Source of the DNA: an uncultured Candidatus Peribacteria bacterium
Lineage (GTDB): Bacteria; Patescibacteriota; Gracilibacteria; UBA1369
Direction of reading: 5' to 3'
Assembly: GCA_964346765.1 (NCBI GenBank)
Contig: CAYFWB010000001.1
Coordinates: 226,087 to 290,086 of the forward strand
Length of the DNA: 64,000 bases
The position numbers and the translations under genes were made by a program. How positions within the stretch are numbered: position 1 is the stretch's first letter; every line of letters starts with the position of its first letter. Under the pieces are notes generated by a model. It had not been told where the DNA came from and did no database searches. It saw only the letters and a program-made list of their open reading frames with translations. Below are positions 1 through 64,000 of this stretch, piece by piece.

Positions 1-1
1 G

Positions 2-1171
2 TTTCCTGTTCTGGATAATCTTGGTCGAGTGGTGGCTTTTGGTGGAAGAGCTCTGAGCAAGGATCAGGAACCCAAATATTTGAATTCACCTGAAAGCGTG
101 ATTTATCACAAAAGCAATATTCTTTACGGATTTTACGGAGCCAAACAAAAGATTAAAGAGAAAAGCGAAGTGGTGATTGTCGAAGGTTATTTTGATGTAA
201 TTGCTTCTCTGCAGGCGGGATTGATCAATACGGTCGCCCCTTGCGGCACGGCCCTGGCATCTAAACAACTTAGGTTATTAAAGCCGTTTGCCGATACGCT
301 GGTTTTGGCTTTTGATATGGATACAGCCGGACAAGAGGCGGCTAAAAGATCTTATGAGATTGCTCAAGAATTTGAATTCAATATTAAAGTTGCAATTATG
401 CCCGAAGGTAAAGATCCCGCCGAATACGCGAAGCAACACGGTACTGAATTGCTTAACGTGATTTCGAAAGCGCTACCTTACAGCGATTATATCTATAGGC
501 GTACTATGGAAGCTTATGGAACGGATACTCCGGCCGCGAAAAAAAGGATTCTTTTGGATTTGATGCCGCATTTGTTTTTGATGAAAAGTAATATAGAAAG
601 AGATACTTATGTGAGAAGATTGGCACTTGATTTGGATTTAAGGGAGGTACAAATTTATGATGAGATCAAGAGTTATAAGTTACCGGATTATCATCCGGCT
701 AAAAGTCATCGCGATGACAACGGTGCCGAATCGACATTAAAAGCGCAAAGCAGGACAGTTGAAGAGACTTTGCTTGGCTTGATTATACAATTTCCAAGGG
801 TGGGTAAAATGTACACGGACAGAATCGGAAAAAATTTCTTTACTGATGATTTAAAAGCTATTTACAAGGAATTTATTGATCAGTATAATAGCGACAGCCT
901 TAAGTCCGAAGAGGACTTTGTCAGTGGATTAGCGCATGAATTAAAGGAAAATGCTGCTTTGATCACTCTGTATATAGAAGAGAAATACGGAGAGATAACG
1001 GAAGAGTCGGCCGAAAAAGAAATAGCAGCGTTGATTGAGAATGTAAACAAATCCAGAACTGTCAGTAAAAGAAGAAAATTACAGAAACGTCTGGTGTCGG
1101 CCGAACAGGATGGTAATAAAGAATTGCAGAATGAGTTACTTATGGAGCTTAATAAATTATACGACAGTTAG
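2..1171 (+). CDS. dnaG: DNA primase DnaG, 5'-truncated by the window edge (TOPRIM plus C-terminal helicase-interaction region)
   Basis: The frame stays open from the window edge (FPVLDNLGRVVAFGGR...). It has the primase TOPRIM motifs (VVIVEGYFDV, AFDMDTAGQEAA). It lies directly upstream of rpoD, the classic dnaG-rpoD arrangement. Confidence 0.9.
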   Translation, partial: FPVLDNLGRVVAFGGRALSKDQEPKYLNSPESVIYHKSNILYGFYGAKQKIKEKSEVVIVEGYFDVIASLQAGLINTVAPCGTALASKQLRLLKPFADTLVLAFDMDTAGQEAAKRSYEIAQEFEFNIKVAIMPEGKDPAEYAKQHGTELLNVISKALPYSDYIYRRTMEAYGTDTPAAKKRILLDLMPHLFLMKSNIERDTYVRRLALDLDLREVQIYDEIKSYKLPDYHPAKSHRDDNGAESTLKAQSRTVEETLLGLIIQFPRVGKMYTDRIGKNFFTDDLKAIYKEFIDQYNSDSLKSEEDFVSGLAHELKENAALITLYIEEKYGEITEESAEKEIAALIENVNKSRTVSKRRKLQKRLVSAEQDGNKELQNELLMELNKLYDS

Positions 1172-1180
1172 AATCATTAT

Positions 1181-2326
1181 ATGGCACAAGCGAGAAAATT
1201 TATTACACAGCCGTCCGATGACAGGCTGAAACAGTTTCCACCGGTTGTTCGGGATCTGGTAAAAAAAGGTCACGAGCATGGTTTTGTTACCCATCAGGAA
1301 CTTTTGAGGGCAATGCCGAACGTGGAGGACGATCTTTTAATTTTGGATGAGCTTTATGCTCTTTTTTTGGATTTGGGAATAGAGGTTATCGACAGTAAGG
1401 AAACATTTGTCTTAAAACCCGACGCTACAGCGGAGAAAACGGAAGACGAGATAAAAGTTATAGAAAAAATTAAGAAACCTTCACCTCAGGTGGAATTAAG
1501 AGAAATCGCCAATGATTCGATCAGACTTTATTTGTGTGAAATTGGCAAGGTTCCGCTTTTAACCGCGAAAGAAGAGGTGGATCTGGCGAGAAGAATAAAG
1601 AAGAGCGATCAGACGGCTAAAAAACAATTGGCGGAAGCTAATTTGAGACTTGTGGTGAGTATCGCCAAAAAGTATATCGGACGAGGTCTTTCTTTTTTAG
1701 ATCTGATTCAGGAGGGTAATATCGGTCTTTTCAGAGCTGTTGAAAAGTTTGATCCGGACAGGGGATTTAAATTTTCAACGTATGCCACATGGTGGATCAG
1801 GCAAGCTATTACAAGAGCTATCGCGGATCAGGCTAGAACGATTCGTATACCGGTTCATATGGTTGAAACAATCAATAAATTGACTCACGCCCAAAGACGG
1901 CTTGTACAAGAATTGGGGCGCGAACCTTTGGTTGAAGAGCTGGCGGCGGAAATGGACATGGAAGAGAAAAAGGTAAGGCATATTTTAAAAATTTCCCAGG
2001 ATATTGTTTCGCTTGAAGCACCCGTGGGGACCGAAGAAGACAGTAAATTGGGTGATTTTATCGAAGATGATGAAGCGCAGTCTCCATTGGAGGCTACAAA
2101 CAGACAGTTGGTTAAAGAAAATATTCATGAAATGTTGCAGTATCTTTCTCCGAGAGAAAGAAAAATTATTGAAATGCGTTTCGGTCTTAATGATGGCGTA
2201 GGGCACACATTGGAAGAAGTCGGCCATGAATTCGGAGTCACCAGGGAAAGAATAAGACAAATTGAAGCTAAAGTGTTACAAAAAATGAAGGAGCACCCCA
2301 CCAGCGTTAAGATTAAGAGTAATTAA
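1181..2326 (+). CDS. rpoD: RNA polymerase primary sigma factor (sigma-70 family)
   Basis: Regions 2-4 are recognisable ([51 protein letters not shown]). Confidence 0.95.
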
Positions 2327-2345
2327 TAATTATAATAAACAATTT

Positions 2346-2876
2346 ATGCCAAAGAAAAAAGATATAGCCAAGAAAGCCGGACCCGTGTCCGCAATGACCG
2401 ATGAAAATAAAGTAACCTTGGTTACCAAAGAAGGTTTGGCAAAACTTAAAGAAGAGTTGGATTATTTAAAGAATACTAAGAGGAGAGAAGTGGCTGAAAG
2501 ATTAAAAGAAGCCATTTCTTACGGTGATCTTTCCGAAAACTCGGAATATGAGGAAGCAAAGAATGAACAGGCTTTTGTGGAGGGTAGAATCGTTGAATTG
2601 GAGGAAAAAATAAGATACGCTCAAATTATAGAGGAAAAACAGCATGTGGCCACGGTTCAGTTGGGTACAAAGGTTGTGATTAAGGATATTGGCAATAAGA
2701 AAAATGACCCTGAAGAGTATATTATTGTCGGTTCAACGGAAGCTGATCCTTTGGAACAAAAAATTTCAAATGAATCTCCGGTAGGTTCGGCATTGCTGGA
2801 TAAAAAGAAAGGAGATGTTGTTAAGGTGAGCATACCTGATGGTGTGGTTGAATATGAAATTTTGAAATTAGAATAA
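2346..2876 (+). CDS. greA: transcription elongation factor GreA
   Basis: N-terminal coiled coil with GDLSENSEYEEAK and a C-terminal FKBP-like domain (SNESPVGSALLDKKKGD). Confidence 0.9.
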   Translation: MPKKKDIAKKAGPVSAMTDENKVTLVTKEGLAKLKEELDYLKNTKRREVAERLKEAISYGDLSENSEYEEAKNEQAFVEGRIVELEEKIRYAQIIEEKQHVATVQLGTKVVIKDIGNKKNDPEEYIIVGSTEADPLEQKISNESPVGSALLDKKKGDVVKVSIPDGVVEYEILKLE

Positions 2877-4241
2877 ATGGAAAGAACTGTCGGCAGTTTA
2901 TTTTTAAAGATTTTTTCAATCTTGTTTTTTGCGGCCTTCGCGGGTACTACCCTTTTTTTTGCCTACGGTTATCGGTTTGACGTAGAGGAGCGGATTTTGG
3001 AAAAAACGAGTATTATTGATGTTATCAATGAAGTGAGTGATGTATCACTTTTTTTGAATGGCAGAGAGGTGGTTCAGAATATTCCTTATCAGATAAAGGG
3101 GGTTCTGCCCGGTTTACATGATCTTAAACTTCAAAAAAAAGGTTTTTTGACGTGGGAAAGGACAGTTAAGGTGGAAGAGGATATTGTTACTATTGTTGTA
3201 GATGCTTTACCGGTACCGGCTGATTTAGATCTTTTTTATAAAGAAGTTTTGAAATTGAATACCGATGATGAAATATTTTTCGGAGATGATTTTATATTGT
3301 CTTATGCTTCTGGAGACAATGATGTTCGGCTGATTAATCTTTTTGATAATGGCAAAATTTTGGAGGAAATAATAAGTTTGTATCAGGAGGATTTTGAGAT
3401 TGTGGATGTTTATGCTAAGGAAAAATTTTTAATAACTTTCGGGGATCCGTATAGTGAATATAAAGCTGTTCTTTATGCTTATGTGAGTTTTGCTGAAAAG
3501 GAATTTGATTTATTCGCTCTGCCCGAAGAGGCTGAAAGAATACGTGTGGATGGTCGAAATAATTACGTTTTCTTTTTGCGTGAAGGGGATTTGTATGGCA
3601 TATCGTTTGATCGATTGAAAGAGAATGAGTTTGATTCAAATGAATATATGCCGATCAAGTCCGGTGTTGAAAAATTTGATATTGATGATAGGGGTAATCT
3701 TTTTTATATTTCGACAGGCATGCTCTATAAAAGTTGGTATAATGGTGAAAATGTGAAATTGTTGGATCAGCATCCTTTGAGGTATAAGAACCTTGCTATT
3801 AATTTTGTAGGTAACAATAAGTCGCTTGTAGTGCGGGCAAATGATGATACAAGGAAGTTGTTTTATTTAAGCGACAGTGGTGACGTTAGACTGTTATCTG
3901 AAAATTTATATGGTAACGCGGATATTAACGGCCGTAATGAAATGATATATAGTGATACCGAAGGGCATATTTTTCTTTTTGACGTTGTAGATCAAGAAAA
4001 GACGTATATTGAACAAATTGAATCTGAATTTGAGCTTATGGGGTGGTTTGGGGATGACGGTTATTTTGTTATTAAAAAAGGGACTACGGTTTACCTGCAT
4101 GATCGTTTTCACGTGGAACCGGTGGTTTTGTTTGATCAATTGGAGAGCGATTTTTCGGTACTTGTGGGAAGAGCTTTTTATACTTATAAAGACGGCATTT
4201 TAAGTCGCCTTTATTTTGATGAAGCCTATTTGAATGAATAA
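2877..4241 (+). CDS. membrane-anchored PEGA-domain-like protein, function unknown
   Basis: N-terminal TM helix followed by a PEGA-like beta segment (VSLFLNGREVV...GLHDLKLQKKGFLTWERTVKV). Start is contiguous with the greA stop. Confidence 0.6.
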   Translation: MERTVGSLFLKIFSILFFAAFAGTTLFFAYGYRFDVEERILEKTSIIDVINEVSDVSLFLNGREVVQNIPYQIKGVLPGLHDLKLQKKGFLTWERTVKVEEDIVTIVVDALPVPADLDLFYKEVLKLNTDDEIFFGDDFILSYASGDNDVRLINLFDNGKILEEIISLYQEDFEIVDVYAKEKFLITFGDPYSEYKAVLYAYVSFAEKEFDLFALPEEAERIRVDGRNNYVFFLREGDLYGISFDRLKENEFDSNEYMPIKSGVEKFDIDDRGNLFYISTGMLYKSWYNGENVKLLDQHPLRYKNLAINFVGNNKSLVVRANDDTRKLFYLSDSGDVRLLSENLYGNADINGRNEMIYSDTEGHIFLFDVVDQEKTYIEQIESEFELMGWFGDDGYFVIKKGTTVYLHDRFHVEPVVLFDQLESDFSVLVGRAFYTYKDGILSRLYFDEAYLNE

Positions 4242-4242
4242 T

Positions 4243-4662
4243 TTAATTTTTCTTCTTTTTCTTTTTTTTGGGGATATATTTGTTTATTTGTAGGCGTTTT
4301 TCACGGCGTTTTTTTTCCTCGGGGTATTTTTTAAAGTATGTAATATAACTATTGTATAGTACAAATACACTGGATATGAGTAGGATGTACATTAAAAAGC
4401 GCATCGAGAAAAACGGCACATAATTATATCTGACAAGTATATATGCCGCAAACAGTACGGCAAGAATGATAAATTTAGTCGGGTAGTTTCTGAAAAGTTT
4501 TTTAAAAGCTTTGTCATCTTTATTTTTGAGCGCGTAATAGTATATTAGGCCTGTAAGAATGATGAAAACCAAGATAATGGCTCCGAGTGCCCAATAATAT
4601 TCAAAGTTTCTTCCCGGATTCGGTGAGAAAAAATAAAGGATAAATTTGTTTATAGTGTCCAT
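4243..4662 (-). CDS. hypothetical multi-pass membrane protein
   Basis: 139 aa ORF with 3-4 hydrophobic helices and a poly-Lys tail. No family recognised. Confidence 0.5.
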   Translation of the reverse strand: MDTINKFILYFFSPNPGRNFEYYWALGAIILVFIILTGLIYYYALKNKDDKAFKKLFRNYPTKFIILAVLFAAYILVRYNYVPFFSMRFLMYILLISSVFVLYNSYITYFKKYPEEKKRREKRLQINKYIPKKKKKKKN

Positions 4663-4671
4663 GTTTTTTCA

Positions 4672-5451
4672 TTAAGTTTTAGATGATAATTTTTTTTTGA
4701 TCAAAGGCGCGTAGACAAGAATAGCGCTTAAAATAACTCCAAGTAAAGCAAAAATTTGGGCTTCTCTAATACCAAAAATGAACCTGCTCTCATCGCCTCT
4801 TAAAAATTCTTCCAGGAATCGGAAGAAACTGTATCCGCCAAGCGCGAGTATGGCAATTTTACCCTCTTGTTTGCCTATTTTTTCATTGAAAAGCTTGAAT
4901 AAAATGAAAGCGAGTATTCCCGAATAAAGGGCGGCATATATTTGAGTTGGATGAATCGGAACGGCGTAAATTGAAGTTTCGATTGTTACTCCCCATGGAA
5001 GAGTTGTCTCTCTTCCGTAATTTCTGCCGTCCAAAAGCGCTCCTACACTGCTGACGGAAATGGCTCCAAGCACGCTAACCGCAAATACATCCAGCCATCT
5101 TTTTACATTTTGTTGTTCTTTATACGCGAAGAAAGCGAGAGTTAATCCCAGTCCCAGAATTCCTCCCCAGGCGGATAGCCCTTTATCCCAGATGTATAAG
5201 ATTTGAAGAACAGATTTGGTGTTTAATTCATAGAAATATAATTGCCAGTTTGTAATAATAAAAATCGTTCTTGCCGATATCAACCCTCCAAGAAAAATCA
5301 AAAGACTGTGATTTGCAATAAAAGCCAGGGAAAGTTTGTTTTTCTTTATAAGTCGATTTATTATCATAAGCGCGACAAAAAAACCTACAGCTATAAAAAT
5401 CCATAATGAATAAAAAGTGATCGGCCCGATTTCCAGCAATAACGGATACAT
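4672..5451 (-). CDS. lgt: prolipoprotein diacylglyceryl transferase
   Basis: Typical Lgt length and polytopic pattern (GPITFYSLWIF..., SAWGGILG, YGRETTLPWGV, HPTQIYA). Confidence 0.85.
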   Translation of the reverse strand: MYPLLLEIGPITFYSLWIFIAVGFFVALMIINRLIKKNKLSLAFIANHSLLIFLGGLISARTIFIITNWQLYFYELNTKSVLQILYIWDKGLSAWGGILGLGLTLAFFAYKEQQNVKRWLDVFAVSVLGAISVSSVGALLDGRNYGRETTLPWGVTIETSIYAVPIHPTQIYAALYSGILAFILFKLFNEKIGKQEGKIAILALGGYSFFRFLEEFLRGDESRFIFGIREAQIFALLGVILSAILVYAPLIKKKLSSKT

Positions 5452-5458
5452 GACTAAG

Positions 5459-6847
5459 TTAGAAGTTAAAGTAGATCAGAAAAGCGCTGAGTAAAAATAC
5501 CGGAGTTATTACAAGTGAGGCAATTTCGTTTCGTTTGAAGAAATGTATTTTTATGCTCAAAGCGCTATGGAATAAGAATAGTGTGGCTAGGAAATATTTT
5601 AGGAAAGCCGATTTATAGATATAGAAAAAATACGGGACTTGCTGAATGCCGAAATCTTTCGATACGGCATAAATAGAAACAAAATAATAGATAATATAGA
5701 ATGTCAGCAACCATCCCGTGAAACTGTATATTTCATGCGTAAGTACTTCCGTGGCGGTTTTTTCTTTTGATTGTTTGCGAAGCTGTTTGATCTTGTTTTT
5801 TTCCGCTTTTAATTCTTTTTTGAGTTTTTTCCGCTCGTTCCATAGTTTTTTTATGCTGGTCTTGGTTTCCTGTTTGAACTCGGGAGAGGGGGATTGGAAG
5901 TATAAGATGATAAATTCTTTAAGTTGCCCGTTAAGTGATTCAATTTTTCTTTTGATCGCAAGCATTTCCGGTGTTTCCGAATGTGCTCCGATTAAAATGC
6001 CCACAAAAAAACCAAGGAAGGAATTCAGTCTTGTGGGAACGTCGACATCTTTTATATGTTCTTTGTACCAATCCCTTAAGGCTTCGGTAATATTGATGTT
6101 TGTTTTGGATTTGCCTTTTTTTAACTGCATCATCATTCCTTGGGCTTCCACGACCATTTTTGTTTTTTCTTTTATTCTTTCTTCTTCATGTAAAAAAAGT
6201 TCTTCTTTTTGGAGATAAGAGAGGAGTTCTTCCGCCGTTTTTCTTATGTAATCAAGATTTGTACTGTTTTTTATCCTTAAAAGCTTTTCGACCTGCTCAC
6301 GTATTTTTTCTTTGGTCTCCGGTTTCATTATTTTTTCATATTCGTCCAGAAGTTCTTTGACTTTTTTTAAAACAAATTCTATCTGTCGTTTTAACACAGC
6401 CTGTCTTTTTTCAAACTCTCTTAGGTCTTTTTCGTCCGTGGTTTCTTTCTTTTTGGACAAGGTTTTTTCTTCTTCATAGCGGGCATATAAATCTAAGGCG
6501 CTCTTGCGTCTTTCTTTTTCTTTTTTTGTTTCAGGAAGAGTGTTATCTATTATGTATTCAACCGTAAGCGCGTACTCGGTTATTAATCTTTTGAAAGCGC
6601 TGTAAATGTTTTCAGCCTGGATTGTTCCGACGACTCTTTTACCGTTTTTATCGGTTGCTGCAAATTCAAAAGTGGGAATTTCCGTTTGGTCTTTGCCCGC
6701 CTCTTCTTCCGGCATTTCTTCTATGTTTAATATAGAAAAACCGAGTTCGTTCAATTCATTGCGCGCGGCTTTTTCGTCGGGTGCGGCAATAGTGCCCTGA
6801 AGGCTCTTATTATCCGGATTTACTACGGTGTATCGAAATTTTGGCAT
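5459..6847 (-). CDS. hypothetical membrane protein with two PilC/GspF-N-terminal-like repeats, a long K/E-rich coiled coil and a C-terminal TM bundle
   Basis: MPKFRYTVVNPDNKSLQGTIAAPDEKAARNELNELGFSILNIEE and FEFAATDKNGKRVVGTIQAENIYSAFKRL resemble the N-terminal repeats of type II/IV secretion platform proteins. The rest is not GspF-like. Confidence 0.5.
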   Translation of the reverse strand: MPKFRYTVVNPDNKSLQGTIAAPDEKAARNELNELGFSILNIEEMPEEEAGKDQTEIPTFEFAATDKNGKRVVGTIQAENIYSAFKRLITEYALTVEYIIDNTLPETKKEKERRKSALDLYARYEEEKTLSKKKETTDEKDLREFEKRQAVLKRQIEFVLKKVKELLDEYEKIMKPETKEKIREQVEKLLRIKNSTNLDYIRKTAEELLSYLQKEELFLHEEERIKEKTKMVVEAQGMMMQLKKGKSKTNINITEALRDWYKEHIKDVDVPTRLNSFLGFFVGILIGAHSETPEMLAIKRKIESLNGQLKEFIILYFQSPSPEFKQETKTSIKKLWNERKKLKKELKAEKNKIKQLRKQSKEKTATEVLTHEIYSFTGWLLTFYIIYYFVSIYAVSKDFGIQQVPYFFYIYKSAFLKYFLATLFLFHSALSIKIHFFKRNEIASLVITPVFLLSAFLIYFNF

Positions 6848-6852
6848 ACAGA

Positions 6853-8484
6853 TTATTTTTTATTTTGGTGTTTATGGCTCGCTTTTATAAATTCATAAAA
6901 AAGAGGGTGCGGTTTATTCGGCCTTGATAAGAATTCAGGGTGAAATTGGCATCCGATCATGAAAGGGTGTTCTTTTAGTTCGACTATTTCAACCAGGTCG
7001 GCTTTTGGGAAAATTCCGGCCGTTATAAGTCCTCCTTCTTCTAGTCGTTTACGAAATTTATTATTATATTCATACCTGTGCCTGTGCCGCTCTTCAATAT
7101 TTTCGGTTTTATAGATTTGATAAGTTTTGGTACTTTTTTTTATTTTGCACGGATAGGCTCCCAGTCTCAGTGTTCCTCCTTTATCCCGATTCTTATATTG
7201 ATCGGGCATGAAAAGGATAACATAATGTTTCTTTGATAATTTACCTTCTTCGTCGAATTCTTCGGATGTGTAATTTTTATTTTTTAGCAAATGTCTGGTA
7301 AATTCTATGGTCATGATTTGCATTCCCAGACAAAGTCCCAGGTATGGTTTACCGGTTTCGCGGCAGTATTTTGCGGCTTTTATTTTGCCCTCCGTGCCGC
7401 GGATTCCAAAGCCTCCGGGTACAATCACTCCGTCAGCGGTTTTAACGTGTCTCCAGGCGTTTTGATCTTCGTTTTCAAGTTTTTCACTGTCCACCCAGGT
7501 TAAATCCAATTCAAGTCCCTGATGATAACAGGCGATTTTTAATGATTCGATTACGCTTAAATATGAATCATCCAATCCGGTATATTTACCAACTAGAGCT
7601 ATCTTCACCGGTTTTCTTTTAGCGTTGATTTTAGCAACAAGCTCTTCCCAGTCTTTAAGTTTGGGTTTCAAGTCCCCGAGTTTCATCCTTTTGCCAATTT
7701 TTTGCGCTATAGCGTGTTCTTGATATCTTAACGGAACTTCATAAATTGATGAGATCGTGGGGGCGGGTATAACGTCGTTTTCATCCACGTCGCAAAACAA
7801 AGCTATTTTTTTGAGCAGTTCTTTTTTGATCGGATAATCGGCTCTGGCCAGTATGAAGTCCGGTTGAATTCCGGTTGCTCTAAGTTCTCTGACCGATGCC
7901 TGCGTGGGTTTTGTTTTGAGCTCTTTAGATCCCATTAAATAGGGGAGTAGCGTTAAATGAACAAATAGTGTGTTGTCATAACCAAGGTCGTTTCTAAGCT
8001 GTCTTAAAGCTTCCAAGAAGGGGAGTCCTTCAATATCACCTGTAGTTCCCCCGATTTCGGCAAGCACTATGTCGGCTTTGGTTTTTTTGCCGGCATCGGT
8101 GATTCTTTTTTTTATCGCATTTGTAATATGTGGAATGATTTGAATCGTTCCGCCAAGATAGGTGCCTTTTCTTTCATGATTTAAAACTTCCGTATAGATT
8201 TTCCCGGTAGAAACGGAAGAGTATTGATTAAGGTTTTCACCTATAAATCTTTCATAGTGCCCCAAATCCAGATCCGTTTCCGCGCCGTCTTGAAGAACAA
8301 AGACTTCACCATGTTGAAACGGGCTCATGGTGCCCGGATCCACGTTTAAATAGGGATCAAGTTTCATTGTAAACACTTTAAACCCGGAAGCTTTGAGGAG
8401 AGCGCCGATCGAGGCAGTTGCAATGCCTTTACCTAAAGATGAACAGACTCCGCCTGTCACAAATATGTATTTGGTCTCCCTCAT
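6853..8484 (-). CDS. pyrG: CTP synthase
   Basis: KYIFVTGGVCSSLGKG synthetase N-terminus and a C-terminal class I glutaminase (GLCLGMQ, HRHRYE). Confidence 0.95.
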   Translation of the reverse strand: MRETKYIFVTGGVCSSLGKGIATASIGALLKASGFKVFTMKLDPYLNVDPGTMSPFQHGEVFVLQDGAETDLDLGHYERFIGENLNQYSSVSTGKIYTEVLNHERKGTYLGGTIQIIPHITNAIKKRITDAGKKTKADIVLAEIGGTTGDIEGLPFLEALRQLRNDLGYDNTLFVHLTLLPYLMGSKELKTKPTQASVRELRATGIQPDFILARADYPIKKELLKKIALFCDVDENDVIPAPTISSIYEVPLRYQEHAIAQKIGKRMKLGDLKPKLKDWEELVAKINAKRKPVKIALVGKYTGLDDSYLSVIESLKIACYHQGLELDLTWVDSEKLENEDQNAWRHVKTADGVIVPGGFGIRGTEGKIKAAKYCRETGKPYLGLCLGMQIMTIEFTRHLLKNKNYTSEEFDEEGKLSKKHYVILFMPDQYKNRDKGGTLRLGAYPCKIKKSTKTYQIYKTENIEERHRHRYEYNNKFRKRLEEGGLITAGIFPKADLVEIVELKEHPFMIGCQFHPEFLSRPNKPHPLFYEFIKASHKHQNKK

Positions 8485-8504
8485 TACTTTTAACTTTATG
8501 TCAA

Positions 8505-9482
8505 TTATTTAAACTGAAGGCCGGTCTTTTCTTTTACTTCGGCCATAACCTTTTGAGCTTCTGATCTGGCTTTTTTAGCTCCCTCCTTAAGTACGTCATT
8601 AACATATCCCAAATCACTTAAGAGTTCAATTCTTTTTTCCCGATAAGGTTTGAAATAATCAAGTAATTTTGATAGAAGAATTTTTTTTGAGTCTCCGTAA
8701 CCGAAACCACCGGTTTTATATTTTTCGGCCATTTCTTTTTGTTCGCCGGGAGTAGCGAAAAATGAATACAGTTTGTAAACAGCACATTTTTCGGGATTTT
8801 TAGGTTCTTCGATCGGTGTCGAATCGGTTTTAATACCCATTATTTGTTTTTTTAAAACCGCTTTATCGGCGAAAAATTCTATTATATTTCCGTAGCTCTT
8901 GCTCATTTTATGTTCACCGTCGGTGCCGATTACGTAGCCAGCGTCTTTCGGTATTTCCGGATCAGGCAGTTTGAATGTTTCTCCAAACATGTTATTGAAT
9001 TTATCTGCTATATTTCTGGCAATTTCAACGTGTTGTTTTTGGTCTTTGCCGACCGGGACAATGTCCGGTTTGTATAAAAGTATGTCGGCGGCCATCAAAA
9101 CCGGATAAGTAAACAGACCGGCTGTTGAATCCTTCATATTTTTGGCAACGGCGTCTTTATAGGCGTGTGCGCGTTCAAGCAGACCCATTGGGGTTATACA
9201 ATTGAAGATCCAGGCGAGTTCGCTGTGTTCGGGTATATCGCTTTGTTTAAAAAAAAACGTTTTTTCAGGATCAAGGCCGAGCGCGAGGTAATCAATCGCG
9301 ATTTTTTTTGTCAGTTCCTGCATTTTTTGTTTGTCTCTCACTGTGGTGAGAGCGTGAAGATCTGCAATAAATATGAATGATTCGTGTTTGTCTTGCGTCT
9401 CCACGTGATTTTTCATGGCACCAAGATAATTTCCAAGGTGCGGTGTGCCGCTTGATTGAATGCCGGAAAGTACACGTTTCAT
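8505..9482 (-). CDS. trpS: tryptophan--tRNA ligase
   Basis: Class I HIGH-like motif (GTPHLGNY) and KMSKS motif, about 325 aa. Confidence 0.95.
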   Translation of the reverse strand: MKRVLSGIQSSGTPHLGNYLGAMKNHVETQDKHESFIFIADLHALTTVRDKQKMQELTKKIAIDYLALGLDPEKTFFFKQSDIPEHSELAWIFNCITPMGLLERAHAYKDAVAKNMKDSTAGLFTYPVLMAADILLYKPDIVPVGKDQKQHVEIARNIADKFNNMFGETFKLPDPEIPKDAGYVIGTDGEHKMSKSYGNIIEFFADKAVLKKQIMGIKTDSTPIEEPKNPEKCAVYKLYSFFATPGEQKEMAEKYKTGGFGYGDSKKILLSKLLDYFKPYREKRIELLSDLGYVNDVLKEGAKKARSEAQKVMAEVKEKTGLQFK

Positions 9483-9550
9483 TATTAATTTACTATGATT
9501 AATTCTTTTAAAAGTTTAGGCTGTTTTGCGCTTTTAGACAAGGATTAATA

Positions 9551-11557
9551 TTATACCGTGGAAAGAGGATCCACGTCGATTGTCACGTCTTTTAGATTGA
9601 TCGGGTTGATTTTTTTTAAGAGTTTAGCGGGGTTTTGACCACTGATTAAAATGTGCCAGCGGTAAGTGTCTTTTAATTTTGGGATCAGGGCCGGGTAATA
9701 ATTTATTTCAAAATGTTCTTCAAAATGTTGTTTATTGCTTTCTTGCAGTAGTTTGTTGATTTTTTCAGTCAGATTGATACATCGTTGGTTATTTTTATCT
9801 TTGATCGTAAGTTTTATCAGTTTTGAAAAAGGTGGTTGAGAAAGTTCTTTTCTAATTTTGATTTCCTGTTCATAGAAACCCGTGAAATCGTGTTTTGCCG
9901 CCGCTCGGATAGCGTAATGGTTGGGCAGGTAGGTTTGTATAATCGCGTCTCCGTTTTGTTCGCGACCTGATCGTCCAGCGACTTGAGTGATCAGCTGAAA
10001 TGTTTGTTCGCTTGCTCTGAAGTTTGGCAGTGTAAGTCCCAGATCTGCCAATACAATTCCAACCAGATTAATCTTTGGTAAGTGTAGTCCTATGGCGATC
10101 ATTTGTGTTCCGACCAGGATATCGGCTTGACCGTTTTTGAAAGTCTCATAGATTTGTTTGAATTGGTCTCTTTTTTGGGTGGTGTCTCTGTCCGCTCGGA
10201 TTATCCTGGAACCTTTAAACATTTTATTCAATTCATCTTCAACTCTTTGTGTACCCAATCCTATGTATTTAATATATGCGCTGTCGCAATTGGGGCAGGT
10301 GTGCGGTACTTTTTCAATTTTTCCGCAGTGATGGCAGATCAGTCTTTCTACATTGAACGTGCCGTCTTCAACAGTGAATTTTTTATGATAAGTCATCGGG
10401 ATTTCACAGCTGTCGCAGTTGTGTACATAGCCGCAAACTCTGCAGATGACAGCCGAAGCGGCACCGCGCCTGTTAAGAAATAGCAGAGATTGTTCTTTGT
10501 TATTAAGTTTTTCGTTTAGCTTATCTTGTAAATCGAGACTGAATATAGAAAAATTTTTCTTTTTCAGTTCTTGTCTTAAATCGACAATTTTGGTTTGCGG
10601 AAGCATACTTTTTTTTTGTGGTCTTTCGTTTAAGTTCATCAGCTCATAGATGCCTTTTTTTGCGGCGTAATAGCTTTCTATGGACGGGGTGGCGCTACCC
10701 ATGAGGACTTTAATTTTTAGAGTCTTCGCCATTCTTTGAGCGACATTTACGGCATGATAACGCGGGGTTTGATCCTGCTTGTAGGAATGATCATGTTCTT
10801 CATCGATTATGATTATGCCAATATCCCGAAAGGGCGCGAAAAGGGCTGATCTTGATCCTATGATTATTCTTGTTTTTCCGCTGTGGATCGACAGCCATGC
10901 CTCTTCCTTTTGTTTAAGGGTGAGTTGTGAATGTATAACTCGCGTCGGTTCATGAAAATGTTCTTCAAAACGTTGTTGCGTTTGAGGTGAAAGCGATATT
11001 TCGGGTATTAGAATAAGGACCTGTTTATCCCGTTTAAGATATTTTTCAACGGTATGCAGGTAAATTTCGGTTTTGCCAGAGCCGGTTATGCCATGAAGCA
11101 GTCCAACTGAATTTTTACTTTTCTCAAACTGTTCTAAAACTTTGATTTGATCATCGCTGAGCTGATGTTGAAATTTAAGTTTAAACGGAGAAGTATCAAT
11201 GTTGTTCACGGTGGATATTTTTTTCTTTTTTACGATGGAAACTGGCACGAACAGTTTAAGAGCCCTGAATTTGGGACAAAAATAGTAATCAGCTATCCAG
11301 TCGATAAGTTCGATTTGATGGGATGTCAGGTGTGGCGCGTTTTTAACCGCCCCGATGATCGGTTTTGTGGAATATGCGGGTTTATTATTATGAATTTTGT
11401 AAATAATCCCTTTAACCTTTCTGTTTTTTAAGGGTGCTTCTACAATTGTTCCCAGATTCAACTTTAAATTACCGGGTAGGGAGTAAGTCAATGTATCTTT
11501 ATTTTCCCCCACTTTTTGAAAAAGCAGAATTTCGGCGTAGCATTGTTTCGTATTCAC
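9551..11557 (-). CDS. priA: primosomal protein N' (replication restart helicase PriA)
   Basis: Walker A GITGSGKTE, DEEHD box and a Cys-rich zinc insertion (CRVCGYVHNCDSCE...CHHCG...CPNCDS). Confidence 0.9.
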   Translation of the reverse strand: MNTKQCYAEILLFQKVGENKDTLTYSLPGNLKLNLGTIVEAPLKNRKVKGIIYKIHNNKPAYSTKPIIGAVKNAPHLTSHQIELIDWIADYYFCPKFRALKLFVPVSIVKKKKISTVNNIDTSPFKLKFQHQLSDDQIKVLEQFEKSKNSVGLLHGITGSGKTEIYLHTVEKYLKRDKQVLILIPEISLSPQTQQRFEEHFHEPTRVIHSQLTLKQKEEAWLSIHSGKTRIIIGSRSALFAPFRDIGIIIIDEEHDHSYKQDQTPRYHAVNVAQRMAKTLKIKVLMGSATPSIESYYAAKKGIYELMNLNERPQKKSMLPQTKIVDLRQELKKKNFSIFSLDLQDKLNEKLNNKEQSLLFLNRRGAASAVICRVCGYVHNCDSCEIPMTYHKKFTVEDGTFNVERLICHHCGKIEKVPHTCPNCDSAYIKYIGLGTQRVEDELNKMFKGSRIIRADRDTTQKRDQFKQIYETFKNGQADILVGTQMIAIGLHLPKINLVGIVLADLGLTLPNFRASEQTFQLITQVAGRSGREQNGDAIIQTYLPNHYAIRAAAKHDFTGFYEQEIKIRKELSQPPFSKLIKLTIKDKNNQRCINLTEKINKLLQESNKQHFEEHFEINYYPALIPKLKDTYRWHILISGQNPAKLLKKINPINLKDVTIDVDPLSTV

Positions 11558-11889
11558 TGCTGTTTTTTATGAGTTTTTTTGATTACCTGGTTAATTTTTT
11601 CGCAGATTTTTTCGGGGTTTAGCCTGTGGATAGCCGCTCCTTCTTCTATACTTTCGTAGGCGGCTCCATGGCACCCCACACAATGTATGCCCAATTCACG
11701 CATGACTTGAGCGGCTTCGGGGTATGCCAGAATAACGTCTCCGATTACCATGTCTTTTGTGATTTCCACGATTTCTCCTTCTTTAAGATGTACTTCTTGG
11801 TGCGGATGGATGATTTCCATGGAAGCTCTGTCTTCCCTATTGCCGGTTTTTTTTTGATTGTGCATATTATTGTTTATTATCATTCTCAT
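11554..11889 (-). CDS. DUF1858-type (hybrid-cluster-associated redox disulfide) small protein
   Basis: MVIGDVILAYPEAAQVMRELGIHCVGCHGAAYESIEEGA matches the CxxC DUF1858 pattern. There is a 4-nt overlap with the priA start. Confidence 0.6.
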   Translation of the reverse strand: MRMIINNNMHNQKKTGNREDRASMEIIHPHQEVHLKEGEIVEITKDMVIGDVILAYPEAAQVMRELGIHCVGCHGAAYESIEEGAAIHRLNPEKICEKINQVIKKTHKKQQ

Positions 11890-11925
11890 TCTACAAAAAA
11901 GATAAATATAATTAACATTTATCTA

Positions 11926-11954
11926 TTGACACTTCCATTAAAATATGTTATAAA
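11926..11954 (+). promoter_or_regulatory. sigma-70-like promoter (TTGACA-17 nt-TATAAA)
   Basis: TTGACA at 11926-11931 and TATAAA at 11949-11954, about 23 nt upstream of the ATG at 11977. Confidence 0.45.
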
Positions 11955-11976
11955 GACAGCCTTTGTAATTTTGCAT

Positions 11977-12621
11977 ATGAATTATCATAATGATCAACAA
12001 CAAGGCGCTTATGAAAAAGCTATGGCAATTTTGAAAGCCGCCATGGAAAGAAGATATGACGTTTTAACCGAAACTTTTGTTAAAGAGGGGCCTGACAGAT
12101 TAAAGGAGTTAATGGCTTACGAAAACGAACAGGATTGGGTTGAGCTTTTTGATTATCTGGTTTCCAAACAGGGTGTATTAAAGAAAACGGTAATGACTTA
12201 TATGGATTTTTTTACTGATTTTGTGGCAAAAAAGGGTCCGCAGGCTTTACGAAATTTGTTCAGAATCAATGAAAGTAAATATGATCTCAATTTTGAAGAA
12301 ATATTTGACCTGGTGGCTATTTCAACAGGAGCTCTGCATAATTATGTTAATGATAATAAAATGGAACTGGCGCACAGAATTCGCGATGGAAAGGCTAATA
12401 GTCTAAGGTATGAATTAGGGTTGAATAATTCAAAATATGACGACCTTTGGTTTGAAATATTGGATTTATTGATGAGATGCGTTTGTGAAACTGCTATCAC
12501 AAAGAGTCAGTACGATCATGGTTTGAAGGCTTTTTCATTACTTATGAATAAAACTCGTCAGCAACGTTCGCTGAGATCTTACAGTAAAATGTGGGAATAC
12601 AGCGATGCAGGAAAATTTTAG
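11977..12621 (+). CDS. hypothetical protein (214 aa)
   Basis: I trimmed the tracked ORF 11626..12621 to the first ATG downstream of the promoter (MNYHNDQQQGAYEK...). The upstream part overlaps the minus-strand gene 11554..11889. Confidence 0.55.
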   Translation: MNYHNDQQQGAYEKAMAILKAAMERRYDVLTETFVKEGPDRLKELMAYENEQDWVELFDYLVSKQGVLKKTVMTYMDFFTDFVAKKGPQALRNLFRINESKYDLNFEEIFDLVAISTGALHNYVNDNKMELAHRIRDGKANSLRYELGLNNSKYDDLWFEILDLLMRCVCETAITKSQYDHGLKAFSLLMNKTRQQRSLRSYSKMWEYSDAGKF

Positions 12622-12932
12622 TCGATATTTTTTTTCAGTTTGATTTTAAAGTAGTGATCTTTGTCCGATCCGTCTTTATGAACTACGCGAATATGATAGG
12701 CGGCGTATCGTTCCGGCATGAATTTGTAGTGGCAATAATCAACAACTTTGGTCTCTTTACCCAGTCTTTCTTTATTTAAGTGATTGTCGCTGTCTTCTCT
12801 TTCACTGTGTTCTATCGCTTCATATTGTTCGGGAGTTAGATTTTCCCACTCAGTGCTTCTTTGTTTATAAATGGCTTTTAGTTTATCCCAATACTGATCA
12901 ATTGTTTCGGCGTTGATGTATTCTCCGGACAT
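12618..12932 (-). CDS. hypothetical protein (104 aa)
   Basis: Intact ORF with protein-like composition. No family recognised. Confidence 0.45.
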   Translation of the reverse strand: MSGEYINAETIDQYWDKLKAIYKQRSTEWENLTPEQYEAIEHSEREDSDNHLNKERLGKETKVVDYCHYKFMPERYAAYHIRVVHKDGSDKDHYFKIKLKKNID

Positions 12933-12978
12933 AAAACTTAAAAGTTAGCTTTTATTGACGTAATAATTTTAACATATT

Positions 12979-13755
12979 TTAGGCTTTGAGTCCGATTCCT
13001 TTTTTCAACAGATAAAGGTTGAGTCCGAGCGTAATAACGGTGAATCCTATTAAGACCGACAAACTGACCCATATATTAACATCGGATACTCCAAAAAAGC
13101 CGTAGCGAAAACCGTCGATCAGGTAAAAGATCGGATTTGATTTGGAGATTGTTTGCCATAATTCGGGCAGTGAATGAATGGAATAAAAGACTCCTCCCAG
13201 ATATGTGAGAGGTGTTAAAATGAAGGTTGGGAAGATGCTTACATCATCGAACTTTTTGGCAAACATGCCGTTTATTAATCCTCCCAGAGAAAACAGCAGT
13301 GCGCTTAAAATAATAAAAATGAGAATCAGTAAAAAATTGTGTACCTGCGGTTCCGCGAAAAACATTGAAACGGCAAAAACGATCAGCCCCACTATCAGGC
13401 CTCTTAATATTCCGCCGCCAACGTATCCCGCGATTATTAAGTGATTAGGGGTGGGGGACACTATTAATTCTTCTATGTTTTTTTGAAATTTTGAGCTGAA
13501 AAAAGAGCTTACAACATTGGAATATGAACTGTTTATTACCGCCATCATGACAAGTCCCGGAACAATAAACGACATGTAAGAAATTCCGCTGACCGTGTTT
13601 ATTTGGGATCCGATATAGGTTCCGAAAATTATGAAAAATAGAGATTGCGTTATTACGGGGGGGAGAAGCGTTTGCATCCAGATGCGCATGAACCTGGTTA
13701 CTTCTTTTCGGATAATGGTTGAAAAGGCCACCCATTTTTGTGTCAGAGTCATCAT
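12979..13755 (-). CDS. ABC-2 type transporter permease
   Basis: Six-TM permease, with a 4-nt overlap to the upstream ATPase gene. Confidence 0.8.
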   Translation of the reverse strand: MMTLTQKWVAFSTIIRKEVTRFMRIWMQTLLPPVITQSLFFIIFGTYIGSQINTVSGISYMSFIVPGLVMMAVINSSYSNVVSSFFSSKFQKNIEELIVSPTPNHLIIAGYVGGGILRGLIVGLIVFAVSMFFAEPQVHNFLLILIFIILSALLFSLGGLINGMFAKKFDDVSIFPTFILTPLTYLGGVFYSIHSLPELWQTISKSNPIFYLIDGFRYGFFGVSDVNIWVSLSVLIGFTVITLGLNLYLLKKGIGLKA

Positions 13756-14657
13756 TTTTTATGGATGTTTAGAAATAATTGTTCCAACCTGTTGCCCTTG
13801 GGGCGAAGATCCAGGATTGAAATTCCCTGGCTCGATAGGTCGCTTATCAGTTCATTTAAGTTTTTGTTCATCCCAAGATCCACCTCCATGGTGTTTTTGT
13901 CAACAATGTTAATGTCGTATTCTTGACTGTATTTGCCGTTTCCTATTTTATTGACGGTAATAACATAGGTTTGTGTATCCAGTGATTTAATGGTGTTAAT
14001 CATGGAATCCTGTTTAATGATTTTTCCTTCTTTAATAATGGCTACGTTTTTGCATAGTTGTTCCGCTTCTTCAAGGTAATGGGTTGTCAGCAGTATGGTT
14101 TTTCCTTCTTTGTTTATTTGAGTTAGGTAGTCCCACATTTCGTGCCTTAGTTCAACGTCTACACCGGCTGTGGGTTCATCCAGGATCAGAAATTCGGGAT
14201 TGTGGATCAGGGCTCGCGCTATCATGAGACGGCGTTTCATCCCCCCGGAGAGCGAAATTGCATTTTGGTTTCTTTTATTCCAAAGGCCAAGTTGATTGAG
14301 AATTTTTTCGGCGTTTTTGAACGATTCTTTCCGCGGGATACCAAAATATCCGGCCTGTTGAGTGACAATATCATGTACCTTTTCAAAAATGTTAAAATTG
14401 AATTCCTGAGGTACCACGCCGATCAATGTTTTGGCGTGGCTGTGATTTTTGTCTATATCAATATTGAAAATGGAAACTTTGCCGGAGGATTTGTTTACTA
14501 TTCCGGTAAGTATGCCGATCAGAGTGGTTTTGCCGGCTCCGTTTGCTCCAAGCAAAGCGAAAAAATCTCCTTTTTTTATTTTAAGATTAACTTCTTTTAG
14601 AGCTGTGACTCCGTTTGAATATATTTTGTTCAAATTTTCCGTAGCTAGCGCGTTCAT
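13752..14657 (-). CDS. ABC transporter ATP-binding protein
   Basis: Walker A GANGAGKTT, signature LSGGMKRR and Walker B LILDEPT. Confidence 0.9.
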   Translation of the reverse strand: MNALATENLNKIYSNGVTALKEVNLKIKKGDFFALLGANGAGKTTLIGILTGIVNKSSGKVSIFNIDIDKNHSHAKTLIGVVPQEFNFNIFEKVHDIVTQQAGYFGIPRKESFKNAEKILNQLGLWNKRNQNAISLSGGMKRRLMIARALIHNPEFLILDEPTAGVDVELRHEMWDYLTQINKEGKTILLTTHYLEEAEQLCKNVAIIKEGKIIKQDSMINTIKSLDTQTYVITVNKIGNGKYSQEYDINIVDKNTMEVDLGMNKNLNELISDLSSQGISILDLRPKGNRLEQLFLNIHKK

Positions 14658-14734
14658 GTATGTGTCGGTTTATTTAATGTTGCATCTTAAATAAGTTATT
14701 CGAAAATTGCAAATGGGGCATTTGTATGTATATG

Positions 14735-14809
14735 TGGTACCTCCGGAGGGAATCGAACCCCCATGGCTGGTTCCGAAGACCAGTGCTTTATCCGTTAAGC
14801 TACGGAGGC
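14735..14809 (-). tRNA. tRNA-Arg (anticodon TCG), CCA encoded
   Basis: The reverse complement folds as a cloverleaf: acceptor GCCUCCG/CGGAGGU, D arm GCUU..AAGC, anticodon stem CUGGU/ACCAG with loop CUUCGGA, T arm GGGGG-UUCGAUU-CCCUC, then ACCA. Confidence 0.85.
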
Positions 14810-14816
14810 GTGAGTC

Positions 14817-14848
14817 TTAAAAAGGGCTGTCATTTGACAACCCTTTTT
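14817..14848 (-). terminator. rho-independent terminator downstream of secDF
   Basis: Hairpin GGGCTGTCA/TGACAACCC (14824-14843). On the minus strand it is followed by a T run. Confidence 0.5.
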
Positions 14849-14875
14849 AGCATGTATCGGCTGTTTTATCAATCT

Positions 14876-17800
14876 TTAGTTATTTTCTTTTTTTCTGCGG
14901 ATGTAGTTTTGCCAGTCAATGAGAATAGGTGTCGCTACGAAAATTGATGAGTACGTTCCTGATATAATACCCACGATAAGGGATAAGACAAAGAATTTTA
15001 TACTTGCCACTCCCAGGAAGAACAGCGTTCCCAATACGAATAGTGTGGATAATGATGTATTGATTGATCTGGCTAAGGTTTCATTAAGTGCCTGGTTGGC
15101 AACGTCACCGAATGTTTCGTCACGTTTTTGGTATTTCAATTTTTCTCGAATTCTGTCGAATACTACAATAGTGTCGTGAACTGAGAAACCAAGTACTGTC
15201 AACATGGCCGTGATAAACAAGGCGTCAATTTCAACGTTCAAGAAGATACCAAGGAAGATGTAAACGCCCAGCATTATAGCAAGGTCGTGGATAAGCGCGA
15301 TGATTGCTGAAACACCGAATCGCCATTTGCCGATATATCTTGGTACTCTTCTGAAAGCCAAAGCGATGTACAAAACTATCATGACCGCGGCAATAAGTAC
15401 CGCGAAAATTGCCTTTTGTTGCAGACTTTGACCAACGGTCGGACCGACTGTGGAGAATCTGCTTTCTTCGAATGCTCCGAGTTTGATTTTTAGCTCTTCA
15501 ATTAGATAGTCATGCGCTTCGGCGGAAATATGCGGTGTTTTAATCAGAAATCTGTTTTCACTGGGTACGACCTGTGATTTGCTGAGGTCAACTTGTTCTT
15601 TTTCCGTTGTGAGTGTTGGTTGGACCGGAGATGCTTCGATTTGGTCGTTGGCATCAGTATCGGCGGTATTTTTTGGATCGGTATCTGTAGTTTCATCCGC
15701 TGTCGCGTCTTGTTCAGTTGATTCATCCGCGATTGACACGTTGTTTTGCAAGGCTTCCTGTTCGTTCATTTTTTCTTCGTGAGAAGCGGTGAGTTTTTCA
15801 TTTATCGTCTGTTGGCTTTCATCAATAGCGGATTTGATTGTTTTGGCGTCAATTTGTTCTTCAAACTTCAATTCCATTAATGTCCCTCCGGTGAAGTCCA
15901 ATCCAAGTTTTAATCCGAAGATAGGTAATCCTATAAGAGTGATAAGGATGAGAGCTGAAGATAATATGTAGAAGAATTTTCTTTTTGATATTATTGGCAG
16001 AATTTTTTTATTCTTTTTACCTCTGCCTCCAAATAGCCATAGAACTTTACCCATTTGGGTGTGGGATGCTCCTTCCAGGAATGTTTTTGTGATGGTGATT
16101 GCGGTGAACATTGAAACCAGAATACCGGCCGCCAAGTTAAAGGCGAATCCTTGGATGATTGAGCTTCCAAAATAGAACAAAATGGCGCAGGTTATAAGTG
16201 AGGCGAAGTTTGAGTCCCTGATACTGCTCCACGCCCTGTCAAAGCCCACTTCAATGGCCGCTCCCAAAGATCTGCCGTCGCGCAGCTCTTCTTTGATTCT
16301 TTCGAAGATTAGTATGTTGGCGTCAACAGCCATACCTATTGAAAGAATTACACCTGCTATACCGGCAAGAGTAAGAACTATAGGTGTGGCCAGAACGAAT
16401 GTTATAAAGAAAAGCACGAAACATGCCAAAACGGCCGAAATTGCTTTTTCAACGGTTGACTCCCGGTTATTCATAATTCCAAGAATCAATATTGCAAACA
16501 ATACGACCGAACCTATCAGAGAAAATATAATCGGCAGAGATACTTTAATCAGAAAGATCAATATTGCGGCGTAAATTGTCAGTGATACCGATGCTATGAA
16601 TCCGGGCAATCGGTAATAAAGGATCATGAATATGATCACCAGCAATAAGCCAAGTAAACCGGCGTTTATACTGCTTGATAAGGCGCTTTGGCCCAGGGTG
16701 GCTCCAATACTGTACTGTCCGGCAAGTGTGATAGGGGCGGGGATAGCACCGGTGTTTAAGTCTCTGGCCATTTCATTGGCTTCTTCCAATGTAAATTGTC
16801 CTGTTATTTGCGCCGATCCTCCGGCAATGACTTCGTTTACATTTGGTGCTGAAACTTGTTGGCCTCCCACGAAAATGGCAATCGGTTTACCAACGTTTTT
16901 TCTTGTCAGTTCTTCAAATAGTTTGGCACCTTCGTCGTCGAATAGAATAGATATATAAGGGCTCATTGTTTGCGTGAATTCAACGTCGGCCCTTATAAAA
17001 TGTCTGCCGTCCAGTTCCGTGCTCGCCCATGGATCCGGCGCGGCGGAATAGTAAACGTCGATGTATTTTATTTGCGGTTCGGTTTTGGTTTCCGTCTTGG
17101 CTTCCTGTATCTCTTCCGCCCTTAAAATATGATAACCGAACGGTGTTTCGATAATGTCGGATATTTCGCCCGTTTTTTCTAATGCTACTGCCGCGTCTTC
17201 GTATTCTTTTACATATTCTTCGCCACCGGCAGTAACGGGATTTTCATAGAGTCCGCCGTTTTCTTTTGAACCGGGATCGTCGGAATATTCTTTGGCTAAT
17301 TCGGCAAAGTCTTCTCCTTGTTCAATTTTGGACATAACCTCTTCTATTCTGGTTTTTGCCTCTTCCTGAGTCCTGGTTACCTTTTCCGTGGGGTTTTCAG
17401 CGTCTTTATGCCCAACCAGTATATGTCTGACAACGACTCCTCTTGGATATTCGGTGGTTCTGTCATAATTTCTTTTTTCGGTTATTTCCAAAATATGGAA
17501 TCCTTTGGGGCCGGGGACTAAATTCCCGCTGGCGTCAACGGTATAACTGCCCGTGTCTTCGATAAGTGAATCGGTGATTTGTCCTTGATCCAATTCAAAA
17601 AGTTTGTCGGCGATCTGCGTCGAAACTTCATCTTTGTATTTAAACTCTTCAGTTTCCATATAAAACACTTTTCCCGGATTGGCCTGCTCTTCTTCTTGTC
17701 CCAATACTTTTAGATCTCCGCCTTGAATCACTTTATCAAGTAGTTCCTGAGCTTGTGTTTTGACTTTTTGCTCCAGTTCAGGGTCATCCTTGTTTTCTTT

Positions 17801-18205
17801 TAACTCCTTGAATTCAAGCTGGATAGTTTTTCCGACTATGGTTTTCGCCTCTTCAAGATCTTGAATTCCGGCAAGTTCAACTAATATATGTTTTTCTTCT
17901 CCGATATCGGATGTATAGATATTTGGCTCGGATACACCAAGATTGTTAACTCTTTTATTGATTATACTTAAAATGCCATCGACAATGCTTTTTTTCTGGT
18001 CTTCAGGTACATTTCTAAGGTCGATTTTGTAGTCCAGCTGAGCTCCGCCCTGCAGATCCAATCCCAGGTGGATTTTAGATTGAGTTATTTGTTCGGGCGC
18101 GAAAGGAACAAGTTTACTCTGAGTTTCCGCGGGCAGGTCAAAAAAACCCAAAAATAGAGCAGCTAAAATAATTATTCCTATATGGAGAAATTTTCTATTT
18201 TTCAT
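14876..18205 (-). CDS. secDF: fused protein translocase subunit SecDF with an embedded parvulin-type PPIase (PrsA/SurA-like) domain
   Basis: SecD motifs (LGLDLQGGAQL, P1 base, 6 TM) are followed by SecF (LDFTGGTLMELKF, 6 TM). Residues ~257-362 (nt ~17120-17437) match the parvulin rotamase pattern (VVVRHILV...GEDFAELAKEYSDDPGSKENGG...ETPFGYHIL). Confidence 0.85.
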   Translation of the reverse strand: MKNRKFLHIGIIILAALFLGFFDLPAETQSKLVPFAPEQITQSKIHLGLDLQGGAQLDYKIDLRNVPEDQKKSIVDGILSIINKRVNNLGVSEPNIYTSDIGEEKHILVELAGIQDLEEAKTIVGKTIQLEFKELKENKDDPELEQKVKTQAQELLDKVIQGGDLKVLGQEEEQANPGKVFYMETEEFKYKDEVSTQIADKLFELDQGQITDSLIEDTGSYTVDASGNLVPGPKGFHILEITEKRNYDRTTEYPRGVVVRHILVGHKDAENPTEKVTRTQEEAKTRIEEVMSKIEQGEDFAELAKEYSDDPGSKENGGLYENPVTAGGEEYVKEYEDAAVALEKTGEISDIIETPFGYHILRAEEIQEAKTETKTEPQIKYIDVYYSAAPDPWASTELDGRHFIRADVEFTQTMSPYISILFDDEGAKLFEELTRKNVGKPIAIFVGGQQVSAPNVNEVIAGGSAQITGQFTLEEANEMARDLNTGAIPAPITLAGQYSIGATLGQSALSSSINAGLLGLLLVIIFMILYYRLPGFIASVSLTIYAAILIFLIKVSLPIIFSLIGSVVLFAILILGIMNNRESTVEKAISAVLACFVLFFITFVLATPIVLTLAGIAGVILSIGMAVDANILIFERIKEELRDGRSLGAAIEVGFDRAWSSIRDSNFASLITCAILFYFGSSIIQGFAFNLAAGILVSMFTAITITKTFLEGASHTQMGKVLWLFGGRGKKNKKILPIISKRKFFYILSSALILITLIGLPIFGLKLGLDFTGGTLMELKFEEQIDAKTIKSAIDESQQTINEKLTASHEEKMNEQEALQNNVSIADESTEQDATADETTDTDPKNTADTDANDQIEASPVQPTLTTEKEQVDLSKSQVVPSENRFLIKTPHISAEAHDYLIEELKIKLGAFEESRFSTVGPTVGQSLQQKAIFAVLIAAVMIVLYIALAFRRVPRYIGKWRFGVSAIIALIHDLAIMLGVYIFLGIFLNVEIDALFITAMLTVLGFSVHDTIVVFDRIREKLKYQKRDETFGDVANQALNETLARSINTSLSTLFVLGTLFFLGVASIKFFVLSLIVGIISGTYSSIFVATPILIDWQNYIRRKKENN

Positions 18206-18237
18206 AGTGTTTAAAAGGGATTATATTTTTTAAATTT

Positions 18238-18651
18238 TTATTGATTAAGCGACTGTTCGTGGAGCTTTGTATCAAGCTCTTCGTGGTTGCCTTTATCCGG
18301 TCTTCCATAATCATCTTCAATACGGACTACGTCTTCAAGTTCGGAGGTTGAAACTTCAAATACTTGAGAGTCTTCAATGCCTTCGATGCGGTGGACAGTA
18401 TAGGGAAAGATATCGTATTTGTCACCCGGTTTTAGTACTATTTGTTGTAAATTTTTCGGGTCTTTCCCGACATGTAAAATCACCTTACCGGTAATTAAAT
18501 ATTGGGTTTCGGTTTTCTTTTCATGATATTGCAGAGAAAGCCGTTTTCCTTTTTTGACTTCAAGGATTTTTCCGGCGTATCCGGCGCAATCCGCGAACCA
18601 GGTTTCACGTCCCCACGGTTTTTCCTTTATTTTGACCGGTGTTTGATCCAT
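18238..18651 (-). CDS. cupin-domain protein (type II phosphomannose isomerase-like C-terminal domain as a separate ORF)
   Basis: Cupin motifs (KPWGRETW, LSLQYHEKKTE, VHRIEG), immediately downstream of the guanylyltransferase gene. Confidence 0.7.
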   Translation of the reverse strand: MDQTPVKIKEKPWGRETWFADCAGYAGKILEVKKGKRLSLQYHEKKTETQYLITGKVILHVGKDPKNLQQIVLKPGDKYDIFPYTVHRIEGIEDSQVFEVSTSELEDVVRIEDDYGRPDKGNHEELDTKLHEQSLNQ

Positions 18652-18656
18652 TTTTA

Positions 18657-19739
18657 TCAGGTTATTTTTTTGTGCCTGCCTGCTTTTAGTTTTTCAATAA
18701 GCTTCTTAACGTCTTGACTGCGGTCTTTTTTGCAAACAAGCAGGGCGTCTTCGGTATCCACAATGACTAGGTTATCAATACCTATTGTGGCGATAAGTTT
18801 GTTTGGATTACCATAAATTAGCGTATTCGAGCTGTCAATTCCGATGTGCGCGGCCTTGACCAAATTGCCTTTTTTGTTTTTTGGTAATTCTTCCATGATG
18901 GATTCCCATGTTCCCACATCGCTCCATCCCAGTTCCGCGGGAATAATTCTGACTATTTTTGGATCGACTTTTTCCATGATTCCATAGTCGATCGAAATTT
19001 TTTCACATAACGGATAGTGTTTTTTTAAAGCGGCGTCTTCTTTTTGACTGCCCAGAGTTTTTCTGATTTCCATCAGATGTTCGTATGTTTCGGGTTGATG
19101 ATTTTTGTAGTAGCTTAAAATGGTTTTGGTTTTCCATACGTAATATCCGGTGTTCCAGAGATATTTGTAGGATTGTAAAAATTTTTTGGCTTTTTCGTAG
19201 TTTGGTTTTTCCGTGAATCCTTCAAAAGAATAAATTTGGGTATCGTTTATTTCTTTTAAGGGTTTGCCGATTTTTACATACCCCAGGTTAACGTTTGGGA
19301 ATTTTGCTTTAACTTCAATAATGTTCAGAGTGTTTTCTTTTTTTGCTAATTGTTCCGCGATTTTCAGTTTTTCGATAAATTCATCGGAATTTTGGATTAA
19401 ATGGTCGGCGTAAATTATGCTCATTACCTCGTCGGGATTTTTGTGTGCCACGTAGATCGCCGCCAGTCCTATGCAGGGAGCGGTGTCTCTTAACGCCGGT
19501 TCCACTATAATTTGGTCAACGGGGATTTTGTAAGGCTTGCTTTGTTCCAGCACTATATGTTTGTATTCCTTGTTTGTTGAAATATAGATGTCGGAGGGTT
19601 TGAGAAATTTCAGTCTTTCAATGGTTTCCTGAAGCATCGTTTTGTTGCTGATCAGTTTTTGGAATTGCTTGGGTTGATTCTTTTTACTGAGAGGCCAGAG
19701 TCTTGAACCTGTTCCTCCCGCCAAAATTACGGCTTTCAT
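18657..19739 (-). CDS. mannose-1-phosphate guanylyltransferase
   Basis: N-terminal MKAVILAGGTGSRLWPLS nucleotidyltransferase signature, ManC/CpsB-like length without the cupin part. Confidence 0.85.
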   Translation of the reverse strand: MKAVILAGGTGSRLWPLSKKNQPKQFQKLISNKTMLQETIERLKFLKPSDIYISTNKEYKHIVLEQSKPYKIPVDQIIVEPALRDTAPCIGLAAIYVAHKNPDEVMSIIYADHLIQNSDEFIEKLKIAEQLAKKENTLNIIEVKAKFPNVNLGYVKIGKPLKEINDTQIYSFEGFTEKPNYEKAKKFLQSYKYLWNTGYYVWKTKTILSYYKNHQPETYEHLMEIRKTLGSQKEDAALKKHYPLCEKISIDYGIMEKVDPKIVRIIPAELGWSDVGTWESIMEELPKNKKGNLVKAAHIGIDSSNTLIYGNPNKLIATIGIDNLVIVDTEDALLVCKKDRSQDVKKLIEKLKAGRHKKIT

Positions 19740-21271
19740 ATAATTAAGGATTTAGGTGTCATTTCTTTCGGTTTTTTTATATTCATGATGTCGAGTACTG
19801 TGGCGGCGATGTTTTTAAGGCCTTTGTTTTTTTTGAGTGCGGCGTTTTTATATTTTTCGGACACAAGGATAAAAGGTACGGGATTGGTGGTATGAGAAGG
19901 GCAAGGTTTTTTGCTTTTTTCGTATATCATGTATTCGGCGTTTCCATGGTCGGCTGTGATTAGCAAATTGTAGCCTTTTTTTAATGCTTTTTTGTATATT
20001 TTACCAATACATTCGTCGATTGTTTCGCATGCCTTTACGACCGCTTCGTATTCACCGGAGTGTCCCACAAGATCGCAATTGGCGAAGTTTTGAATTATAA
20101 AGTCGTGATTTTTGTCCAATTGTTTTAATACTTTATCGGTGATTTCTAAAGCGCTCATTTCCGGTTTTTGATCGTAGGAGGGGACTTTGGGTGAATCCAC
20201 CATTATACGAGTTTCATTTTTACACGGTTCTTCTTCTTGGCTGTTAAAGAAGAAAGTGACATGTGCGTATTTTTCGGTTTCCGCTACATGCAGTTGTTTT
20301 TTTTGGTTTTTTTCAAGCGTCCTGGCAAGGTTTGTTTTGATTTTTGGCGTATAGAACACAACAGGAGCTTGATCGGAATATTCTCCGAACACTACAAGTT
20401 TGGGTCGGACTTCTTGTTTTATTTTGAATCCGACATTTTCTTCTCCGGTAAAACAGTAAGTTAACTGTCTTGGGCGGTCTGTTCTGAAATTGAAGAATAT
20501 TATGCTTTCATTGTCATGAATTAAGCCGTCAGGTTTTAGTAAAATGGGTTTGATATAGTAGTCTGTTTTGATCCCGTTTTTATAAGAATTTTTGATAGCT
20601 GTGACGGCGTTTTTTTCTTTCGTGCCTTTGCCTTGGGTTAAAAGTTCATACGCTTTTTGTGTGCGTTTCCAGTTGTGGTCACGGTCCATGGCGTAAAATC
20701 TTCCGACTATCGTCGCGATTTCACATGATTGTTTTTTGCCGTCGAATTTTAGTTTTTCGATTTGTTCCCCGATCATTTTGATATACTTTTCCGCGGATTT
20801 TTCGGGAACATCGCGGCCGTCCGTAATGGCGTGAATGTAGGTTTTTGCGACCTTATGTTTTTTCGCCATCCGCATTAACGCGAACAGATGTTTTATGTGT
20901 GAGTGTACACCTTCATCTGAAATCATGCCCAGTAAATGCAGGGGAGTGCCGGTTTTGTTGGCGTGATTGATCGCTTTAACAATTTTTTTTTGACTGAAAA
21001 ATTTTTTATTTTTGATACTGCGATTAATTTGTTCATAAGACTGATAAACGATTTTTCCGGCACCAATGGTGTAGTGGCCAACTTCGGAATTGCCCATTGC
21101 CCCCTTGGGAAGTCCGACTTCATTGCCGGAAGCTTTAAGTAATGTGTCGGGATATGCTTTTTTTAAGTAATCAAAATTCGGCATGTGAGCGGCTTTTATC
21201 GCGTTGCCTTTATAATTTTTACCCTCGCCTAATCCGTCCAGTATCATCAAATATACTTTTTCTTTTTTCAT
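19736..21271 (-). CDS. gpmI: 2,3-bisphosphoglycerate-independent phosphoglycerate mutase
   Basis: LMILDGLG, GNSEVGH, DGRD and ADHGNAE motifs, 511 aa. Confidence 0.92.
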   Translation of the reverse strand: MKKEKVYLMILDGLGEGKNYKGNAIKAAHMPNFDYLKKAYPDTLLKASGNEVGLPKGAMGNSEVGHYTIGAGKIVYQSYEQINRSIKNKKFFSQKKIVKAINHANKTGTPLHLLGMISDEGVHSHIKHLFALMRMAKKHKVAKTYIHAITDGRDVPEKSAEKYIKMIGEQIEKLKFDGKKQSCEIATIVGRFYAMDRDHNWKRTQKAYELLTQGKGTKEKNAVTAIKNSYKNGIKTDYYIKPILLKPDGLIHDNESIIFFNFRTDRPRQLTYCFTGEENVGFKIKQEVRPKLVVFGEYSDQAPVVFYTPKIKTNLARTLEKNQKKQLHVAETEKYAHVTFFFNSQEEEPCKNETRIMVDSPKVPSYDQKPEMSALEITDKVLKQLDKNHDFIIQNFANCDLVGHSGEYEAVVKACETIDECIGKIYKKALKKGYNLLITADHGNAEYMIYEKSKKPCPSHTTNPVPFILVSEKYKNAALKKNKGLKNIAATVLDIMNIKKPKEMTPKSLII

Positions 21272-21273
21272 GA

Positions 21274-22089
21274 TTAAAAAATTATTAAGCTATTAAGGTA
21301 CCAGTTTAATATTTCCGAACCGAAAAACATTGTAAGAAAGGCACCGAGGATCAAAAAAGGTCCAAACGGAATTTGGCTTTTCATGTTCGCTTTTTTGGAT
21401 AATAAAAGCGGTATACTTATTAAAGCTCCAATGAAATAACTTGCTACAATGTTCAGTAAAAACAGTTGCCACCCGAAAATTATCGCCAAAGCGATTGCCA
21501 GATACAGATCACCTTTGCCCAGCCACTTGCCTTTTGAAAACCAGATCTGTCCGCCGAACATGACCAAGGCTATTAACACGGCAATAACCGCGCTTATAAT
21601 TTCGGGGGTTCCCATGATAAGTGTTCCCATTATGCCGAGTCCAATCAGAGGATAGAGAAATAAATCCGGGATTTGATTGGTTTGTAAATCGAAGAAAAAA
21701 ATTGCTACAAAAAAACAGCCGTAAATGCCAAAGAATATCGCGGTTACCAGTAAATTAAGATCCGGCATGAATGTGCCGTTTTGTAGCCAGTATAAAAAGG
21801 GATATTTAAGATAAACCGAAAGCAGTACCAATCCGGTAATAAGTTCCAGGAAAAAATAATACGGTGTGATTTGTTTTTTACAATGTCGGCATCTGCCTCT
21901 TAAAATAAGATAACTGGCTATGGGGATCATGTCCGTGATTACAAGTTTTTTCTTACATTCGGGGCAATATGACTGACCGAAAATAATTCCTTTTTCACCT
22001 TTTTTTATCCTATATAGTACAACGCTTAAGAAACTGCCGATGCTAGCTCCGAGCAAAAATATAAAAATTAAAATTAAAATTTGCGCCAT
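21274..22089 (-). CDS. prepilin peptidase (A24 family, type IV leader peptidase/N-methyltransferase-like)
   Basis: Zn-binding CPECKKKL...CRHCKKQI N-terminal domain plus a polytopic A24 body. Confidence 0.85.
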   Translation of the reverse strand: MAQILILIFIFLLGASIGSFLSVVLYRIKKGEKGIIFGQSYCPECKKKLVITDMIPIASYLILRGRCRHCKKQITPYYFFLELITGLVLLSVYLKYPFLYWLQNGTFMPDLNLLVTAIFFGIYGCFFVAIFFFDLQTNQIPDLFLYPLIGLGIMGTLIMGTPEIISAVIAVLIALVMFGGQIWFSKGKWLGKGDLYLAIALAIIFGWQLFLLNIVASYFIGALISIPLLLSKKANMKSQIPFGPFLILGAFLTMFFGSEILNWYLNSLIIF

Positions 22090-22092
22090 GAT

Positions 22093-23607
22093 TTATTGAT
22101 TTAACGTGTCTGCTTTTAGGCTAGAATAATCCATTTCTTTCATTTTGCCAATAATATTGTTATACTTGTCGGCGGCCACTTCACTGATGGAATTGCCGTT
22201 ACCGATATTGTAGGCCTGGTTGTAATAATTCAGAGCTCCTTTGGGATCACCCTTTTGTTCAAGAAGTAAGCCGTAGTTTAAATAAACCGCGTCCAGGTTC
22301 GGGTCTATAGAATGTGCCTTTTCTAATAGAGTTTTGGCGTCATCAAGACGGTTAATCGATATTGAAGCCCAGCCCAGCAAGTTATAGCTCATGGCTTCGC
22401 CGGGATGCGCTGAGACGGTTTTATTAGCCAATGCCACCGCTTTTTCCGGTTTTTTTAGTTTGTCTATGTAAATCCAAATAGGTTTTACATAGTAATAAAC
22501 ATCTTGATCATTGAGGCTGACGACTTCTTCAAAATTTTCGGCGGATTTTTCGTAATTTTGTAGTTTAAGGTATATTTCCGCCAATTTTTGATTAACCTGA
22601 ATTACAGGTTCGTAACCGTTTTTCTTGGCAAGTTCAAGATATGCCACGGCCTTTTCCGGGTTATTCAGACCGTAATATCCAACGCCCAAAAAGAAAGATG
22701 TCTGAGGCCTTACAGGATCCAGTTTGCGCGCCTCTTCAAACGCGTCCACCGCGTCTTGATATTTTTCTTGATTGAGGTAAGCGTAGCCGAGTATGATCCA
22801 GGCGTCACGGTAGTTTTTTTTCTCTTTTAGAACATCAAAAAGCAGCGGAATGGCAAGATTATATTCACCGGCGTTTACATAGGCTTTGGCAAGAAGCGTG
22901 TGTAGGTGAATGTTCATACCTCCTTGATTTGAATTGAATTCATCATACGCGGAAATGAGATTTTGGGCGTAGGTTGAAATCTCAGGATCGGTTCCGATGT
23001 TGACGACTTCATAAAAAAGATTTTTAGCTTTTTCATGGTTGGAAAAATATGCTGTTAAAAGAGCCTGATAGTATTTAGACAATTGATTATGTATGTGAAT
23101 CGAATCAAAAATTTTTTTGGCTTCCTCGAATTTTCTTTCCGCGATTAATGATCTGCCCAAGTAAGTATTTGCGTTTAAATTATCCGGATTGATTTGTAAA
23201 GCTTGTTCAAAGTTGATTTTGGCTTTTATGTAATCGTCGTCTTCAAAATGAATTATCCCGATTCGGATCAGAGGAGAGGGGTTTGCGGGACTGACTTCTA
23301 AAGCTGATTCATATTCTGCGATGGCGAGTGAGTGATATCCCCGATCATATAATGCTTTGGCCCGATTCATATATTCGCTGTAGCTTTTTGACCGCGCAAC
23401 TTTTTCATCTTCGGTCAGGCTTTCTTTTTCCGCCGCCAAAAATTCGGGCAGTTGATCGGGGTCAGTTTGTTCCGGGGTTATTTCTTCTTCTCTTTCTTCG
23501 ATAAAAGGACCGCCGGGATTAAAAGGGAAAATATCGAATGAATATAGCGCCAGTCCTATGAAAAGGACTATCATAAAACCTATTAATGTATTGAGTATCT
23601 GTTTCAT
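22093..23607 (-). CDS. membrane-anchored tetratricopeptide (TPR) repeat protein
   Basis: N-terminal TM helix and more than 10 TPR-like 34-aa repeats (AxxxYxxALxxxPxxxxA). Confidence 0.8.
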   Translation of the reverse strand: MKQILNTLIGFMIVLFIGLALYSFDIFPFNPGGPFIEEREEEITPEQTDPDQLPEFLAAEKESLTEDEKVARSKSYSEYMNRAKALYDRGYHSLAIAEYESALEVSPANPSPLIRIGIIHFEDDDYIKAKINFEQALQINPDNLNANTYLGRSLIAERKFEEAKKIFDSIHIHNQLSKYYQALLTAYFSNHEKAKNLFYEVVNIGTDPEISTYAQNLISAYDEFNSNQGGMNIHLHTLLAKAYVNAGEYNLAIPLLFDVLKEKKNYRDAWIILGYAYLNQEKYQDAVDAFEEARKLDPVRPQTSFFLGVGYYGLNNPEKAVAYLELAKKNGYEPVIQVNQKLAEIYLKLQNYEKSAENFEEVVSLNDQDVYYYVKPIWIYIDKLKKPEKAVALANKTVSAHPGEAMSYNLLGWASISINRLDDAKTLLEKAHSIDPNLDAVYLNYGLLLEQKGDPKGALNYYNQAYNIGNGNSISEVAADKYNNIIGKMKEMDYSSLKADTLNQ

Positions 23608-23614
23608 TGATTAT

Positions 23615-24112
23615 TTATTCATGTGCGCACACTTTCTCTGTGAATTGTACTACATTTGAGTGGCATATTGCCACAGCTAGTGCGTCGGCGGCGTCGTCGG
23701 GGCGGGGGATTTTACGCATCTCCAGAATTATTTGTACCATTCTTTGAATTTGTTTTTTGTCCGCTCTGCCGTATCCGCTGATCGCTTCTTTGATCTGCAT
23801 GGGTTTGTATTCATATATTTGATAACCCCGCTCTGCCAGTTTTTGCATTATTGCTCCGCGGGCGTGGGCCACTGTCATGGCTGTTTTAACATTTTTGCTG
23901 AAGAATAATTCTTCAATTGCGATGGCATCCGGTTTCCAGTGGATGATGATTTTCAGAAGATCTTTGCTGATTTGATAAAGTCTTGCGGGGAGCGTTTCAT
24001 TGGCGATCGTTTCTATACAGCCGTAATCAAGTAATGTGAGTTGTTCACCGTTACTTTCTATAACTCCAAATCCCGTTGTGGCAGTTCCCGGATCGAGTCC
24101 CAGTATTATCAT
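23615..24112 (-). CDS. ruvC: crossover junction endodeoxyribonuclease RuvC
   Basis: MIILGLDPGTATTGFG, AIEELFF and DAADALAVAICH catalytic pattern. Confidence 0.9.
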   Translation of the reverse strand: MIILGLDPGTATTGFGVIESNGEQLTLLDYGCIETIANETLPARLYQISKDLLKIIIHWKPDAIAIEELFFSKNVKTAMTVAHARGAIMQKLAERGYQIYEYKPMQIKEAISGYGRADKKQIQRMVQIILEMRKIPRPDDAADALAVAICHSNVVQFTEKVCAHE

Positions 24113-24147
24113 TAATTAGAATTAAGGTTTATTAGATTATATAAACC

Positions 24148-25566
24148 TTAAGAGTGTGTGTCTATTATCAATGTGCAAATTGTTTTTTCGTTATTGGATG
24201 CGTTTGTAACTATCACGACCTTATCGTTCTTTTTGACAAGTTTGTTTTTTAGCAGAATTTTTTTAACGGTTTTTTCCCGTTCCGCCGATTTAATCGAGGT
24301 GATAATGACTTTTTGTACGCCCCATACAAGTTGCAATTGCCTTGCCACTTTATCGTCTTCTGTAAATGCGATTATCGGGATGTAAATTCTGTGTTTGGAA
24401 ACATGTTTTGCTGTGAATCCGGAATATGTGATTGTAACGATCAATTTAGCTTCTATTTCTTCCGCCAGTCTTGCGGCGCTGGCGCATGTGGCGTATGAAA
24501 CCGGTCGTTTGTCATGAAATAACCTGTTGGGAAGAAAGTGTTGATTATTGGAGAGGTCTTTTTCGGTTAAAGTGGCGATTTTTGACATCATACTCACCGC
24601 TTTAACCGGATATTTGCCTACGGCGCTTTCGCTTGAAAGCATTATGGCGTCGGTATGGTCAAAAATCGCATTAGCCACGTCGCTCACTTCTGCCCGTGTC
24701 GGTTTAGCGTTTTGAATCATGGATTGCAACATTTCTGTCGCCGTTATAACCGGTTTCCCATGATTATTAGCCAGGTGTATCATCTGTTTTTGAATCAGCG
24801 GCACTTTTTCGGGACTTATTTCCACGCCCATGTCTCCGCGCGCCACCATCACTCCATCGGCTTCTTTTATAATTTCTTCAAGATTATCCACGGCTTCATG
24901 TCTTTCAACTTTTGCAATGATTTTGGCGCGCCCGTGCTTACGTCTAATCAGATCACGCAGTTCTTCAATATTTTTCGCGTTCTTGACAAAAGAAAGCGCA
25001 ACATAATCAACGTTATGTTCAATTCCGAAAATCAGGTCTTTTTTATCCTTGGCCGTTATCGGGTGAGCTTTGATCGAAGCTGTGGGCACGTTGATACCTT
25101 TGCTGGTTTTTACCAATCCGCCGGTAATAACCTTGCAATGAATCTCTTTATTTACAATTTTTATTACTTCAAGTTCGATCAGACCGTCGTTTATTAAAAT
25201 GCGGTCTTTTTTATTTATATCCGACGCTAGTTTTTTGTACTGGACAGGAATATTTGATTCGTCTCCGATAATATTTCTGGGAGTAAGAATAATTGATTTT
25301 CCTTTTTTGATCATTACTCCTTCTTGCGGCATTTTGCCCACTCTGATTTTTGGGCCTTGAAGATCCTGCAAAATAGCCACCCTTAACCCCATTTCTTTTT
25401 CCAGTTCGCGGATATTTTTTATAACGTCATGAAAAGTGTTATTTCCCCGATGCGAAAAATTGAGCCTGGCGACATTCATGCCGGTTTTAATCATTTTTTT
25501 GAGCATCGTTTTTTCCAAAGAAGCGGGGCCGATTGTACAAACTATTTTTGTCTGTTTTTTATACAT
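24148..25566 (-). CDS. pyk: pyruvate kinase
   Basis: TKIVCTIGPAS, MNVARLNFSHG-like, IIAKVE and MVARGDMGVE motifs. Confidence 0.93.
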   Translation of the reverse strand: MYKKQTKIVCTIGPASLEKTMLKKMIKTGMNVARLNFSHRGNNTFHDVIKNIRELEKEMGLRVAILQDLQGPKIRVGKMPQEGVMIKKGKSIILTPRNIIGDESNIPVQYKKLASDINKKDRILINDGLIELEVIKIVNKEIHCKVITGGLVKTSKGINVPTASIKAHPITAKDKKDLIFGIEHNVDYVALSFVKNAKNIEELRDLIRRKHGRAKIIAKVERHEAVDNLEEIIKEADGVMVARGDMGVEISPEKVPLIQKQMIHLANNHGKPVITATEMLQSMIQNAKPTRAEVSDVANAIFDHTDAIMLSSESAVGKYPVKAVSMMSKIATLTEKDLSNNQHFLPNRLFHDKRPVSYATCASAARLAEEIEAKLIVTITYSGFTAKHVSKHRIYIPIIAFTEDDKVARQLQLVWGVQKVIITSIKSAEREKTVKKILLKNKLVKKNDKVVIVTNASNNEKTICTLIIDTHS

Positions 25567-25580
25567 TTTGATTAGTTGTT

Positions 25581-25922
25581 TTATTCAAGATGTTGAATCA
25601 TGTTTTCCAGTTCTTTGATTTTTTTTTCTTCGCGTCTTGAGTTAATTTCTTCAAGTTTTTTTTGGGTTTCGCTTGAACTTTTTTTGATTTCGTTTTTGAG
25701 TTTTTTCAGGCCTTCATCGAGTTCGCGCTTTTGTTCAATAAAGATTTTTTTTCTTGTTTCTTTGTCGTTTTTTGGAACATTTGCAATTTTTTTTGCGGTT
25801 TTTCGCGCTATTTCATCGCAGTGGTTGTTAAAAGCGTTTTGAAGTTTCGAAAGATAATCTTTTTGGGAGGAAATAATTCTTTTATATTCATGTTCTAGTG
25901 TGATTTGTTTCTGTTTTGCCAT
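25581..25922 (-). CDS. hypothetical K/E-rich coiled-coil protein (113 aa)
   Basis: Intact ORF with a heptad-like charged sequence. No family recognised. Confidence 0.45.
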   Translation of the reverse strand: MAKQKQITLEHEYKRIISSQKDYLSKLQNAFNNHCDEIARKTAKKIANVPKNDKETRKKIFIEQKRELDEGLKKLKNEIKKSSSETQKKLEEINSRREEKKIKELENMIQHLE

Positions 25923-26024
25923 AAATTTATATTAAAGACTATAGTTTATTATACCAGAAATTGTTCTTTTATTAAAGGAACTGCTTTGTGTTAAGCACAA
26001 TATTATTGTAATTGATTTATTGTT

Positions 26025-27797
26025 TTATTTTACTGTGACACTTTTAGCCAGGTTGCGGGGCATGTCGGGGTTGTTTTGTCTCAGTATGGCCAGATGATAT
26101 GCCAGGAGTTGAACGGGAATAATGTTGACGATAGGGGACGCGTTTCCGGCTTCGGGAACTTTGATCCAATAATCGAAAACGTTTTCATTCTGTGGGGAAA
26201 CACCTATTATGTATCCGCCGCGCGCTTTGATTTCCTGGGCGTTATTCAAAATGTCGTTACCGGTTTCGTCGTTTGCGACAAGCGCGATGCAGGGAGTCCC
26301 TTCGCTTATTAATGCAATTGGTCCATGTTTTAATTCCCCGCCCGCGAAACCTTCGGCGTGGATATAGGAAACTTCTTGCAGTTTTATGGCCGATTCCAGA
26401 GCCATCGGGTAATTAACGGCTTTTCCGATCACGTACATGCTTTCAAAGTCTTTGATTTTTTCTGCCAGTGTATGAATATGTTCTTCATATCTCGGATTAA
26501 GCATGTCGTTGATTTTCCCGGCTGTTTCTATCAATAACCTTTTTCCCTCTTGCAGATCTCCTTTAAGGGCGTATGCAAGCGTCGTTAAAATCGCTATTTG
26601 CGAAGTGGTGGCTTTGGTGGACGCGACGGCTTTTTCCGGCCCCGCTTTAATGTGAATGGTGTAATCGGACAATCTATCCATTGTGGATCCTTCAACATTA
26701 ACAATTGACAGAATTTTTGCACCTTTCTTTTTCGCGACTTCAATTGCCTCTAATGTGTCTGCGGTTTCTCCACTTTGTGAAACGGCTATTACAAGGCTTC
26801 TTTCTTTTAAAAATCCTTCGTAGCTCGGGAATTCGGATCCAACAACCACATTTATATGTCTCTGCGCCACTTTTGAAAAAATGTAAGATGCGGCGTGACA
26901 AACTTTTCCGGCTGTACCGCATCCTATTAAAAAAGTTCCATATGCTCCTTTTATCTCATTGGCTATATGAAGAATTTGTGCATCATTTTGATTGATGGCT
27001 CTGTAAATTGTATCTTTTTGTTCCATAATCTCTTTGATCATGAAATGTTTAAAGTCTCCTTTTTCCGCGTTCTTGGCTTCCCAGTTTATTTCAACTATTC
27101 TTTTTTCAAGCTCTGCGCCATTTTCAAGATTGTAAAAATGTGGTTTTTCGTTGATTACAATCATTTCATTGTCGTCTATATACATGACTTTGTTGGTGTG
27201 TTCCAAAAATGCCGGAATGTCTGAAGCCACGAAATGCTCTTTATCTCCTACACCTATAATTAAGGGTGACCCGCGGCGGGCGGCCACTATTCTGTGGTCA
27301 TCCGCGCTGATGGCTAATATTGCGTATCGTCCTTTTAATTCTTTGATGGCGTTTTTCACGGCCGAAGGAAAGTCTTCACTTGTTTTTGCGTGATCCGCAA
27401 TCAGGTGAACTATTGTTTCGGTGTCCGTTTCCGATAGAAATTTATAACCTTTTGCCTGTAATTTTTTTTTTAGTTCTTGAAAATTTTCGATAATGCCGTT
27501 ATGGACTATTGCATATTTGCTGTTGTTATCGGTGTGGGGATGAGCATTTGCTTCGGTTACGCCGCCATGTGTCGCCCACCTGGAATGGCCGATAGCCAGT
27601 TTGCTTTCGGGGAAGTCGGCCGCGGACGTATTAAATTCGCCAATTTTACCGACTTTTTTTACAGTCTCTATGTGTGAATTTAGCGCGTAAGCGATGCCCC
27701 ATGAATCATATCCTCTGTATTCAAGTTTTTTTAAACCGTTAACCACCAGTTTAGGGGCGTTTTTCTTGGGTCCTGAATATGCAAATATTCCACACAT
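26025..27797 (-). CDS. glmS: glutamine--fructose-6-phosphate aminotransferase
   Basis: N-terminal MCGIF Ntn-amidotransferase domain plus two SIS domains, ending in ...KSVTVK. Confidence 0.95.
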   Translation of the reverse strand: MCGIFAYSGPKKNAPKLVVNGLKKLEYRGYDSWGIAYALNSHIETVKKVGKIGEFNTSAADFPESKLAIGHSRWATHGGVTEANAHPHTDNNSKYAIVHNGIIENFQELKKKLQAKGYKFLSETDTETIVHLIADHAKTSEDFPSAVKNAIKELKGRYAILAISADDHRIVAARRGSPLIIGVGDKEHFVASDIPAFLEHTNKVMYIDDNEMIVINEKPHFYNLENGAELEKRIVEINWEAKNAEKGDFKHFMIKEIMEQKDTIYRAINQNDAQILHIANEIKGAYGTFLIGCGTAGKVCHAASYIFSKVAQRHINVVVGSEFPSYEGFLKERSLVIAVSQSGETADTLEAIEVAKKKGAKILSIVNVEGSTMDRLSDYTIHIKAGPEKAVASTKATTSQIAILTTLAYALKGDLQEGKRLLIETAGKINDMLNPRYEEHIHTLAEKIKDFESMYVIGKAVNYPMALESAIKLQEVSYIHAEGFAGGELKHGPIALISEGTPCIALVANDETGNDILNNAQEIKARGGYIIGVSPQNENVFDYWIKVPEAGNASPIVNIIPVQLLAYHLAILRQNNPDMPRNLAKSVTVK

Positions 27798-27821
27798 GAT
27801 TGATTGTTTGTACTGTTAATA

Positions 27822-29147
27822 CTATTGAAGCGCCATGATACCGGCCGCGTTGGGGTTATGGAAAATGTGTGTTTCGATAAGCTTATTTACCGATTCTTGT
27901 TTTTTTAAACCGATATTCCACATAACTCCTTTTTCGATTTTTGTTATTTCTTCCCGCGAAAAGTGTGTTTTTATTTTTGAATAAACGCTTTTGCCGGCGT
28001 AGTTATCCAGATCTTTTACCACATAATTGAATTGTTTCTGCTTCTGGAAAGCTTTTTCCATAAGTCCTTGTTTTTTGTCGAATAGGTAATACTTATTATT
28101 GATAATGATGGTGGGTATTTCTTTATTTAGGTTTGCCAATTCGCCGCTTCTTAAAAGTTTTTCGGCAACTTTTTTCTTGTCGGCGTTTTTTTTGCAATGA
28201 ATACTGTAATATATCCGTCTTTGAAGTTTCAGGTTCTTAAATCCTTTTTGTTTCATGGTATTTTCTATGGTTCTTTCTTCGTTGTCGGTAATGATCAGTT
28301 TAACTTGGATTTCTATGTCAGGTTTTTTCTTTTGTTCTTCAACAATATCTTTCACGATTATTTTTTTGGTTTGCGTTGCTTTTTTGGGGATAACAAGTTT
28401 GAATACTCCTTTTAGGTATTCCGCCACAGAATTGAAAATAAGTTGTCCTTCGATTTCGGTTCTTTCAGGATGAGGCATCAGTGACATTACATTTCCCCGT
28501 CTGTTACATACCCCCGCCAGATTATAGACCGCTCCGTTGGGATTTACGGGAAATTCGTCAATAATTTTACCATTAGAGTCGCAATACCTGAATACGGTTT
28601 GATCATTTTCGATAAGTGATTTTAGTACTTCCGGGTTTTTAATGGTGAATCTGCCCTCGGCGTGAGCAATCGGAATTTTTATGATTTGATCTTTTTCATA
28701 GTTATTGAATGCGCTTCTGCCTCTTTTGGCATCGCTCCGCATATAAATCCAATCATTATAAAAACCGTTTCCAAGAATTTTCCCTTTATAAACCCTTTCA
28801 TTCCAGTTTAATCCCATCTCCGGCTGATCTACGGTCAGACCCGGAATCAAGCCTGCTTCAACCAAAATTTGAGCACCGTTACAAATGCCAAAAACGATTT
28901 TTCCGTTATCGGCTTCTTTTTTTATGGATTCCATAATCGGATCTTTGGAAGCGATTATACCGGATCTGCCGCGGTCTTCATATGAAAAGCCGCCCGGGAT
29001 GATGAAAGCGTCGTAATTTTTCAGTTTGCGTTTGTTGTCGTTCCATCTAAAAATTTCTGGTTTCATGCCGGATCTTTCACAGGCTCGTAAAGATTCTAGT
29101 TCACAGTTTGTGCCTGGAAATAATATGACTGCTACAGTAGGTCTCAT
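27822..29147 (-). CDS. purQ: FGAM synthase glutaminase subunit PurQ fused to a C-terminal tandem PurS-like region
   Basis: N-terminal ~240 aa carry the class I GATase triad context (GGFSYEDR, GICNGAQIL, MPHPER). Residues ~270-441 contain two segments with the PurS pattern (IEIQVKLIITDNEERTIENTMKQKGFKNL...). Confidence 0.7.
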   Translation of the reverse strand: MRPTVAVILFPGTNCELESLRACERSGMKPEIFRWNDNKRKLKNYDAFIIPGGFSYEDRGRSGIIASKDPIMESIKKEADNGKIVFGICNGAQILVEAGLIPGLTVDQPEMGLNWNERVYKGKILGNGFYNDWIYMRSDAKRGRSAFNNYEKDQIIKIPIAHAEGRFTIKNPEVLKSLIENDQTVFRYCDSNGKIIDEFPVNPNGAVYNLAGVCNRRGNVMSLMPHPERTEIEGQLIFNSVAEYLKGVFKLVIPKKATQTKKIIVKDIVEEQKKKPDIEIQVKLIITDNEERTIENTMKQKGFKNLKLQRRIYYSIHCKKNADKKKVAEKLLRSGELANLNKEIPTIIINNKYYLFDKKQGLMEKAFQKQKQFNYVVKDLDNYAGKSVYSKIKTHFSREEITKIEKGVMWNIGLKKQESVNKLIETHIFHNPNAAGIMALQ

Positions 29148-29162
29148 TTTAATGGAAGTGTT

Positions 29163-30197
29163 TTAAAAAATTGTTAATATCAGATCCTTGATTTGTTTAG
29201 GAATTCTGGTCAGATTTTTAACTTTATTTCGCTCTACTAATACCATATCTTCAATCCTAACACCAAAGGAATTTTCAAGGTAAATACCCGGTTCCACGGT
29301 AACAACGGCGTTAAGAGGAATTGGTTTACTATAATTAGTTGACAGGTATGGAGCTTCATGTGCTTCAAGCCCGATGCCGTGTCCAAGGCTGTGTCCGAAT
29401 TCGGCATCGAATCCGGCTTCCTTGATTATATTTCTGGCATAGGCGTCGGCGTTTGATCCTGGTGAACCGGCTTTAAGATTGTTGATTGCGTTTAATTGTG
29501 CTTGAAGTACGGTTTGGTAAATTAATTTTTGCTTTGGCGTGGGCGGTGCTGTAAAGACGGTTCTGGTCATGTCGGAACAGTAGCCTTGGTATTTGAAACC
29601 GATGTCTATTAAAATCATGTCACCTTTTTTAAGTTTACGGTTTGACGTCTGATGATGAGGGCTGCCAGTGTTGTTACCGAACGCTACGATTGGCGAAAAC
29701 GCCGCCGCTTCTGCTCCCAGTTTCATGGCCTCTGATTCTATAATCAGCGCGATTTGACGTTCGGTGATGCCGTTTTTGATTTTTTTAAAGACTTTTTGGA
29801 GGGCTTTTTCGGTAATTTTTTGTGCATGAGTGATTTTGCGTATTTCATCCGGCAGTTTCTTAATTCTGAGTTTTTCCACATAATTATTGCCTTCTTTGAA
29901 TTTAATGTTTTTCAGCTTTGTTTTTAATAATTTAAGCCTGGCTACGCTTAGATGATTTTCTTCAAAAAGAAATGTATCTATTTTATGTTTTGTTATGATT
30001 TTTTGAATGTCTTTATACGGATCGGCGCTGATGATTGCTGTGATTTCGCGTGGGATCGAATTAATCACTTTTTTGTAGCGGAAATCGGTTAATAAATATT
30101 TTTTGCGTTTAGTTAAAATCATTACGGCGCTGGATCCGTAAAATTCGCTTAAGTATCTAATATTGATGAGATTTGTAATAAAGTGAGCCTGTGCCAT
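29163..30197 (-). CDS. Xaa-Pro aminopeptidase (M24B family)
   Basis: Creatinase-like N-domain and pita-bread fold metal ligands (DIGFKYQGYCSDMTRT, HSLGHGIGLEAHE, EPGIY, IED). Confidence 0.85.
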   Translation of the reverse strand: MAQAHFITNLINIRYLSEFYGSSAVMILTKRKKYLLTDFRYKKVINSIPREITAIISADPYKDIQKIITKHKIDTFLFEENHLSVARLKLLKTKLKNIKFKEGNNYVEKLRIKKLPDEIRKITHAQKITEKALQKVFKKIKNGITERQIALIIESEAMKLGAEAAAFSPIVAFGNNTGSPHHQTSNRKLKKGDMILIDIGFKYQGYCSDMTRTVFTAPPTPKQKLIYQTVLQAQLNAINNLKAGSPGSNADAYARNIIKEAGFDAEFGHSLGHGIGLEAHEAPYLSTNYSKPIPLNAVVTVEPGIYLENSFGVRIEDMVLVERNKVKNLTRIPKQIKDLILTIF

Positions 30198-30766
30198 TAA
30201 TTGTTTTGAAGAAAGTAGGTCACAATCTGTTCTGGTTTTTTAATTTCGGCCGGCATTTTGTTAAGAACCCTGTTGATTTCGTAGCGCTGGTATCCCAGCC
30301 CAAGAATGGCTGTGACGGCGTCTTCGTCTAATTGTGTCTGGCTGGATATCTGTCCTTCTCCCAGTGGCAGCGCGTCTATTTTATTTTTTAATTCAACGAT
30401 GATTCTGTCGGCTGTTTTTTTGCCGACGCCCGGAATTTTGCTAAGTATGGCAGTGTCTTCACCAACAATTGCGGATTTAACGGTTTCTATGTTTTGTGAC
30501 ATGATATCAATGGCCATTTTGGCACCCACGCCGTTAATTGCGATCAGCGTTTTAAAAAACTCTTGTTGCTCCAGATTTTCAAAACCGTAGAGGCTGATGT
30601 CGTCTTCTCTTACTTTGGTGAATATATAAAGTCCGGTTTCTTCTTTTTCCTGAAGATTATCTGCTACTATTAAAGGAATATTAACAAGATAGCCGACATT
30701 GCCGGTGTCCAAGATTACCGCTTTTTGAAGTTTTTTCAGAATTGTTCCCCTTAAATATGCGATCAT
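30197..30766 (-). CDS. ruvA: Holliday junction branch migration complex subunit RuvA
   Basis: MIAYLRG...VGY N-terminus and HhH motifs (INGVGAKMAIDI, IPGVGKKTADRI). Confidence 0.88.
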   Translation of the reverse strand: MIAYLRGTILKKLQKAVILDTGNVGYLVNIPLIVADNLQEKEETGLYIFTKVREDDISLYGFENLEQQEFFKTLIAINGVGAKMAIDIMSQNIETVKSAIVGEDTAILSKIPGVGKKTADRIIVELKNKIDALPLGEGQISSQTQLDEDAVTAILGLGYQRYEINRVLNKMPAEIKKPEQIVTYFLQNN

Positions 30767-30768
30767 AT

Positions 30769-31359
30769 TTATTTGATTTTTTTAAGGTTTTTGTACCAGT
30801 CGGTGAATTTTATTTTGCGCATCGTTGTTATCAGATTTTTGGCCGTTTTAGTGTTTAAAAGACTTTCGGCATTGTCGATCCAATTTTTGGTAGCGTTGTA
30901 TCCTGTGTCCAGATACTCTTTTGCTTGGAAAGCGGTTTCCAGAAGATCGGCGTCTTTAATAATTTTTCCTTCTTTTGAGGATAGATTTTCGTATTCCAGA
31001 AAATGCTTGAGAAATTTTTTTTGAGTGTCTTTCGGCAAACGGGCGTTTTGTTCTTTCCACGCAACCAGTTCTGCTTTTTTGGGATTAATGTATCTTTGAG
31101 CCACTTTATGTAGATCGGAAATTCTTGCTTCGGCGTTGTCATGTATTAGGGCGTGAAAAGCTACTTTTTCCGGGTTATCGTGTTTTTCTTCTTTGGCGAT
31201 GAAATAAGCGATGATAGCCGTTCTGAAAGCATGTTCGGCAATCGAGTCGGGTTGTCTAACTCCGGCCAGTTTAAAGCCGCTGTGTTTAAACTTTTTTAGA
31301 GCTCCAAGTTCAAAAATGTAATTGCAGAGATCTTTATTAGTCATGTTTGTATCTTGCAC
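30769..31359 (-). CDS. HD-domain phosphohydrolase (YfbR-like 5'-nucleotidase family)
   Basis: H...HD...D metal-site pattern (AEHAFRTA, LIHDNAEARISD). Confidence 0.7.
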   Translation of the reverse strand: MQDTNMTNKDLCNYIFELGALKKFKHSGFKLAGVRQPDSIAEHAFRTAIIAYFIAKEEKHDNPEKVAFHALIHDNAEARISDLHKVAQRYINPKKAELVAWKEQNARLPKDTQKKFLKHFLEYENLSSKEGKIIKDADLLETAFQAKEYLDTGYNATKNWIDNAESLLNTKTAKNLITTMRKIKFTDWYKNLKKIK

Positions 31360-31371
31360 AAAAAGCCTGAT

Positions 31372-32505
<1,134 letters not shown>

Positions 32506-32576
32506 TCAATAAATAAACAATACGAATTTACCAGATCTTTTGTTTAAGCGCTATTGTCTAAATTTTCGACCTTGAA

Positions 32577-32807
32577 TCAATCATCTTCTTTGCTTTTCGC
32601 GGATTTTATTACGGCTTCATATAAAGTGAAAGGCGTGTATTCTTCCAAAATGGTGTGAATTTGTCCCAGAATATATGTTTTGATGTTCCATTCTTTATCG
32701 TCTATTCGCGCGGTTATTTCTTCTCCATCTTCCCTTACGGTTATTTTTCCGTCCTCTATTGTTATGTCACAATTGTGTGCGGTGTATTTGACTGTTTCAG
32801 ATGACAT
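32577..32807 (-). CDS. hypothetical small protein (76 aa)
   Basis: Intact ORF ending in TGA. No family recognised. Confidence 0.4.
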   Translation of the reverse strand: MSSETVKYTAHNCDITIEDGKITVREDGEEITARIDDKEWNIKTYILGQIHTILEEYTPFTLYEAVIKSAKSKEDD

Positions 32808-32872
32808 GTTGTTGTATGTAAAAGGTCAGGGTGCATAATTTAGACATAAACATCATTGATTGCAAGTTTTAT

Positions 32873-33943
32873 TTACGCGTTTAGTGCTTTTTGTCGCAAA
32901 TGATGATCCATCAAGGTTATTGCGATCATGCTTTCGGCTACCGGTATCAGGCGAGGAATTATGCAGGAGTCGTGGCGTCCTTCTACTTTGATTGATGTTT
33001 TTTTACCCTTGTTGGTAACGGTTTTTTGTGGCTTCAAGATGCTTGAAGCGGGTTTTACCGCTACTCTGATAATGATATCTGTTCCAATTGAAATACCTCC
33101 GAAAATGCCCCCTGCGTTATTTGTAGCGGTAACGATTTTAGATTTTTTTTTAATAAATTTGTCATTATTCCGGGATCCTTTTAATGATGCCGCCTCAAAA
33201 CCTTTTCCGAACTCTACTCCTTTTACGGTGCCTATGGAAAATAAGGCTTTGGCAAGATTTGCTTGGAGTTTGTCAAAGACGGGTTCTCCCAGGCCAGTCG
33301 GCACATTTTTAATAATAAATTCAGCTATTCCGCCGCATGAATCCCCCTGATTTTTTAGTTCCAATATATACTTTTCCATTTTTTTCGCGGAAACGGGATC
33401 GGCACAGCGCAGGTTGTTTTTTTCTATGTGCTTTTCTTCAAAACGCGCGGCTTTAATTTCACCAACCTGTTTGGTGTGACCGATTATTTTGGTTTTGAAT
33501 GTATTTTTAAGATACTTTTTTGCTATTGCGCCCGCCATCACCCGGGCGGCCGTTTCACGCCCCGAAGAGCGTCCGCCGCCTCTGTAGTCTCTGAATCCAT
33601 ATTTAAGGTCAAATGAAAGATCGGCGTGACCGGGTCTGTAAATGTTTTTGACTGCTGAATAATCCTTAGATCTTTGATCTTTATTTCTAATCATCAGTGA
33701 AATCGGAGTTCCGCTTGTTTTTTCTTCAAAAATTCCGGAAAGAATCTCTACGTGGTCTTGTTCTTTTCTGGAAGAGCCGACGGCATTTTGTCCGGGCCGG
33801 CGTTTGTTTAATTCTTTTTGGATATCTTTTACACTTATTGGAAATCCGGGCGGGCATCCGTCAATTACCACTCCCAGAGCAGGCCCGTGGGATTCACCCC
33901 AGGTCGTTATCTGCAAAAGTGTGCCAAACGTGTTACCCGGCAT
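32873..33943 (-). CDS. aroC: chorismate synthase
   Basis: GESHG, RRPGQ and GGGRSSGRETA signatures. Confidence 0.93.
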   Translation of the reverse strand: MPGNTFGTLLQITTWGESHGPALGVVIDGCPPGFPISVKDIQKELNKRRPGQNAVGSSRKEQDHVEILSGIFEEKTSGTPISLMIRNKDQRSKDYSAVKNIYRPGHADLSFDLKYGFRDYRGGGRSSGRETAARVMAGAIAKKYLKNTFKTKIIGHTKQVGEIKAARFEEKHIEKNNLRCADPVSAKKMEKYILELKNQGDSCGGIAEFIIKNVPTGLGEPVFDKLQANLAKALFSIGTVKGVEFGKGFEAASLKGSRNNDKFIKKKSKIVTATNNAGGIFGGISIGTDIIIRVAVKPASSILKPQKTVTNKGKKTSIKVEGRHDSCIIPRLIPVAESMIAITLMDHHLRQKALNA

Positions 33944-33972
33944 TAAGATAACTGTTAATATTTATTTAGGTA

Positions 33973-34320
33973 TTACGCTGCTTTTTTCTTTGGAGTGGCT
34001 TGCTTTTTTTCCGTTTTTTCAACTTTTTTGTTGTTATCATTTTCGGTTTCTATGTTTTCTTCCAGCACTTCATCAAGTTCTTCGTCTAATTTGTTGACTT
34101 TTTTTTCTTGCATTTTTTGGGCTTTTTTTACTTTTTCCATGAACTTATCGACTCTACCCGCGGTATCCACAAGTTTCTGCTGGCCCGTATAAAACGGATG
34201 ACAGGCGGAGCAAATTTCTGTCTTGATTTCCGGGAGTGTTGAGCCTGTTATAAATACGTTGCCGCAAGAACAGGTTACTTTGATGTTTTCGTAATATTTT
34301 GGATGAATATTGGTTTTCAT
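33973..34320 (-). CDS. rpmE: 50S ribosomal protein L31 (zinc-binding type A) with a ~45 aa K/E-rich C-terminal extension
   Basis: [10 protein letters not shown]...CSCGN...[10 protein letters not shown]. The tail beyond ~aa 70 is low-complexity. Confidence 0.85.
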
Positions 34321-34394
34321 TGGTATTATTTATGCTTAATTGATTTTTAATGCTCGGGCACTATAATGTAATAGGTGTGGTTAGGCAAGGGGAT

Positions 34395-36974
34395 TTAAGC
34401 CTCAATCAAGGTTTCTTGATTGGAGTCGCTTTTTTTATTTTTATCTGTAGTCGATTCTTCGGGATTTTCGATTTCGGGGATTAACGAGCATGTGGCGACA
34501 TGGTCGCTGTTGTTCATTCTCATTAAGTAAACGCCTTGAGTGGCTCTGCCCTGGGAAGGTATGTCTTCAACACGCATTCTGAGTGTCTGGCCATGTTTGG
34601 ATATAAGGATCAGATCACCTTTTGTTGTATCGTCAATTACTGAAGCACTTACGATTTTACCGGTTTTTGCTGTTACATTGGCGGTTTTTACTCCGCTTCC
34701 TCCTCTTGCCTGCATGCGGTAATTAGTTGTTTTGGTGCATTTCCCAAGACCGTTTTCCATTATTACAAGTAGTTCCGTTTTTTTTTCGTTGGTGATGATA
34801 TCCATGTCCACGACTTTATCGTCATCTTTTAGTCTGATGCCGCGCACTCCCATAGAGGCTCTGCCGGTCGGGCTGATATCTTTTTCTTCAAAACGGATGG
34901 ATTTGCCGTTTTTGGTTATGATCATAATTTGATTGCCTTTGTTACAGAGTCTGCTCCATCTTAGGTAATCTCCATTACGTAGTTTGATGGCGATCAGGCC
35001 GCTTTTTCTGATGTTTTTGAAGTCTTCAAGAGGTGTCTTCTTGATGGTACCTTTTAGCGTCGCCATAACAAGAAATTCTCCTTTTTGTTCGTCTTTACTG
35101 GTAAGTATGGCGGTCACCTGTTCTTCTTTTTGAAGTTGCAGAAGATTCACAACCGCCATACCTTTGGCGGTGCGTGAACCGACCGGAATTTCGTATACCG
35201 GCAGGCGGAATACTCTTCCGTAATTGGTAAAGAAAAGGATGCTGTCATGGGTCATGGCTTCTCTTATGGAAACAATTTCGTCTTGTTCTTTTGTGGTGAC
35301 ACCGATGATGCCTTTGCCGCCCCTGTGTTGGGCGCGAAAGGTGCTTGGCGGTAGTCTCTTAATGTAGTTTTCTTTGGTCAACATTACGATTGCCGGTTCA
35401 TTCGGAATTGTGTCTTTTTGGCTGATTTTATTGAGTGCTTCCGGTCTTACTTCTGTTTTTCTTTCGTCTGCGTAGCGTTTTTTTACGTCTTTTAGTTCTT
35501 TTTCAATTATATCCAATATTTTTTGCGGGTCTTTTAAAATGGCTTCCAATTCTTTGATCAAAGCCAGTTTTTCGGCGAGTTCGTTTTCTATTTTTTTTCT
35601 TTCCAGACCGGCCAGTGTTTGCAGTCTCATTTCTAAAATCGCTTTGGCCTGAATGTCCGTGAGCATGAATTTGGAGACAAGCTGTTTGTGAGCTTCTTCT
35701 TTGTCCGCGGATGATCTAATAGTACTTATTACTTCATCGATGTTGTCCAAGGCGACTTTTAATCCTTCCAGAATGTGAGCTCTTTCTCTGGCGATTCTTA
35801 GTTCGTATTTTGTTCTGTTGGTAACAACGATTTGTCTGTGTTCAATGAAATATGACAGTATTTGTTTTAGATCCAGCAGTTTTGGTTGTAATCCTTCAAC
35901 AAGCGCGATCATGTTATAGTTAAAGCTTTGTTGCATAGGTGTCAGTTTGTAGAGCTGGTTCAAAATCTTTTTGGGATATGCGTCTTTCTTTAGTTCGATT
36001 ACGACGCGGATGCCTTCTCTGTTTGATTCATCGCGCACGTCACTGATTCCCAAAATTTTCTTGTCTCTGACCAGGTCGGCGATTTTTGTGACTAAATTGG
36101 CTTTATTAACCTGATAAGGGATTTCCGTAATGATAATCACAAATCTTCCTCCCTTTTTTTCTGTTATTTCGGCGCGGGCTCTCATTATGACACTGCCGCG
36201 ACCTGTCGTGTAAGCCGTTTTTACTGCTTCTTGATCGTAAATAATGCCTTGTGTCGGGAAGTCCGGACCTTTGATATATTTTAAGAGGTTTTCTACTGTT
36301 GTATCGGGATTTTTGATCAGATGTTGAAGCGCGTTTACCACCTCTCCAAGGTTGTGTGGAGGGATTGAAGTCGCCATTCCAACGGCGATTCCCGTACTGC
36401 CGTTAAGCATCAGTTGCGGAACTTTGGCGGGCAGTACTTGGGGTTCTTTGAATCTTCCATCATAGTTTTCAATCCATGGTACTGTCTCTTTTTCTATGTC
36501 AGCCATCATTTCATCCGTTACTTTGTCCATTTTGGCTTCCGTATAACGCATGGCGGCGGGGTTGTCGCCATCAATCGAACCAAAGTTACCTTGGCCTTTA
36601 ACTAGTGTGTATCTTAGAGCAAAATCTTGTGCCATACGCACCATTGCTTGATAAACGGGGGAGTCACCGTGCGGATGGTATTTACCAAGTACTTCACCAA
36701 CAACATATGCCGATTTGCGGAATGATGATCCGTGACTTAAGCCCAGGTCATGCATCGCGTAAAGGATTCTTCTTTGCACCGGTTTTAAGCCGTCTCGTAC
36801 GTCCGGCAAAGCACGTGAAACAATTACGCTCATGGCGTAATCCAGATAGGCGTTTTGCATTGCTTGTGAAATGCTATGTTGTCGATATTCAGAAAACATT
36901 TGCAGTTCTGTTGTAATTTGTTCTTCGTTGTTATTTTCTTCCGGTGTGGTGTTTGAGTCTTTTTCTTCCGCCAT
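34395..36974 (-). CDS. gyrA: DNA gyrase subunit A
   Basis: [12 protein letters not shown], the active-site region AAMRYTE and C-terminal beta-pinwheel repeats. Confidence 0.97.
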
Positions 36975-37073
36975 GTCTTTTGGCTTTAAGTATATACAGA
37001 TTGATAGGTCGGCGGATACTCTAGCACAATTTTTAAGAAAAAACAGCTCTAATTCCCAAGTTGAGTTGATTCC

Positions 37074-37102
37074 TTGAAGAAAAGCTTATTTTTTGGTATA
37101 CT
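37074..37102 (+). promoter_or_regulatory. sigma-70-like promoter (TTGAAG-17 nt-TATACT)
   Basis: Hexamers at 37074-37079 and 37097-37102, about 34 nt upstream of the ATG at 37136. Confidence 0.4.
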
Positions 37103-37135
37103 ATTAAGAAAAATTGAATCCGAAAAAAAGCAAGT

Positions 37136-40100
37136 ATGGCGGATGATCAAAAGCAAAATCAGACTTCTGTAAATGTTCCGGCGGTTCAGGATAATGATGC
37201 TCCGGCACCGGATTGGCTTAAGAACACTAAAGATCTTGCTATTCATGAAGAAAATAAAAAAGTGTCCAATCAAAATGGAGCTCATGTTGCGCAAAGTGAA
37301 TCCCGGCCTTTGCAGGAGAAAACGAAGTTTTCAAATCAAGTTCAACCAATGATCGAGCAAAAAGAAGAAAAGAAGAGTGTTGAAGATTTGACAAAAAAAG
37401 AATTGCCGGCTTGGTTGCAGGTAGCTCAAGGGCAGTCGGCCAAGGCGGGTGAAACGGCGCTGCCTAAAGACGGCGGATCGGAAGATAAAACACAAAATCA
37501 GAAAGTTGAACAGGCGGCGGTCAAAAGTTTTTCCGGTACAGCCGCCCAGACTAATCAAACAGGTGTGCAGTCTGTTTCGCAAAGGGGAGACACGGCATTT
37601 TCAGAGGCTGTGCAAACTAAAGCTAAAGCTGGGGTTGAAGATAAAGCTGTTGATCAACAGTCCAAATCTGTGCCGGTTAAAACGGCGGGTGATATTTCAG
37701 CGGTCAATCAACAAAAAGCGGTTGCCGCGCCATCGGGTTTGCTTGAAACCGCTTCCAATGGTAATCCGAAACAGTCTATGATCCAGACGGCTCCTGCGGA
37801 AAATGTTGTTGAGCCGGTTGAGAGCAAGCAGTCTGTTCCGGCAAAAAAACAACCAAAGGTTTCAGAGTCTCAGCAAAAAAACAAAAAAAAAGAAAAAAAG
37901 GAGGAAGTAGCTAAGAAGAAAAAGGATCTTTTTGAATCAGCTAAAAAAATTTTTGTAAAATCAGCGGAAAATGCTAAGGCGGCGGTTGAAGAAGGCAGAA
38001 CGGCAGGTGTTCCTGAAAAGAAAAGTAAGAAAGAGGCCGTTCGGGTTACTCCAGTTGATAAAGGTAAGAAAGGATCTAAAAAAAAGGACGCGGAAGTGAC
38101 GGCCGAGGAAAAACAAAAATTGATTGAGGCTGAAAAAATATTTCAGGAGGGTTTGACTACAATCCGGGATTTGATTGCTCCTTCTTCCATGGAGATCAGA
38201 TACGATTCGTTGAGAATAGAAGGAATGTACGCGCAGAGTTTTTATGTTTATACATACCCTAGGTACCTAAATACGAACTGGCTCAGTCCGATTGTGAATT
38301 TTGACGTGACCATGGATATAGCGCAGTTTATATATCCTATTGATTCAAGCGAAATAATGAAAGTGTTGAAGAAAAAAGTTACTCAGATGCAATCGTCGGT
38401 CAGAATGAGACAACAGAAGGGGATGGTTAGTGATCCGGCACTGGAAACCGCTTTGCAGGACGCGGAAGAATTGCGAGTGCAGATCCAAAGAGGACAGGAG
38501 AAGTTTTTTCAGTTTGGTTTGTATTTCACAATCTATACCTCTGAAGAAAAAAAAATCGACAAGGTCGCGAAGCATTTGGAAAGTTTGCTCGGGGGTAAAT
38601 TGATTTTAACAAAAAAGGCGGAGCTTCAGATGGAGCATGCTTTTAATTCAACTCTGCCATTGTGTCTGGACGAGCTGGAAATTCGTTCAAATATGAATAC
38701 TTCCCCTTTGTCGAGTACTTTTCCTTTTAGCTCTTCGGATCTTACTTCGGATGAAGGAATTTTGTACGGACTTAACAGGCATAATGACAGTCTGATAATT
38801 TTTGATAGATTTTCACTTGAAAATGCCAATTCGGTTGTGTTCGCGAAATCCGGTGCGGGAAAGTCTTATGCTGTAAAACTTGAAATTTTAAGATCGATGA
38901 TGACGGGTTCTGATGTGATTGTGATTGATCCGGAAAATGAATATGAAGCATTAAGTCAAACGGTTGGAGGTTCTTATTTAAGAGTTTCTTTGACTTCGGA
39001 GAGGCGTATTAATCCTTTTGATTTGCCGCAACCTCTTGAAGGCGAAGAGGAAATGCCCGGAGATGTTTTAAGGTCCAATATTATCAATTTAAACGGTCTT
39101 CTAAAAATTATGTTGGGCGGGATTACTCCCGAAGAGGAGGCGATTTTGGATAAAGCTTTGAATGATGTTTACGCGTTGAAGGGAATAACTATGAAAGTGG
39201 TGGATCCAAGCAGTATACCGCCGCCCACGATGGAAGATCTTCAACAAATTTTATCAACTATGGAGGGAGCTACCAGTATGGCTCAGAGACTTGAAAAGTT
39301 TACCAGCGGTACCTATTCCGGGATTTTTAACAAGCCGACAAATATTGATTTGCAGAGTGGGTTGATGGTTTTCAGTATTAGGGATTTGGAGGACGCATTG
39401 AGGCCTATCGCCATGTATATTATTTTGAATTATATATGGAGCAGAGTGAGGTCGAAATTAAAAAGGAGGTTGCTTGTGATCGATGAGGCTTGGACTATGA
39501 TGCAGTATGAAGATTCGGCCAAGTTTTTGTTTGGACTTGTAAAAAGGTCCAGAAAGTATTTTTTAGGTATTACTACAATAACACAGGATGTTGAGGATTT
39601 TATTAAGAGTCCTTATGGAAAGCCCGTTGTAACTAACTCGTCGACGCAGCTTTTATTGAAGCAGGCGCCCGCCGCAATTGATATTTTGGCGAAGATATTT
39701 AATTTAACCGAAGGAGAAAAATATATGCTTTTAAACAGCGGTGTTGGACAGGGATTGTTTTTTGCGGGGTTAAAACATGTGGCGATACAGATAATTGCTT
39801 CATATACGGAAGACAAGATCGTTACCACTAATCCCGAGGAAATATTAAGAAGTAGGGAGATTATGGAACAGTATGAGTCATCTTCTTTTTCTAATCAGCA
39901 GTCAGTAAATAATGGGTCTTCCACTGATAATTCTACACAACCTGCGGCCTCTGAACAGCAGGTTACACAACAGCCTGATACTCTACAGCAGGGGGAGGCG
40001 GCAGGAGGTGTGAAGCAATCAGTTCAAGAGGGAACAGAGCAGACGGCCGCGCCGGTCTCGGCAGGGACTCAAAGTGCGGATCAAACTAAAAATGCGACAT

Positions 40101-40234
40101 ATCCTGTTGAAACGCCCGTGCAACAAACCGGCGCGGCCCAGCCAGATCAACAGCCGACAACGAATTCGCAGGTGATGCCCGGTGAAATTCCTTCATCCGG
40201 GGAAGAAATTAAGTATGAACCTCCACATGAATAG
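37136..40234 (+). CDS. VirB4/TrsE-family type IV secretion-like ATPase with ~330 aa low-complexity N-terminal and ~130 aa Q/T-rich C-terminal extensions
   Basis: CagE/TrbE/VirB-like segment (IAPSSMEIRYDSLRIEGMYAQSFYVYTYPRY...), Walker A FAKSGAGKSY and Walker B RRLLVIDEAW. Confidence 0.8.
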   Translation: MADDQKQNQTSVNVPAVQDNDAPAPDWLKNTKDLAIHEENKKVSNQNGAHVAQSESRPLQEKTKFSNQVQPMIEQKEEKKSVEDLTKKELPAWLQVAQGQSAKAGETALPKDGGSEDKTQNQKVEQAAVKSFSGTAAQTNQTGVQSVSQRGDTAFSEAVQTKAKAGVEDKAVDQQSKSVPVKTAGDISAVNQQKAVAAPSGLLETASNGNPKQSMIQTAPAENVVEPVESKQSVPAKKQPKVSESQQKNKKKEKKEEVAKKKKDLFESAKKIFVKSAENAKAAVEEGRTAGVPEKKSKKEAVRVTPVDKGKKGSKKKDAEVTAEEKQKLIEAEKIFQEGLTTIRDLIAPSSMEIRYDSLRIEGMYAQSFYVYTYPRYLNTNWLSPIVNFDVTMDIAQFIYPIDSSEIMKVLKKKVTQMQSSVRMRQQKGMVSDPALETALQDAEELRVQIQRGQEKFFQFGLYFTIYTSEEKKIDKVAKHLESLLGGKLILTKKAELQMEHAFNSTLPLCLDELEIRSNMNTSPLSSTFPFSSSDLTSDEGILYGLNRHNDSLIIFDRFSLENANSVVFAKSGAGKSYAVKLEILRSMMTGSDVIVIDPENEYEALSQTVGGSYLRVSLTSERRINPFDLPQPLEGEEEMPGDVLRSNIINLNGLLKIMLGGITPEEEAILDKALNDVYALKGITMKVVDPSSIPPPTMEDLQQILSTMEGATSMAQRLEKFTSGTYSGIFNKPTNIDLQSGLMVFSIRDLEDALRPIAMYIILNYIWSRVRSKLKRRLLVIDEAWTMMQYEDSAKFLFGLVKRSRKYFLGITTITQDVEDFIKSPYGKPVVTNSSTQLLLKQAPAAIDILAKIFNLTEGEKYMLLNSGVGQGLFFAGLKHVAIQIIASYTEDKIVTTNPEEILRSREIMEQYESSSFSNQQSVNNGSSTDNSTQPAASEQQVTQQPDTLQQGEAAGGVKQSVQEGTEQTAAPVSAGTQSADQTKNATYPVETPVQQTGAAQPDQQPTTNSQVMPGEIPSSGEEIKYEPPHE

Positions 40235-40254
40235 GCAAAAATTGAACGGGTTTT

Positions 40255-42036
40255 TTATATCATCGATTCCAGTTCATCGATCGCTTTTTGAAGTTGTGAA
40301 TCGGTTTTACCGATGGTATCATCTTTGGTCGCGACCACTTCAATAGTGGGTTTTATTCCGGAGTGGTCTATATCATTTCCTTCAGGAGTCAACCACTTGG
40401 CAATGCTTAGTTTTAAAAGACTGCCGTCGGTATAGATATTAACTTCCTGCACTGTTCCTTTGCCATAGGTCTGTTCACCAACCAACGTCGCGGATTTTTT
40501 TTCTAGCAATGCCGCCGCCACTATTTCAGCCGCGGAAGCCGTATTTTCGTTTATCAGCACAACTACAGGCATATTTTTTAGAGTTCCGGCTCCGGGTGAT
40601 TTTTCATTGTAATATTGATCCGCTATTTTCAATTTTGCCACGGTTTCGTTTTTTTCGAAAAAGTAGCCCAGAATGTCCAGTGCTGAATCAACATATCCAC
40701 CCGGATTGTCTCTTAAATCAAGAATTAATCCTTTCGGGTCATTGGCCATGGTTTCAGTCAGTATTTTGTCAAATTCTGCGGTTGTGGAGTCGGTGAATTG
40801 ATAAATCGCTATATATCCGAGGGAAGATGGTACTTCGGTGGAATTGGCTTCCAATAATACAGTATCAAGAGTTATTTGTTTTCTGTTTATTTCAAATGTG
40901 AGTATTTCCCCATCTCTGTCCACTTTCAGTTCGACACTTGTTCCCGCGGGTCCTTTTATTGCGTCAATCATTTTATCAATTTGGTCGGTTGTGAATGATT
41001 TACCGTCTATGCTCATAATCAGATCACCGCTCTTTACACCGGCGTTGTCTGCCGGAGAATTGTTAATAACACCGATGATAATAAATTGGTTTTCGTAAGT
41101 ATCTATCACGGTTCCGATTCCTTCATAATTTCCTTCGAGCGTGTTTCTCAATTCGTCAGCCAGTTCAGGCTCCTGGAAAAGGGAGTAAGGGTCATCCAGA
41201 CTGTCAACCATGCCGCCGATTGCACCATAGATGAGCTTATCGTCATTAAGATTTTTTTTGTATAAGTATTGATCGTTGATTTTGTTATAAACGGAAACGA
41301 AAATCGGGAATTTTTTATTGTTAAAGAGGTCACTTTGCTCGTTTTCAACTATAAAGTTAGGTTCGGAAAGATCAATTTCTATGGTCGGCGTTACAGCGTC
41401 CGGATTTTTTTCTTTGTACTGAGCTGTTTTATACAGTAGCTCTGCTATGTCCCCCCTGGTGAGTAAACCGCCGGGGAAAAAAATGGGATTTTTTTCTTCT
41501 ATGAAGATACCGCTTTTTTCTGCTCCTTTGACTATTCTGAAGTATTTATAGTCGGGTGAAATGTCGTTAAAAATGGATGTTGTTTCTTCAGTATAGGGAG
41601 TGGGAATACCTTCAAGAGGCATCAGCATTTTTAAAGCTTGGATTCTTTCTAACGGATTTGCCCCCAAAAAGACCGGCCAGTCATGATTAACTTCTATAAG
41701 GTTCAGTTCAAGAGCTTTTTTTACATAGGGTGCGAACCAGTAGCCGCTGCCAACATCGGTAAAAGGGGTTTCGTAAAATCCCTCCCTTGGTTTATACCCC
41801 ACATGATTTAACAACATTTTTAGGAATTCCGCTTTTGTGGCCAGAGTGTCAGGTTTAAACGATCCGTCGTCGTATCCCTTTATAATGTTGTTTTCATATA
41901 AATACATAATCGCTTCATATTGAGGGTGGTTGATCTCAAGATCCGTAAATTGAGCGTTGGCGGTCGCAGGTATGATGAAGAGCAGAGAAAATCCGAAAAT
42001 GATCGCGGACACGGTTTTTTGTTTGATTGAATGCAT
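40255..42036 (-). CDS. S41 family C-terminal processing peptidase with three N-terminal SLH-like repeats and a PDZ domain
   Basis: Signal peptide, SLH pattern (FTDL...AIMYLYENNIIKGYDDGSFKPD...KAEFLKML), PDZ (GVKSGDLIMSIDG) and the S41 catalytic region (LINENTASAAEI, KGTVQ). Confidence 0.85.
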   Translation of the reverse strand: MHSIKQKTVSAIIFGFSLLFIIPATANAQFTDLEINHPQYEAIMYLYENNIIKGYDDGSFKPDTLATKAEFLKMLLNHVGYKPREGFYETPFTDVGSGYWFAPYVKKALELNLIEVNHDWPVFLGANPLERIQALKMLMPLEGIPTPYTEETTSIFNDISPDYKYFRIVKGAEKSGIFIEEKNPIFFPGGLLTRGDIAELLYKTAQYKEKNPDAVTPTIEIDLSEPNFIVENEQSDLFNNKKFPIFVSVYNKINDQYLYKKNLNDDKLIYGAIGGMVDSLDDPYSLFQEPELADELRNTLEGNYEGIGTVIDTYENQFIIIGVINNSPADNAGVKSGDLIMSIDGKSFTTDQIDKMIDAIKGPAGTSVELKVDRDGEILTFEINRKQITLDTVLLEANSTEVPSSLGYIAIYQFTDSTTAEFDKILTETMANDPKGLILDLRDNPGGYVDSALDILGYFFEKNETVAKLKIADQYYNEKSPGAGTLKNMPVVVLINENTASAAEIVAAALLEKKSATLVGEQTYGKGTVQEVNIYTDGSLLKLSIAKWLTPEGNDIDHSGIKPTIEVVATKDDTIGKTDSQLQKAIDELESMI

Positions 42037-42112
42037 GCTTGAGGTGGATATTTAAATTTTAACAGAGTATAGGTTATTCACTGTTTAAAAACAACTAAAG
42101 GCAATGGATCCG

Positions 42113-42141
42113 TTTACAAAAAGGGATAAAACGTCTATAAT
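42113..42141 (+). promoter_or_regulatory. sigma-70-like promoter (TTTACA-17 nt-TATAAT)
   Basis: Hexamers at 42113-42118 and 42136-42141, upstream of the ATG at 42180. Confidence 0.4.
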
Positions 42142-42179
42142 ATAAAGAATAATTACAATCTTTATTTATAAAGCCAATA

Positions 42180-44642
42180 ATGGCGAAGTTGATTAAAAAT
42201 TTGGTCGTGGTGGTATTGGCGATTATTGTGATGTTTATATCGCTAAGTTTTGAAGCCGGTATAAAACCTCAAGAGATAACAACTTTCGCCAAGGATGTGA
42301 TGATTATGCCTATTAATGAAAGTGTCGTCCTTGTAAGGGACGGTGAATCGTCAAAAGTTAGCGAATCGAAAAAAATAAAACAGGGTGATCAAATTACAAC
42401 AGGTGAATCGCAATATTCATCAATTGAATTTGATGAATACGGTGAAATCAGATTGGCGCCTTCTTCGGAATTTGTTTTTAATGCCGAATATGATAACGGG
42501 TATGTATTTGAATTGGTTAAAGGTCGGGCATGGGTTAATAATCTTTATACTTCTTCACGTATTAATATTATAGTGGGAGGAGCTTTATTGATGCCCAGAA
42601 ACGCTTCGTTTGACATTGTAAACGACGGGATTGTGACAAAAGTGAAGGCTTTTCGCAATCATGTGAATACAGGCTTGATTGATCCTTCTTATAGCCCTAA
42701 GCAAATTCTTGAGTATAAAGATTCGGTTTTGATTAACAGTTTTTTGGTGGCACAGGGAAGTCAGGCTTCGGTTTATCTAAGTAAAGTGATTAATAACGCG
42801 GATGCCCTTAGTAAACTGCTTTATTCCAAACTGATTAAAGAGTTTCAGTACGGGTTGATGAATTTGGATCAACTTAAAGAAGATGGGTGGGTTTCATTGA
42901 ATTTAGAGGAGGATGAAAAGCTGTTTAATAGGGTTTCACAAAACGACACGGTTAGGATAGATTCTCGCGGATTAAAATTTTCTTCATTGGATTCTTTTTC
43001 TTATAGTCTGGATCAGCTTTTTAACAGTTCCGCCGATTTATTAACTTTTTCAGATAAAAAGCACTTGGAAAGATTGATGAACAGTATTTTTGATCATTTA
43101 CTGGATGCGGAATATTTGTTGGTTTACAGCAGAAATGCGGAAGCGGCGGAAAGATTGAATTTGTTCACGGCGGATTTGACTCGGGCTTTGTCCGAACAGG
43201 ACAGTGAGTTTAAGTCTATGGTTATGGATAGACTGAGATATAATTATTTCAGTCTAAATTATGTGTTGCCTTCAAATAATTTGTTTGACGCCAAAGAAGC
43301 CGTGGGTGATACGTTAATTGCTAATTTGGGCAACGAAGATGCGGAATTGGTTGAAAAGTTAGACCTTATTCGTGATTATCTTAATTATGCTTATGCTTTG
43401 GCAGAGGTTGATGCTTTGCAGGCTAAGCTTTCTCTGGAAAAATATTATAATAAGATAAAGGATTTTATTGAAACTGCGGGATCATCTCTTGGTGAGCTGC
43501 GATTTTTGATTTCTGAAGATAATCAGATAATGGCCAATTTGTTAAAGCAGTATTCACAATTTTATCAGGATGGATTTTTTGCGATGAAGTCTTATCTTGA
43601 AAATGAATGGTTGAAACTTCTACCTGAAGGAACGGCTAAAATGGAGGAACAGCAGACTCTTATAAGTACCAAGATAGATTTTCTTAAACAGTTGCAGTTA
43701 TTTTTTCTTACTCAGAAGGTAACTTTAAATGATGCGAGAAAAATTGTTGTGCGTCTGATCAATGAGATTAGGGATTTACAAACCGACGCGAATGTGGCTG
43801 TGAGTGATTTGTTCGAATTGAGGTTGAAGGATTATGGTAATTTTCTTCAATTTCTAAATTCTACAACGGTCAGCAGTTTGCGTCAGGGGTCTATTCAGGA
43901 TCAATATGACAAATTTTTAGCCGCGCAGGAGGAACAGGTTTCGATTGAACAGGCGATTGATCAGTTTTTTGGTGAAGGTGAACTCGACCAACAATCGACG
44001 GTTACCGCTAATATGATTTTTGAACAGGCGTCTATAGATTTTGAAAAAGTCGGCGTGACGGATCTGAAATTGGGTGGGCTTAATTCTGTGGATCAACAAT
44101 ATATTGATGTTTTAAGAGGGGAAATAGGTGATACTCAATTTTCTGCAAAATATGATTGGGATAAAAAACAGATATCTCAAATTAGAGTAGGCACTCGGGT
44201 TGTTTCTCGAAATCCGATCAGGTTAAGTAATTTGCCTATTTTGTTGGCTCCGGAAGAAGAAGAGGTGATTACTCCTCTTCAACCGAAGGAGCCGGAAGAA
44301 CCTTCGCAGCCTGCGCAACCCCAAACATCTTCGGCGGATAGAGTGGCCAAAATATTGTTGCTTAAAAAGCTGCAGGCTAATGATGTTACGGCGGCGGAGG
44401 AAAATATTGAAATATCTGACACAGTGAATCAGATATATGTTGTCAATGGTGCTGTATTGCTTTCGAACGAAAATGTTCAGACCGCATTTATGTTTAACAA
44501 CCGTGATGACGAGGTTTCTTCATTGATAGTTCGTACTCCGGACGCAGATTTGAAACTTGATGGGACATATAGTCTAAGTGAATTGAGCGGTGTGGCGACG
44601 GAAACATATAATTCTGATCCAACGGCGGTGTCTTCTCAATAA
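42180..44642 (+). CDS. large membrane-anchored protein with an N-terminal FecR-like domain (820 aa), function unknown
   Basis: TM helix followed by a FecR-type beta domain (VVLVRDGESSKV...IKQGDQITTGESQYSSIEFDEYGEIRLAPSSEF...VKGRAWV). The rest is helical and unassigned. Confidence 0.6.
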   Translation: MAKLIKNLVVVVLAIIVMFISLSFEAGIKPQEITTFAKDVMIMPINESVVLVRDGESSKVSESKKIKQGDQITTGESQYSSIEFDEYGEIRLAPSSEFVFNAEYDNGYVFELVKGRAWVNNLYTSSRINIIVGGALLMPRNASFDIVNDGIVTKVKAFRNHVNTGLIDPSYSPKQILEYKDSVLINSFLVAQGSQASVYLSKVINNADALSKLLYSKLIKEFQYGLMNLDQLKEDGWVSLNLEEDEKLFNRVSQNDTVRIDSRGLKFSSLDSFSYSLDQLFNSSADLLTFSDKKHLERLMNSIFDHLLDAEYLLVYSRNAEAAERLNLFTADLTRALSEQDSEFKSMVMDRLRYNYFSLNYVLPSNNLFDAKEAVGDTLIANLGNEDAELVEKLDLIRDYLNYAYALAEVDALQAKLSLEKYYNKIKDFIETAGSSLGELRFLISEDNQIMANLLKQYSQFYQDGFFAMKSYLENEWLKLLPEGTAKMEEQQTLISTKIDFLKQLQLFFLTQKVTLNDARKIVVRLINEIRDLQTDANVAVSDLFELRLKDYGNFLQFLNSTTVSSLRQGSIQDQYDKFLAAQEEQVSIEQAIDQFFGEGELDQQSTVTANMIFEQASIDFEKVGVTDLKLGGLNSVDQQYIDVLRGEIGDTQFSAKYDWDKKQISQIRVGTRVVSRNPIRLSNLPILLAPEEEEVITPLQPKEPEEPSQPAQPQTSSADRVAKILLLKKLQANDVTAAEENIEISDTVNQIYVVNGAVLLSNENVQTAFMFNNRDDEVSSLIVRTPDADLKLDGTYSLSELSGVATETYNSDPTAVSSQ

Positions 44643-44695
44643 AGTATTTTTAAGCTGACAGGCGTAAAATATTGTGATATATTCCTCGCGCTTAA

Positions 44696-46624
<1,929 letters not shown>

Positions 46625-46652
46625 TTGACATTTGTTTTGTTGGATCTATAAT
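46625..46652 (+). promoter_or_regulatory. sigma-70 consensus promoter (TTGACA-16 nt-TATAAT) for rpsU
   Basis: Perfect hexamers at 46625-46630 and 46647-46652. An AAGGGGGTGA ribosome-binding site lies just before the ATG at 46696. Confidence 0.5.
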
Positions 46653-46695
46653 ATCAAGGCTTAAATTAATAATACAAAGAAAGGGGGTGATATAA

Positions 46696-46902
46696 ATGGG
46701 AGTATCAATAGAAAAAAATCCAAAAGAGTCTCCGGACAGATTAATATCGCGTTTTAATAAAAAAGTGCAGGCGAGTCGCATTTTGTTGGAAGTTAAAAAT
46801 GGTCGATATTATGTTAAACCAAAGACCAAACGTTTGCAGAGGAAGTCCGCTATTATGCGAGAAGCTTACAGGACAAAGAGAAACAAAGAGCAGTATTATT
46901 AG
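46696..46902 (+). CDS. rpsU: 30S ribosomal protein S21
   Basis: 68 aa basic protein with the S21 pattern (ESPDRLISRFNKKV...YYVKPKTKRLQRKSA). Confidence 0.85.
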   Translation: MGVSIEKNPKESPDRLISRFNKKVQASRILLEVKNGRYYVKPKTKRLQRKSAIMREAYRTKRNKEQYY

Positions 46903-46909
46903 AATAATT

Positions 46910-46943
46910 GAGTCCCGCCCGGCTAAGGGCGGGACTCTTTTTA
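46910..46943 (+). terminator. rho-independent terminator after rpsU
   Basis: Perfect 11-bp GC-rich stem GAGTCCCGCCC/GGGCGGGACTC with loop GGCTAA, followed by TTTTTAT. Confidence 0.75.
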
Positions 46944-46959
46944 TGTATGTTGTTTTAAA

Positions 46960-47817
46960 ATGACTATTGCGGAGATAATTAAAAAAGTGGGATCGGAATA
47001 TGGAAGCAGTGATGATTTAAAGCTGGCGGCGGATGTGTTGCTGGCTCATGTTTTGAATAAAACAGGGGAAGAACTTTTTATGAATTACGGATGTGAGGTT
47101 GAGGAAAGAGACGAGAGGCGTTTTTGGGAATGTTTGAGCAGGCATTATAGGGGTGAGCCGGTTGCATATTTGATTAATAATAAGCAGTTTTTCGGTTTGG
47201 ATTTTTATGTGGATAAGAATGTTTTGATTCCTAGACCCGAAACTGAAATATTGGTTGAAAAAGTTTTGGATTTTGCGAAAAAGTGTGAAGCGGAGGATGA
47301 TATTGGTTTGTTATCAGTTCTTGATGTTGGAACTGGCTGCGGGAACATTGCTGTTTCTTTGGCTAAAAACATACAGGATGTGCATGTTACTGCAGTTGAT
47401 ATTTCTGCGGAAGCGTTGGAAGTAGCTAAAAAAAATGCTCTTACGCACGGAGTTTTTTCTAAGGTCGATTTTATGGTTTCCGATTTGTTGTGTAATGTTC
47501 ATGGCGAATTTGACGTGCTGGTGGTCAATCTGCCTTATATCGGAATTGAAAAATGCAACTTTGTTAGTAAGGAAGCTTATGATTATGAGCCGCATGTGGC
47601 TTTGTTCGGTGGGACTGATGGTTTAGGGCTGTATGAAGATTTATTTAAACAAATTAAGGAAAAAAATATGAATCCGGCTTTAATCTTGGGGGAGTTTGGA
47701 TTTTTGCAGGCGGAAAAAATGAGTGAACTTTTAGCGAAGTATTTCGGATTTGTGAATTTTGTAATAGAAAAGGATTTGGCTTCAATTGAAAGGGTGTTCA
47801 TGATAAAATCATGCTGA
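46960..47817 (+). CDS. prmC: peptide chain release factor N5-glutamine methyltransferase
   Basis: SAM motif LDVGTGCGNIA and the NLPY substrate motif. It ends in TGA, 1 nt before the prfA ATG. Confidence 0.88.
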   Translation: MTIAEIIKKVGSEYGSSDDLKLAADVLLAHVLNKTGEELFMNYGCEVEERDERRFWECLSRHYRGEPVAYLINNKQFFGLDFYVDKNVLIPRPETEILVEKVLDFAKKCEAEDDIGLLSVLDVGTGCGNIAVSLAKNIQDVHVTAVDISAEALEVAKKNALTHGVFSKVDFMVSDLLCNVHGEFDVLVVNLPYIGIEKCNFVSKEAYDYEPHVALFGGTDGLGLYEDLFKQIKEKNMNPALILGEFGFLQAEKMSELLAKYFGFVNFVIEKDLASIERVFMIKSC

Positions 47818-47818
47818 T

Positions 47819-48889
47819 ATGTTTGAAAAATTGCAAAAAATAGAAGATGAATTTCTGGATTTGGAAAAAAAGATGTCGGATCCGGAAATTATTCAGGATC
47901 AGGCCGAATTTACAAAACTTGGCAGGCGTCATAAGGAGCTTTCGAAATTGGTGGAGTTTTTTCGTGAATATAAGAAGCTAAAAAAAGCTCATGATGATGC
48001 GGTGGATATGCTTGAAAACGAAAAAGATTCGGAAATGATTGAGATGTTGAAAGCGGAAAAAGAGGAATCCGAAGGAAAAATTGAAGATCTAAAAGAAAAA
48101 TTGAAGATAGAGCTTTTACCGAAAGATCCGGAAGATGTAAAAAATTGTATTGTGGAAATCAGGGCTGGTGCAGGTGGAGAAGAGGCGGCTTTGTTTGGCG
48201 CGGAACTGGCGAGAGCTTATATGCGTTTTGCGGAAAATAGAGGTTTAAAGATTGAACTCATTTCTAAAAATGAAGCCGCGGCGGGTGGAATCAAGGAGAT
48301 GATTTTTAAGCTGGTCGGTGATGGTCCATACGGACTTATGAAATTTGAAAGCGGTGTTCATCGTGTTCAAAGGATACCGGTTACCGAAAGTCAGGGCAGG
48401 GTTCATACTTCCACAATAACTGTTGCCGTGCTACCGGAAGCGGAAGAATTTGATGTTGAGATTAAAGATTCGGATTTAAGGATTGACGTTTTTAGAGCCG
48501 GCGGGCCGGGTGGTCAGAGCGTTAACACTACAGATTCTGCCGTAAGAATTTCTCATATTCCCACCGGTATAGTTGTTTCACAGCAGGATGAAAAATCACA
48601 GTTAAAGAATAAGTATAAAGCTTTGACAGTTTTGCGTACGAGGCTTTACGCGATGGAGATTGAAAAGCGTCAGAAAGAGCTGGGTGACAAGAGGCTGGAG
48701 CAGATAGGCACGGGCGACAGGTCTGAAAAGATCAGAACATATAATTTTCCTCAGGATCGTGTTACGGATCATAGGATCAAGCAAAGTTGGAGTAATTTGC
48801 CCGCAATTATGGAGGGAGGACTGGATGATATTGTGGATGCTTTACAGCAGGAAAATCAGAATTTAATGCTAAAAGATTCAGGTCATTAA
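47819..48889 (+). CDS. prfA: peptide chain release factor 1
   Basis: The PVT tripeptide anticodon context (RIPVTESQGRVHTS) marks RF1. GGQ motif present (GPGGQSVN). Confidence 0.95.
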   Translation: MFEKLQKIEDEFLDLEKKMSDPEIIQDQAEFTKLGRRHKELSKLVEFFREYKKLKKAHDDAVDMLENEKDSEMIEMLKAEKEESEGKIEDLKEKLKIELLPKDPEDVKNCIVEIRAGAGGEEAALFGAELARAYMRFAENRGLKIELISKNEAAAGGIKEMIFKLVGDGPYGLMKFESGVHRVQRIPVTESQGRVHTSTITVAVLPEAEEFDVEIKDSDLRIDVFRAGGPGGQSVNTTDSAVRISHIPTGIVVSQQDEKSQLKNKYKALTVLRTRLYAMEIEKRQKELGDKRLEQIGTGDRSEKIRTYNFPQDRVTDHRIKQSWSNLPAIMEGGLDDIVDALQQENQNLMLKDSGH

Positions 48890-49117
48890 TTTATCTATAA
48901 CTCATGATTATTCCGCGGTGTGTAAGTAGTTTGATTAGGTTGTATCCCAGAATTGCGTAAATTAACATAATCAGTCCACTGATCCGCGAATAACCAGTTT
49001 TTTATTGATTTTTTCGGGTGATCCGTGTTTTTGGGTTCAGGCCATGAGGCTCCGGTAATAAGAGCAAGAGAACCAATAACACCTGTTTTAAAAATGTAGT
49101 TCATATTGAAAAGTCTG

Positions 49118-49618
49118 TTATTTTTTTGAAATTTTTTTTTCGAATTTGATCAGACTGTCCATTTGTACAGCTGTGAGATTTATAAATTTTCTTACCTGTT
49201 TAATAAGTTGAATGGCTTCTTTCAGTTCATATCCGGTACTGATAAGGTAAGCTATCAACATTGTCGGTCCCCGCCCGACTCCTGACCTGCAGTGTATATA
49301 AATTTTGCCTCCGTTGGCAATTTCTTTCTTAATAAATTCGATACCCTGTTCTAGTTCTTTGAGAGTAGGGGAATGTCTGTCTTTGGTCGGAATGTGTAAA
49401 GTATTTATTCCGGCAGGTGGCTGTTTTTGTCTCATGCTTATTACGGCCGTAATTCCCCATTTTTTAATTTCTGTGATTTGGTTTTTATTAAATGCTCCGC
49501 CCAAATAAATTTTGGGCGTAACTTTAACTGTTTTCAGAATTGAATGACCATGAATCATCCGTGAATAAAAATCTTTCAATAGTTGCCATTTTATTATAAT
49601 CCAGTTGATTATCTTCAT
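49118..49618 (-). CDS. dual-specificity (Cys-based, HCX5R) phosphatase family protein
   Basis: Active-site loop IHCRSGVGRGPT. There is a 4-nt overlap with the upstream lipid kinase gene. Confidence 0.75.
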   Translation of the reverse strand: MKIINWIIIKWQLLKDFYSRMIHGHSILKTVKVTPKIYLGGAFNKNQITEIKKWGITAVISMRQKQPPAGINTLHIPTKDRHSPTLKELEQGIEFIKKEIANGGKIYIHCRSGVGRGPTMLIAYLISTGYELKEAIQLIKQVRKFINLTAVQMDSLIKFEKKISKK

Positions 49619-50394
49619 GGAGTTATTAGCTGATAGTTGTTAGGTATTATTTCAATCTTAATTTCATTTGTTTCATGAAAATCGTCATCTATTGACCAGA
49701 CGTTTTTTTCCTCGGTTTTAATATTCAGTGTTTTGAACCGCCAATGGTTTTTGGATATATAAATGGGGTCGTTTACACTTATTAAATCCAAAATTCCGTC
49801 CGAAGGATCTATTTTTTCATTGATTTTTAATCCGGCAAAACCAATAGTGGAAAAATTAGAAATAAGAATAAGATTAGTTTCAATTTCTTTATTTTCACCG
49901 TCAATGTTCAAACGGTATTTTTTGGGTTCGTATTTAGTTCCTTGTGTTATGGCTTCTATGTAAGCGGCAAGTCCTAGTCTGTTTTTGTCTTCTCTGCCTA
50001 CATGCTTTAGTGTTTCCGCGGGTGGGCCGGCATATGCTCTTAAAAATCTTTTTTTGCCGTTTAACACAAAAGAGTCAAAAGTTTTTGCGTTGCCGTTGTA
50101 GAGAAGTTGCATGGCGTCTTCAAGCTTAGTGGGGATTTTTAACTCTTTTGCGATTACGTTTCCGGTTCCGCCATGAAGAGGTAGGACGGGACAGTTACAT
50201 TTGGGTAAATATTTTGTTAGTGTTCCGTCACCGCCATAGCTTACTGCCGCGTCAAAATCTCCTTTTATATAATTTTCGGTTTCTGTTACATAAACGCTCC
50301 AGTCAATTTTATTTTTACGGAAAAATCTGTTCATTACCGCAAGAACGGGGAAGTCTTTACCCGCGGCGGGGTTAATTATACAGAGTACTTTCAT
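49615..50394 (-). CDS. diacylglycerol kinase catalytic-domain lipid kinase (YegS/DagK-like)
   Basis: INPAAG start and the GGDGTL nucleotide-binding motif. Confidence 0.8.
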   Translation of the reverse strand: MKVLCIINPAAGKDFPVLAVMNRFFRKNKIDWSVYVTETENYIKGDFDAAVSYGGDGTLTKYLPKCNCPVLPLHGGTGNVIAKELKIPTKLEDAMQLLYNGNAKTFDSFVLNGKKRFLRAYAGPPAETLKHVGREDKNRLGLAAYIEAITQGTKYEPKKYRLNIDGENKEIETNLILISNFSTIGFAGLKINEKIDPSDGILDLISVNDPIYISKNHWRFKTLNIKTEEKNVWSIDDDFHETNEIKIEIIPNNYQLITP

Positions 50395-50575
50395 GGGGTT
50401 TTAAAAAAGTTTTGTTTGTTTAAAAATATCTTAAATAGTAACAAAATCAAAGTAAACCATAATATGTCCAAATAAATAGTCGGTCGGAACATCACTGAAT
50501 CAGTGCACGTTGATTATTGATCTTCCAAGGTCGATTGAGACAATAAATATTAAATTAATAATTCCGAAATAAATT

Positions 50576-51382
50576 TTATAGGTTTGTTTTTCTAATTTTT
50601 TTTGATTTAAACGCGATCCAGCAAATTGTTAAAACGAATAGAACAAGACAAATAATCAGGGTTGTGATGATGTTGGGATATTGTCCGGCGAATGCTTCCG
50701 CGGATGTGTGTTTTAATAAAATACCTCCATATGCCCAAATAAAAACAGCCAGATATGAAATGTTTTGGTCTTTAAGTCCCCGAATGATACCAATTGCCGC
50801 CCCGACAAGTAAAATAATAATAGTCCAGATATTATCCGCGATTCCGAATCCGTCCCAGTTAATGCTTACAAGAAACACTGTAATGTTTGCTATAGTCGCG
50901 ACTGTGATCCAACCAAAGTAAATGCTGAAAGGCAGGCGCAGGCAAATGTTTTCAGTAAGTGAAAAATCTTCTTTATTAATAATATCGGCCAGCATGATCA
51001 AACCCGTCAAAAAAATGATCATGATTGTGACAGAAAGCCAGATTATTCCATAATGCCAGGCGAATATCCATGAAATGTTGGCTACTGATGTTAGGATAAA
51101 AAGCTGGCCTATTCTGTTTAATAATTGTTGTTTTTGATTGTCCGGTTTTTTACCGAACCAACCAAATTGATAAACAACATAAATTGCCAGTAGTACGTAA
51201 ATAAGTCCCCAAATGGAAAATGTCAGTCCGGAGGGGGTGAATAAATTGGGGTATGAATCGGACGCTTCGCCGGTGGTCACGCCGCCAATCGGGAGTGCGT
51301 TTGCAAGGTAGTTAACTGTTATCATTGCAACGTAAGAAACTGCTACCAAAATTTGTAGGAGCAGATTTTTTGTTTTTTTCAT
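50576..51382 (-). CDS. TspO/MBR-related tryptophan-rich membrane protein (long form)
   Basis: Polytopic and Trp-rich. The N-terminal pattern (NYLANALPIGGVTTGEASDSYPNLFTPSGLTFSIWGLIY) is as in ~270 aa TspO-like proteins. Confidence 0.6.
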   Translation of the reverse strand: MKKTKNLLLQILVAVSYVAMITVNYLANALPIGGVTTGEASDSYPNLFTPSGLTFSIWGLIYVLLAIYVVYQFGWFGKKPDNQKQQLLNRIGQLFILTSVANISWIFAWHYGIIWLSVTIMIIFLTGLIMLADIINKEDFSLTENICLRLPFSIYFGWITVATIANITVFLVSINWDGFGIADNIWTIIILLVGAAIGIIRGLKDQNISYLAVFIWAYGGILLKHTSAEAFAGQYPNIITTLIICLVLFVLTICWIAFKSKKIRKTNL

Positions 51383-51767
51383 ATTTTTTCGTTAATAACT
51401 AAATGCAATTTTCGCATTATTGTTGGTCGAAAGCAAATTTGATCAACACCCCGGGGTCATTTCTACTGGAAAGTCGTATTCCGGTATTTTATTGCAATCG
51501 TAGTTTTCGTTCCCGTCAAAAGCCAGAGTTTACTTACCGTCAACTTTGGCTGCTAGAAAGTAGCCGGAATCTTCTATGCTGTGTGGGAAAAATGAAACAG
51601 TGTCTCTTGCGTGATTTTCTGTTTCCTGTGAAATTGAAAGTTTAATTTCTGAAGTTGATTTGTCATATTTTCCGCTTGATGACCGAAGGGCCTAGAGCCC
51701 AGCGTAGCACGAAGCGTAGTGATAAAAAAAATTTTTTTATGAATTTTTTGCTAAGAAAGAAAGACAC

Positions 51768-52220
51768 CTATTTTTCCCAAATAATTCCTTCACATCGCCC
51801 TTTAAGATAACCATGATGAATGAACTTGGAAGAACCGAGTTCCATAACACCTGTTTTGCCATAGAAACGACAAGCTTTACAGGCACTTTTATATTGCACT
51901 GTCTCAATTTTAGACTCACCGTTTTTTTCCTTGGTGTGATAGGAACAAACTTTCTCTTCCTCAAATGTGTCGCAGTCAAACACTATGCCGTCATCGTCAC
52001 GCTCGAAGTAGGCGGGGTCACAAGAAATAAGATTATTTGGAATAGAATCTGCGGTATCTTCTTTATTGTTTTCATTAACAGCCTTTTTGTCTAAATTGGA
52101 AAGGTTATTGTCCGGCTCACTCTTTTGGCTGCAACCCGAAATAAAAAAGGTCATTATTACTGACAATAATATTATAATCTTCTTTTTGTCTAAACTTTTT
52201 TTAATAGTTTTGTAATCCAT
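51768..52220 (-). CDS. putative lipoprotein, Cys-rich C-terminal domain (150 aa)
   Basis: Signal peptide with a lipobox-like FISGC. Confidence 0.55.
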   Translation of the reverse strand: MDYKTIKKSLDKKKIIILLSVIMTFFISGCSQKSEPDNNLSNLDKKAVNENNKEDTADSIPNNLISCDPAYFERDDDGIVFDCDTFEEEKVCSYHTKEKNGESKIETVQYKSACKACRFYGKTGVMELGSSKFIHHGYLKGRCEGIIWEK

Positions 52221-52273
52221 TACTCCGATTGGTGTTAGCCCCTCTTTGATGATGTTTTCCGAAGAAGTTAAAT

Positions 52274-52486
52274 TTAAGCCAACTCTTTAGTCCAATAATG
52301 AGTGAAATATAAAATAATTAATCCTATAAAAATTGAGATCCAAGAACTTAATTCATAATTATTTGGAAATAAATAAGTATCCATAATACCCCAAGCACCT
52401 CTCCAAAAAGCAACAACAGAAAATCCTATTAGAAGGGTGAATAGTGCTTGTTTAAATGGTTTCAATTTTTTAATTCTATGTAACAT
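52274..52486 (-). CDS. small two-TM membrane protein (70 aa), cassette ORF
   Basis: Two hydrophobic helices. It is flanked by GTTAGCCCC (52234-52242) and GGGGCTTAT (~52516-52524), a decayed cassette-end inverted repeat. Confidence 0.45.
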   Translation of the reverse strand: MLHRIKKLKPFKQALFTLLIGFSVVAFWRGAWGIMDTYLFPNNYELSSWISIFIGLIILYFTHYWTKELA

Positions 52487-52573
52487 AATATGATTAATTA
52501 TTTATAGTATTTTTTGGGGCTTATATTTAATTGTAATTAATGTCCAAGAGTATGCGATGTTGTGCTGATTTTA

Positions 52574-53152
52574 TTAAAACTTCAAAGTTGAAATAATATC
52601 TTTTAATGATTTGTTGTCTCTTTCTGTCCAATAAACCTTAAAAGCGACTATTTGGTTATTGTTTTTCGTGTAATACGCTGTTACATCAAACATATCGCTT
52701 ACTGTGATTTTAATGAAATCATTGTCGCCAATTTTTATCGTTTTGTATTTAATGCCGGTTTGTTCGGACATTTCCGATAAGGTTTCTCCCGGTAAGTCGA
52801 AATCGACAATAATTTGTTGATCTAATGTGTTGTTTGATGTTGTGGCTTTTATTTCTACTTCTGGTATTTGACATGTGTCGCAAGCTACAGGCGGATTTAT
52901 ATGTCTTTGATAACCTTCTGCTGTCCAAAGACCTTTTTCATCGGCTGTATATTCTATTGGATAGGTAAATGTAAATCCGTTACCTTGAAATATTTTTCCG
53001 GTTTCAACGACTGAAGCTGGTGTTTGATCTTCCGTTTTTTGAGTAATTTGTGGAGTCTTCACTGTTTTGTTTTGTTGCCAGAAGTAAACGCCACCTCCGA
53101 CAACGACTGCCGTTATAATGACGGCTACAATGATTTTCCATGTTTGGTTCAT
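52574..53152 (-). CDS. N-terminally anchored secreted protein (192 aa), cassette ORF
   Basis: Signal-anchor WKIIVAVIITAVVVGGGVYFWQ. The anchor and both flanks are paralogous to cassette 60515..61186. Confidence 0.6.
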   Translation of the reverse strand: MNQTWKIIVAVIITAVVVGGGVYFWQQNKTVKTPQITQKTEDQTPASVVETGKIFQGNGFTFTYPIEYTADEKGLWTAEGYQRHINPPVACDTCQIPEVEIKATTSNNTLDQQIIVDFDLPGETLSEMSEQTGIKYKTIKIGDNDFIKITVSDMFDVTAYYTKNNNQIVAFKVYWTERDNKSLKDIISTLKF

Positions 53153-53215
53153 ATAATTTTTAATTAAGAATTATTTGAATTATATATTAAGTCGCTTTTA
53201 AAGTAGCCCAATTTT

Positions 53216-53326
53216 AGCTAATTTTTGCGTGTAAACGAAGTTTTTTGTATTGGTATAATATGTCCGGAGGGCCACCAATGCAAAAATTTAGGATGAGCGA
53301 AGCGAACTGTTTATATGCTGTTAGTT
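53216..53326 (-). repeat. attC-like imperfect palindrome (partly decayed)
   Basis: AGCTAAT...GTTAGTT, left arm TTTTGCGTGTAAACGAAGTT, central hairpin TTTTTGTATTGGT/ACCAATGCAAAAA. Confidence 0.5.
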
Positions 53327-53396
53327 AGAAATTTTTTTTTAATCAAAATATTAGCGAAGATTTCTCCAGTATGAGAAAGCTTCTTTTTTTAAGGGA

Positions 53397-53657
53397 TTAC
53401 AATAATTTATTATATATCCAAGCAAATATTGTTGTTAGTATAAATCCATCAATAAATCCATAAATTGTACCTAACAAAACTCCAATCCAAGAGATAGAGT
53501 ATCCTAAAAATCCATATATACTAACAATCAAATTATTGTATTCTGGGAAAAACCCGTAAATTCCAAGTATTGTTGTAAAAGCAATACAGATTCCTGCTGT
53601 AATTCCTCCGGCTATTCCAAATTTAAATGGATTAATTTTTCCAAATTTTTCTGACAT
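53397..53657 (-). CDS. small three-TM membrane protein (86 aa), cassette ORF
   Basis: Gly/Ile-rich helices (GIAGGITAGICIAF..., GFIDGFILTTIFAWIY). Confidence 0.5.
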   Translation of the reverse strand: MSEKFGKINPFKFGIAGGITAGICIAFTTILGIYGFFPEYNNLIVSIYGFLGYSISWIGVLLGTIYGFIDGFILTTIFAWIYNKLL

Positions 53658-53768
53658 GGTTTTATTGGGTTAATTATTAAACTGAAAAAAATTTATCACA
53701 AGCTATGTTTGACTTGAAATAAATTGCTAAACGTCTAAAGAATAATAATAGAAATTGCTGGTTATTCC

Positions 53769-53863
53769 TGGTAACGTCCGTGCAACGTGTGAAGTTTGGC
53801 AGTGGTAAAATTTGTGACGAAGGAGCTTACCACTGCTAAATATGGACGGTGTAAGACGATTGT
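53769..53863 (-). repeat. attC-like imperfect palindrome (first of a tandem pair with no ORF between)
   Basis: TGGTAAC|GTCCGTG..., hairpin TTTGGCAGTGGTAA/TTACCACTGCTAAA. AACGTCC pairs with GGACGGTG. Confidence 0.5.
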
Positions 53864-53962
53864 GCCTAACGTCCCAGGAGTATGAGAGGTTGTCGTCGGG
53901 AACTTGCGACCAAAGGCAATTTGGATGGAGCCGAAGGAGGAATCTCATATTCCTTGTTATAT
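53864..53962 (-). repeat. attC-like imperfect palindrome
   Basis: GCCTAAC|GTCCCAGG...GGCAATTTGGATGG...CCTT|GTTATAT. The GTTATAT core overlaps the HAD stop codon. Confidence 0.55.
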
Positions 53963-54679
53963 ACAGTTCTTATTCTGGTGAGGGTACTGAAAAAACTGCA
54001 TTTCTTTTAACTCTCGTAAATCGGAACAACTTTTTTCATAGAAAAAATTTGACCGTTTTCGGTTTAACCAAATTCCCAGAAGACCTGCATCAGTTGCACC
54101 AATTGCATCTTTTTTCAAATTATCACCAATATAAATAACATTTTTAGATTCTACTTTAAACAATTCAGCACTTTTTTGAAAGAAAATTGGATTGGGTTTT
54201 GACATTCCTTCGGATTCTGCAGTGATTACAAATTTGAAATATTCAAAAATACCTGTCTTTTTCAATTTAAACTCTTGTTGTTTTTGAGCTCCATCTGAAA
54301 GAATACCTAATTCAATGTTTTGATGTTTTAAAAATTCTAAAGTTTCAATAACATCAGGATAAAGAGTCCAAGAGTTCTCATAATAACCAAGATACTTATT
54401 GAAATATTTAAAGGATTCATGTTCTGTCATCTTTTGGTTTTGGAAAATGTCTCGAATCCTTCGAATTTGTTGTTCCCTAAAAGTAATTTTCTGAGTTAAA
54501 AAATCCTTGATATGGTTTTCAGAAACTGTTTTCCAAAGAGTAACAAAAGTGCTTTCATCATAATTGGGTATAATAGAAGAAAACATAAAACCAAATTTTT
54601 CTGCTGCATCAATTTCTGCTTTTGAGTGGTTAACTAATGTATCATCTAAATCAAACAGTACTTTAATAATTTTCTCCAT
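53957..54679 (-). CDS. HAD-superfamily hydrolase, cassette ORF
   Basis: I trimmed this to MEKIIKVLFDLDDTLV (DxDxT motif I). It also has SDG (motif II region) and GDNLKKD (motif IV). The tracked TTG-initiated extension runs through the repeat. Confidence 0.8.
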   Translation of the reverse strand: MEKIIKVLFDLDDTLVNHSKAEIDAAEKFGFMFSSIIPNYDESTFVTLWKTVSENHIKDFLTQKITFREQQIRRIRDIFQNQKMTEHESFKYFNKYLGYYENSWTLYPDVIETLEFLKHQNIELGILSDGAQKQQEFKLKKTGIFEYFKFVITAESEGMSKPNPIFFQKSAELFKVESKNVIYIGDNLKKDAIGATDAGLLGIWLNRKRSNFFYEKSCSDLRELKEMQFFQYPHQNKNCI

Positions 54680-54691
54680 AATAAAAATTGT

Positions 54692-54817
54692 ACATAACGT
54701 TCCAGCATATGCGACGTTTGCCCTTGGTATAATTTGCGACCAGCGGGAGCTTGCCACGGGCAAATATGGACTAAGCGACGAGGTACGAGGGGCGTAGTCG
54801 TATACTGCGGATTGTAT
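54692..54817 (-). repeat. attC-like imperfect palindrome (right core degenerate)
   Basis: ACATAAC|GTTCCAGCATATGCGAC pairs with GTCGTATACTGCGG. Hairpin TTTGCCC/GGGCAAA and second hairpin GACTAAGC/GCGTAGTC. It ends in ATTGTAT instead of GTT.... Confidence 0.55.
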
Positions 54818-54832
54818 AATGTAATGAAAAAT

Positions 54833-55174
54833 TTATCCATTAAAAATTATTTGGGCTACTTTTTTGTGTAAGGAATTGGGAAAACTCCTTTTAACTTCAT
54901 AACGGTGGGGGAAGTAGTTTTTGTATTCACTTTTGCTACAAACTCGTAAAACTTCATTCTTGTAAGTGATAGCAAAACCAACTTTTCTGTATACTTTTTT
55001 ATATTTTTGTGAAAGTGAATTTTCCAATTTTTTTAATTGGATTTTTAATTTTATGGTTGGTCTTGTTTTTAGAACTACAACCAAATTTAAATGAGAGATT
55101 AAAGATTTTGCTTTTCCTGTAGCAACACTTCCATACAAATAAATGCCGTGAATCTTACTAAAAAATTTCAGCAA
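54833..55174 (-). CDS. nucleotidyltransferase-fold fragment resembling the N-domain of ANT/AadA-type enzymes, with catalytic Asp residues replaced
   Basis: IYLYGSVATGKAKSLISHLNLVVV aligns with the GS...(S)DxDL motif but reads HLN. Only 113 aa. Confidence 0.45.
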   Translation of the reverse strand: MLKFFSKIHGIYLYGSVATGKAKSLISHLNLVVVLKTRPTIKLKIQLKKLENSLSQKYKKVYRKVGFAITYKNEVLRVCSKSEYKNYFPHRYEVKRSFPNSLHKKVAQIIFNG

Positions 55175-55191
55175 TTAAGATTTTACATTTT

Positions 55192-55458
55192 TTACAATTC
55201 TTCTAATGCTTGAACTATTAATTGGTAATTTCGAGTTTTCTCCCTACCTTCTTCGTGTGCGTGTGGACCATTGCACCATTCTAATAACTCGTCTCTGGTT
55301 TCGCTTAGTGATGCTATTAGTTCTGGTGTAATTTCTTCTTCCCTAAATCTGTTACTAAAAGTTTTTTCTAAAGAATTTATATCACTGCGAGGTATTTCTT
55401 TTAAGAATTCTCCTAATTTCATATATATAAGGTTAATTATGTAAGTTAACGCTACCAT
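55192..55458 (-). CDS. hypothetical small protein (88 aa; alternative start at 55422), same cassette as 54833..55174
   Basis: Intact ORF 17 nt upstream of the NTase-like ORF, with no repeat element between them. Confidence 0.4.
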   Translation of the reverse strand: MVALTYIINLIYMKLGEFLKEIPRSDINSLEKTFSNRFREEEITPELIASLSETRDELLEWCNGPHAHEEGREKTRNYQLIVQALEEL

Positions 55459-55504
55459 AGCATTACTAAGAATTATGTCAAGTCCAGCTTAACTAAAATA
55501 TGGC

Positions 55505-55630
55505 GCACAACGTCCTAGACTTTGTGAAATTTGGTGGCGGTAAAATTTAGAGCGAAGCGACATACTTCCGCCAAATTTGGGTGAATGACTGAACGAAGTG
55601 AGGGAATGAACCGTATATACCTTGTTATGT
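55505..55630 (-). repeat. attC-like imperfect palindrome
   Basis: GCACAAC|GTCC...CCTT|GTTATGT, hairpin AAATTTGGTGGCGG/CCGCCAAATTT. A 37-nt block (55576-55612) is identical to 60445-60481. Confidence 0.6.
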
Positions 55631-55646
55631 ATTGGTCAATTTATTT

Positions 55647-56402
55647 TTATCTGTATTCAGGATTTGGATGATCGAATTTACATCCAGCTTCCCATTTTGA
55701 TCTTTGATTCCCATGGGGAGGAATACCTCCATTATTTTTTAGCATTCTTGCCATATGGAGAAGATTCCAAGTCATGAACGTAGTATTGCGTTGGGTAAAG
55801 TCATTTTGAGGACCGCCACTTCCTTCGTCTAAATACGAAAGTCCCGGTCCAGCTTCACCGATCCAGCCAGCATCAGCTTGCGGAGGTATAGTAAACCCCA
55901 GGTGTTGCAAAGAATAAAGCACTCCCATGCCAACATGTTTGATTCCATCTTCATTTCCCGTAACTATACAACCTCCTGCACGTCCATAATAAGCATACTG
56001 GCCGTGCTCATTAAGTTCACCCGATTGGCCATATAATCTTTCAATAACTCTTTGACATACCGATGATTTTTCTCCAAGCCATATAGGAGATCCTAGTATC
56101 AGGATATCACTTGCCATCACTTGTTTAAAAACTTTAGGCCAGTCGTCTTTTTGCCATCCGTCTTCAGTCATATCTGGCCAAACCCCGGAAGCTATATCTA
56201 AATCAACAGCACGAATTTCTTTGACGGAAACATTGTTTTTTTCCATTATAGCTTTTGATACAGCAATAAGCCCATCAGTGTGTGATTTTTCCGGCGTTTT
56301 TTTTAGAGTGCAATTGATAAATAACGCCTTGAGATCCGAGAAATCCCATTTAGAGGATACACACAACTCTTCTTGTTTTGGTGATAGTTTAGTCATATTC
56401 AT
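55647..56402 (-). CDS. flavodoxin-fold NAD(P)H-dependent FMN reductase-like oxidoreductase, cassette ORF
   Basis: LILGSPIWLGEKSSVCQRVIERL flavodoxin-like pattern. It is visibly GC-richer than its neighbours. Confidence 0.75.
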   Translation of the reverse strand: MNMTKLSPKQEELCVSSKWDFSDLKALFINCTLKKTPEKSHTDGLIAVSKAIMEKNNVSVKEIRAVDLDIASGVWPDMTEDGWQKDDWPKVFKQVMASDILILGSPIWLGEKSSVCQRVIERLYGQSGELNEHGQYAYYGRAGGCIVTGNEDGIKHVGMGVLYSLQHLGFTIPPQADAGWIGEAGPGLSYLDEGSGGPQNDFTQRNTTFMTWNLLHMARMLKNNGGIPPHGNQRSKWEAGCKFDHPNPEYR

Positions 56403-56439
56403 AGTTTAAAAAATAAATTGTATTATACATATCATTGTT

Positions 56440-57378
56440 TTAAAAAGTGGGGCTATCATACTTTACAGTTTTAGCTATTATCTGTTTTACTTCTACAGAA
56501 TCAGGATACCAGATCAAAGTATCTAAATCATGTTCAACAGAGTAGAGATCTAACCTCTTATCCAAATTTTCAAATTCAAAAAGTTCTGGATAAAATTCCT
56601 GAAACCAATCCAAAAGATTAGCGTAATCTTCTTTTTTTGCAAATTTTTCAAATTTTTCGGACATATACTTTTTCGGATACTCAACCATTCTTTTAATAAT
56701 ATCCAAAACGAAGTCCATTGAAGAAACTTCTGTCCTCTCAAAATCTAAAATGCCGACAATCTTTGTATCTTGAACTAGAATATTATCAAAGTGAGCATCC
56801 CAATATACTAGTGTTAGTTTTTGCTCCTTGAGAATATTATGATTGTCGTTAACAAAATTTTTGATGACTTTGATAAATTCAGAGGACAGAAGTTTTTTTT
56901 CTTCAATTTTCTTTAATGAGTTTTGAATTTGGTTGAGTATCTTGTCGTGCCAGTTGTCCGAAAAATTTACATCAAACTTTTGCAGAAATTCATCATATGG
57001 CGATTTGTTGATCACTTTGAGAATATTACAAAGCTGTTTGATGATGATTTTCCTCTGGTCGTTGTTCAATAAATGCCATTTTGAGTACAGATTATCGCCA
57101 TCAATCTTGGGGTAAATCATGAAAAATTTGTCATAAATACCCTTGGATTTATCAAAAACGCTGATTTTAGGAATAGGAATTTTATCTTTAAAAAAATTGT
57201 AGAAAAATACCTCAATTTCAAACTTTTCTTCATTAGTTATATCTTCACAAACTTTGAGAATATATTTATCGTTAATAATATAAACTTTATTTGTGAAGCC
57301 AATTTCAATTTTTTGAAAAGTTTTAACTTCTCCTAATTTATGTTCTTTGAAAATTTTTTCTACAGTTTTTTTTTCCAT
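56440..57378 (-). CDS. phosphotransferase enzyme family protein (APH/choline-kinase fold), cassette ORF
   Basis: Catalytic loop VYWDAHFDNILV (HxDxxxxN) and the metal-binding ILDFE motif. Very AT-rich. Confidence 0.8.
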   Translation of the reverse strand: MEKKTVEKIFKEHKLGEVKTFQKIEIGFTNKVYIINDKYILKVCEDITNEEKFEIEVFFYNFFKDKIPIPKISVFDKSKGIYDKFFMIYPKIDGDNLYSKWHLLNNDQRKIIIKQLCNILKVINKSPYDEFLQKFDVNFSDNWHDKILNQIQNSLKKIEEKKLLSSEFIKVIKNFVNDNHNILKEQKLTLVYWDAHFDNILVQDTKIVGILDFERTEVSSMDFVLDIIKRMVEYPKKYMSEKFEKFAKKEDYANLLDWFQEFYPELFEFENLDKRLDLYSVEHDLDTLIWYPDSVEVKQIIAKTVKYDSPTF

Positions 57379-57425
57379 ATAAATTGATAAGAGGTTAGAT
57401 TATATAAATTTTAGCCCCACTTTTT

Positions 57426-57478
57426 TCTATTGATAGTACATTGATTTTGGTGAGTAGCCACGAAGCGCTGTGTTGGGA
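57426..57478 (-). repeat. truncated attC-like element (right half only) abutting the IS110-family insertion
   Basis: GATTTTGGTGAGTAGCCACGAAGCGCTGT|GTTGGGA resembles the right halves of the other elements. The left RYYYAAC half is missing. Confidence 0.4.
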
Positions 57479-58659
57479 GTATAAGTCCCGTCGCATAACA
57501 TGTGGGCTCCTGAAATGTCTCAAAGAAGCGAATAGGCTAGTTGGGGTCGCATCCCCGAACTATATACGAACCTGCTTTTGACATGTCAAGGGGTCTTCGC
57601 AGCTACCACCTTTCTCTTTTTCTTCTCTCTTCTTTTTCTCTTTACACTTTATGCCCGATACAAGCTAAAAATCAAGCTCATGAAAAAATATATAGGTATT
57701 GATGTCTCCAAACGTGATTTTCACGTCTGTTTCAGTGAGAATGGAGCGGTTTCAAAATTTGAAAATTCTGTGGCTGGTATTCGTAATTTCCTTGATTATC
57801 TCAAGCAAAATCGTTTTTCCACCAAAAGCACGCTTATCGGTTTGGAATCAACAGGATCATATCATTTGCAACTTTCTTTTCTCGCAACAAAAGTGGGTTA
57901 TACGGTGAATGTTATCAATCCTTTAATCACTCGCAGGCAAAGCAAAAGTGTCGTTCGTAGCGTCAAAACGGACGCGCATGATTCCGTTCTCATTCGTCTT
58001 TGCGTTATTCAGGGCGTGGGTCATCCATTTCGTGATACCGCTGATTCTCTTGCCCTCAAGACTCTGGTTCGTCAAAGGGCGGGGCTTTCAATGTTCAGGT
58101 TACAGGCAAAATTGCGACAGGAAGAGGTTTGTTTACGAGAAAGCTATCTTGAAAATGACATTTCCGAAGTGAATAAAGAGCTTGTGGAATTTTTTGATGA
58201 AAAGATCCTGTTTCTGGATCGAAAAATCAGAAAATTCAATCCCGGATTACAAAAATTGTTGCAGTCAATTCCCGGGGTTGGTCCACAAACGGCTTCAACC
58301 TGCGTCGCGGAAATTGGCGATATCATGCGGTTTCCCCACGCAAAGGCTTTGACAGCCTATGTTGGGCTGGATTCGCGCGTGTATGAGAGCGGAACGAGTA
58401 TTCATGGCAAAGGATATATCTCCAAGCGTGGTAGCAAGATATTACGCACCCGTTTCTACAATGCCGCTTCTGTTGCCGTTCTACACGAAAATATATTCAG
58501 AGAGTTCTTTCTCAAAAAACGCTCGGAGGGAAAACCCTATCGCGTTGCCCTTTGCGCCGTGATGCACAAAATGGTGCACGTTGTTTTTGCAGTCTGGAAG
58601 CGTGTTTCACCTTTTATTAACGATGTATCTCAAAAAAGTTCTTGACGGGGATATCGCTA
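57475..58659 (+). mobile_element. IS110-family insertion sequence (approximate ends)
   Basis: Intact DEDD transposase and a ~200 nt structured non-coding leader. Subterminal inverted repeat AGTCCCGTC (57484-57492) / GACGGGGAT (58644-58652). It is flanked by GTTGG... on the left and GTTAGCT on the right, which are attC-like core sequences. Confidence 0.65.
57680..58645 (+). CDS. IS110-family (DEDD) transposase/recombinase
   Basis: I trimmed this to MKKYIGIDVSKRDF. It has LESTGSYH and KTDAHDS, plus the C-terminal Transposase_20 pattern (IPGVGPQTAS...YVGLDSRVYESGTS...ISKRGSK). Confidence 0.9.
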   Translation: MKKYIGIDVSKRDFHVCFSENGAVSKFENSVAGIRNFLDYLKQNRFSTKSTLIGLESTGSYHLQLSFLATKVGYTVNVINPLITRRQSKSVVRSVKTDAHDSVLIRLCVIQGVGHPFRDTADSLALKTLVRQRAGLSMFRLQAKLRQEEVCLRESYLENDISEVNKELVEFFDEKILFLDRKIRKFNPGLQKLLQSIPGVGPQTASTCVAEIGDIMRFPHAKALTAYVGLDSRVYESGTSIHGKGYISKRGSKILRTRFYNAASVAVLHENIFREFFLKKRSEGKPYRVALCAVMHKMVHVVFAVWKRVSPFINDVSQKSS

Positions 58660-59040
58660 GTTAGCTGAAGTTTGATCTATTTTAGATAAAAAGATTATAT
58701 TAAATACAATTGCTCCAAATGCTATTAACCCAACAAGGAAAGCAAATCCATAACCTACGCCGTGTCCTGGTTGACCTGGAAGTCCATTAGCTGAAATATT
58801 GTATATTTCTGCAAAAACCAAAAAGTACATGATCCAAGTCTGGCTTAAGTGCTTTTGTAGATTAGTTGATTCATTTTCTACGTTATTTATAAAGGTATTT
58901 GCTTTCCAGGCTGCGAATATTAATGTTGGGATGAAAATTAGAAATCCCATAAAGGGTATAATAGTAAAAATAATGAAACCTAATATTAGACCTATAAATA
59001 AGTAGATCCCGTAAATGATGGAATTTATATAATTTTTCAT
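58657..59040 (-). CDS. small polytopic membrane protein (127 aa), cassette ORF
   Basis: Four hydrophobic helices. The last sense codon AAC is the AAC of the cassette-end core (AGCTAAC). Confidence 0.5.
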   Translation of the reverse strand: MKNYINSIIYGIYLFIGLILGFIIFTIIPFMGFLIFIPTLIFAAWKANTFINNVENESTNLQKHLSQTWIMYFLVFAEIYNISANGLPGQPGHGVGYGFAFLVGLIAFGAIVFNIIFLSKIDQTSAN

Positions 59041-59066
59041 GTTGTGAGGGATTAAAATTAAATTTC

Positions 59067-59080
59067 AGATAACGTTTGCA
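59067..59080 (-). repeat. left stub of an attC-like element split by the IS4-like insertion
   Basis: AGATAAC|GTTTGCA. The element continues at 60408. Confidence 0.5.
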
Positions 59081-60407
59081 GCACTAGTGTTGCGTCAAAG
59101 CAAAAACTGAAATGAGTATTAAGCATACAATAAAGCAAAATGAGTTGTTTTGCAATTTTTCGATTTGAATGAAGGCTGGGATAATAAGAGTGTTTTTTAA
59201 TTAACTTACATATCCTTATGAATATCGATAGATACGTTTTTTTTCAGATTACTGATTTTATTTCAGTTTATGAATTCAATAGTTTTATCCAAAAATATCA
59301 TGGAAATAAAAAAATAAGAGAGCTCACTTGCCGCGATCAATTTCTATCGGTCATGTTCGCCCAACTTACAGGACTACAAAGTCTGAGAGGGATAGTTTTA
59401 TGCCTAAATGCACATGAATATCAGTTATATCACTTGGGTTTTCGTTCAAAAAAGTTTGTTCTTTCAACACTCTCACGAGCGAATCAATTTCGCGATTGGA
59501 GGATATGGTATGATTTTACGGAGCATCTTATTTTTAAGGCCAGAAAGCTATATATCAATGATAATGATTTTTCAATCGAACTCAAAAACTCGATTTATGC
59601 ATTGGATTCAACGGTTATTGATTTTTGTCTTGCAACATTCAAATGGGCTTATTTTGAACTTCAAAAATCAGCTGTTAAAGTCCGTACACAGCTTGATTTG
59701 AAAGGTAATATTCCTTCGTTTTTCTTCATAACTAAGGCTAAAGTTCATGATGTGAATTTTCTTGATCAGTTGGAATTTGAGAAGGACGCGATCTACATTA
59801 TGGATCGTTGATATTTCGATTTTGAGCGGCTTCATACTATTCATGCTCAAGGCGCGTTTTTTATTATCCGCTCCAAGGAAAGTTTATCGTTTCAACGGAT
59901 ATATTCTCATGCGGTTGAGAAAAATACGGGTTTACGGTGCGATCAAACGATTAAATTGAAACATTTTTACGCGCACAAACGGTATCCGGAAAACCTGCGT
60001 CGTATCAAATATTACGACCCTGTGTCCGATACGCATTATGTTTATCTTACAAACAATTTTGAGATTTCCGCGCAAACAGTAGCCGATCTTTACAGGCATC
60101 GCTGGCAGATTGAATTTTTTTTCAAATGGATGAAGCAGTATCTCAAAATTCAAGTTTTTTGGGGTTACTCATTCAACGCGGTGAAGACGCAAATCTGCAT
60201 TGCAATTGCAACGTTTTTGCTTGTGGCGATCATGAAAAAGGAACTCAAAATTAAGCGCGATCTCTACGAAATTCTACAAATCTTATTGGTCTCTCAATTT
60301 GAGAAAACCGCTTTAGCAAGCCTTTTGAGTCAGGCAACATCACAGAAACCGAATTCAGGTATTCAAGAACGCCTTCCCTTAGCCATTGTTTAATGCAACA
60401 CTAGTGC
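59081..60407 (+). mobile_element. IS4-family-like insertion sequence (~1.33 kb) inserted in an attC-like element
   Basis: 13-bp terminal inverted repeats GCACTAGTGTTGC (59081-59093) / GCAACACTAGTGC (60395-60407). A flanking direct repeat GTTTGC (59074-59079 and 60408-60413) is the candidate target duplication. Confidence 0.75.
59218..60393 (+). pseudogene. IS4-family DDE transposase (DUF4372-like N-terminus plus DDE_Tnp_1-like core) with a single in-frame TGA at 59809-59811
   Basis: One reading frame throughout. D (IYALDST), D (YIMDR*YFDF, where the stop replaces Gly of DRGY) and E (YRHRWQIEFFFKWMK) are all present. Confidence 0.8.
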
Positions 60408-60499
60408 GTTTGCCGATATGAGAAGTTGCGATCGAAGGGAGCAATTTGGGTGAATGACTGAACGAAGTGAGGGAATGAACCTCATAGTCTCTGTTGTCT
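60408..60499 (-). repeat. attC-like element, right part (after the IS4-like insertion)
   Basis: GTTTGCCGATATGAGAAGTTGCGATCGAAGGGAGCAATTTGGG...CTCT|GTTGTCT. Confidence 0.55.
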
Positions 60500-60514
60500 G
60501 ATGTTGCGCTGATC

Positions 60515-61186
60515 TTAAAATCCCAGTTCTGCTTCACATTCTTTTTGTTCGGCCTTGCCTTTTTGTACTTGATAGTCAGGAACAGTATATGGCTTTAATG
60601 TATTTGGATTTTCTACGTCTAAATAACCAAAATTATCCCAATCTGCCCAAATTGAAAAGCATGGGCCAGGTGAATTATCAATAAGGTCGTACATGACGAT
60701 GAGTTTTGATCCTTCGATTCCCAGAGTTCTTAAAATCCGATTTTCATGCTCTTCATAAAGTTTTGATAATTCACCGGTTTTAATGTTGTAAGAATAGATC
60801 TTGTTCGTGCTTTTCATGTCTGGCCATTCTCCTGTTACATCTCCACTGGTTGAGACGAAAATTACATTGTTATCGGATGGAGACTCTGGAGCATGGAAAC
60901 TTTCCATGATTTCATCTGTTTTTGTTTTAATATCGGATCTGAACGATTCCCATTGTGGACTATCATAGCTGTAACCCTGTTCGATTGTTGGCGTGACTTT
61001 TTTCGTCTCAACCACTTCTTCGGGCTCAGTGGTTTGGTCAGATTGGGTGTCTGCAACTTCTTCCGTTGGAGTTTGTACAGTGATTTTTGTGCTTTGCCAC
61101 CAATACATGCCGCCTCCAACTACGATTGCAGTAATGACTACTGTTAAGATGATTGGCCATATACTGTTCCGGTTCTGTTCGTTCAT
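60515..61186 (-). CDS. N-terminally anchored secreted protein (223 aa), cassette ORF
   Basis: Signal-anchor IWPIILTVVITAIVVGGGMYWWQ. Paralogous anchor and flanks to 52574..53152. Confidence 0.6.
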   Translation of the reverse strand: MNEQNRNSIWPIILTVVITAIVVGGGMYWWQSTKITVQTPTEEVADTQSDQTTEPEEVVETKKVTPTIEQGYSYDSPQWESFRSDIKTKTDEIMESFHAPESPSDNNVIFVSTSGDVTGEWPDMKSTNKIYSYNIKTGELSKLYEEHENRILRTLGIEGSKLIVMYDLIDNSPGPCFSIWADWDNFGYLDVENPNTLKPYTVPDYQVQKGKAEQKECEAELGF

Positions 61187-61262
61187 AGTTTTATTTGTTA
61201 AATGAATAAATTTAATGAATTAGAATATTTACGATTTCAAGTATACAGATTAGCGCAATTTT

Positions 61263-61362
61263 AGACAACGTTTGCGACTAAGCGAAGTTTTGTGGCGTAG
61301 CGAAGGCAAATATGGGTGGAGGTCCGCTGTGGCGGACCGTAACCAGATATGCCGTGTTAGGC
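61263..61362 (-). repeat. attC-like imperfect palindrome
   Basis: AGACAAC|GTTTGCGACTAAGCGAAGTT...GGCAAATATGGG, hairpin GGTCCGC-TGTG-GCGGACC, then ...CCGT|GTTAGGC. Confidence 0.6.
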
Positions 61363-61375
61363 GAAGTCTCTGACA

Positions 61376-62350
61376 TTATTTATTATTTCTTAAAAAGAAC
61401 GCACAAGCATCTCCTTGATTCTTTAGGTTTAATTTTTTTGCTTTTTGTTTGAATACTGTAATTTCTGTATTTGAGAAAATTGAATTTGATGGATCTACTC
61501 CATATGAACGAGGATCTTTTAAAGGTATATTTTTGAGATATTGTTCACTTCCCCAAAATTGAAAATCAGTTGAGTTATACACAATTTCTTCTAAATTAAG
61601 ATTTACCTTTTCTGCTAGTAAGGTAATGCTTTTGATCGAATGGAGAAAGAAATGTCTTGGTGCATCAAGTTGAACCCAATTCTCTCTATAATGTTCCCAA
61701 GCATAAGAAGAGACAGTCGGGACTATAATTAAACAAATTCCTTTTTTGTTAAGTAATCTTGAAACAGACCAAAGAGTCTCTGTAGGGTCTGGGATATGTT
61801 CAAAAGAATGATGAAACATTATTAGATCCCATTTACCATCAAGTTTGTGAATTGACTTTTTTAAGATTTTTAATCCATTTTTGTATTCAATATCGTCCTT
61901 GATATAAGGATCAATGCCTAATAAATTTCTAAAACCAATTTCTTTGTAGCTATGGAGAAGAGAGCCGCTTCCGCATCCAACATCTAATATGGTAATATTT
62001 TTTGATAGATGAACCCGTGATGCCCATTGGTGGCTTTCTAGAGGAAAAAAAGTGTAAATTAATTTACCAAGAGCTCCTTTTTTTTGGATAGCATAGCTGT
62101 TTCTTAAATTTTTAATAAATCTCTTCATTGGATTTTTTGATCCTTCTAGGGAAGGCAAGAGAAAGCTGTAGTAATTCGAAGGATAGTATTTTGACATATC
62201 TTCGGGGAAATCAGCAATTTGAAGGCATCCACATTTCGAACACTGGAAATAAGTGAATTTATCTCTAAAACCAAACATCATTTCTTTCACTTCATATACC
62301 TTATTCCCATTCGAGTTATTACAAATTTTACATTTCATATTTTTCTCCAT
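61376..62350 (-). CDS. class I SAM-dependent methyltransferase with an N-terminal zinc-ribbon, cassette ORF
   Basis: CKICNN...CSKCGC zinc ribbon and SAM motif I (ILDVGCGSGSL). Confidence 0.8.
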   Translation of the reverse strand: MEKNMKCKICNNSNGNKVYEVKEMMFGFRDKFTYFQCSKCGCLQIADFPEDMSKYYPSNYYSFLLPSLEGSKNPMKRFIKNLRNSYAIQKKGALGKLIYTFFPLESHQWASRVHLSKNITILDVGCGSGSLLHSYKEIGFRNLLGIDPYIKDDIEYKNGLKILKKSIHKLDGKWDLIMFHHSFEHIPDPTETLWSVSRLLNKKGICLIIVPTVSSYAWEHYRENWVQLDAPRHFFLHSIKSITLLAEKVNLNLEEIVYNSTDFQFWGSEQYLKNIPLKDPRSYGVDPSNSIFSNTEITVFKQKAKKLNLKNQGDACAFFLRNNK

Positions 62351-62378
62351 TATTTTTAATTTTTATGTCAGAGATTTC

Positions 62379-62500
62379 GCCTAACGTCCATGAATAACTG
62401 AAGTTTGGTGGCGGTATAATTTGAAGCGGAGCGACATACCTCCGCCAAATTTGGGAGTAGTGAACCGAAGGCGAACGGAACCGCAAAGTCTTTGTTATGT
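62379..62500 (-). repeat. attC-like imperfect palindrome
   Basis: GCCTAAC|GTCCATG..., hairpin AAGTTTGGTGGCGG/CCGCCAAATTT, then ...CTTT|GTTATGT. Confidence 0.6.
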
Positions 62501-62509
62501 GATGTTAAG

Positions 62510-63217
62510 TTATGACACGGGAGTGCTGATTTTTTCGGTAATTATCTTAATAATTTTTTCATTGTTTTCTTTTTGTCTAGGATTATTTGTTTGATTATTG
62601 ATATATCGTTCATAAAATATTACCATCTCTGAATAATTAGTGTCATTTTTTAGTTTTTTCAAAATTTCATATTTGTTGAGTGTTGTTATGCCTTGTATCC
62701 ACAAAAAATTTCTTATTATTTCACCAATATATAAATTTTTTTGAAGAATATTTTTAGATTTTTTATGCTTTTCTAATAACAGATTGATTTTATCGACATA
62801 TTCTTTTTTTGAAGGAGTAGCCAATTTTAATTTTGATACTACATCATCGCCAAAAATTAAAATGTTATTTTGCTTAAGATCTTCAAAAAAATAGGTGAAT
62901 ATTTTTAGTTTTGAATTTTTATATGAACCTTCTATCTCCCAAGGCATATCAATAATTTTTTCAAAATGAGAAGTCTTTAATTTTGAAAAAACGGAATTCA
63001 GTTTTTTTGATAATTCTGTACTAATTATAGATGCATTTTTTTTAGTTATGTCATTATCAAAAATAATTAGTACATCAATGTCGCTTATTCCTAAAACGAA
63101 ATCTCCACGAGCAAGACTTCCCACAATATAGACAGACTTTATGAATTGTCCGTTTATGTTAGACTTATTGTTATTAAAAAAATTATTAATTTTAGCAATT
63201 ATTTGATCCTTGTTCAT
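62510..63217 (-). CDS. nucleotidyltransferase-domain protein (GS-x9-SDIDxL), cassette ORF
   Basis: VYIVGSLARGDFVLGISDIDVLIIF polymerase-beta-type NTase motif plus a helical C-terminal domain. Confidence 0.75.
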   Translation of the reverse strand: MNKDQIIAKINNFFNNNKSNINGQFIKSVYIVGSLARGDFVLGISDIDVLIIFDNDITKKNASIISTELSKKLNSVFSKLKTSHFEKIIDMPWEIEGSYKNSKLKIFTYFFEDLKQNNILIFGDDVVSKLKLATPSKKEYVDKINLLLEKHKKSKNILQKNLYIGEIIRNFLWIQGITTLNKYEILKKLKNDTNYSEMVIFYERYINNQTNNPRQKENNEKIIKIITEKISTPVS

Positions 63218-63266
63218 GAAAATATTATTAAGGTTTCAAAAGGAGGTGGTGTCATTACTTAATTTC

Positions 63267-63380
63267 ACATAACGTTCGCGACTATGCGAAGTTGCACGGG
63301 TGTATAATAGCCGAAAGCGAAAACCCGTGCAATTTGGGAGAGCGAACGGAGCGATAGCGGAATGAGTGAACCAGTTATTC
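63267..63380 (-). repeat. attC-like imperfect palindrome
   Basis: ACATAAC|GTTCGCGACTATGCGAAGTT, hairpin GCACGGGT/ACCCGTGC, AATTTGGG, then ...ACCA|GTTATTC. Confidence 0.55.
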
Positions 63381-63486
63381 ATTTTTTTGATAAGTAGCAC
63401 GCTGTCATCCTTAATAGCCAAAAGCATACACTCCAATGTGTTTATGTTGTTTCATAGGTTTTTATTTAGTTAGCCCAGCTAATTTT

Positions 63487-63583
63487 GCCTAACGTTCCAG
63501 TATATCTGATGTTTGCCGTAGTGAAACGGAGGCAAATATGGGTCGAGCGACGGCAGGAGCGAGCCAGATATACGCTGTTGTCC
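63487..63583 (-). repeat. attC-like imperfect palindrome
   Basis: GCCTAAC|GTTCCAGTATATCTGA pairs with CCAGATATACGCTG (2-nt bulge). Hairpin TTTGCC/GGCAAA, then ...|GTTGTCC. Confidence 0.6.
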
Positions 63584-63689
63584 GACCCGAGCGGAACGTA
63601 GTGGAGCGAGAGTGCAATGAGGCAAGTCCGTAAGGATAGCGAAGGACGTAGCGTACATTTTTTATCTTTCTTTTTTCTCCATTAATTTA

Positions 63690-64000
63690 TCAACGCAAAG
63701 TCCAGCCACCATCTACTACCAATACTTGTCCGGTAATGTAATTAGATTTATTGGAAGCTAAAAAAACCGTTGCTTGTGCAATATCATCAGGGGTGCCCAT
63801 TTTTTTCCATGGAATGGCAGCTATGAATCCCTTTTTAGCCTCATCTGTTAGGTTTTTTGTTACTCCTGGTGTTTCAATGGCACCTGGTGCGACCGCGTTC
63901 ACATTTATTTTTTTGTCTGCAAGTTCTAAAGCAAGTGCCCTGCTCATCCCATTTACCCCGCCTTTTGAAGCGCAATAATGAACCAACCCTTCAAATCCTA
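63690..64000 (-). CDS. short-chain dehydrogenase/reductase (FabG-like), 5' part beyond the window edge
   Basis: The YxxxK catalytic motif (HYCASKGG) and PGAIETP are present. The frame stays open to position 64000, so the tracked TTG start is probably internal. Confidence 0.85.
   Translation of the reverse strand, partial: GFEGLVHYCASKGGVNGMSRALALELADKKINVNAVAPGAIETPGVTKNLTDEAKKGFIAAIPWKKMGTPDDIAQATVFLASNKSNYITGQVLVVDGGWTLR

Follow-up and report, generated by a model that had tools for sequence, protein, structure and literature searches.

A chromosomal integron-type cassette array, probably of an undescribed variant, in a CPR bacterium

Sedentary chromosomal integrons, among them the Vibrio superintegron and those of Xanthomonas and Pseudomonas, carry long one-directional arrays of short, mostly unknown ORFs separated by attC sites that resemble one another within an array, have RYYYAAC/GTTRRRY cores and fold better as the bottom strand. 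Their cassettes are uneven in GC, their arrays contain IS insertions and a degraded distal end, and the recombinase gene stands divergent from the array with an attI. The insertion in IntI is considered essential for integron recombination, and Xer enzymes have dif as their substrate, a double-stranded site of 28 bp located at the terminus. Archaeal integrons and CALINs come from metagenome bins of uncultivated lineages, and their cassettes occur in more than one domain; Ghaly et al. 2022 counted 539 attC sites and only 6 IntIs in 75 genomes, accepting an integrase only with the IntI-specific domain (PMC9668308). Our literature search found no paper on integrons in CPR, in agreement with the sequence-only reading, which knew of no characterized case. 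CPR genomes are typically ~1 Mb.

We analyzed a stretch of 64,000 nucleotides (the window) and identified positions 52234-64000 as the distal two thirds of an array with a total length of at least 17 kb; beyond 64000, a further 5.3 kb of array and six more sites run up to the contig end. All the features listed above for sedentary chromosomal integrons recur, the divergent recombinase gene and attI in relatives; unlike those integrons, the host is an ultra-small CPR bacterium. The GyrB of the window shares 76-81% identity with proteins assigned by name to Peregrinibacteria, Gracilibacteria, and Patescibacteria, which agrees with the CPR-type chromosome proposed earlier. We put a probability of roughly 0.8 on a chromosomal integron-type array in a CPR host of the Peregrinibacteria/Gracilibacteria lineage, served by an insertion-less recombinase of ~270 aa. 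Each unit is one or two short minus-strand ORFs followed by an imperfect palindrome of 84-126 nt. A covariance model, R1, was built from sites of this array, so its matches within the array hold by construction. The features are as follows.

52234-52240, minus: putative last site remnant (GGCTAAC on the minus strand), a weak call by sequence, no R1 match
52274-52486, minus: cassette ORF for a small membrane protein of 70 aa (Fuseless in Pfam, 44.6 bits)
52530-52565, minus: collapsed degenerate site, AATTAAT...GTTGTGC, interior lost (repeat family D4, sequence), no R1 match
52574-53152, minus: cassette ORF, 192 aa, membrane-anchored at the N terminus
53216-53326, minus: attC-like site a16 (alignment A1; R1 72.9 bits, training member), degenerate R' with AAT for AAC on the plus strand
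53397-53657, minus: cassette ORF for a holin-like protein of 86 aa (NF037947 score of 54.7 bits, below the cutoff of 70)
53769-53863, minus: attC-like site a15 (alignment; R1 58.1 bits); it adjoins a14 and is therefore an empty cassette, site only
53864-53962, minus: attC-like site a14, GCCTAAC...GTTATAT on the plus strand (alignment; R1 62 bits)
53957-54679, minus: cassette ORF, HAD-family hydrolase, 240 aa (assembly gene call)
54692-54817, minus: attC-like site a13 (alignment; R1 84.8 bits)
54833-55458, minus: cassette with two ORFs, one of 88 aa (55192-55458) and one of 113 aa (54833-55174, weak match to a nucleotidyltransferase fold)
55505-55630, minus: attC-like site a12 (alignment; R1 95.4 bits)
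55647-57378, minus: ORF pair, FMN reductase-like (55647-56402) and APH-family kinase (56440-57378)
57427-58663, plus: IS110-family element (RNA-guided transposase, NF033542, 195 bits)
58657-59040, minus: cassette ORF, 127 aa, membrane protein, stop codon within the IS junction
59067-59080, minus: R'-side end of site a10, severed by the IS4-like insertion
59081-60407, plus: IS4-like element, two-frame transposase (DUF4372, then DDE_Tnp_1)
60408-60499, minus: main part of site a10 (R1 match 60401-60499, E = 5e-4, outside the training set)
60515-61186, minus: membrane-anchored cassette ORF of 223 aa, matching no family
61263-61362, minus: attC-like site a9 (alignment; R1 56.3 bits)
61376-62350, minus: cassette ORF, SAM-dependent methyltransferase, 324 aa
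62379-62500, minus: attC-like site a8 (alignment; R1 105.7 bits)
62510-63217, minus: cassette ORF, nucleotidyltransferase-fold protein, 235 aa
63267-63390, minus: attC-like site a7 (94.6% identity to a4 beyond the window)
63391-63486, minus: body of a 220-bp cassette, no credible ORF
63487-63583, minus: attC-like site a6, of the SDR cassette
63584-64000, minus: 3' part of the SDR cassette, short-chain dehydrogenase ORF (246 aa in full, start beyond 64000) and GC-rich spacer

From 52.2 kb on, the ORFs supported by gene callers or Pfam are all on the minus strand and short (70-324 aa), as had been read from the letters, the two IS transposases excepted. The jumps in composition were likewise borne out, with cassette ORF GC running from 24% (62510-63217) to 41% (55647-56402) and the neighbor of the latter, 56440-57378, at 29%, compared with 38-43% in core genes and 37-54% in the repeats. 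These two neighbors are separated by a 37-nt junction with no full site between them (inverted repeat I15) and are probably two cassettes fused via site loss. The putative remnant at 52234-52240 lies directly before the first non-array ORF (51768-52220) and would mark the distal array boundary. The proposal of cassettes reading right to left, with a degraded distal end at 52-53.3 kb, is supported. By eye only, the 192-aa ORF and the 223-aa ORF look alike in their N-terminal anchor and 3' flank.

One IS110-family element was identified in the array in two copies, each right behind an RYYYAAC heptamer; the listed copy immediately follows the ...AGCTAAC of the 127-aa cassette, and its noncoding tip (57427-57490) resembles half a site. 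The interval 57426-57478, proposed as a truncated array site, was rejected as this tip, which is the same in the second IS copy except for 2 nt. Tetu and Holmes reportedly described in 2008 an IS1111-attC group, members of the IS110 family with attC sites as their insertion targets. The position of the two copies resembles that group, whereas the transposase here matches the general IS110 model. The IS4-like element has 13-bp inverted ends (GCACTAGTGTTGC) and a target duplication, GCAAAC, and its excision in silico brings back the family spacing of a10, confirming that an IS splits the site between 59080 and 60408.

The attC-like sites are imperfect palindromes of 84-126 nt, RYYYAAC...GTTRRRY, that form one family between the short minus-strand ORFs. 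Ten of the 11 palindromes listed by the sequence-only reading belong to it and align with a mean column identity of 56%, the exception being the IS110-family end; the heptamers it quoted are all present, and its site at 63267-63380 is real, with an end that extends to about 63390 by homology with the near-twin beyond the window and a degenerate R''. A family pattern gave 4 matches and a shorter pattern 5, on one strand only and all within 54.7-63.6 kb, against 0.00 and 0.01 expected in shuffled sequence.

We aligned 14 sites and drew by hand a structure of R box, L box, and inner stem, in which 82.5% of cells were paired, compared with 30-45% when partners were slid, and 34 cells were compensatory. 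The plus strand, which is the bottom strand of the cassettes, gave the better fold in 9/9 sites tested, and one stem pair is G-U in 13 of the 14 sites where the other strand would give A-C. The parts of the plus-strand hairpin are the R box (AAC/GTT), a spacer that stays unpaired, the L-box stem, an inner stem that is conserved (GAAGTTTG...CAAATWTGGG), and, on the R''/L'' arm, a bulge of 20-39 nt. The proposed check by single-stranded folding returned R box, spacer, L box, and strand bias, with no conserved single extrahelical base seen in the L box; the inner stem and bulge stand in place of the single extrahelical bases of sedentary chromosomal integrons. In five sites (a4, a7, a8, a9, and a12), the L arms are unpaired within their own site.

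Intergenic repeats of REP or MITE type that lie by chance between short genes would also be ~100-nt imperfect palindromes that break assemblies. R1 and the patterns matched only at 53.2-63.6 kb of the window, always on one strand, and R1 had no match in the other 52 kb (core genes including gyrA, gyrB, secDF, and prfA). A repeat family is hardly credible given this confinement and single orientation, elements that travel with particular ORFs in other genomes and cluster beside one recombinase family, and flank complementarity that reaches across ORFs and not inside single elements. For 5 of the 13 cassettes, 17-19 of 24 positions are complementary between the flank before R'' and the flank after the R' across the ORF, whereas 212 noncognate flank pairs gave a mean of 7.3 and a maximum of 16, and the R'' and R' flanks of one physical site a mean of 7.0. 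The methyltransferase cassette flanks (61356-61376 and 62365-62385) are 95% complementary over 21 nt (I21), and those of the 235-aa ORF 88% over 25 nt (I8).

This complementarity across ORFs is compatible, at the level of sequence, with crossover at G|TT, because of which each site is a hybrid, as in sedentary chromosomal integrons. A tyrosine recombinase would cut R' at G|TT, and cassettes would therefore leave the array as circles and integrate at an attI next to the gene for the recombinase. The SDR cassette and its site were found again in a Magasanikbacteria genome: the ORFs differ by 24%, the GC-rich spacer (63584-63689) is conserved, and the R''-side half of a6 is 100% identical over ~65 nt. 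Proteins of the RibD_C cassette are 74-92% identical across phyla and domains.

The contig end falls within another site, so the integrase of this genome is out of reach; neither recombinase nor attI was found on the contig, so we infer their existence in this genome. An orphan array (CALIN), a fossil whose cassettes were laid down earlier by a working recombinase since lost, would account for this absence, for the degraded or collapsed distal sites (52530-52565, 56403-39, and the AAT of a16), and for the sites disrupted by two IS elements. We regard this as unlikely: proximal sites are intact; site pairs with 92-95% identity occur; the half-site shared with another CPR class is identical although the ORFs have diverged; a recombinase is present at the array head in all 21 relatives assembled across it; and all assemblies of this genome break in the array interior, before the head. 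Under the integron-type reading, the platform of recombinase gene and attI would lie upstream of the array, past the contig end.

In public sequences, R1 gave 334 matches in at least 135 loci as co-oriented arrays, 277 in at least 120 genome loci (collected by pattern scan) and 57 in 15 metagenome loci. CPR genomes make up ~45% of 120 genome loci among the matches listed, and the site pattern also matched bins named Woesearchaeota, Aenigmatarchaeota, Methanosarcinales, Bathyarchaeota, and Thermoplasmata; many of the matches elsewhere are metagenome bins whose taxonomy may be wrong. In all 21 related loci carrying a recombinase, it lies at the array end that is 5' with respect to the cassettes, divergent in 17 and co-oriented in 4, in keeping with the platform predicted beyond 64000; these are the relatives assembled across the array head, most other fetched loci being too short to show it. 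The reverse approach, with 4 arbitrarily picked proteins of the recombinase family as the starting point, turned up sites placed in this way for 3 of them. Beside the recombinase gene, an attI-like motif with an RYYYAAC core was identified in most of 12 CPR loci inspected, and an exact motif search matched 6 of these 12 and 20 fetched loci overall. The recombinase would work with this conserved attI, ATTTC-RYYYAAC-TCGTTTnTATrCGAA.

The array-linked recombinases of relatives are ~270 aa, resemble both IntI and XerA, and are labeled by their sources XerD or "site-specific tyrosine recombinase/integron integrase." None of the 12 aligned, nor L182, has the IntI-specific insertion (~40 aa), two Peregrinibacteria genomes of the same lineage as the window included. 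Unlike enzymes of sedentary chromosomal integrons, they score 195-233 bits with TIGR02249, below its cutoff of 265, and around the cutoff with NF040815; lack of the IntI-specific domain likewise sets the linked enzyme apart from the archaeal integrons (PMC9668308). Canonical family membership, as first written, is not supported by these results and is unproven: the insertion-bearing recombinase named earlier as the test is out of reach in this genome, and it was found in none of the related arrays that carry a recombinase. A canonical integron would have a standard IntI (~320 aa, with insertion) past the contig end or elsewhere, the short recombinases of relatives being irrelevant; the classical cores, size range, and bottom-strand folding bias, the unseen integrase of this genome, and the canonical IntIs that accompany similar arrays in a few archaeal genomes (PMC9668308) speak for it. 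It is nonetheless improbable given the missing insertion and the size of the best 120 of at least 7871 family members, nearly all of 266-276 aa with a few up to 293 aa, against ~320-340 aa in canonical IntIs.

In length and architecture, the recombinase resembles archaeal XerA, single-recombinase Xer, and the "Cand" Xer-related group (Smyshlyaev et al. 2021). If the enzyme were a housekeeping dimer-resolution Xer of this group, exploited as in IMEX/pdif modules, its Xer-like length, very large family, XerD label, and PDB matches, as good to archaeal XerA (5hxy, 142 bits; 4a8e, 140 bits) as to IntI4 (137 bits), would follow, and "Cand"-type proteins have been suggested to replace Xer (PMC8138268). 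Long hairpin sites of ~100 nt, one-directional arrays, and a recombinase fixed at their head, accompanied by an attI-like site that has direct repeats, characterize integrons and not dif modules; one of these recombinases maps 6 kb away from dnaA and not at a terminus, and the array of the window is close to gyrB and gyrA, where no GC-skew switch is seen. Xer-driven modules are thus very unlikely, and they depart from the preferred reading on a single point, whether the enzyme also has another function.

The evidence for a cassette array with attC-type sites upholds that part of the earlier proposal. By analogy with related CPR arrays, its recombinase would be an IntI- and XerA-like protein of ~270 aa without the IntI-specific insertion, which would itself catalyze cassette recombination. 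The stretch is an integron-type array and probably represents an undescribed integron variant.

From 52.2 kb onward, the ORFs of the window are short (70-324 aa, by gene callers or Pfam) and lie on the minus strand only, as the sequence-only reading had described, with two IS transposases as the exceptions. The uneven base composition that it reported was also recovered, with 41% GC at 55647-56402 against 29% at 56440-57378; cassette ORFs range from 24% to 41% GC and core genes in the window from 38% to 43%. Outside the array, the window is ordinary chromosome, including gyrA, gyrB, secDF, priA, glmS, prfA, and prmC. GyrB shares 76-81% identity with proteins that bear the names of Patescibacteria, Peregrinibacteria, and Gracilibacteria, and the proposed assignment to the CPR therefore holds. 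A gene for a VirB4-like conjugal-transfer ATPase of the CD1110 family (37136-40234, 363.7 bits, above cutoff) was identified in this otherwise core chromosome, flanked by gyrA and a C-terminal processing protease. The array runs 5.3 kb past 64000 on the JGI contig Ga0153774_1000020 (130,430 bp, with the window at its positions 61114-125113), where six more sites were identified and the contig end falls within a further site. The cassettes of this extension (L001) are as follows.

Cassettes past 64000
SDR cassette
148-aa cassette
100-aa cassette
Rce1-like plus 127-aa cassette
RibD_C cassette (RibD_C protein at L001 112-828)

Canonical attC sites are imperfect palindromes of ~57-141 nt that follow each ORF, bounded by R'' (RYYYAAC) and R' (GTTRRRY) and with extrahelical bases on the R''/L'' arm, and integron integrases recombine their bottom strand. 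We identified ten sites within the window and another six past its end, each 84-126 nt in length and 10-110 nt downstream of an ORF stop. Eleven palindromes had been proposed, of which ten were found in place with their RYYYAAC and GTTRRRY heptamers and could be aligned as a single family; the remaining one, read as a truncated site at 57426-57478, was rejected and is the non-coding tip of an IS110-family element, the same in both copies bar 2 nt. The plus-strand (cassette bottom-strand) consensus is RYYYAAC-GTYCnnG-nATATnnG-AAGTTTG, a loop, CAAATWTGGG, a GC-rich bulge of 20-39 nt, and GAACC-nnATATnC-nnT-GTTRRRY. The structure drawn from the alignment has three helices, namely, the AAC/GTT R box, an L-box helix of 11 pairs, and an inner helix of 8 pairs, with 82.5% of cells paired versus 30-45% when partners were slid by 1-3 columns, and with 34 compensatory cells versus 16 in shuffles. 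The bulge sits on the R''/L'' arm. The R box, unpaired spacer, and L box expected of attC sites were thus recovered, and no conserved single extrahelical base was seen in the alignment. Folding of both strands found the plus (bottom) strand more stable in all 9 sites tested, and 13 of 14 sites have G-U at one inner position, a strand-specific pair. Rfam gave no match in the array, either in a gathering-threshold scan of the window or in an E-value scan of 51.5-64 kb.

Such elements could also be a REP- or MITE-type repeat family scattered among core genes. Two family patterns gave 4 and 5 matches in the window, all on a single strand and inside the array, where shuffles expect 0.00 and 0.01. 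A covariance model trained on 14 sites of this array, and hence self-trained, matched the window at 53216-63583 only, on a single strand; among sites not used for training, it recovered the IS-split one at 60401-60499 (E = 5e-4) and the one interrupted by the contig end (E = 2e-6). The REP/MITE reading was rejected on the lack of any match in the 52 kb outside the array, the single orientation, and complementarity of site flanks across ORFs.

That complementarity offers a way to tell cassettes from plain repeats. Should recombination cross over at G|TT of R', whatever follows R' would derive from the next cassette, and the R''-side flank of a cassette would have its partner across the ORF. We scored 24 positions beyond the AAC/GTT anchor for complementarity, and cognate flank pairs had 17-19 matches in 5 of 13 cassettes, with non-cognate pairs (n = 212) at a mean of 7.3 (SD 2.5, maximum 16) and paired ends of one physical site at a mean of 7.0. 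As in integrons, every array site is therefore a two-cassette hybrid, and each cassette starts with TTRRRY followed by (G/A)AAAT. The five cognate pairs with 17-19 matches include, in window coordinates, the following.

Cognate flank pairs in the window
61356-61376 with 62365-62385
62494-62518 with 63249-63273

Several cassettes depart from the simple layout of one ORF and one site. An empty cassette was identified at 53769-53962, where two sites abut head to tail, and the 220-bp cassette at 63273-63492 has no credible ORF; derivation of the latter by deletion from the 100-aa cassette was ruled out, with sites alone in common. The FMN-reductase and APH-kinase pair (55647-57378) differs by 12 points of GC with just 37 nt between the ORFs, and this junction retains a 26-nt cassette-start flank that is 81% complementary to the flank preceding the next R''; these seem to be two cassettes fused through site loss. 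The cassette at 54833-55458 combines an 88-aa ORF with a 113-aa ORF of nucleotidyltransferase fold, a pair that might be a toxin-antitoxin system. Membrane-protein-like ORFs were found at 53397-53657 (holin-like, 54.7 bits, below cutoff) and at 52274-52486 (matching Pfam Fuseless). Just upstream of R'' in several cassettes, we observed GC-rich stretches of 40-100 nt with CGCTCC/TCGCTC-like repeats. In the RibD_C cassette, the stretch stands between R'' and the flank that pairs with the cassette start, and that of the SDR cassette (63584-63689) is conserved in a Magasanikbacteria genome.

GC-rich stretches upstream of R''
Window 63584-63689
L001 840-890
L001 4640-4695
L001 2280-2315

Two insertion sequences were identified in the window part of the array.

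Insertion sequences in the window
57427-58663, IS110-family element, RNA-guided transposase (NF033542, 195 bits)
59081-60407, IS4-like element, 13-bp inverted ends and GCAAAC target duplication, transposase in two frames (DUF4372, then DDE_Tnp_1)

The proposal that a site had been split by an IS proved correct, with excision of 59081-60407 restoring the family spacing of site a10; the same insertion was seen in an ENA assembly of another sample (L002). The other IS110 copy, which has lost 176 bp internally, is in the extension (L001 2498-3561), and both copies directly follow an RYYYAAC heptamer (AGCTAAC and ACATAAC). The non-coding tip of the element (57427-57490) resembles half an attC-like site, a likeness that could reflect target mimicry or a guide for the bridge RNA of the element.

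Relatives of the site family were searched with the family pattern, using one genome per species, and at least 120 stretches were obtained. By record title, and bearing in mind that the taxonomy of public bins can be wrong, the 120 stretches listed include 54 from CPR groups (Peregrinibacteria, Gracilibacteria, Uhrbacteria, Magasanikbacteria, Kerfeldbacteria, Saccharibacteria, and others) and 16 from archaea, with Omnitrophota, Ignavibacteria, Spirochaetes, and unclassified bins among the rest. The covariance model found 277 sites in the 120 genome loci listed, typically several per locus on the same strand. Further, 50 metagenome loci, none of them from this sample and none extending the contig, share an exact 23-mer of the inner stem, and the model found 57 sites in 15 of them. 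Related contigs were examined as windows from ≤8 kb (genome scan) to ~20 kb. In the Peregrinibacteria contig JACPMA010000006.1, sites extend over ~16.4-32.2 kb, of which 24-32 kb lies outside the data, and a recombinase gene heads the array (loci L095 and L066).

A single tyrosine recombinase family was identified in the related loci, by a search seeded with IntI1 (a lead only) and confirmed with an HMM built from the first matches. In all 21 loci having both the recombinase and sites, the gene lies at the array end faced by the 5' ends of the cassettes; 17 of these loci, all CPR loci among them, have the gene divergent from the cassettes, and 4 (L013, L021, L044, and L073) have it co-oriented. 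The proteins are ~270-298 aa long. Nine full-length proteins scored 195-233 bits in two stretches with TIGR02249 (integron integrase) against a cutoff of 265, with a fragment from locus L006 at 107.5 bits, and the same nine scored 207-247 bits with NF040815 (XerA/'integron integrase') against a cutoff of 220 and 160-198 bits with the NCBIfam XerC and XerD models. Approximately 40 residues around the IntI-specific insertion are missing in 12 of 12 proteins aligned with IntI1, and residues 173-240 of IntI4 match just 25 residues of the L066 protein in a comparison with the solved VchIntIA (2a3v). Solved relatives scored 142 and 140 bits for XerA, 137 for IntI4, and 90 for Escherichia coli XerD. 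In a reverse test, at least 7871 proteins matched a profile built from eight CPR members, and the best 120 of them are mostly 270-273 aa (range 266-293). Family members are labeled 'site-specific tyrosine recombinase/integron integrase' by PGAP and XerD by JGI. Of four members on long contigs, picked blind to context, one had four sites and one had none; the other two each had a single site, positioned and oriented as expected.

A canonical integron combines intI, attI, and attC cassettes, and its attI, with a GTTRRRY core, is found next to the integrase gene at the array head. In most of the 12 CPR loci inspected, the interval separating the recombinase gene from the first cassette holds the motif ATTTC-RYYYAAC-TCGTTTnTATrCGAA, and several CPR loci carry two direct repeats (TATACGAAnTnAATGTATAAT) after this attI-like core. 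This arrangement beside the recombinase gene matches what an attI should look like. An exact search for the core motif matched 6 of the 12 CPR loci and 20 fetched loci overall, with matches at contig edges of two archaeal bins, Woesearchaeota (L015) and Thermoplasmatales (L114); in the window and in L001, the same search found none. Two direct repeats ending in TGTATAAT, a segment that also resembles an extended -10 promoter, follow the core in L191-L193 and several other loci.

attI-like regions beside the recombinase gene in related loci
L192 7868-7990
L191 7880-7990
L193 7870-7990
L185 9883-9990

No integrase was found on the contig of this genome. By tracing five window proteins and the RibD_C cassette, we found that the JGI, two ENA, and Logan assemblies of this population break at the IS110 or within a0, the site that the contig end interrupts; these four independent assemblies end within ~20 nt of one another in the same site upstream of RibD_C (L001 1-49; L196 and L197 among the fetched loci). 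Repetition of the a0 site type blocks assembly towards the array head. The contig as assembled fits a CALIN (at least two sites and no integrase), yet it ends inside a site at the very end where relatives carry the recombinase.

Repetition within the array and likeness to cassettes of other genomes bear on cassette mobility. Repeats inside the array are confined to sites and IS copies; with sites numbered from a0 to the distal a16 (53216-53326), a3 and a6 (63487-63583) are 92% identical and a4 and a7 are 95% identical. The SDR cassette shares 80% protein and 76% DNA identity with a Magasanikbacteria cassette, its site matches that of the Magasanikbacteria cassette at 100% identity over ~65 nt in the R''-side half, and the upstream site is homologous too. 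The RibD_C protein has relatives with 74-92% identity that are named from Uhrbacteria, SAR202, Labilibaculum, Moranbacteria, Nanoarchaeota, Woesearchaeota, Lokiarchaeota, and Planctomycetota, and to judge from these identities, this cassette looks like one circulating across phyla and domains.

Integron-type cassette recombination is the best-supported mechanism for the array, which would operate as sedentary chromosomal integrons do. The first step would be folding of a site in its bottom strand, after which a tyrosine recombinase would bind the R and L boxes and cut at AA|C (G|TT on the top strand). Cassettes would exit as circles and enter at attI, at the array head, and older cassettes would drift distally to 52-53 kb, where sites would decay or collapse. 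The analysis shows the structure of the sites, their strand bias, their hybrid nature, and, in related loci, their linkage to the recombinase. The short recombinase presumably catalyzes these steps, is probably encoded in this genome, and would read site polarity without the insertion, with the conserved inner stem and large bulge as candidates for the polarity signal.

Xer/dif modules (pdif, IMEX) offer another arrangement of mobile genes, placed between 28-bp double-stranded XerC/XerD-type sites at dif near the terminus. Unlike them, the array has sites that are ~100-nt hairpins in one orientation. Location at dif or the terminus is unsupported, with no skew switch in the window, and one recombinase platform from the reverse test lies 6 kb from dnaA, which argues against such a location.

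Among published surveys, Ghaly et al. (PMC9668308) reported 539 attC sites yet six IntIs in 75 archaeal genomes, the IntIs being required to have the specific domain. Smyshlyaev et al. (PMC8138268) defined a 'Cand' group for recombinases from candidate phyla that are related to Xer, and suggested a housekeeping role. The source data of Figure 5A of a groundwater genome catalogue name Patescibacteria for plasmids and phages, and in the part consulted, Patescibacteria do not appear among the phyla named for IntegronFinder complete integrons, which is suggestive only. In literature open without subscription, we found no description of integrons in CPR lineages.

Returning to integron-type recombination, we did not file the array as a canonical integron because every related recombinase examined lacks the integrase-defining insertion and the integrase of this genome was not seen. 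We give roughly even odds (about 0.5) that the array belongs to a large undescribed integron class, common in CPR and seemingly extending to archaea (DPANN and others), to Omnitrophota and Ignavibacteria, and to further phyla. The integrase of this class would be a XerA/IntI-like protein of ~270 aa without the IntI-specific (I2) insertion and with its own conserved attI, and the attC sites of the class would have a conserved inner stem and a large bulge replacing single extrahelical bases. Such platforms could represent a pre-insertion state of the integron or a secondary loss of the insertion.

The IntI-specific insertion is regarded as defining and essential for integron integrases, and IntegronFinder-type tools use it to separate complete integrons from orphan arrays. 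If the proposed class is real, its platforms fail the filter of an IntI with the additional domain and could account for many orphan arrays in metagenome bins. If an insertion-less recombinase drives cassette arrays, the integron definition and the surveys built on it miss a large share of integron diversity, and living intermediates would make the transition from Xer-type recombinase to integron integrase testable. Under the same condition, CPR bacteria would own a built-in gene-capture system, with cassette exchange across phyla and perhaps across domains. In a CPR genome of typical size, only ~1 Mb, an array of at least 17 kb would occupy well over 1%.

Follow-up and report, generated by a model that had tools for sequence, protein, structure and literature searches.

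The I2 domain, which is thought to define integron integrases, adapts IntI to folded single strands (PMC4792948), and Xer recombinases without I2 can also use a folded single strand, e.g. in the case of the CTX phage (PMC3442271). In our class-1 control (n = 12), the two ends of a cassette pair at positions 8-12 (3.6/5 matches vs 1.6/5 for non-cognate ends), while positions 13-25 are at background (3.3/13 vs 3.2/13). Class-1 cassettes thus pair up to position 12 only, whereas the attC family described here continues on to position 22 or 26. As such, the original observation of a complementarity longer than canonical holds, and by a wide margin, although the canonical baseline is about 12 bp and not 7 bp.

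The window, i.e. the whole 64,000-nucleotide stretch analysed, carries at 53.7-64 kb a chromosomal integron-type cassette array, the genes of which are encoded on the minus strand (Table 1). The attC sites, located with an nhmmer profile, all point the same way, as do nearly all ORFs; neither a recombinase nor an attI is present in the window, and the contig end falls within the array. All seven repeat pairs listed originally exist in the sequence, none displaced by more than 1 nt, the HAD pair matching at 15/18 over the span first proposed. Their polarity had been described as different from canonical, which is wrong: each attC follows its ORF on the downstream side, and the TTRRRY of a cassette matches the R'' of that same cassette. 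In nearly every cassette of the array, the stretch beginning at the 5' GTT is reverse-complementary to the one that terminates in its R'' (AAC). In the SDR cassette the arm ext'' is displaced by 66 nt; it matches the 5' end of this cassette, which falls outside the window (L001 4822-4840), at 18/19. Between A14 and A15 there is practically no cassette.

Table 1. Features of the cassette array, in window coordinates (69318 minus the coordinate on the source contig, L001)
Feature	Position	Strand	Remarks
SDR cassette 3' end	63584-63661	-	GC-rich module of ~60 nt (63584-63643) between R'' and displaced arm ext'' (63644-63661)
attC A6 (R'' GGACAAC ... R' GTTAGGC)	63487-63583	-	nhmmer E 5e-17; downstream of SDR cassette, whose 5' part is outside the window
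attC A7	63267-63386	-	degenerate R'' (AAC to AAA)
NTase 5' arm GTTATGT-GAAAT-TAAGTAATGACAC	63249-63273	-	R' + outer-stem arm ext'; 22/25 complementary to 62494-62518
NTase 3' arm	62494-62518	-	terminates in R'' (CACATAAC); overlaps stop codon
attC A8	62379-62500	-	nhmmer E 3e-28
Methyltransferase 5' arm GTTAGGCGAAATCTCTGACAT	62365-62385	-	20/21 complementary to 61356-61376
Methyltransferase 3' arm	61356-61376	-	terminates in R'' GCCTAAC
attC A9	61263-61362	-	nhmmer profile
Secreted-protein 5' arm GTTGTCTAAAATTGCGCTAATCT	61247-61269	-	19/23 complementary to 60493-60515
Secreted-protein 3' arm	60493-60515	-	terminates in R'' CAGACAAC
attC A10, R''-proximal part	60398-60499	-	remainder at 59067-59079, incl. 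R' GTTATCT, across an IS
IS4/IS5-like IS (DUF4372 + DDE_Tnp_1)	59080-60397	+	within attC A10; inverted ends CACTAGTGTTGC / GCAACACTAGTG, read from sequence
Membrane-protein 5' arm GTTATCTGAAATTTAATTTT	59054-59073	-	15/20 complementary to 58660-58679
Membrane-protein 3' arm	58660-58679	-	terminates in R'' AGCTAAC; expected attC body replaced by IS110-family element
IS110-family element	57430-58659	+	Pfam DEDD_Tnp_IS110 + Transposase_20; inserted directly 3' of R'' AAC
APH 5' outer-stem arm	57412-57425	-	14/14 complementary to 56442-56455; R' lost to IS110 insertion
APH 3' outer-stem arm	56442-56455	-	followed by degenerate R'' AAAACAAT, without attC body
FMN-reductase 5' arm	56409-56434	-	terminal GTT degenerate; 21/26 complementary to 55623-55648
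FMN-reductase 3' arm	55623-55648	-	terminates in R'' ACATAAC
attC A12	55505-55630	-	nhmmer E 1e-27
attC A13	54692-54817	-	R'' variant ATACAAT; nhmmer profile
HAD 5' arm GTTATGTACAATTTTTATTATGGAG	54674-54698	-	includes start codon; 20/25 complementary to 53956-53980
HAD 3' arm	53956-53980	-	coding; stop codon inside R'' ATATAAC
attC A14 + A15	53769-53962	-	A14 53864-53962, A15 53769-53865; distal array end

Two insertion sequences break up the array. The IS4/IS5-like one, bordered by the 7-bp repeat CGTTTGC, interrupts the stem system and is no part of it. The IS110-family element has a second copy upstream on the contig, 99% identical and with the identical junction AAC↓TAGC.ATATCCCC.

Pairing begins precisely at the GTT/AAC triplets, as had been noted, and follows a fixed register in which positions 1-9 are paired, positions 10-11 form a conserved mismatch and positions 12 to 22 or 26 form a cassette-specific stem. 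The extension opens with five generic nucleotides (GAAAT / ACATC) that are not specific to the cassette: two more base pairs beyond the R box (GA/TC) are followed by the conserved 2 x 2 mismatch, not mentioned originally, which reads A.A + A.C in the top and T.T + T.G in the bottom strand. The outer helix beyond it measures about 10-15 bp and occasionally more than 30 bp. The unpaired spacer is shorter between R'' and L'' (1-3 nt) than between L' and R' (4-6 nt), an asymmetry opposite in sense to that of canonical attC; in this comparison the canonical extrahelical bases could not be identified, which leaves the reactive strand uncertain.

Chance inverted repeats are abundant in AT-rich DNA, with 158 pairs of similar size in 10.5 kb, and any test of the arms must therefore be positional. 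Among the 12 cassettes of the source contig, the 5' end scores 12.3 against its own 3' end and 8.2 +/- 1.7 against non-cognate ones (local score; permutation p <= 1e-5). The survey was extended to 120 other MAG loci that have homologous attC sites, with 134 cassettes. Here, positions 13-25 match at 6.1/13 in cognate vs 3.5/13 in non-cognate pairs (p = 2e-9), and at least 10 of these 13 positions match in 33.6% of cognate vs 0.34% of non-cognate pairs. The flanks on either side of a single in-array attC match at background only (3.7/13, n = 65). Extended pairing is present in about 62-65% of cassettes, namely 83/134 from the MAG loci and 11/17 from independent metagenome loci. The 83 comprise 50 in register and 33 whose arm is displaced by 37-89 nt through a GC-rich module. 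Match frequency in the 50 lies at 0.82-1.0 over positions 1-9, drops to 0.22 and 0.06 at positions 10 and 11, and returns to 0.88-1.0 over positions 12-22, reaching background by position 27. Some of the roughly 35% without extension are artefactual, owing to attCs that escaped detection or to IS insertions; in the present array, the two-gene cassette at 54833-55458, upstream of A13, is the single clear and real exception. That the arms are chance repeats, intrinsic terminators or terminal inverted repeats of transposons is hardly conceivable: the cognate-vs-non-cognate statistics exclude the first, arms 0.4-1 kb or more apart cannot form terminator hairpins, the arm sequences vary among cassettes, and target-site duplications are absent. 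Moreover, the junctions coincide with the attC and attI crossover points.

The check for compensatory substitutions proved positive, as homologous cassettes of loci L088 and L111 (72% identical) carry GCCTGCCCAC and GCCTGTTTAC, changed on both arms, together with a corresponding A/G change within the R box, and both stems stop at position 22. In addition, each of four SDR-homologue cassettes has a different arm pair that is self-complementary. A bottom-strand bias towards G.T wobbles among stem mismatches is marginal (19 vs 8, p = 0.05). The outer arms could be a non-functional scar of cassette making or repair, left either by snap-back (hairpin-primed) synthesis, in which the 3' end of the R' arm would prime the copying of 10-15 nt of gene-flanking sequence, or by arm-to-arm mismatch correction in the folded circle. 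Such an origin would fit arms that are often coding on one side (HAD and NTase 3' ends) with a non-coding copy upstream of the ORF, the exact register at the conserved arm, the long ends common to unrelated ORFs (cassette C2 of L001 vs L030), and three adjacent compensated differences (CCC/TTT), which re-templating explains more easily than six point mutations. However, a one-time scar would decay, whereas stems mostly end at positions 22-26 and complementarity of 0.88-1.0 is kept despite deep ORF divergence, which requires selection or recurrent conversion; nor is an enzyme for such synthesis evident in the arrays. We therefore regard a mere by-product as unlikely.

Crossover takes place at G↓TT, the canonical position, as predicted. 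In about 18 + 17 loci the first cassette beside the recombinase opens with a GTTRRRY-GAAAT-ext' stretch that pairs with the 3' end of the same cassette, giving about 35 attI junctions, and the same cassette recurs in different contexts: a 90%-identical one lies behind attI in L025 and behind attC in L088, and near-identical cassette ends with attC occur in two arrays with unrelated flanks, the homology being bounded by GTT triplets, which answers the proposed search for the same cassettes elsewhere. Homology of related cassettes often breaks at the R'' AAC too, and attC bodies reassort independently, neither of which is predicted by simple bottom-strand-only integron chemistry.

In related loci, arrays with this attC family adjoin a tyrosine recombinase of about 270 aa that is IntI-like but divergent (24/120 loci), situated upstream of the array and in divergent orientation. 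Among solved proteins its best relative is VchIntIA, the match falling into two stretches and leaving out residues ~210-240, and TIGR02249 matches below cutoff, again in two stretches; the enzyme lacks the integron-specific I2 domain, having 64-68 aa in place of the roughly 105 of IntI proteins. A dif-like attI motif, TCGYATA-N6-7-G↓TTRRRYGAAAT, stands only beside close homologues of this recombinase (17, vs none of some 45 distant ones, 9 I2-bearing IntI among them). The alternatives originally offered, a divergent attC and recombinase specificity or a distinct mobilising system, are compatible with these loci (same attC family, I2-less IntI-like recombinase, own attI motif), the recombinase part resting on homologous arrays elsewhere.

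For the pdif modules of Acinetobacter, conventional double-strand recombination has reportedly been proposed. Here, an analogous double-stranded Xer/dif-type shuffling would move each ORF unit, with a dif-like site at either end (R''-L'' and L'-R', in inverse orientation to each other). The hairpin and the outer complementarity would both be secondary, needed just for, e.g., second-strand synthesis or stability of the circle. The consensus of L' arm, 8 nt and R' arm is dif-like, resembling a dif site with 11-bp arms. Absence of I2, the breakpoints at AAC as well as GTT triplets, and attC-body pairs at least 90% identical between loci with unrelated flanks (116/158 upstream, 158/158 downstream) would also suit this mechanism. 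We nevertheless consider it improbable, as it gives no reason for the cassette-specific end-to-end covariation of R box and outer arms or for a conserved mismatch that differentiates the strands, and is at odds with a central spacing about 3 nt shorter in the R''-L'' than in the L'-R' half and with the shared orientation, within an array, of every attC and nearly every ORF. A double-stranded mechanism does not necessarily follow from the absence of I2, since the I2-less Xer acting on CTX phage uses a folded single strand (PMC3442271).

The long R-proximal stem anticipated for a circularised cassette was recovered on folding the reconstituted circular junctions, each predicted to form a single continuous helix that is more stable on the bottom than on the top strand (8/8; methyltransferase junction, -38.2 vs -32.3 kcal/mol). 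By analogy with rRNA processing stems, the arms might instead pair in the polycistronic transcript and close each ORF as a processing or stability signal; both lie on the sense transcript, tightly flanking the ORF, and the stems span about 20-25 bp. This is very unlikely, given that the sense (top) strand has the less stable mismatch and folds less well, that the stem runs on from the R box without a break and stops right at the recombination triplets, a link to the DNA site, and that the ORF-less cassette C3 of L001 also has a stem (24/28).

Taken together, we think it rather probable that each arm is one half of the outer helix of a folded attC, which the crossover splits and the circular cassette restores, with an I2-less recombinase as partner. 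Strand exchange at G↓TT within the long helix would split it in the integrated array, its 3' arm (TTRRRY-GAAAT-ext') becoming the cassette's 5' end and its 5' arm (ext''-ACATC-RYYYAAC) coming to lie after the ORF, at times as its last codons; because the crossover is inside the helix, the arms would flank the ORF and read as inverted repeats. The conserved GTTRRRYGAAAT is a putative 11-12-nt Xer-type recombinase-binding arm, and the variable part may serve as a clamp formed only in the excised circular cassette. By stabilising the folded single-stranded site in vivo once the cassette is free, such a clamp would favour re-integration at attI, while integrated sites, with non-complementary flanks, would be weaker and the array thereby steadied. 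The conserved mismatch would make the bottom-strand hairpin the stabler one. In related loci, the partner may be the divergently encoded IntI/XerA-like tyrosine recombinase acting at the dif-like attI, and an enzyme of this I2-less type might also serve the array in the window.

The attC family represents a widespread and apparently undescribed variant of the integron gene-capture system with an extra outer stem, which bears on the origin of integrons from Xer recombinases.

The array at the end of the window consists of short genes in tandem, in the layout of a cassette array, encoding a HAD hydrolase, a small NTase pair, an FMN reductase, an APH, a membrane protein, a secreted protein, a methyltransferase and an NTase, with GC-richer elements of 85-126 nt between them. 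These elements are attC-like imperfect palindromes between tandem co-oriented ORFs; the source contig has 16 such elements and the window 11, and the window matches of a profile built from nine of them are confined to the array (table). In gene orientation the element reads RYYYAAC-A...ATAT...CCCAWATT...AAAC.TC..ATAT...GRAC-GTTRRRY and is situated downstream of its own ORF, which is the canonical polarity. The array end of the source contig, here L001 (cassette genes on the plus strand; window coordinate = 69318 - L001 coordinate), extends the array by 5.3 kb past the window, where the contig stops. Because the contig ends inside the array, no integrase is seen for it, and tblastn of the window returned no recombinase. 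The remainder of the window is ordinary chromosome with gyrA, gyrB, secDF, priA, glmS and a VirB4-like ATPase; the last, of the CD1110 conjugal-transfer family, has gyrA on one side and a Prc-type protease on the other, among genes that are otherwise housekeeping. An Rfam scan of the window found tRNA alone.

Coordinates of features in the window and in L001
Feature	Sequence	Coordinates	Detail
VirB4-like conjugal-transfer ATPase	window	37136-40234	
Cassette array	window	53.7-64.0 kb	minus strand
Matches of the nine-element profile	window	53,772-63,584	
Junction of attC sites A15 and A14	window	53859-53871	GTTAGGCACAAT
Two-gene cassette	window	54833-55458	
Joint of APH and FMN-reductase cassettes	window	56403-56441	AAAACAA/TGATATGTAT
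IS110-family element, first copy	window	57430-58659	
IS4/IS5-like element	window	59080-60397	within attC A10
In-frame TGA of the IS4/IS5-like transposase	window	59809-59811	..IMDR(TGA)YFDF..
GC-rich module	window	63584-63643	
GC-rich modules	L001	845-890, 2282-2315, 4655-4695	
Cassette C2	L001	968-2322	
IS110-family element, second copy	L001	~2492-3618	past the window end
Abutting attC sites	L001	3560-3581	similar to the A15/A14 junction

Several irregularities were observed within this array. At two places attC sites abut; at the A15/A14 junction R' and R'' overlap, so that the cassette between the two sites is 'empty', with a length of about 5 nt. AAT replaces AAC at the end of several R'' boxes. 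No attC body separates the APH cassette from the FMN-reductase cassette, an apparent precise loss of the palindrome that has kept both cassettes' two outer arms intact.

All seven inverted-repeat pairs that had been claimed for the cassette ends were found, to within 1 nt. Since chance inverted repeats of such size are frequent here (158 pairs), the test was made position-specific and limited to cognate ends, namely the 5' end against the 3' end of one cassette, with the ends of different cassettes as the non-cognate comparison. In L001, the stretch of 35 nt that follows a cassette's R' was scored against the final 120 nt ahead of its own R''; the cognate score was 12.3 versus 8.2 +/- 1.7 for other cassettes (p <= 1e-5). 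The seemingly negative cassettes C1, C2, C5 and C6 of L001 do have the arm, 37-66 nt away from R'' with a GC-rich insertion between, and the ORF-less cassette C3 has a 24/28 stem. The HAD cassette pairs at 20 of 25 positions though both its arms overlap coding sequence (start codon and C-terminus), and the two-gene cassette is the sole clear exception in the window. The original observation that pairing joins the two ends of one cassette, and does not run across one intergenic element, was borne out, with both flanks of one attC at background (3.7, n=65). This control and the cognate/non-cognate permutation tests rule out chance repeats. Transcription terminators, a reading that had been named as fatal to the proposal, were rejected on arm geometry: the arms are 0.4-1 kb or more apart with an ORF between them, and do not make the local GC-rich hairpin and T run of an intrinsic terminator. 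A TIR transposon or MITE was likewise rejected, as the arms are cassette-specific beyond 12 nt and the junctions lack target duplication.

The same attC family was recovered by a pattern scan of GTDB representative genomes at no fewer than 120 loci, which, among the matches listed, are mostly in Patescibacteria/CPR MAGs; the others listed are binned as DPANN archaea, Omnitrophota, Cloacimonadota, Zixibacteria and some Gammaproteobacteria, labels that come from MAG bins and may suffer from unreliable binning. Iterated nhmmer gave 275 sites from the matches listed, with R'' RYYYAAC and R' GTTRRRY boxes and their invariant triplets (aligned AAC in 254/275, GTT in 257/275). From these matches, 134 non-redundant cassettes with two detected sites each were assembled, and their cognate match count is bimodal. 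In the 50 cassettes that pair in register, counting inward from GTT/AAC, positions 1-9 match at a frequency of 0.82-1.0, positions 10 and 11 at 0.22 and 0.06, and positions 12-22 at 0.88-1.0, with background reached by about position 27; the stems end mostly at position 22-26, and a few extend to 35-45. Up to position 12 the sequence is generic (5' GTTRRRY-GA-AA-T against 3' A-CA-TC-RYYYAAC), and what lies beyond is cassette-specific. In 33 further cassettes the arm is displaced by a GC-rich module (> 99th percentile of the null), bringing extended pairing to 83/134 cassettes (~62%), in which pairing continues to position 22-26 and the R box is not the outermost helix, as it would be in a canonical attC. 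Cognate ends match at 6.1 of positions 13-25 versus 3.5 for non-cognate ends (p = 2e-9), and at 5.9/7 versus 4.7/7 in the R box. In an independent metagenome set, fetched via the recombinase described below, the stem was present in 11 of 17 new cassettes.

The GC-rich module (40-90 nt, approximately GGRAC-GTTGCAC-TCTCRCTYCGC...TCGGGTC) lies between the outer-stem arm and R'' in about one quarter of the cassettes, at the positions in the table and at many other loci. It is similar to the variable hairpin that comes first in some attCs, and its reassortment does not follow that of the attC body. The module starts with an R'-like GGRAC-GTTGCAC. A mini-cassette or deleted attC was rejected, since the R'' that follows it is cognate to the cassette 5' end.

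As a control, we compared a small set of 12 class-1 cassettes from six integron plasmids (L124-L129; catB3, aadB, aadA2, aadA16, aacA4 and others). At positions 8-12 their cognate ends match at 3.6/5 versus 1.6/5 for non-cognate ends, with five cassettes perfect over 12 bp, while positions 13-25 are at background (3.3/13 versus 3.2/13). Thus, the canonical R-proximal duplex is about 12 bp and not 7 bp long, and the claim that the stems are longer than canonical stands with a corrected baseline: the 7 bp was wrong, and the further 10-15 bp and the fixed mismatch are unusual. The control rests solely on these 12 cassettes, because four metagenome loci with an IntI that bears I2, the extra domain specific to integron integrases, had no recognisable repeated attCs upstream. 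The companion claim of a different orientation was not upheld, as the canonical arrangement is seen in the extra bases, in the ORF direction, at the attI junctions and in the array polarity alike.

The arms covary between related cassettes. In two homologous cassettes with 72% identity (L088_3369 and L111_3849), the outer arms differ by CCC/TTT and the R boxes by A/G, and the compensatory substitutions that had been called for were found, with every difference on both arms and the stem ending at position 22 in both. Four cassettes with homologous SDR genes each have a different arm pair, which is self-complementary in each. Two rival readings of such matched arms are that the 5' arm (ext') and the 3' arm (ext'') are a templated scar or the product of arm-to-arm repair, and that they form a stem in RNA.

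Comparison of junctions places the crossover. The first cassette next to the recombinase begins GTTRRRY-GAAAT-ext', complementary to its own 3' end (about 18 GTDB loci among the matches listed, and 17 metagenome loci), 50-160 nt from the recombinase start codon and behind an attI motif, TCG[CT]ATA-N6-7 before GTT. The proposed search for the same cassette elsewhere succeeded: C2 of L001 and L030_3302 have near-identical ends and attC, with an unrelated attC before and an unrelated cassette after, and their homology begins at GTT and stops just past the next GTT. In addition, a cassette found in both L025 and L088, with 90% identity, follows attI in the former and an attC in the latter. These attI junctions and shared cassettes locate the crossover at or next to the G-TT step, as in integrons, and the first bases of a cassette match its own R'' and not the adjacent one. 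Unexpectedly, the two members of the L088/L025 pair, and likewise those of L088/L111, carry different variants of their own attC body, and their homology ends at the R'' AAC. Furthermore, among 158 inter-locus pairs of attC bodies at least 90% identical (sites from the matches listed), the upstream flanks are unrelated in 116 and the downstream flanks in 158. The AAC triplet thus behaves as a second breakpoint, so that bodies, GC-rich modules and ORF units reassort.

Three further observations concern attC bodies and cassettes at other loci. The attC bodies that are 95-100% identical occur across MAGs of different candidate phyla with unrelated flanks on both sides (for example L053_1046 and L060_908; also L070, L008, L055 and L097), which points to very recent exchange, a shared pool of bodies or binning errors. 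The cassettes C2 of L001, L030_3302_4128 and those of L067, L099 and L009 have unrelated ORFs with common inverted ends of about 55 nt (TTCAAAAAATATT...ATGATAGGCTTTC) and the same module and attC, in sequence as if one 'chassis' had exchanged its cargo. Large cassettes of 3-6 kb with near-identical ends (GTTAGCTGAAATATTCCTTTTCTTTT...) recur in L006, L007, L021, L043, L048, L062, L093, L137 and L140; they encode 790-990-aa proteins resembling fused restriction-modification enzymes and are often first after attI.

Breakpoints at R'' and the reversed spacer asymmetry of the sites are the main observations not explained by our preferred model, in which the outer helix is split by the crossover at the G-TT step. 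A less likely rival, for which the breakpoints speak, is double-stranded shuffling of the kind proposed for Acinetobacter pdif modules, where genes lie between inversely oriented XerC/XerD sites (PMC7399989). The pdif modules share with our arrays inverted Xer-like arms on both sides of ORF units, reassortment and breakpoints at both sites. They differ in that pdif sites are 28-bp double-stranded sites common to adjacent modules, plasmid-borne and used by host XerCD, and lack both a 100-nt palindromic body and unit-specific extended complementarity; here the two half-sites differ in central spacing and a 100-nt body joins them.

For the preferred model, the reconstituted circular junction (own 3' end, attC and own 5' end) was folded as had been suggested, and a single continuous outer helix of outer arms and R box was predicted atop a branched attC body, with the GC-rich module, where present, as a side branch. 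The bottom strand was more stable than the top in 8/8 folds, by 0.7-6.4 kcal/mol, which fits the conserved mismatch, T.T and T.G in the bottom strand and A.A and A.C in the top; other stem mismatches are weakly biased in the same way (19 versus 8, p = 0.05). For 13 attCs aligned with MAFFT, RNAalifold returned no consensus structure, as their branched middle varies too much, and sequence profiles and explicit end-to-end comparison were therefore used instead of a covariance model. The hairpin, R box, L stem and variable branched tip of an attC are present; clear extrahelical bases were not identified in these attCs, and their spacer asymmetry is the reverse of the canonical one.

When all ORFs of the 120 listed loci were clustered, a single family recurred, a tyrosine recombinase 270-290 aa long or thereabouts, found in 24 of these loci, divergent and immediately upstream of the arrays; an adjacent divergent integrase with attI was seen in 24 and about 18 related loci. 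Against NCBIfam NF040815 ('site-specific tyrosine recombinase/integron integrase', XerA type) the recombinase scores at the cutoff, and it reaches 195-225 bits, in two stretches, against TIGR02249 (integron integrase), whose cutoff is 265. Its closest solved relative is VchIntIA, and the two-stretch alignment omits IntI residues ~210-240, the I2 domain. The interval from KGxKDR to HSLRH is 64-68 aa in all scorable members versus ~105 in IntI, and the recombinases of the related arrays thus do not have the I2 domain near patch III that marks an IntI. The family has more than 5000 members (E <= 1e-40), of which the best 120 are all 259-309 aa, and the named members are mostly Patescibacteria. 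Close homologues from metagenomes (roughly >= 45% identity) nearly always have this attC family upstream, and the attI motif was found in 17 of them versus 0 of ~45 more distant ones, nine I2-bearing IntI included.

Compared with known systems, these arrays share with integrons co-oriented, mostly single-ORF cassettes, the 85-126-nt imperfect palindromes with R'' RYYYAAC and R' GTTRRRY, a TTRRRY that matches the own R'', the crossover position, a divergent recombinase gene with attI 50-160 nt upstream of it in related loci, attC sites that are homogeneous within arrays, and IS110/IS1111-type insertions in attCs. They differ from integrons in a helix that continues 10-15 bp (up to > 30 bp) past the ~12 bp of class-1 cassettes, the conserved 2-nt mismatch at positions 10-11, the reversed spacer asymmetry, the failure to identify clear extrahelical bases, the GC-rich modules often beside R'', the breakpoints at R'' as well as R' and the recombinase without I2.

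The likeness to Xer/dif systems (archaeal XerA, XerC/D) lies in the NF040815 score, the 11-bp arms and the dif-like arms and spacing of the attC consensus, with attI dif-like as well. The consensus L' arm, 8 nt and R' arm, ATCGCATATA-CTGAAACG-TTATGCGAAAT, has the appearance of a Xer-type dif whose arms are 11 bp long, and TTATGCGAAAT is similar to the XerD arm in E. coli dif, which we take to be GGTGCGCATAA-TGTATA-TTATGTTAAAT with TTATGTTAAAT as that arm; we treat this as a lead and not as a test. Unlike Xer/dif, the sites are repeated in arrays with cargo genes and form a long hairpin instead of a simple 28-bp site, and the attI motif is limited to one recombinase clade. In CTX phage, the substrate of the I2-less XerCD is a single-stranded attP, folded from two dif-like sites in inverted orientation (PMC3442271), a precedent that makes an I2-less enzyme acting on hairpins plausible. 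As in such CTX-type IMEX, an I2-less Xer-type recombinase would here use a hairpin of two inverted dif-like half-sites about 100 nt apart, with one strand exchange with a double-stranded dif-like site, but here with tandem small-ORF cassettes in place of a phage genome, a dedicated recombinase clade with adjacent attI and cassette-specific outer stems.

Two kinds of insertion sequence interrupt the array. An IS110-family element is present in two 99%-identical copies, both exactly after the AAC of an attC R'' (junction AAC/TAGC.ATATCCCCGTCAAGAAC), and on the far side of the copy in the window, both the attC body and the next cassette's R' are missing. The element looks like an attC-targeting IS of the IS1111-attC type; IS110-family elements choose their targets by RNA guidance. 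The IS4/IS5-like element is flanked by a 7-bp duplication, CGTTTGC, and its transposase frame of 391 codons has one in-frame TGA, which if read as glycine (genetic code 25) would give a DRGY stretch. DRGY-like motifs are typical of IS4/IS5 transposases. Given this TGA and host genes with long ORFs in the standard code, the element would be either a pseudogene or derived from a recoded donor (Gracilibacteria/SR1-type).

Here we set out how the preferred model would work. The generic GAAAT would be the outer half of the recombinase-binding arm, which would also explain the 12-bp pairing of class-1 cassettes, a length consistent with an 11-bp Xer-type arm. The cassette-specific part, outside the binding arm, would form a clamp, an outer helix of the folded site that, with the crossover inside it, would exist solely in the excised circle, while an array-resident attC has non-cognate arms on both flanks. 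The free cassette may therefore fold a stronger site, favoured for re-integration, and integrated sites would be weaker. The fixed mismatch would bias folding to the bottom strand and might replace the recognition by extrahelical bases and I2 of classical integrons.

More broadly, and tentatively, we give slightly less than an even chance to the reading that these arrays represent a distinct, very widespread gene-capture lineage, in which an I2-less Xer/IntI-like recombinase acts on folded attC-like sites through clamp and mismatch recognition. Its recombinase would never have acquired I2, or would have lost it; recognition and strand choice would come from the 11-bp mismatch-bearing arm and the cassette-specific clamp and not from extrahelical bases; AAC and GTT junctions would both be recombinogenic, so that ORF units and attC bodies reassort; and the system would preserve the ancestral integron state or else be a parallel invention. 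The breadth of the lineage is seen in the recombinase homologues (> 5000), mostly in Patescibacteria/CPR MAGs, with arrays binned in DPANN archaea, Omnitrophota and others too. No account of attC sites with such extended stems, of integrons from CPR or of arrays served by an I2-less integrase was found in the literature searched, which does not by itself prove novelty, and the extended-stem variant is apparently new. The IntIs of the archaeal integrons described in PMC9668308 carry the additional domain.

The clamp helix suggests cassettes 'armed' when free and 'disarmed' when integrated, a principle that could be put to use in engineering structure-specific recombination sites, and the cassette-specific arms are a new clue to cassette formation. 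In addition, the pairing of class-1 cassettes fits an 11-bp Xer-type binding arm. In integron biology the I2 domain and the extrahelical bases of attC are viewed as having co-evolved, enabling single-strand recombination. Integron detection may require the IntI-specific domain to call an integrase, in which case such elements would at most be listed as attC clusters without an integrase, and cassette traffic in CPR and DPANN lineages would be under-described. The chicken-and-egg problem of I2 and attC has been stated explicitly by Escudero et al. 2016 (PMC4792948), and natural, abundant attC-type arrays with I2-less IntI-like recombinases make it directly testable; if the distinct-lineage reading is true, the 'I2 or attC first' paradox would be resolved, whether the lineage is ancestral or parallel.

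What the first reader, a model, noticed from the sequence alone, without database searches (positions are those of the whole stretch)
57426..58680. Intact IS110-family element inserted at an attC-like core, with a ~200 nt structured leader as a candidate bridge RNA
Seen in the sequence: a complete DEDD/Transposase_20 recombinase gene (57680-58645) is preceded by ~200 nt of comparatively GC-rich non-coding sequence (about 57479-57679). That leader contains several stems: GGGG-TCGCAT-CCCC at 57543-57556, and a perfect 12-nt palindrome TTGACATGTCAA at 57578-57589 embedded in CTTTTGACA/TGTCAAGGGG. A 40-nt CT-rich tract follows. Only ~14 nt follow the stop codon. A subterminal inverted repeat AGTCCCGTC / GACGGGGAT brackets the element. 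The left flank is the right half of an attC-like element ending ...GCGCTGT|GTTGGGA. The right flank is ...CGCTA|GTTAGCT, the core of the next cassette. The element therefore sits at or right next to the putative crossover triplet. Established knowledge: IS110-family recombinases lack DDE chemistry and pick their targets with a bridge RNA encoded in the long non-coding end. One branch of the family, the IS1111-attC group, is known to insert specifically into integron attC sites. Inference: this is an attC-targeting IS110 relative whose guide RNA should match the attC-like core. It is a natural programmable recombinase-target pair.
Basis: partly seen in the sequence, partly recalled or inferred. 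Interest (0 to 1): 0.6.

Follow-up and report, generated by a model that had tools for sequence, protein, structure and literature searches.

The report
RNA-guided IS110 element targeting attC sites
This is a jumping gene of the RNA-guided IS110 type in a tiny-genome (CPR) bacterium; its own guide ("bridge") RNA is matched to one end of integron-style cassette recombination sites, but the copy in this window has lost its left tip, so the case is a clear example of a known mechanism rather than a new one.

Summary
The recombinase gene (57680-58645) is a real, full-length IS110-family RNA-guided transposase gene.

The upstream leader encodes a bridge RNA. Seventeen distinct relatives share a 5' stem-loop, a target-binding loop and a donor-binding loop, with compensatory base changes. 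Their guides covary with the flanking target and with the element's own ends.

The family inserts at the AAC/GTT triplet of attC-like repeats, at the end next to the upstream cassette's stop codon. It always lies antisense to the cassette genes. The known IS1111-attC group does the same, but this element has IS110-type architecture: non-coding region upstream, no subterminal inverted repeats, IS110 guide order.

The supposed "attC half" GCGCTGT|GTTGGGA lies inside the element and is its left target guide.

The true left end, seen in the second genomic copy and in all relatives, lies 22 nt further out (GTT|CGTATAATG...). With the right-end TTGACG it forms a TTGACG-17-TATAAT promoter across the circle junction.

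The window copy lacks that tip and the adjoining attC body, so it is not intact. The second copy keeps both ends but has a 176-bp deletion in the gene.

Verdict: a new member of a known kind.

The parts
57430..58660 (+). IS110-type element, window copy 1. It is left-truncated and lacks the outer 22 nt (CGTATAATGCCAACGTACTT plus the core). A complete copy would be about 1255 bp.
   Evidence: Alignment with the second copy at C1:291843-292906 and with relatives. The bridge-RNA covariance model R1 hits window 57422-57577 at 148.9 bits.
57430..57439 (+). Remnant of the 5' stem-loop of the bridge RNA: loop plus 3' half (TTGATAGTAC). The 5' half (GTACT) is deleted.
   Evidence: Helix 1 of the consensus structure has 2 pairs with compensatory changes. 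Copy 2 reads GTACT-TTTGAT-AGTAC.
57452..57509 (+). Target-binding stem-loop. The outer stems are GAG/CUC and CCACG/UGUGG.
   Evidence: RNAalifold consensus and pair counts: helices 2-4 are 94-100% paired and 4 pairs show compensatory changes.
57463..57474 (+). Left target guide (LTG), AAGCGCUGUGUU. It has the same sequence as the top strand of the attC 3' arm plus the core (..CTGTG-TT).
   Evidence: Cognate LTG-target match runs average 6.06 nt against 4.41 for non-cognate pairs; 0 of 10,000 permutations reached the observed mean. L054 and L060 carry a reprogrammed LTG, UAUACCGCUGU, that matches their own flanks over 10-11 nt.
57475..57489 (+). Distal hairpin of the target loop (GGGA-GUAUAAG-UCCC).
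   Evidence: Three of its 4 pairs show compensatory changes across relatives.
57490..57499 (+). Right target guide (RTG), GUCGCAUAAC, the reverse complement of GTTATGCGAC. [quoted passage not shown]
   Evidence: Eight of 9 positions match the copy-2 and L021 targets (GTTATGTGA). L061 matches 8/8 contiguously and L053 6/6. Covariation overall is not significant, p = 0.16.
57526..57577 (+). Donor-binding stem-loop. The outer stem is AAGCG/UGCUU. The distal hairpin GGGGUCGCAUCCCC is at 57543-57556.
   Evidence: Helices 5 and 6 are 99-100% paired.
57531..57542 (+). Left donor guide (LDG), ..GGCUAGUU. It equals the right-end terminus GCTAG plus the core TT.
   Evidence: Four LDG states (GCTAG, GTTAG, AGTAG, GGTAG) covary with the right-end terminus in 16 of 17 loci; permutation p = 0.002.
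57557..57571 (+). Right donor guide (RDG), ..UAUACGAAC, the reverse complement of GTTCGTATA. That sequence is the true left-end terminus, present in copy 2 and relatives and absent from this copy.
   Evidence: The match to copy 2's left end is 9 nt long and contiguous. GTTCG and GTTCA covary between RDG and left end in L053, L059 and L063.
57578..57679 (+). Rest of the leader: a variable hairpin/palindrome (57578-57589), a strongly conserved CT-rich tract (57609-57643) and the translation start region, which has no obvious Shine-Dalgarno sequence.
   Evidence: Alignments: the CT tract is kept even in relatives whose protein is only 60% identical, while the palindrome is not.
57680..58645 (+). 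IS110-family RNA-guided recombinase gene (321 aa).
   Evidence: Best solved relatives are IS621 (E = 1.4e-26) and ISCro4. The GID, ESTG, KTDxxD and YESGxS motifs align with IS621.
58642..58660 (+). Right end: the -35 box TTGACG (58642-58647, overlapping the stop codon) and the left-donor terminus GATATCGCTAG.
   Evidence: Conserved in all relatives. Joined to the full left end it gives TTGACG-17 nt-TATAAT.
58661..58671 (+). Core TT plus right target (TTAGCTGAAGT). This is the boundary of the next cassette (127-aa ORF, minus strand). On the cassette's sense strand it reads AGCTAA|C, an inverse-core box that overlaps the end of that ORF.
   Evidence: Right flanks of 20+ relatives read GTTRNNNGATG. 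ORF 58657-59040 on the minus strand.
57412..57429 (+). Left neighbour: the terminal inverted repeat of the APH cassette (TAGCCCCACTTTTT) plus TCTA, joined directly to the truncated IS. The attC body expected here is missing.
   Evidence: 56442-56455 is the reverse complement of 57412-57425. No attC motif lies between 57379 and 57429.

Best explanation
The element is an IS110-type (IS621-like) insertion sequence of a lineage found in CPR/Patescibacteria.

**Bridge RNA.** Its roughly 270-nt left non-coding end encodes a bridge RNA of about 155 nt. The RNA has a 5' stem-loop, a target-binding loop (LTG 57463-74, RTG 57490-99) and a donor-binding loop (LDG 57531-42, RDG 57557-71).

**Expression (inferred).** When the element excises as a circle, its right end (TTGACG) and its true left end (TATAAT) form a sigma-70 promoter across the junction. 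That promoter would drive the bridge RNA and the recombinase gene.

**Targeting (inferred from covariation).** The donor loop pairs with the junction ...GCTAG-TT-CGTATA.... The target loop pairs with ...CYGTG-TT-RNNNGA.... That sequence is the GTT/AAC triplet end of attC-like cassette recombination sites, at the end beside the preceding cassette ORF's stop codon. Insertion is orientation-specific and antisense to the cassette genes. It splits the R box of the attC.

**State of the two copies.**
- The window copy keeps an intact gene and both guide loops. It has lost the outer 22 nt of its left end together with the body of the attC it sat in, so it can probably no longer excise or use its junction promoter.
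- A second copy lies 8.6 kb away. It keeps both ends and the RNA, inside a complete attC, but has a 176-bp frameshifting deletion in the gene.

**Shown:** family membership, conserved RNA structure, guide-target and guide-donor covariation, insertion position and orientation.

**Inferred:** that the RNA is made, that it binds the recombinase, and that recombination happens as modelled.
For: **Protein**
- Pfam and NCBIfam 'IS110 family RNA-guided transposase', 195.7 bits against a cut-off of 140.
- Best PDB relatives are IS621 and ISCro4.

**Ends**
- Alignment of the two genomic copies and of about 30 metagenome or MAG relatives.
- Three contigs of relatives (L023, L115, L117) begin 1-2 nt before the GTT of the true left end.

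**RNA**
- RNAalifold on 17 distinct leaders gives the three-hairpin bridge architecture.
- 97.6% of cells are paired and 7 pairs carry compensatory changes. Slid controls pair at 32-48%.
- The covariance model finds both genomic copies and three other genomes of the phylum.

**Guides**
- LTG matches left target plus core, cognate 6.06 nt against non-cognate 4.41; 0 of 10,000 permutations reached the observed mean.
- L054, L060 and L066 carry the reprogrammed LTG sequence UAUACCGCUGU; in L054 and L060 it matches their own flanks over 10-11 nt (L066 repeats L060's guide and flank and was counted once).
- LDG shows four states that covary with the right-end terminus, p = 0.002.
- RDG and left end covary between GTTCG and GTTCA.
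- Guide order (bottom-strand match placed 5' of the top-strand match) is the order reported for IS110-type elements (PMC11187229, PMC11208160).

**Promoter**
- TTGACG-17 nt-TATAAT across the RE-LE junction.

**Target**
- Rejoined flanks fold as complete attC-like hairpins in at least 9 of 17 loci.
- Flanking ORFs are antisense to the IS in about 10 loci.
- A genome of the same family carries a true integron integrase (460 bits) with canonical cassette orientation.
Against: - No RNA or read data could be examined.
- The single-sequence fold is not better than shuffles, and no Rfam family matches.
- RTG-target covariation is not significant (p = 0.16). RDG variation is limited (p = 0.08) and may come from a single lineage.
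- No integron integrase is present in this assembly: best TIGR02249 hit 130 bits against a cut-off of 265. The repeats are therefore 'attC-like' by structure only.
- About 6-8 of the 17 relatives have only an attC-like 3' arm on their left.
- The window copy's left junction is unexplained. It rests on one data set, because the JGI contig L111 is identical to the window.
Confidence: 0.85

Rival explanations
1. The element's true left end is at 57430, as in the window copy. On this view the 22 nt CGTATAATG..GTACTT seen in other copies belong to a conserved target or landing pad, and the window copy is intact.
For: The window copy starts at 57430. Two metagenome contigs, L046 and L048, begin within 3 nt of the equivalent position.
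Against: - The RDG is complementary to GTTCGTATA over 9 nt, and the G/A change covaries.
- TATAAT in those 22 nt completes a 17-nt-spaced promoter with the right-end TTGACG.
- The 22 nt include the 5' half of a covarying stem-loop.
- No uninterrupted GTTCGTATAATG..GTAYYTT-GTT site exists in this genome.
- Contigs L023, L115 and L117 break at the GTT.
Confidence: 0.06
2. The leader is only a 5' UTR and promoter. The association with attC would then come from the protein's own DNA specificity, or from survival of insertions in a harmless site, without RNA guidance.
For: There is no expression data. RTG covariation is weak.
Against: Both the structure and three of the four guide-partner relations covary. 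The family is known to be RNA-guided (PMC11208160, PMC11187229). Insertion is exact to the nucleotide and fixed in orientation in more than 20 sites.
Confidence: 0.05
3. The unit is carried as an integron gene cassette and is placed by an integron integrase, which would explain why it is bounded by GTT triplets.
For: Both junctions lie at GTT/AAC triplets of R boxes.
Against: - There is no attC inside the unit; only 15 nt follow the stop codon.
- By cassette gene orientation the site is the inverse-core end, where the integrase does not cut.
- The guides match both the donor ends and the target.
- This assembly has no integrase.
Confidence: 0.03

Closest known systems
IS621 / ISCro4 (IS110 group, bridge-RNA-guided recombinases; Durrant et al. 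2024, PMC11208160; PDB 8wt6, 9t56)
   Same: - Same protein family and the same aligned catalytic motifs.
- Long left non-coding end.
- RNA built from a 5' stem-loop, a target loop and a donor loop.
- LTG and LDG have the top-strand sequence including the core; RTG and RDG are complementary to the top strand.
- A promoter is rebuilt across the RE-LE circle junction.
- Discontiguous RDG pairing in most relatives.
   Different: - About 30% protein identity at most.
- The core lies within GTT, not CT.
- The natural target is a structured repeat (the attC R box) rather than a REP-type or other site.
- Donor and target resemble each other (..TAG-TT.. against ..GTG-TT..).
IS1111-attC group (ISPa21, ISPst6, ISKpn4, ISPa25; Tetu & Holmes 2008; Post & Hall 2009; seekRNA shown in PMC11187229)
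   Same: Targets one fixed position near the 5' end of integron attC sites and lies antisense to the cassette genes (PMC3001079). RNA-guided DEDD recombinase.
   Different: - The non-coding region and guide RNA are upstream of the gene, not downstream.
- No subterminal inverted repeats.
- Guide order is IS110-type.
- Hosts are CPR bacteria rather than Pseudomonas or clinical class 1 integrons.

This is most likely an independent acquisition of the same target; no tree was built here.
Group IIC-attC introns (PMC3001079)
   Same: Another mobile element class that homes to the same end of attC, antisense to the cassettes.
   Different: It is a retroelement with an unrelated mechanism.

Membership tests
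IS110 family RNA-guided transposase (NCBIfam NF033542; Pfam PF01548 + PF02371) | Whole-protein score above the curated cut-off, with both domains present | tested here: met
   195.7 bits against a cut-off of 140. DEDD_Tnp_IS110 E = 7.8e-21 and Transposase_20 E = 7.6e-26.
IS110 family RNA-guided transposase | DEDD residues of the RuvC-like domain and the serine of the Tnp domain | tested here: met
   In the alignment to IS621, GIDvsk aligns with GIDtak, lESTG with iEATG, KTDahD with KTDtvD, and YESGtS with YESGsS. Which of these residues are catalytic is from memory of the IS621 structure papers.
IS110 type (as opposed to IS1111 type; Siddiquee et al. 2024) | The longer non-coding region lies upstream of the transposase gene | tested here: met
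   250 nt upstream (272 in complete copies) against 15 nt downstream.
IS110 type | The guide that matches the bottom strand lies 5' of the guide that matches the top strand | tested here: met
   The LTG has the top-strand sequence, so it pairs with the bottom strand, and it lies 5' of the RTG, which is complementary to the top strand.
IS1111-attC group | Non-coding region and seekRNA downstream of the gene | tested here: not met
   Only 15 nt follow the stop codon.
IS1111-attC group | Subterminal inverted repeats | tested here: not met
None found in the window copy or in L022.
IS1111-attC group | Insertion at a fixed position near the 5' end of attC, antisense to the cassettes | tested here: met
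   This is a shared behaviour, not evidence of membership.
Bridge RNA (IS621 type) | [quoted passage not shown] | tested here: met
   29 pairs, 97.6% paired, 7 pairs with compensatory changes.
Bridge RNA (IS621 type) | Internal-loop guides covary with the target and donor flanks | tested here: met
   LTG-LT: 0 of 10,000 permutations reached the observed mean. LDG-LD p = 0.002. RDG-RD covaries at one position. RTG-RT is inconclusive, p = 0.16.
Bridge RNA (IS621 type) | The RNA is expressed from the RE-LE junction promoter and binds the recombinase | not testable with these tools
   Only the promoter sequence TTGACG-17-TATAAT was seen.
Integron attC site / cassette array | Imperfect inverted repeats RYYYAAC...GTTRRRY with covarying inner arms, lying between short co-oriented ORFs | tested here: met
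   IntegronFinder's attC model was not available.
Integron attC site / cassette array | An integron integrase (IntI) adjacent to the array or elsewhere in the genome | tested here: not met
   The best TIGR02249 hit is 130 bits against a cut-off of 265. The array runs off the contig end at C1:295411. Genome G009, of the same family, has IntI at 460 bits.

The most novel reading that the evidence does not exclude
A CPR-restricted IS110-type lineage acquired attC (inverse-core) targeting independently of the IS1111-attC group.

This genome holds a natural split system. Copy 1 can supply the recombinase and the bridge RNA but has no usable left end. Copy 2 has both ends and the RNA but a broken gene, so it could be moved in trans.

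The break falls in the loop of the 5' stem-loop in copy 1. Two unrelated metagenome contigs end within 3 nt of the same position. This could mark a second, structure-dependent breakage or recombination point in these elements.
Probability: 0.2. Interest if true: 0.55.

Novelty: new member of a known kind. Interest (0 to 1): 0.4.

Why it matters
- It gives a clean natural example of guide-target and guide-donor matching in a bridge RNA. There is natural reprogramming among relatives, and the core lies in GTT rather than CT.
- At least two branches of the RNA-guided DEDD recombinases, plus group IIC introns, home to the same end of integron attC sites. Here this happens in streamlined CPR genomes.
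- Such insertions split the R box, so they should freeze the neighbouring cassettes in place. That bears on how cassette arrays decay.
- The mechanism itself is already established. Notes from this scan suggest that IS110-type attC hunters occur in many lineages, so the surprise is modest.

Tried and rejected
- **Rfam.** Neither the gathering threshold nor E <= 10 found any family in the leader.
- **Single-sequence folding.** It gave no signal, z = -0.29.
- **Empty sites.** A search for an empty site or syntenic cassettes in 40 relatives found nothing, because the cassettes are strain-specific.
- **Second assembly.** JGI contig L111 proved identical to the window, so it gives no independent support.
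- **Tetu & Holmes 2008** (PMC2447020) is not held. The IS1111-attC insertion position was taken from PMC3001079 and PMC11187229.
- **Explanations for the copy-1 left junction.** I considered integrase-mediated deletion, microhomology, insertion of an aberrantly excised circle, and inversion. None fits the sequence exactly, so the junction stays unexplained.
- **Strand assignment.** I first read the plus strand as the attC top strand, which would place the IS at the R' G|TT. I rejected this because of ORF orientation in about 10 loci and the canonical integron in G009.
- **Phylogeny.** No tree against named IS1111-attC proteins was built, because their sequences were not at hand.
Full report
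**What is in the window**

ORF 57680-58645 (+, 321 aa) carries both IS110 domains. It passes NCBI's model for 'IS110 family RNA-guided transposase' at 195.7 bits against a cut-off of 140. Its best solved relatives are the bridge recombinases IS621 (E = 1.4e-26) and ISCro4. The GID, ESTG, KTDxxD and YESGxS motifs align with IS621. Plasmid-borne relatives reach at most 34% identity. The closest homologues, at 81-86%, come from Peregrinibacteria and other CPR MAGs and from groundwater-type metagenomes. A large group at about 60% identity comes from Parcubacteria. The host genome is 1.4 Mb in 19 contigs.

- The genome holds a second copy at C1:291843-292906, 8.6 kb to the right and just outside the window.
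- The two copies are identical from window position 57430 onward. GCGCTGT|GTTGGGA' (57465-57478) is therefore internal.
- In copy 2 and in every relative, the conserved sequence runs 22 nt further left than in the window copy. It reads ...xTG-TT-CGTATAATGnnnnnGTAyyTT-, then the TTGATAGTAC-equivalent.
- The right end is ...TTGACGGGGATATAGCTAG-TT-RNNNGATG in more than 20 independent sites.
- Three contigs of relatives start 1-2 nt before that left GTT (L023, L115, L117). This is what assembly breaks at a repeat boundary look like.
- Joining the right end to the full left end gives TTGACG, 17 nt, TATAAT. This is the junction promoter described for IS110 and IS1111 circles (PMC11208160, PMC11187229).
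- No uninterrupted GTTCGTATAATG...GTT site exists in this genome. The 22 nt therefore belong to the element, not to the target.

**The leader is a bridge RNA**

- One sequence alone folds no better than shuffles, and Rfam has no match.
- Seventeen distinct leaders were aligned. Their consensus has three parts: a 5' stem-loop, a stem-loop with an internal loop and distal hairpin, and a second stem-loop of the same kind.
- On that structure 97.6% of cells pair and 7 of the 29 pairs show compensatory changes. Structures slid by 1-3 columns pair at only 32-48%.
- In window coordinates the internal loops are LTG 57463-57474, RTG 57490-57499, LDG 57531-57542 and RDG 57557-57571.

**The guides match their partners as in the IS621 model**

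- LTG (..GCUGUGUU) equals left target plus core (..CTGTG-TT).
  - Cognate match runs average 6.06 nt against 4.41 for non-cognate pairs; 0 of 10,000 permutations reached the observed mean.
  - L054, L060 and L066 have a different LTG, UAUACCGCUGU. In L054 and L060 it reads their own flanks over 10-11 nt. L066 repeats L060's guide and flank and was counted once.
- LDG (..GCUAGUU) equals the right-end terminus plus core. Four states (GCTAG, GTTAG, AGTAG, GGTAG) covary in 16 of 17 loci (p = 0.002).
- RDG (UAUACGAAC) is the complement of GTTCGTATA, the true left terminus. The GTTCG/GTTCA change covaries in L053, L059 and L063.
- RTG (GUCGCAUAAC) complements GTTATGnGA. It fits 6-8 of 9 positions in most sites, but its covariation is not significant (p = 0.16).
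- The guide order is the one reported for IS110-type elements and the reverse of IS1111 (PMC11187229).
- A covariance model of the RNA finds both genomic copies and three other genomes out of 401 sampled across the phylum. One of them (L102) shows further compensatory changes and a 7-nt match between its LTG and its flank.

**What is targeted**

- The right part of the window and the rest of the contig form an array of short minus-strand ORFs. They are separated by imperfect repeats of 95-126 nt with RYYYAAC...GTTRRRY ends, covarying inner arms and a conserved central hairpin.
- Copy 2 sits in a complete repeat of this kind.
- Rejoining the two flanks of relatives restores complete attC-like hairpins in at least 9 of 17 loci. 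The other loci show only the 3' arm.
- In about 10 loci the flanking ORFs are all antisense to the IS.
- This assembly has no integron integrase. A genome of the same family has one at 460 bits, and its cassettes follow the canonical layout: ORF, then attC, with R' next to the following start codon.
- By that layout the IS splits the inverse-core (R'', ...AA|C) box. This is the end of attC next to the preceding ORF's stop codon. It is not the R' G|TT where the integrase cuts.
- The position and antisense orientation match what is reported for IS1111-attC elements and group IIC-attC introns (PMC3001079).
- The architecture nonetheless fails the IS1111 tests. The non-coding region is upstream and there are no subterminal inverted repeats. 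I read this as convergence on the same target. I could not build the tree that would prove it.

**State of the two copies**

- The window copy (57430-58660, core TT at 58661-58662) has an intact gene, both guide loops and an intact right junction. That junction sits on the boundary of the 127-aa cassette, whose stop codon is now supplied by the IS end.
- On its left the copy lacks three things: the 22-nt tip, the core, and the whole body of the attC.
- The IS abuts TAGCCCCACTTTTT-TCTA. This is the terminal inverted repeat of the APH cassette (56442-56455 is its partner) followed by what looks like a truncated ..TCTAAC box.
- The lost tip holds the promoter -10 box, the site read by the RDG and the 5' half of the first stem-loop. 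The copy is therefore probably immobile and cannot use its own junction promoter.
- I could not fit the junction to an integrase cut, to microhomology or to an aberrant IS event.
- The k-mers across the junction must exist in the reads. The only other assembly holding it is identical, so it adds no independent support.
- Copy 2 keeps both ends and the RNA. It has a 176-bp deletion, a frameshift, that removes the first two catalytic acidic residues.

**Novelty**

Bridge and seek RNAs (2024) and attC-hunting IS1111 elements (2008-2009, 2024) are established. The papers I could search describe no IS110-type, upstream-RNA lineage that targets attC, and none in CPR bacteria. However, unverified notes of this scan report IS110-type attC hunters in at least 43 other genomes. 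None is sequence-related to this one. I therefore file it as a new member of a known kind, of moderate interest.

Noticed in passing
G000:C1:291843-292906 (L004 3844-4907), outside the window: A second copy of the IS sits in a complete attC-like site. It keeps both ends and the bridge RNA but has a 176-bp frameshifting deletion (window 57747-57922 equivalent). A cluster of SNPs lies just before the deletion. Together with copy 1 it looks like a helper plus passenger pair.
   Followed up: partly
window 59061-60495: An IS4-like element sits inside another attC-like repeat, whose halves lie at 59061-59100 and 60443-60495. Its transposase is split into two ORFs: 59218-59811 (DUF4372) and 59956-60393 (DDE_Tnp_1).
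   Followed up: partly
window 57609-57643: A G-free CT-rich tract of 35-45 nt lies between the bridge RNA and the start codon. It is almost unchanged even in relatives with only 60% protein identity, and no Shine-Dalgarno sequence precedes the ATG. Possible roles are translation enhancer, Rho loading site or spacer; none was tested.
   Followed up: no
L046:1 and L048:1 (metagenome contigs), compared with window 57430: Two contigs from different metagenome assemblies begin within 3 nt of the position where the window copy's left end is broken. That position is the loop of the 5' stem-loop. This hints at a recurrent breakpoint.
   Followed up: partly
window 55505-55625 and 62379-62494: Some attC-like repeats are chimeric. 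The 3' inner arm at about 62480 (CGCAAAGTCTTT) complements the 5' inner arm of the repeat at about 55515 (TAGACTTTGTG), not its own. This suggests past recombination between repeats that share the conserved central hairpin.
   Followed up: no
window 57507-57519 with 58157-58169; L022 2828-2849 with 3469-3490: The linker between the two bridge-RNA loops is complementary to a stretch inside the recombinase ORF, in both this element and an 81%-identical relative. This may be a long-range RNA pairing, or it may simply reflect shared conservation.
   Followed up: no
G009:C21:2373-3356 (L110): A genome of the same family carries a bona fide integron integrase (460 bits) with canonical cassettes on a 4.1-kb, GC-richer contig. 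Integrons therefore do occur in this CPR family, unless that contig is contamination.
   Followed up: partly
G000:C1:295355-295411: The contig ends inside an attC-like repeat, so the cassette array continues beyond the assembly. Any integrase or attI would lie there.
   Followed up: no
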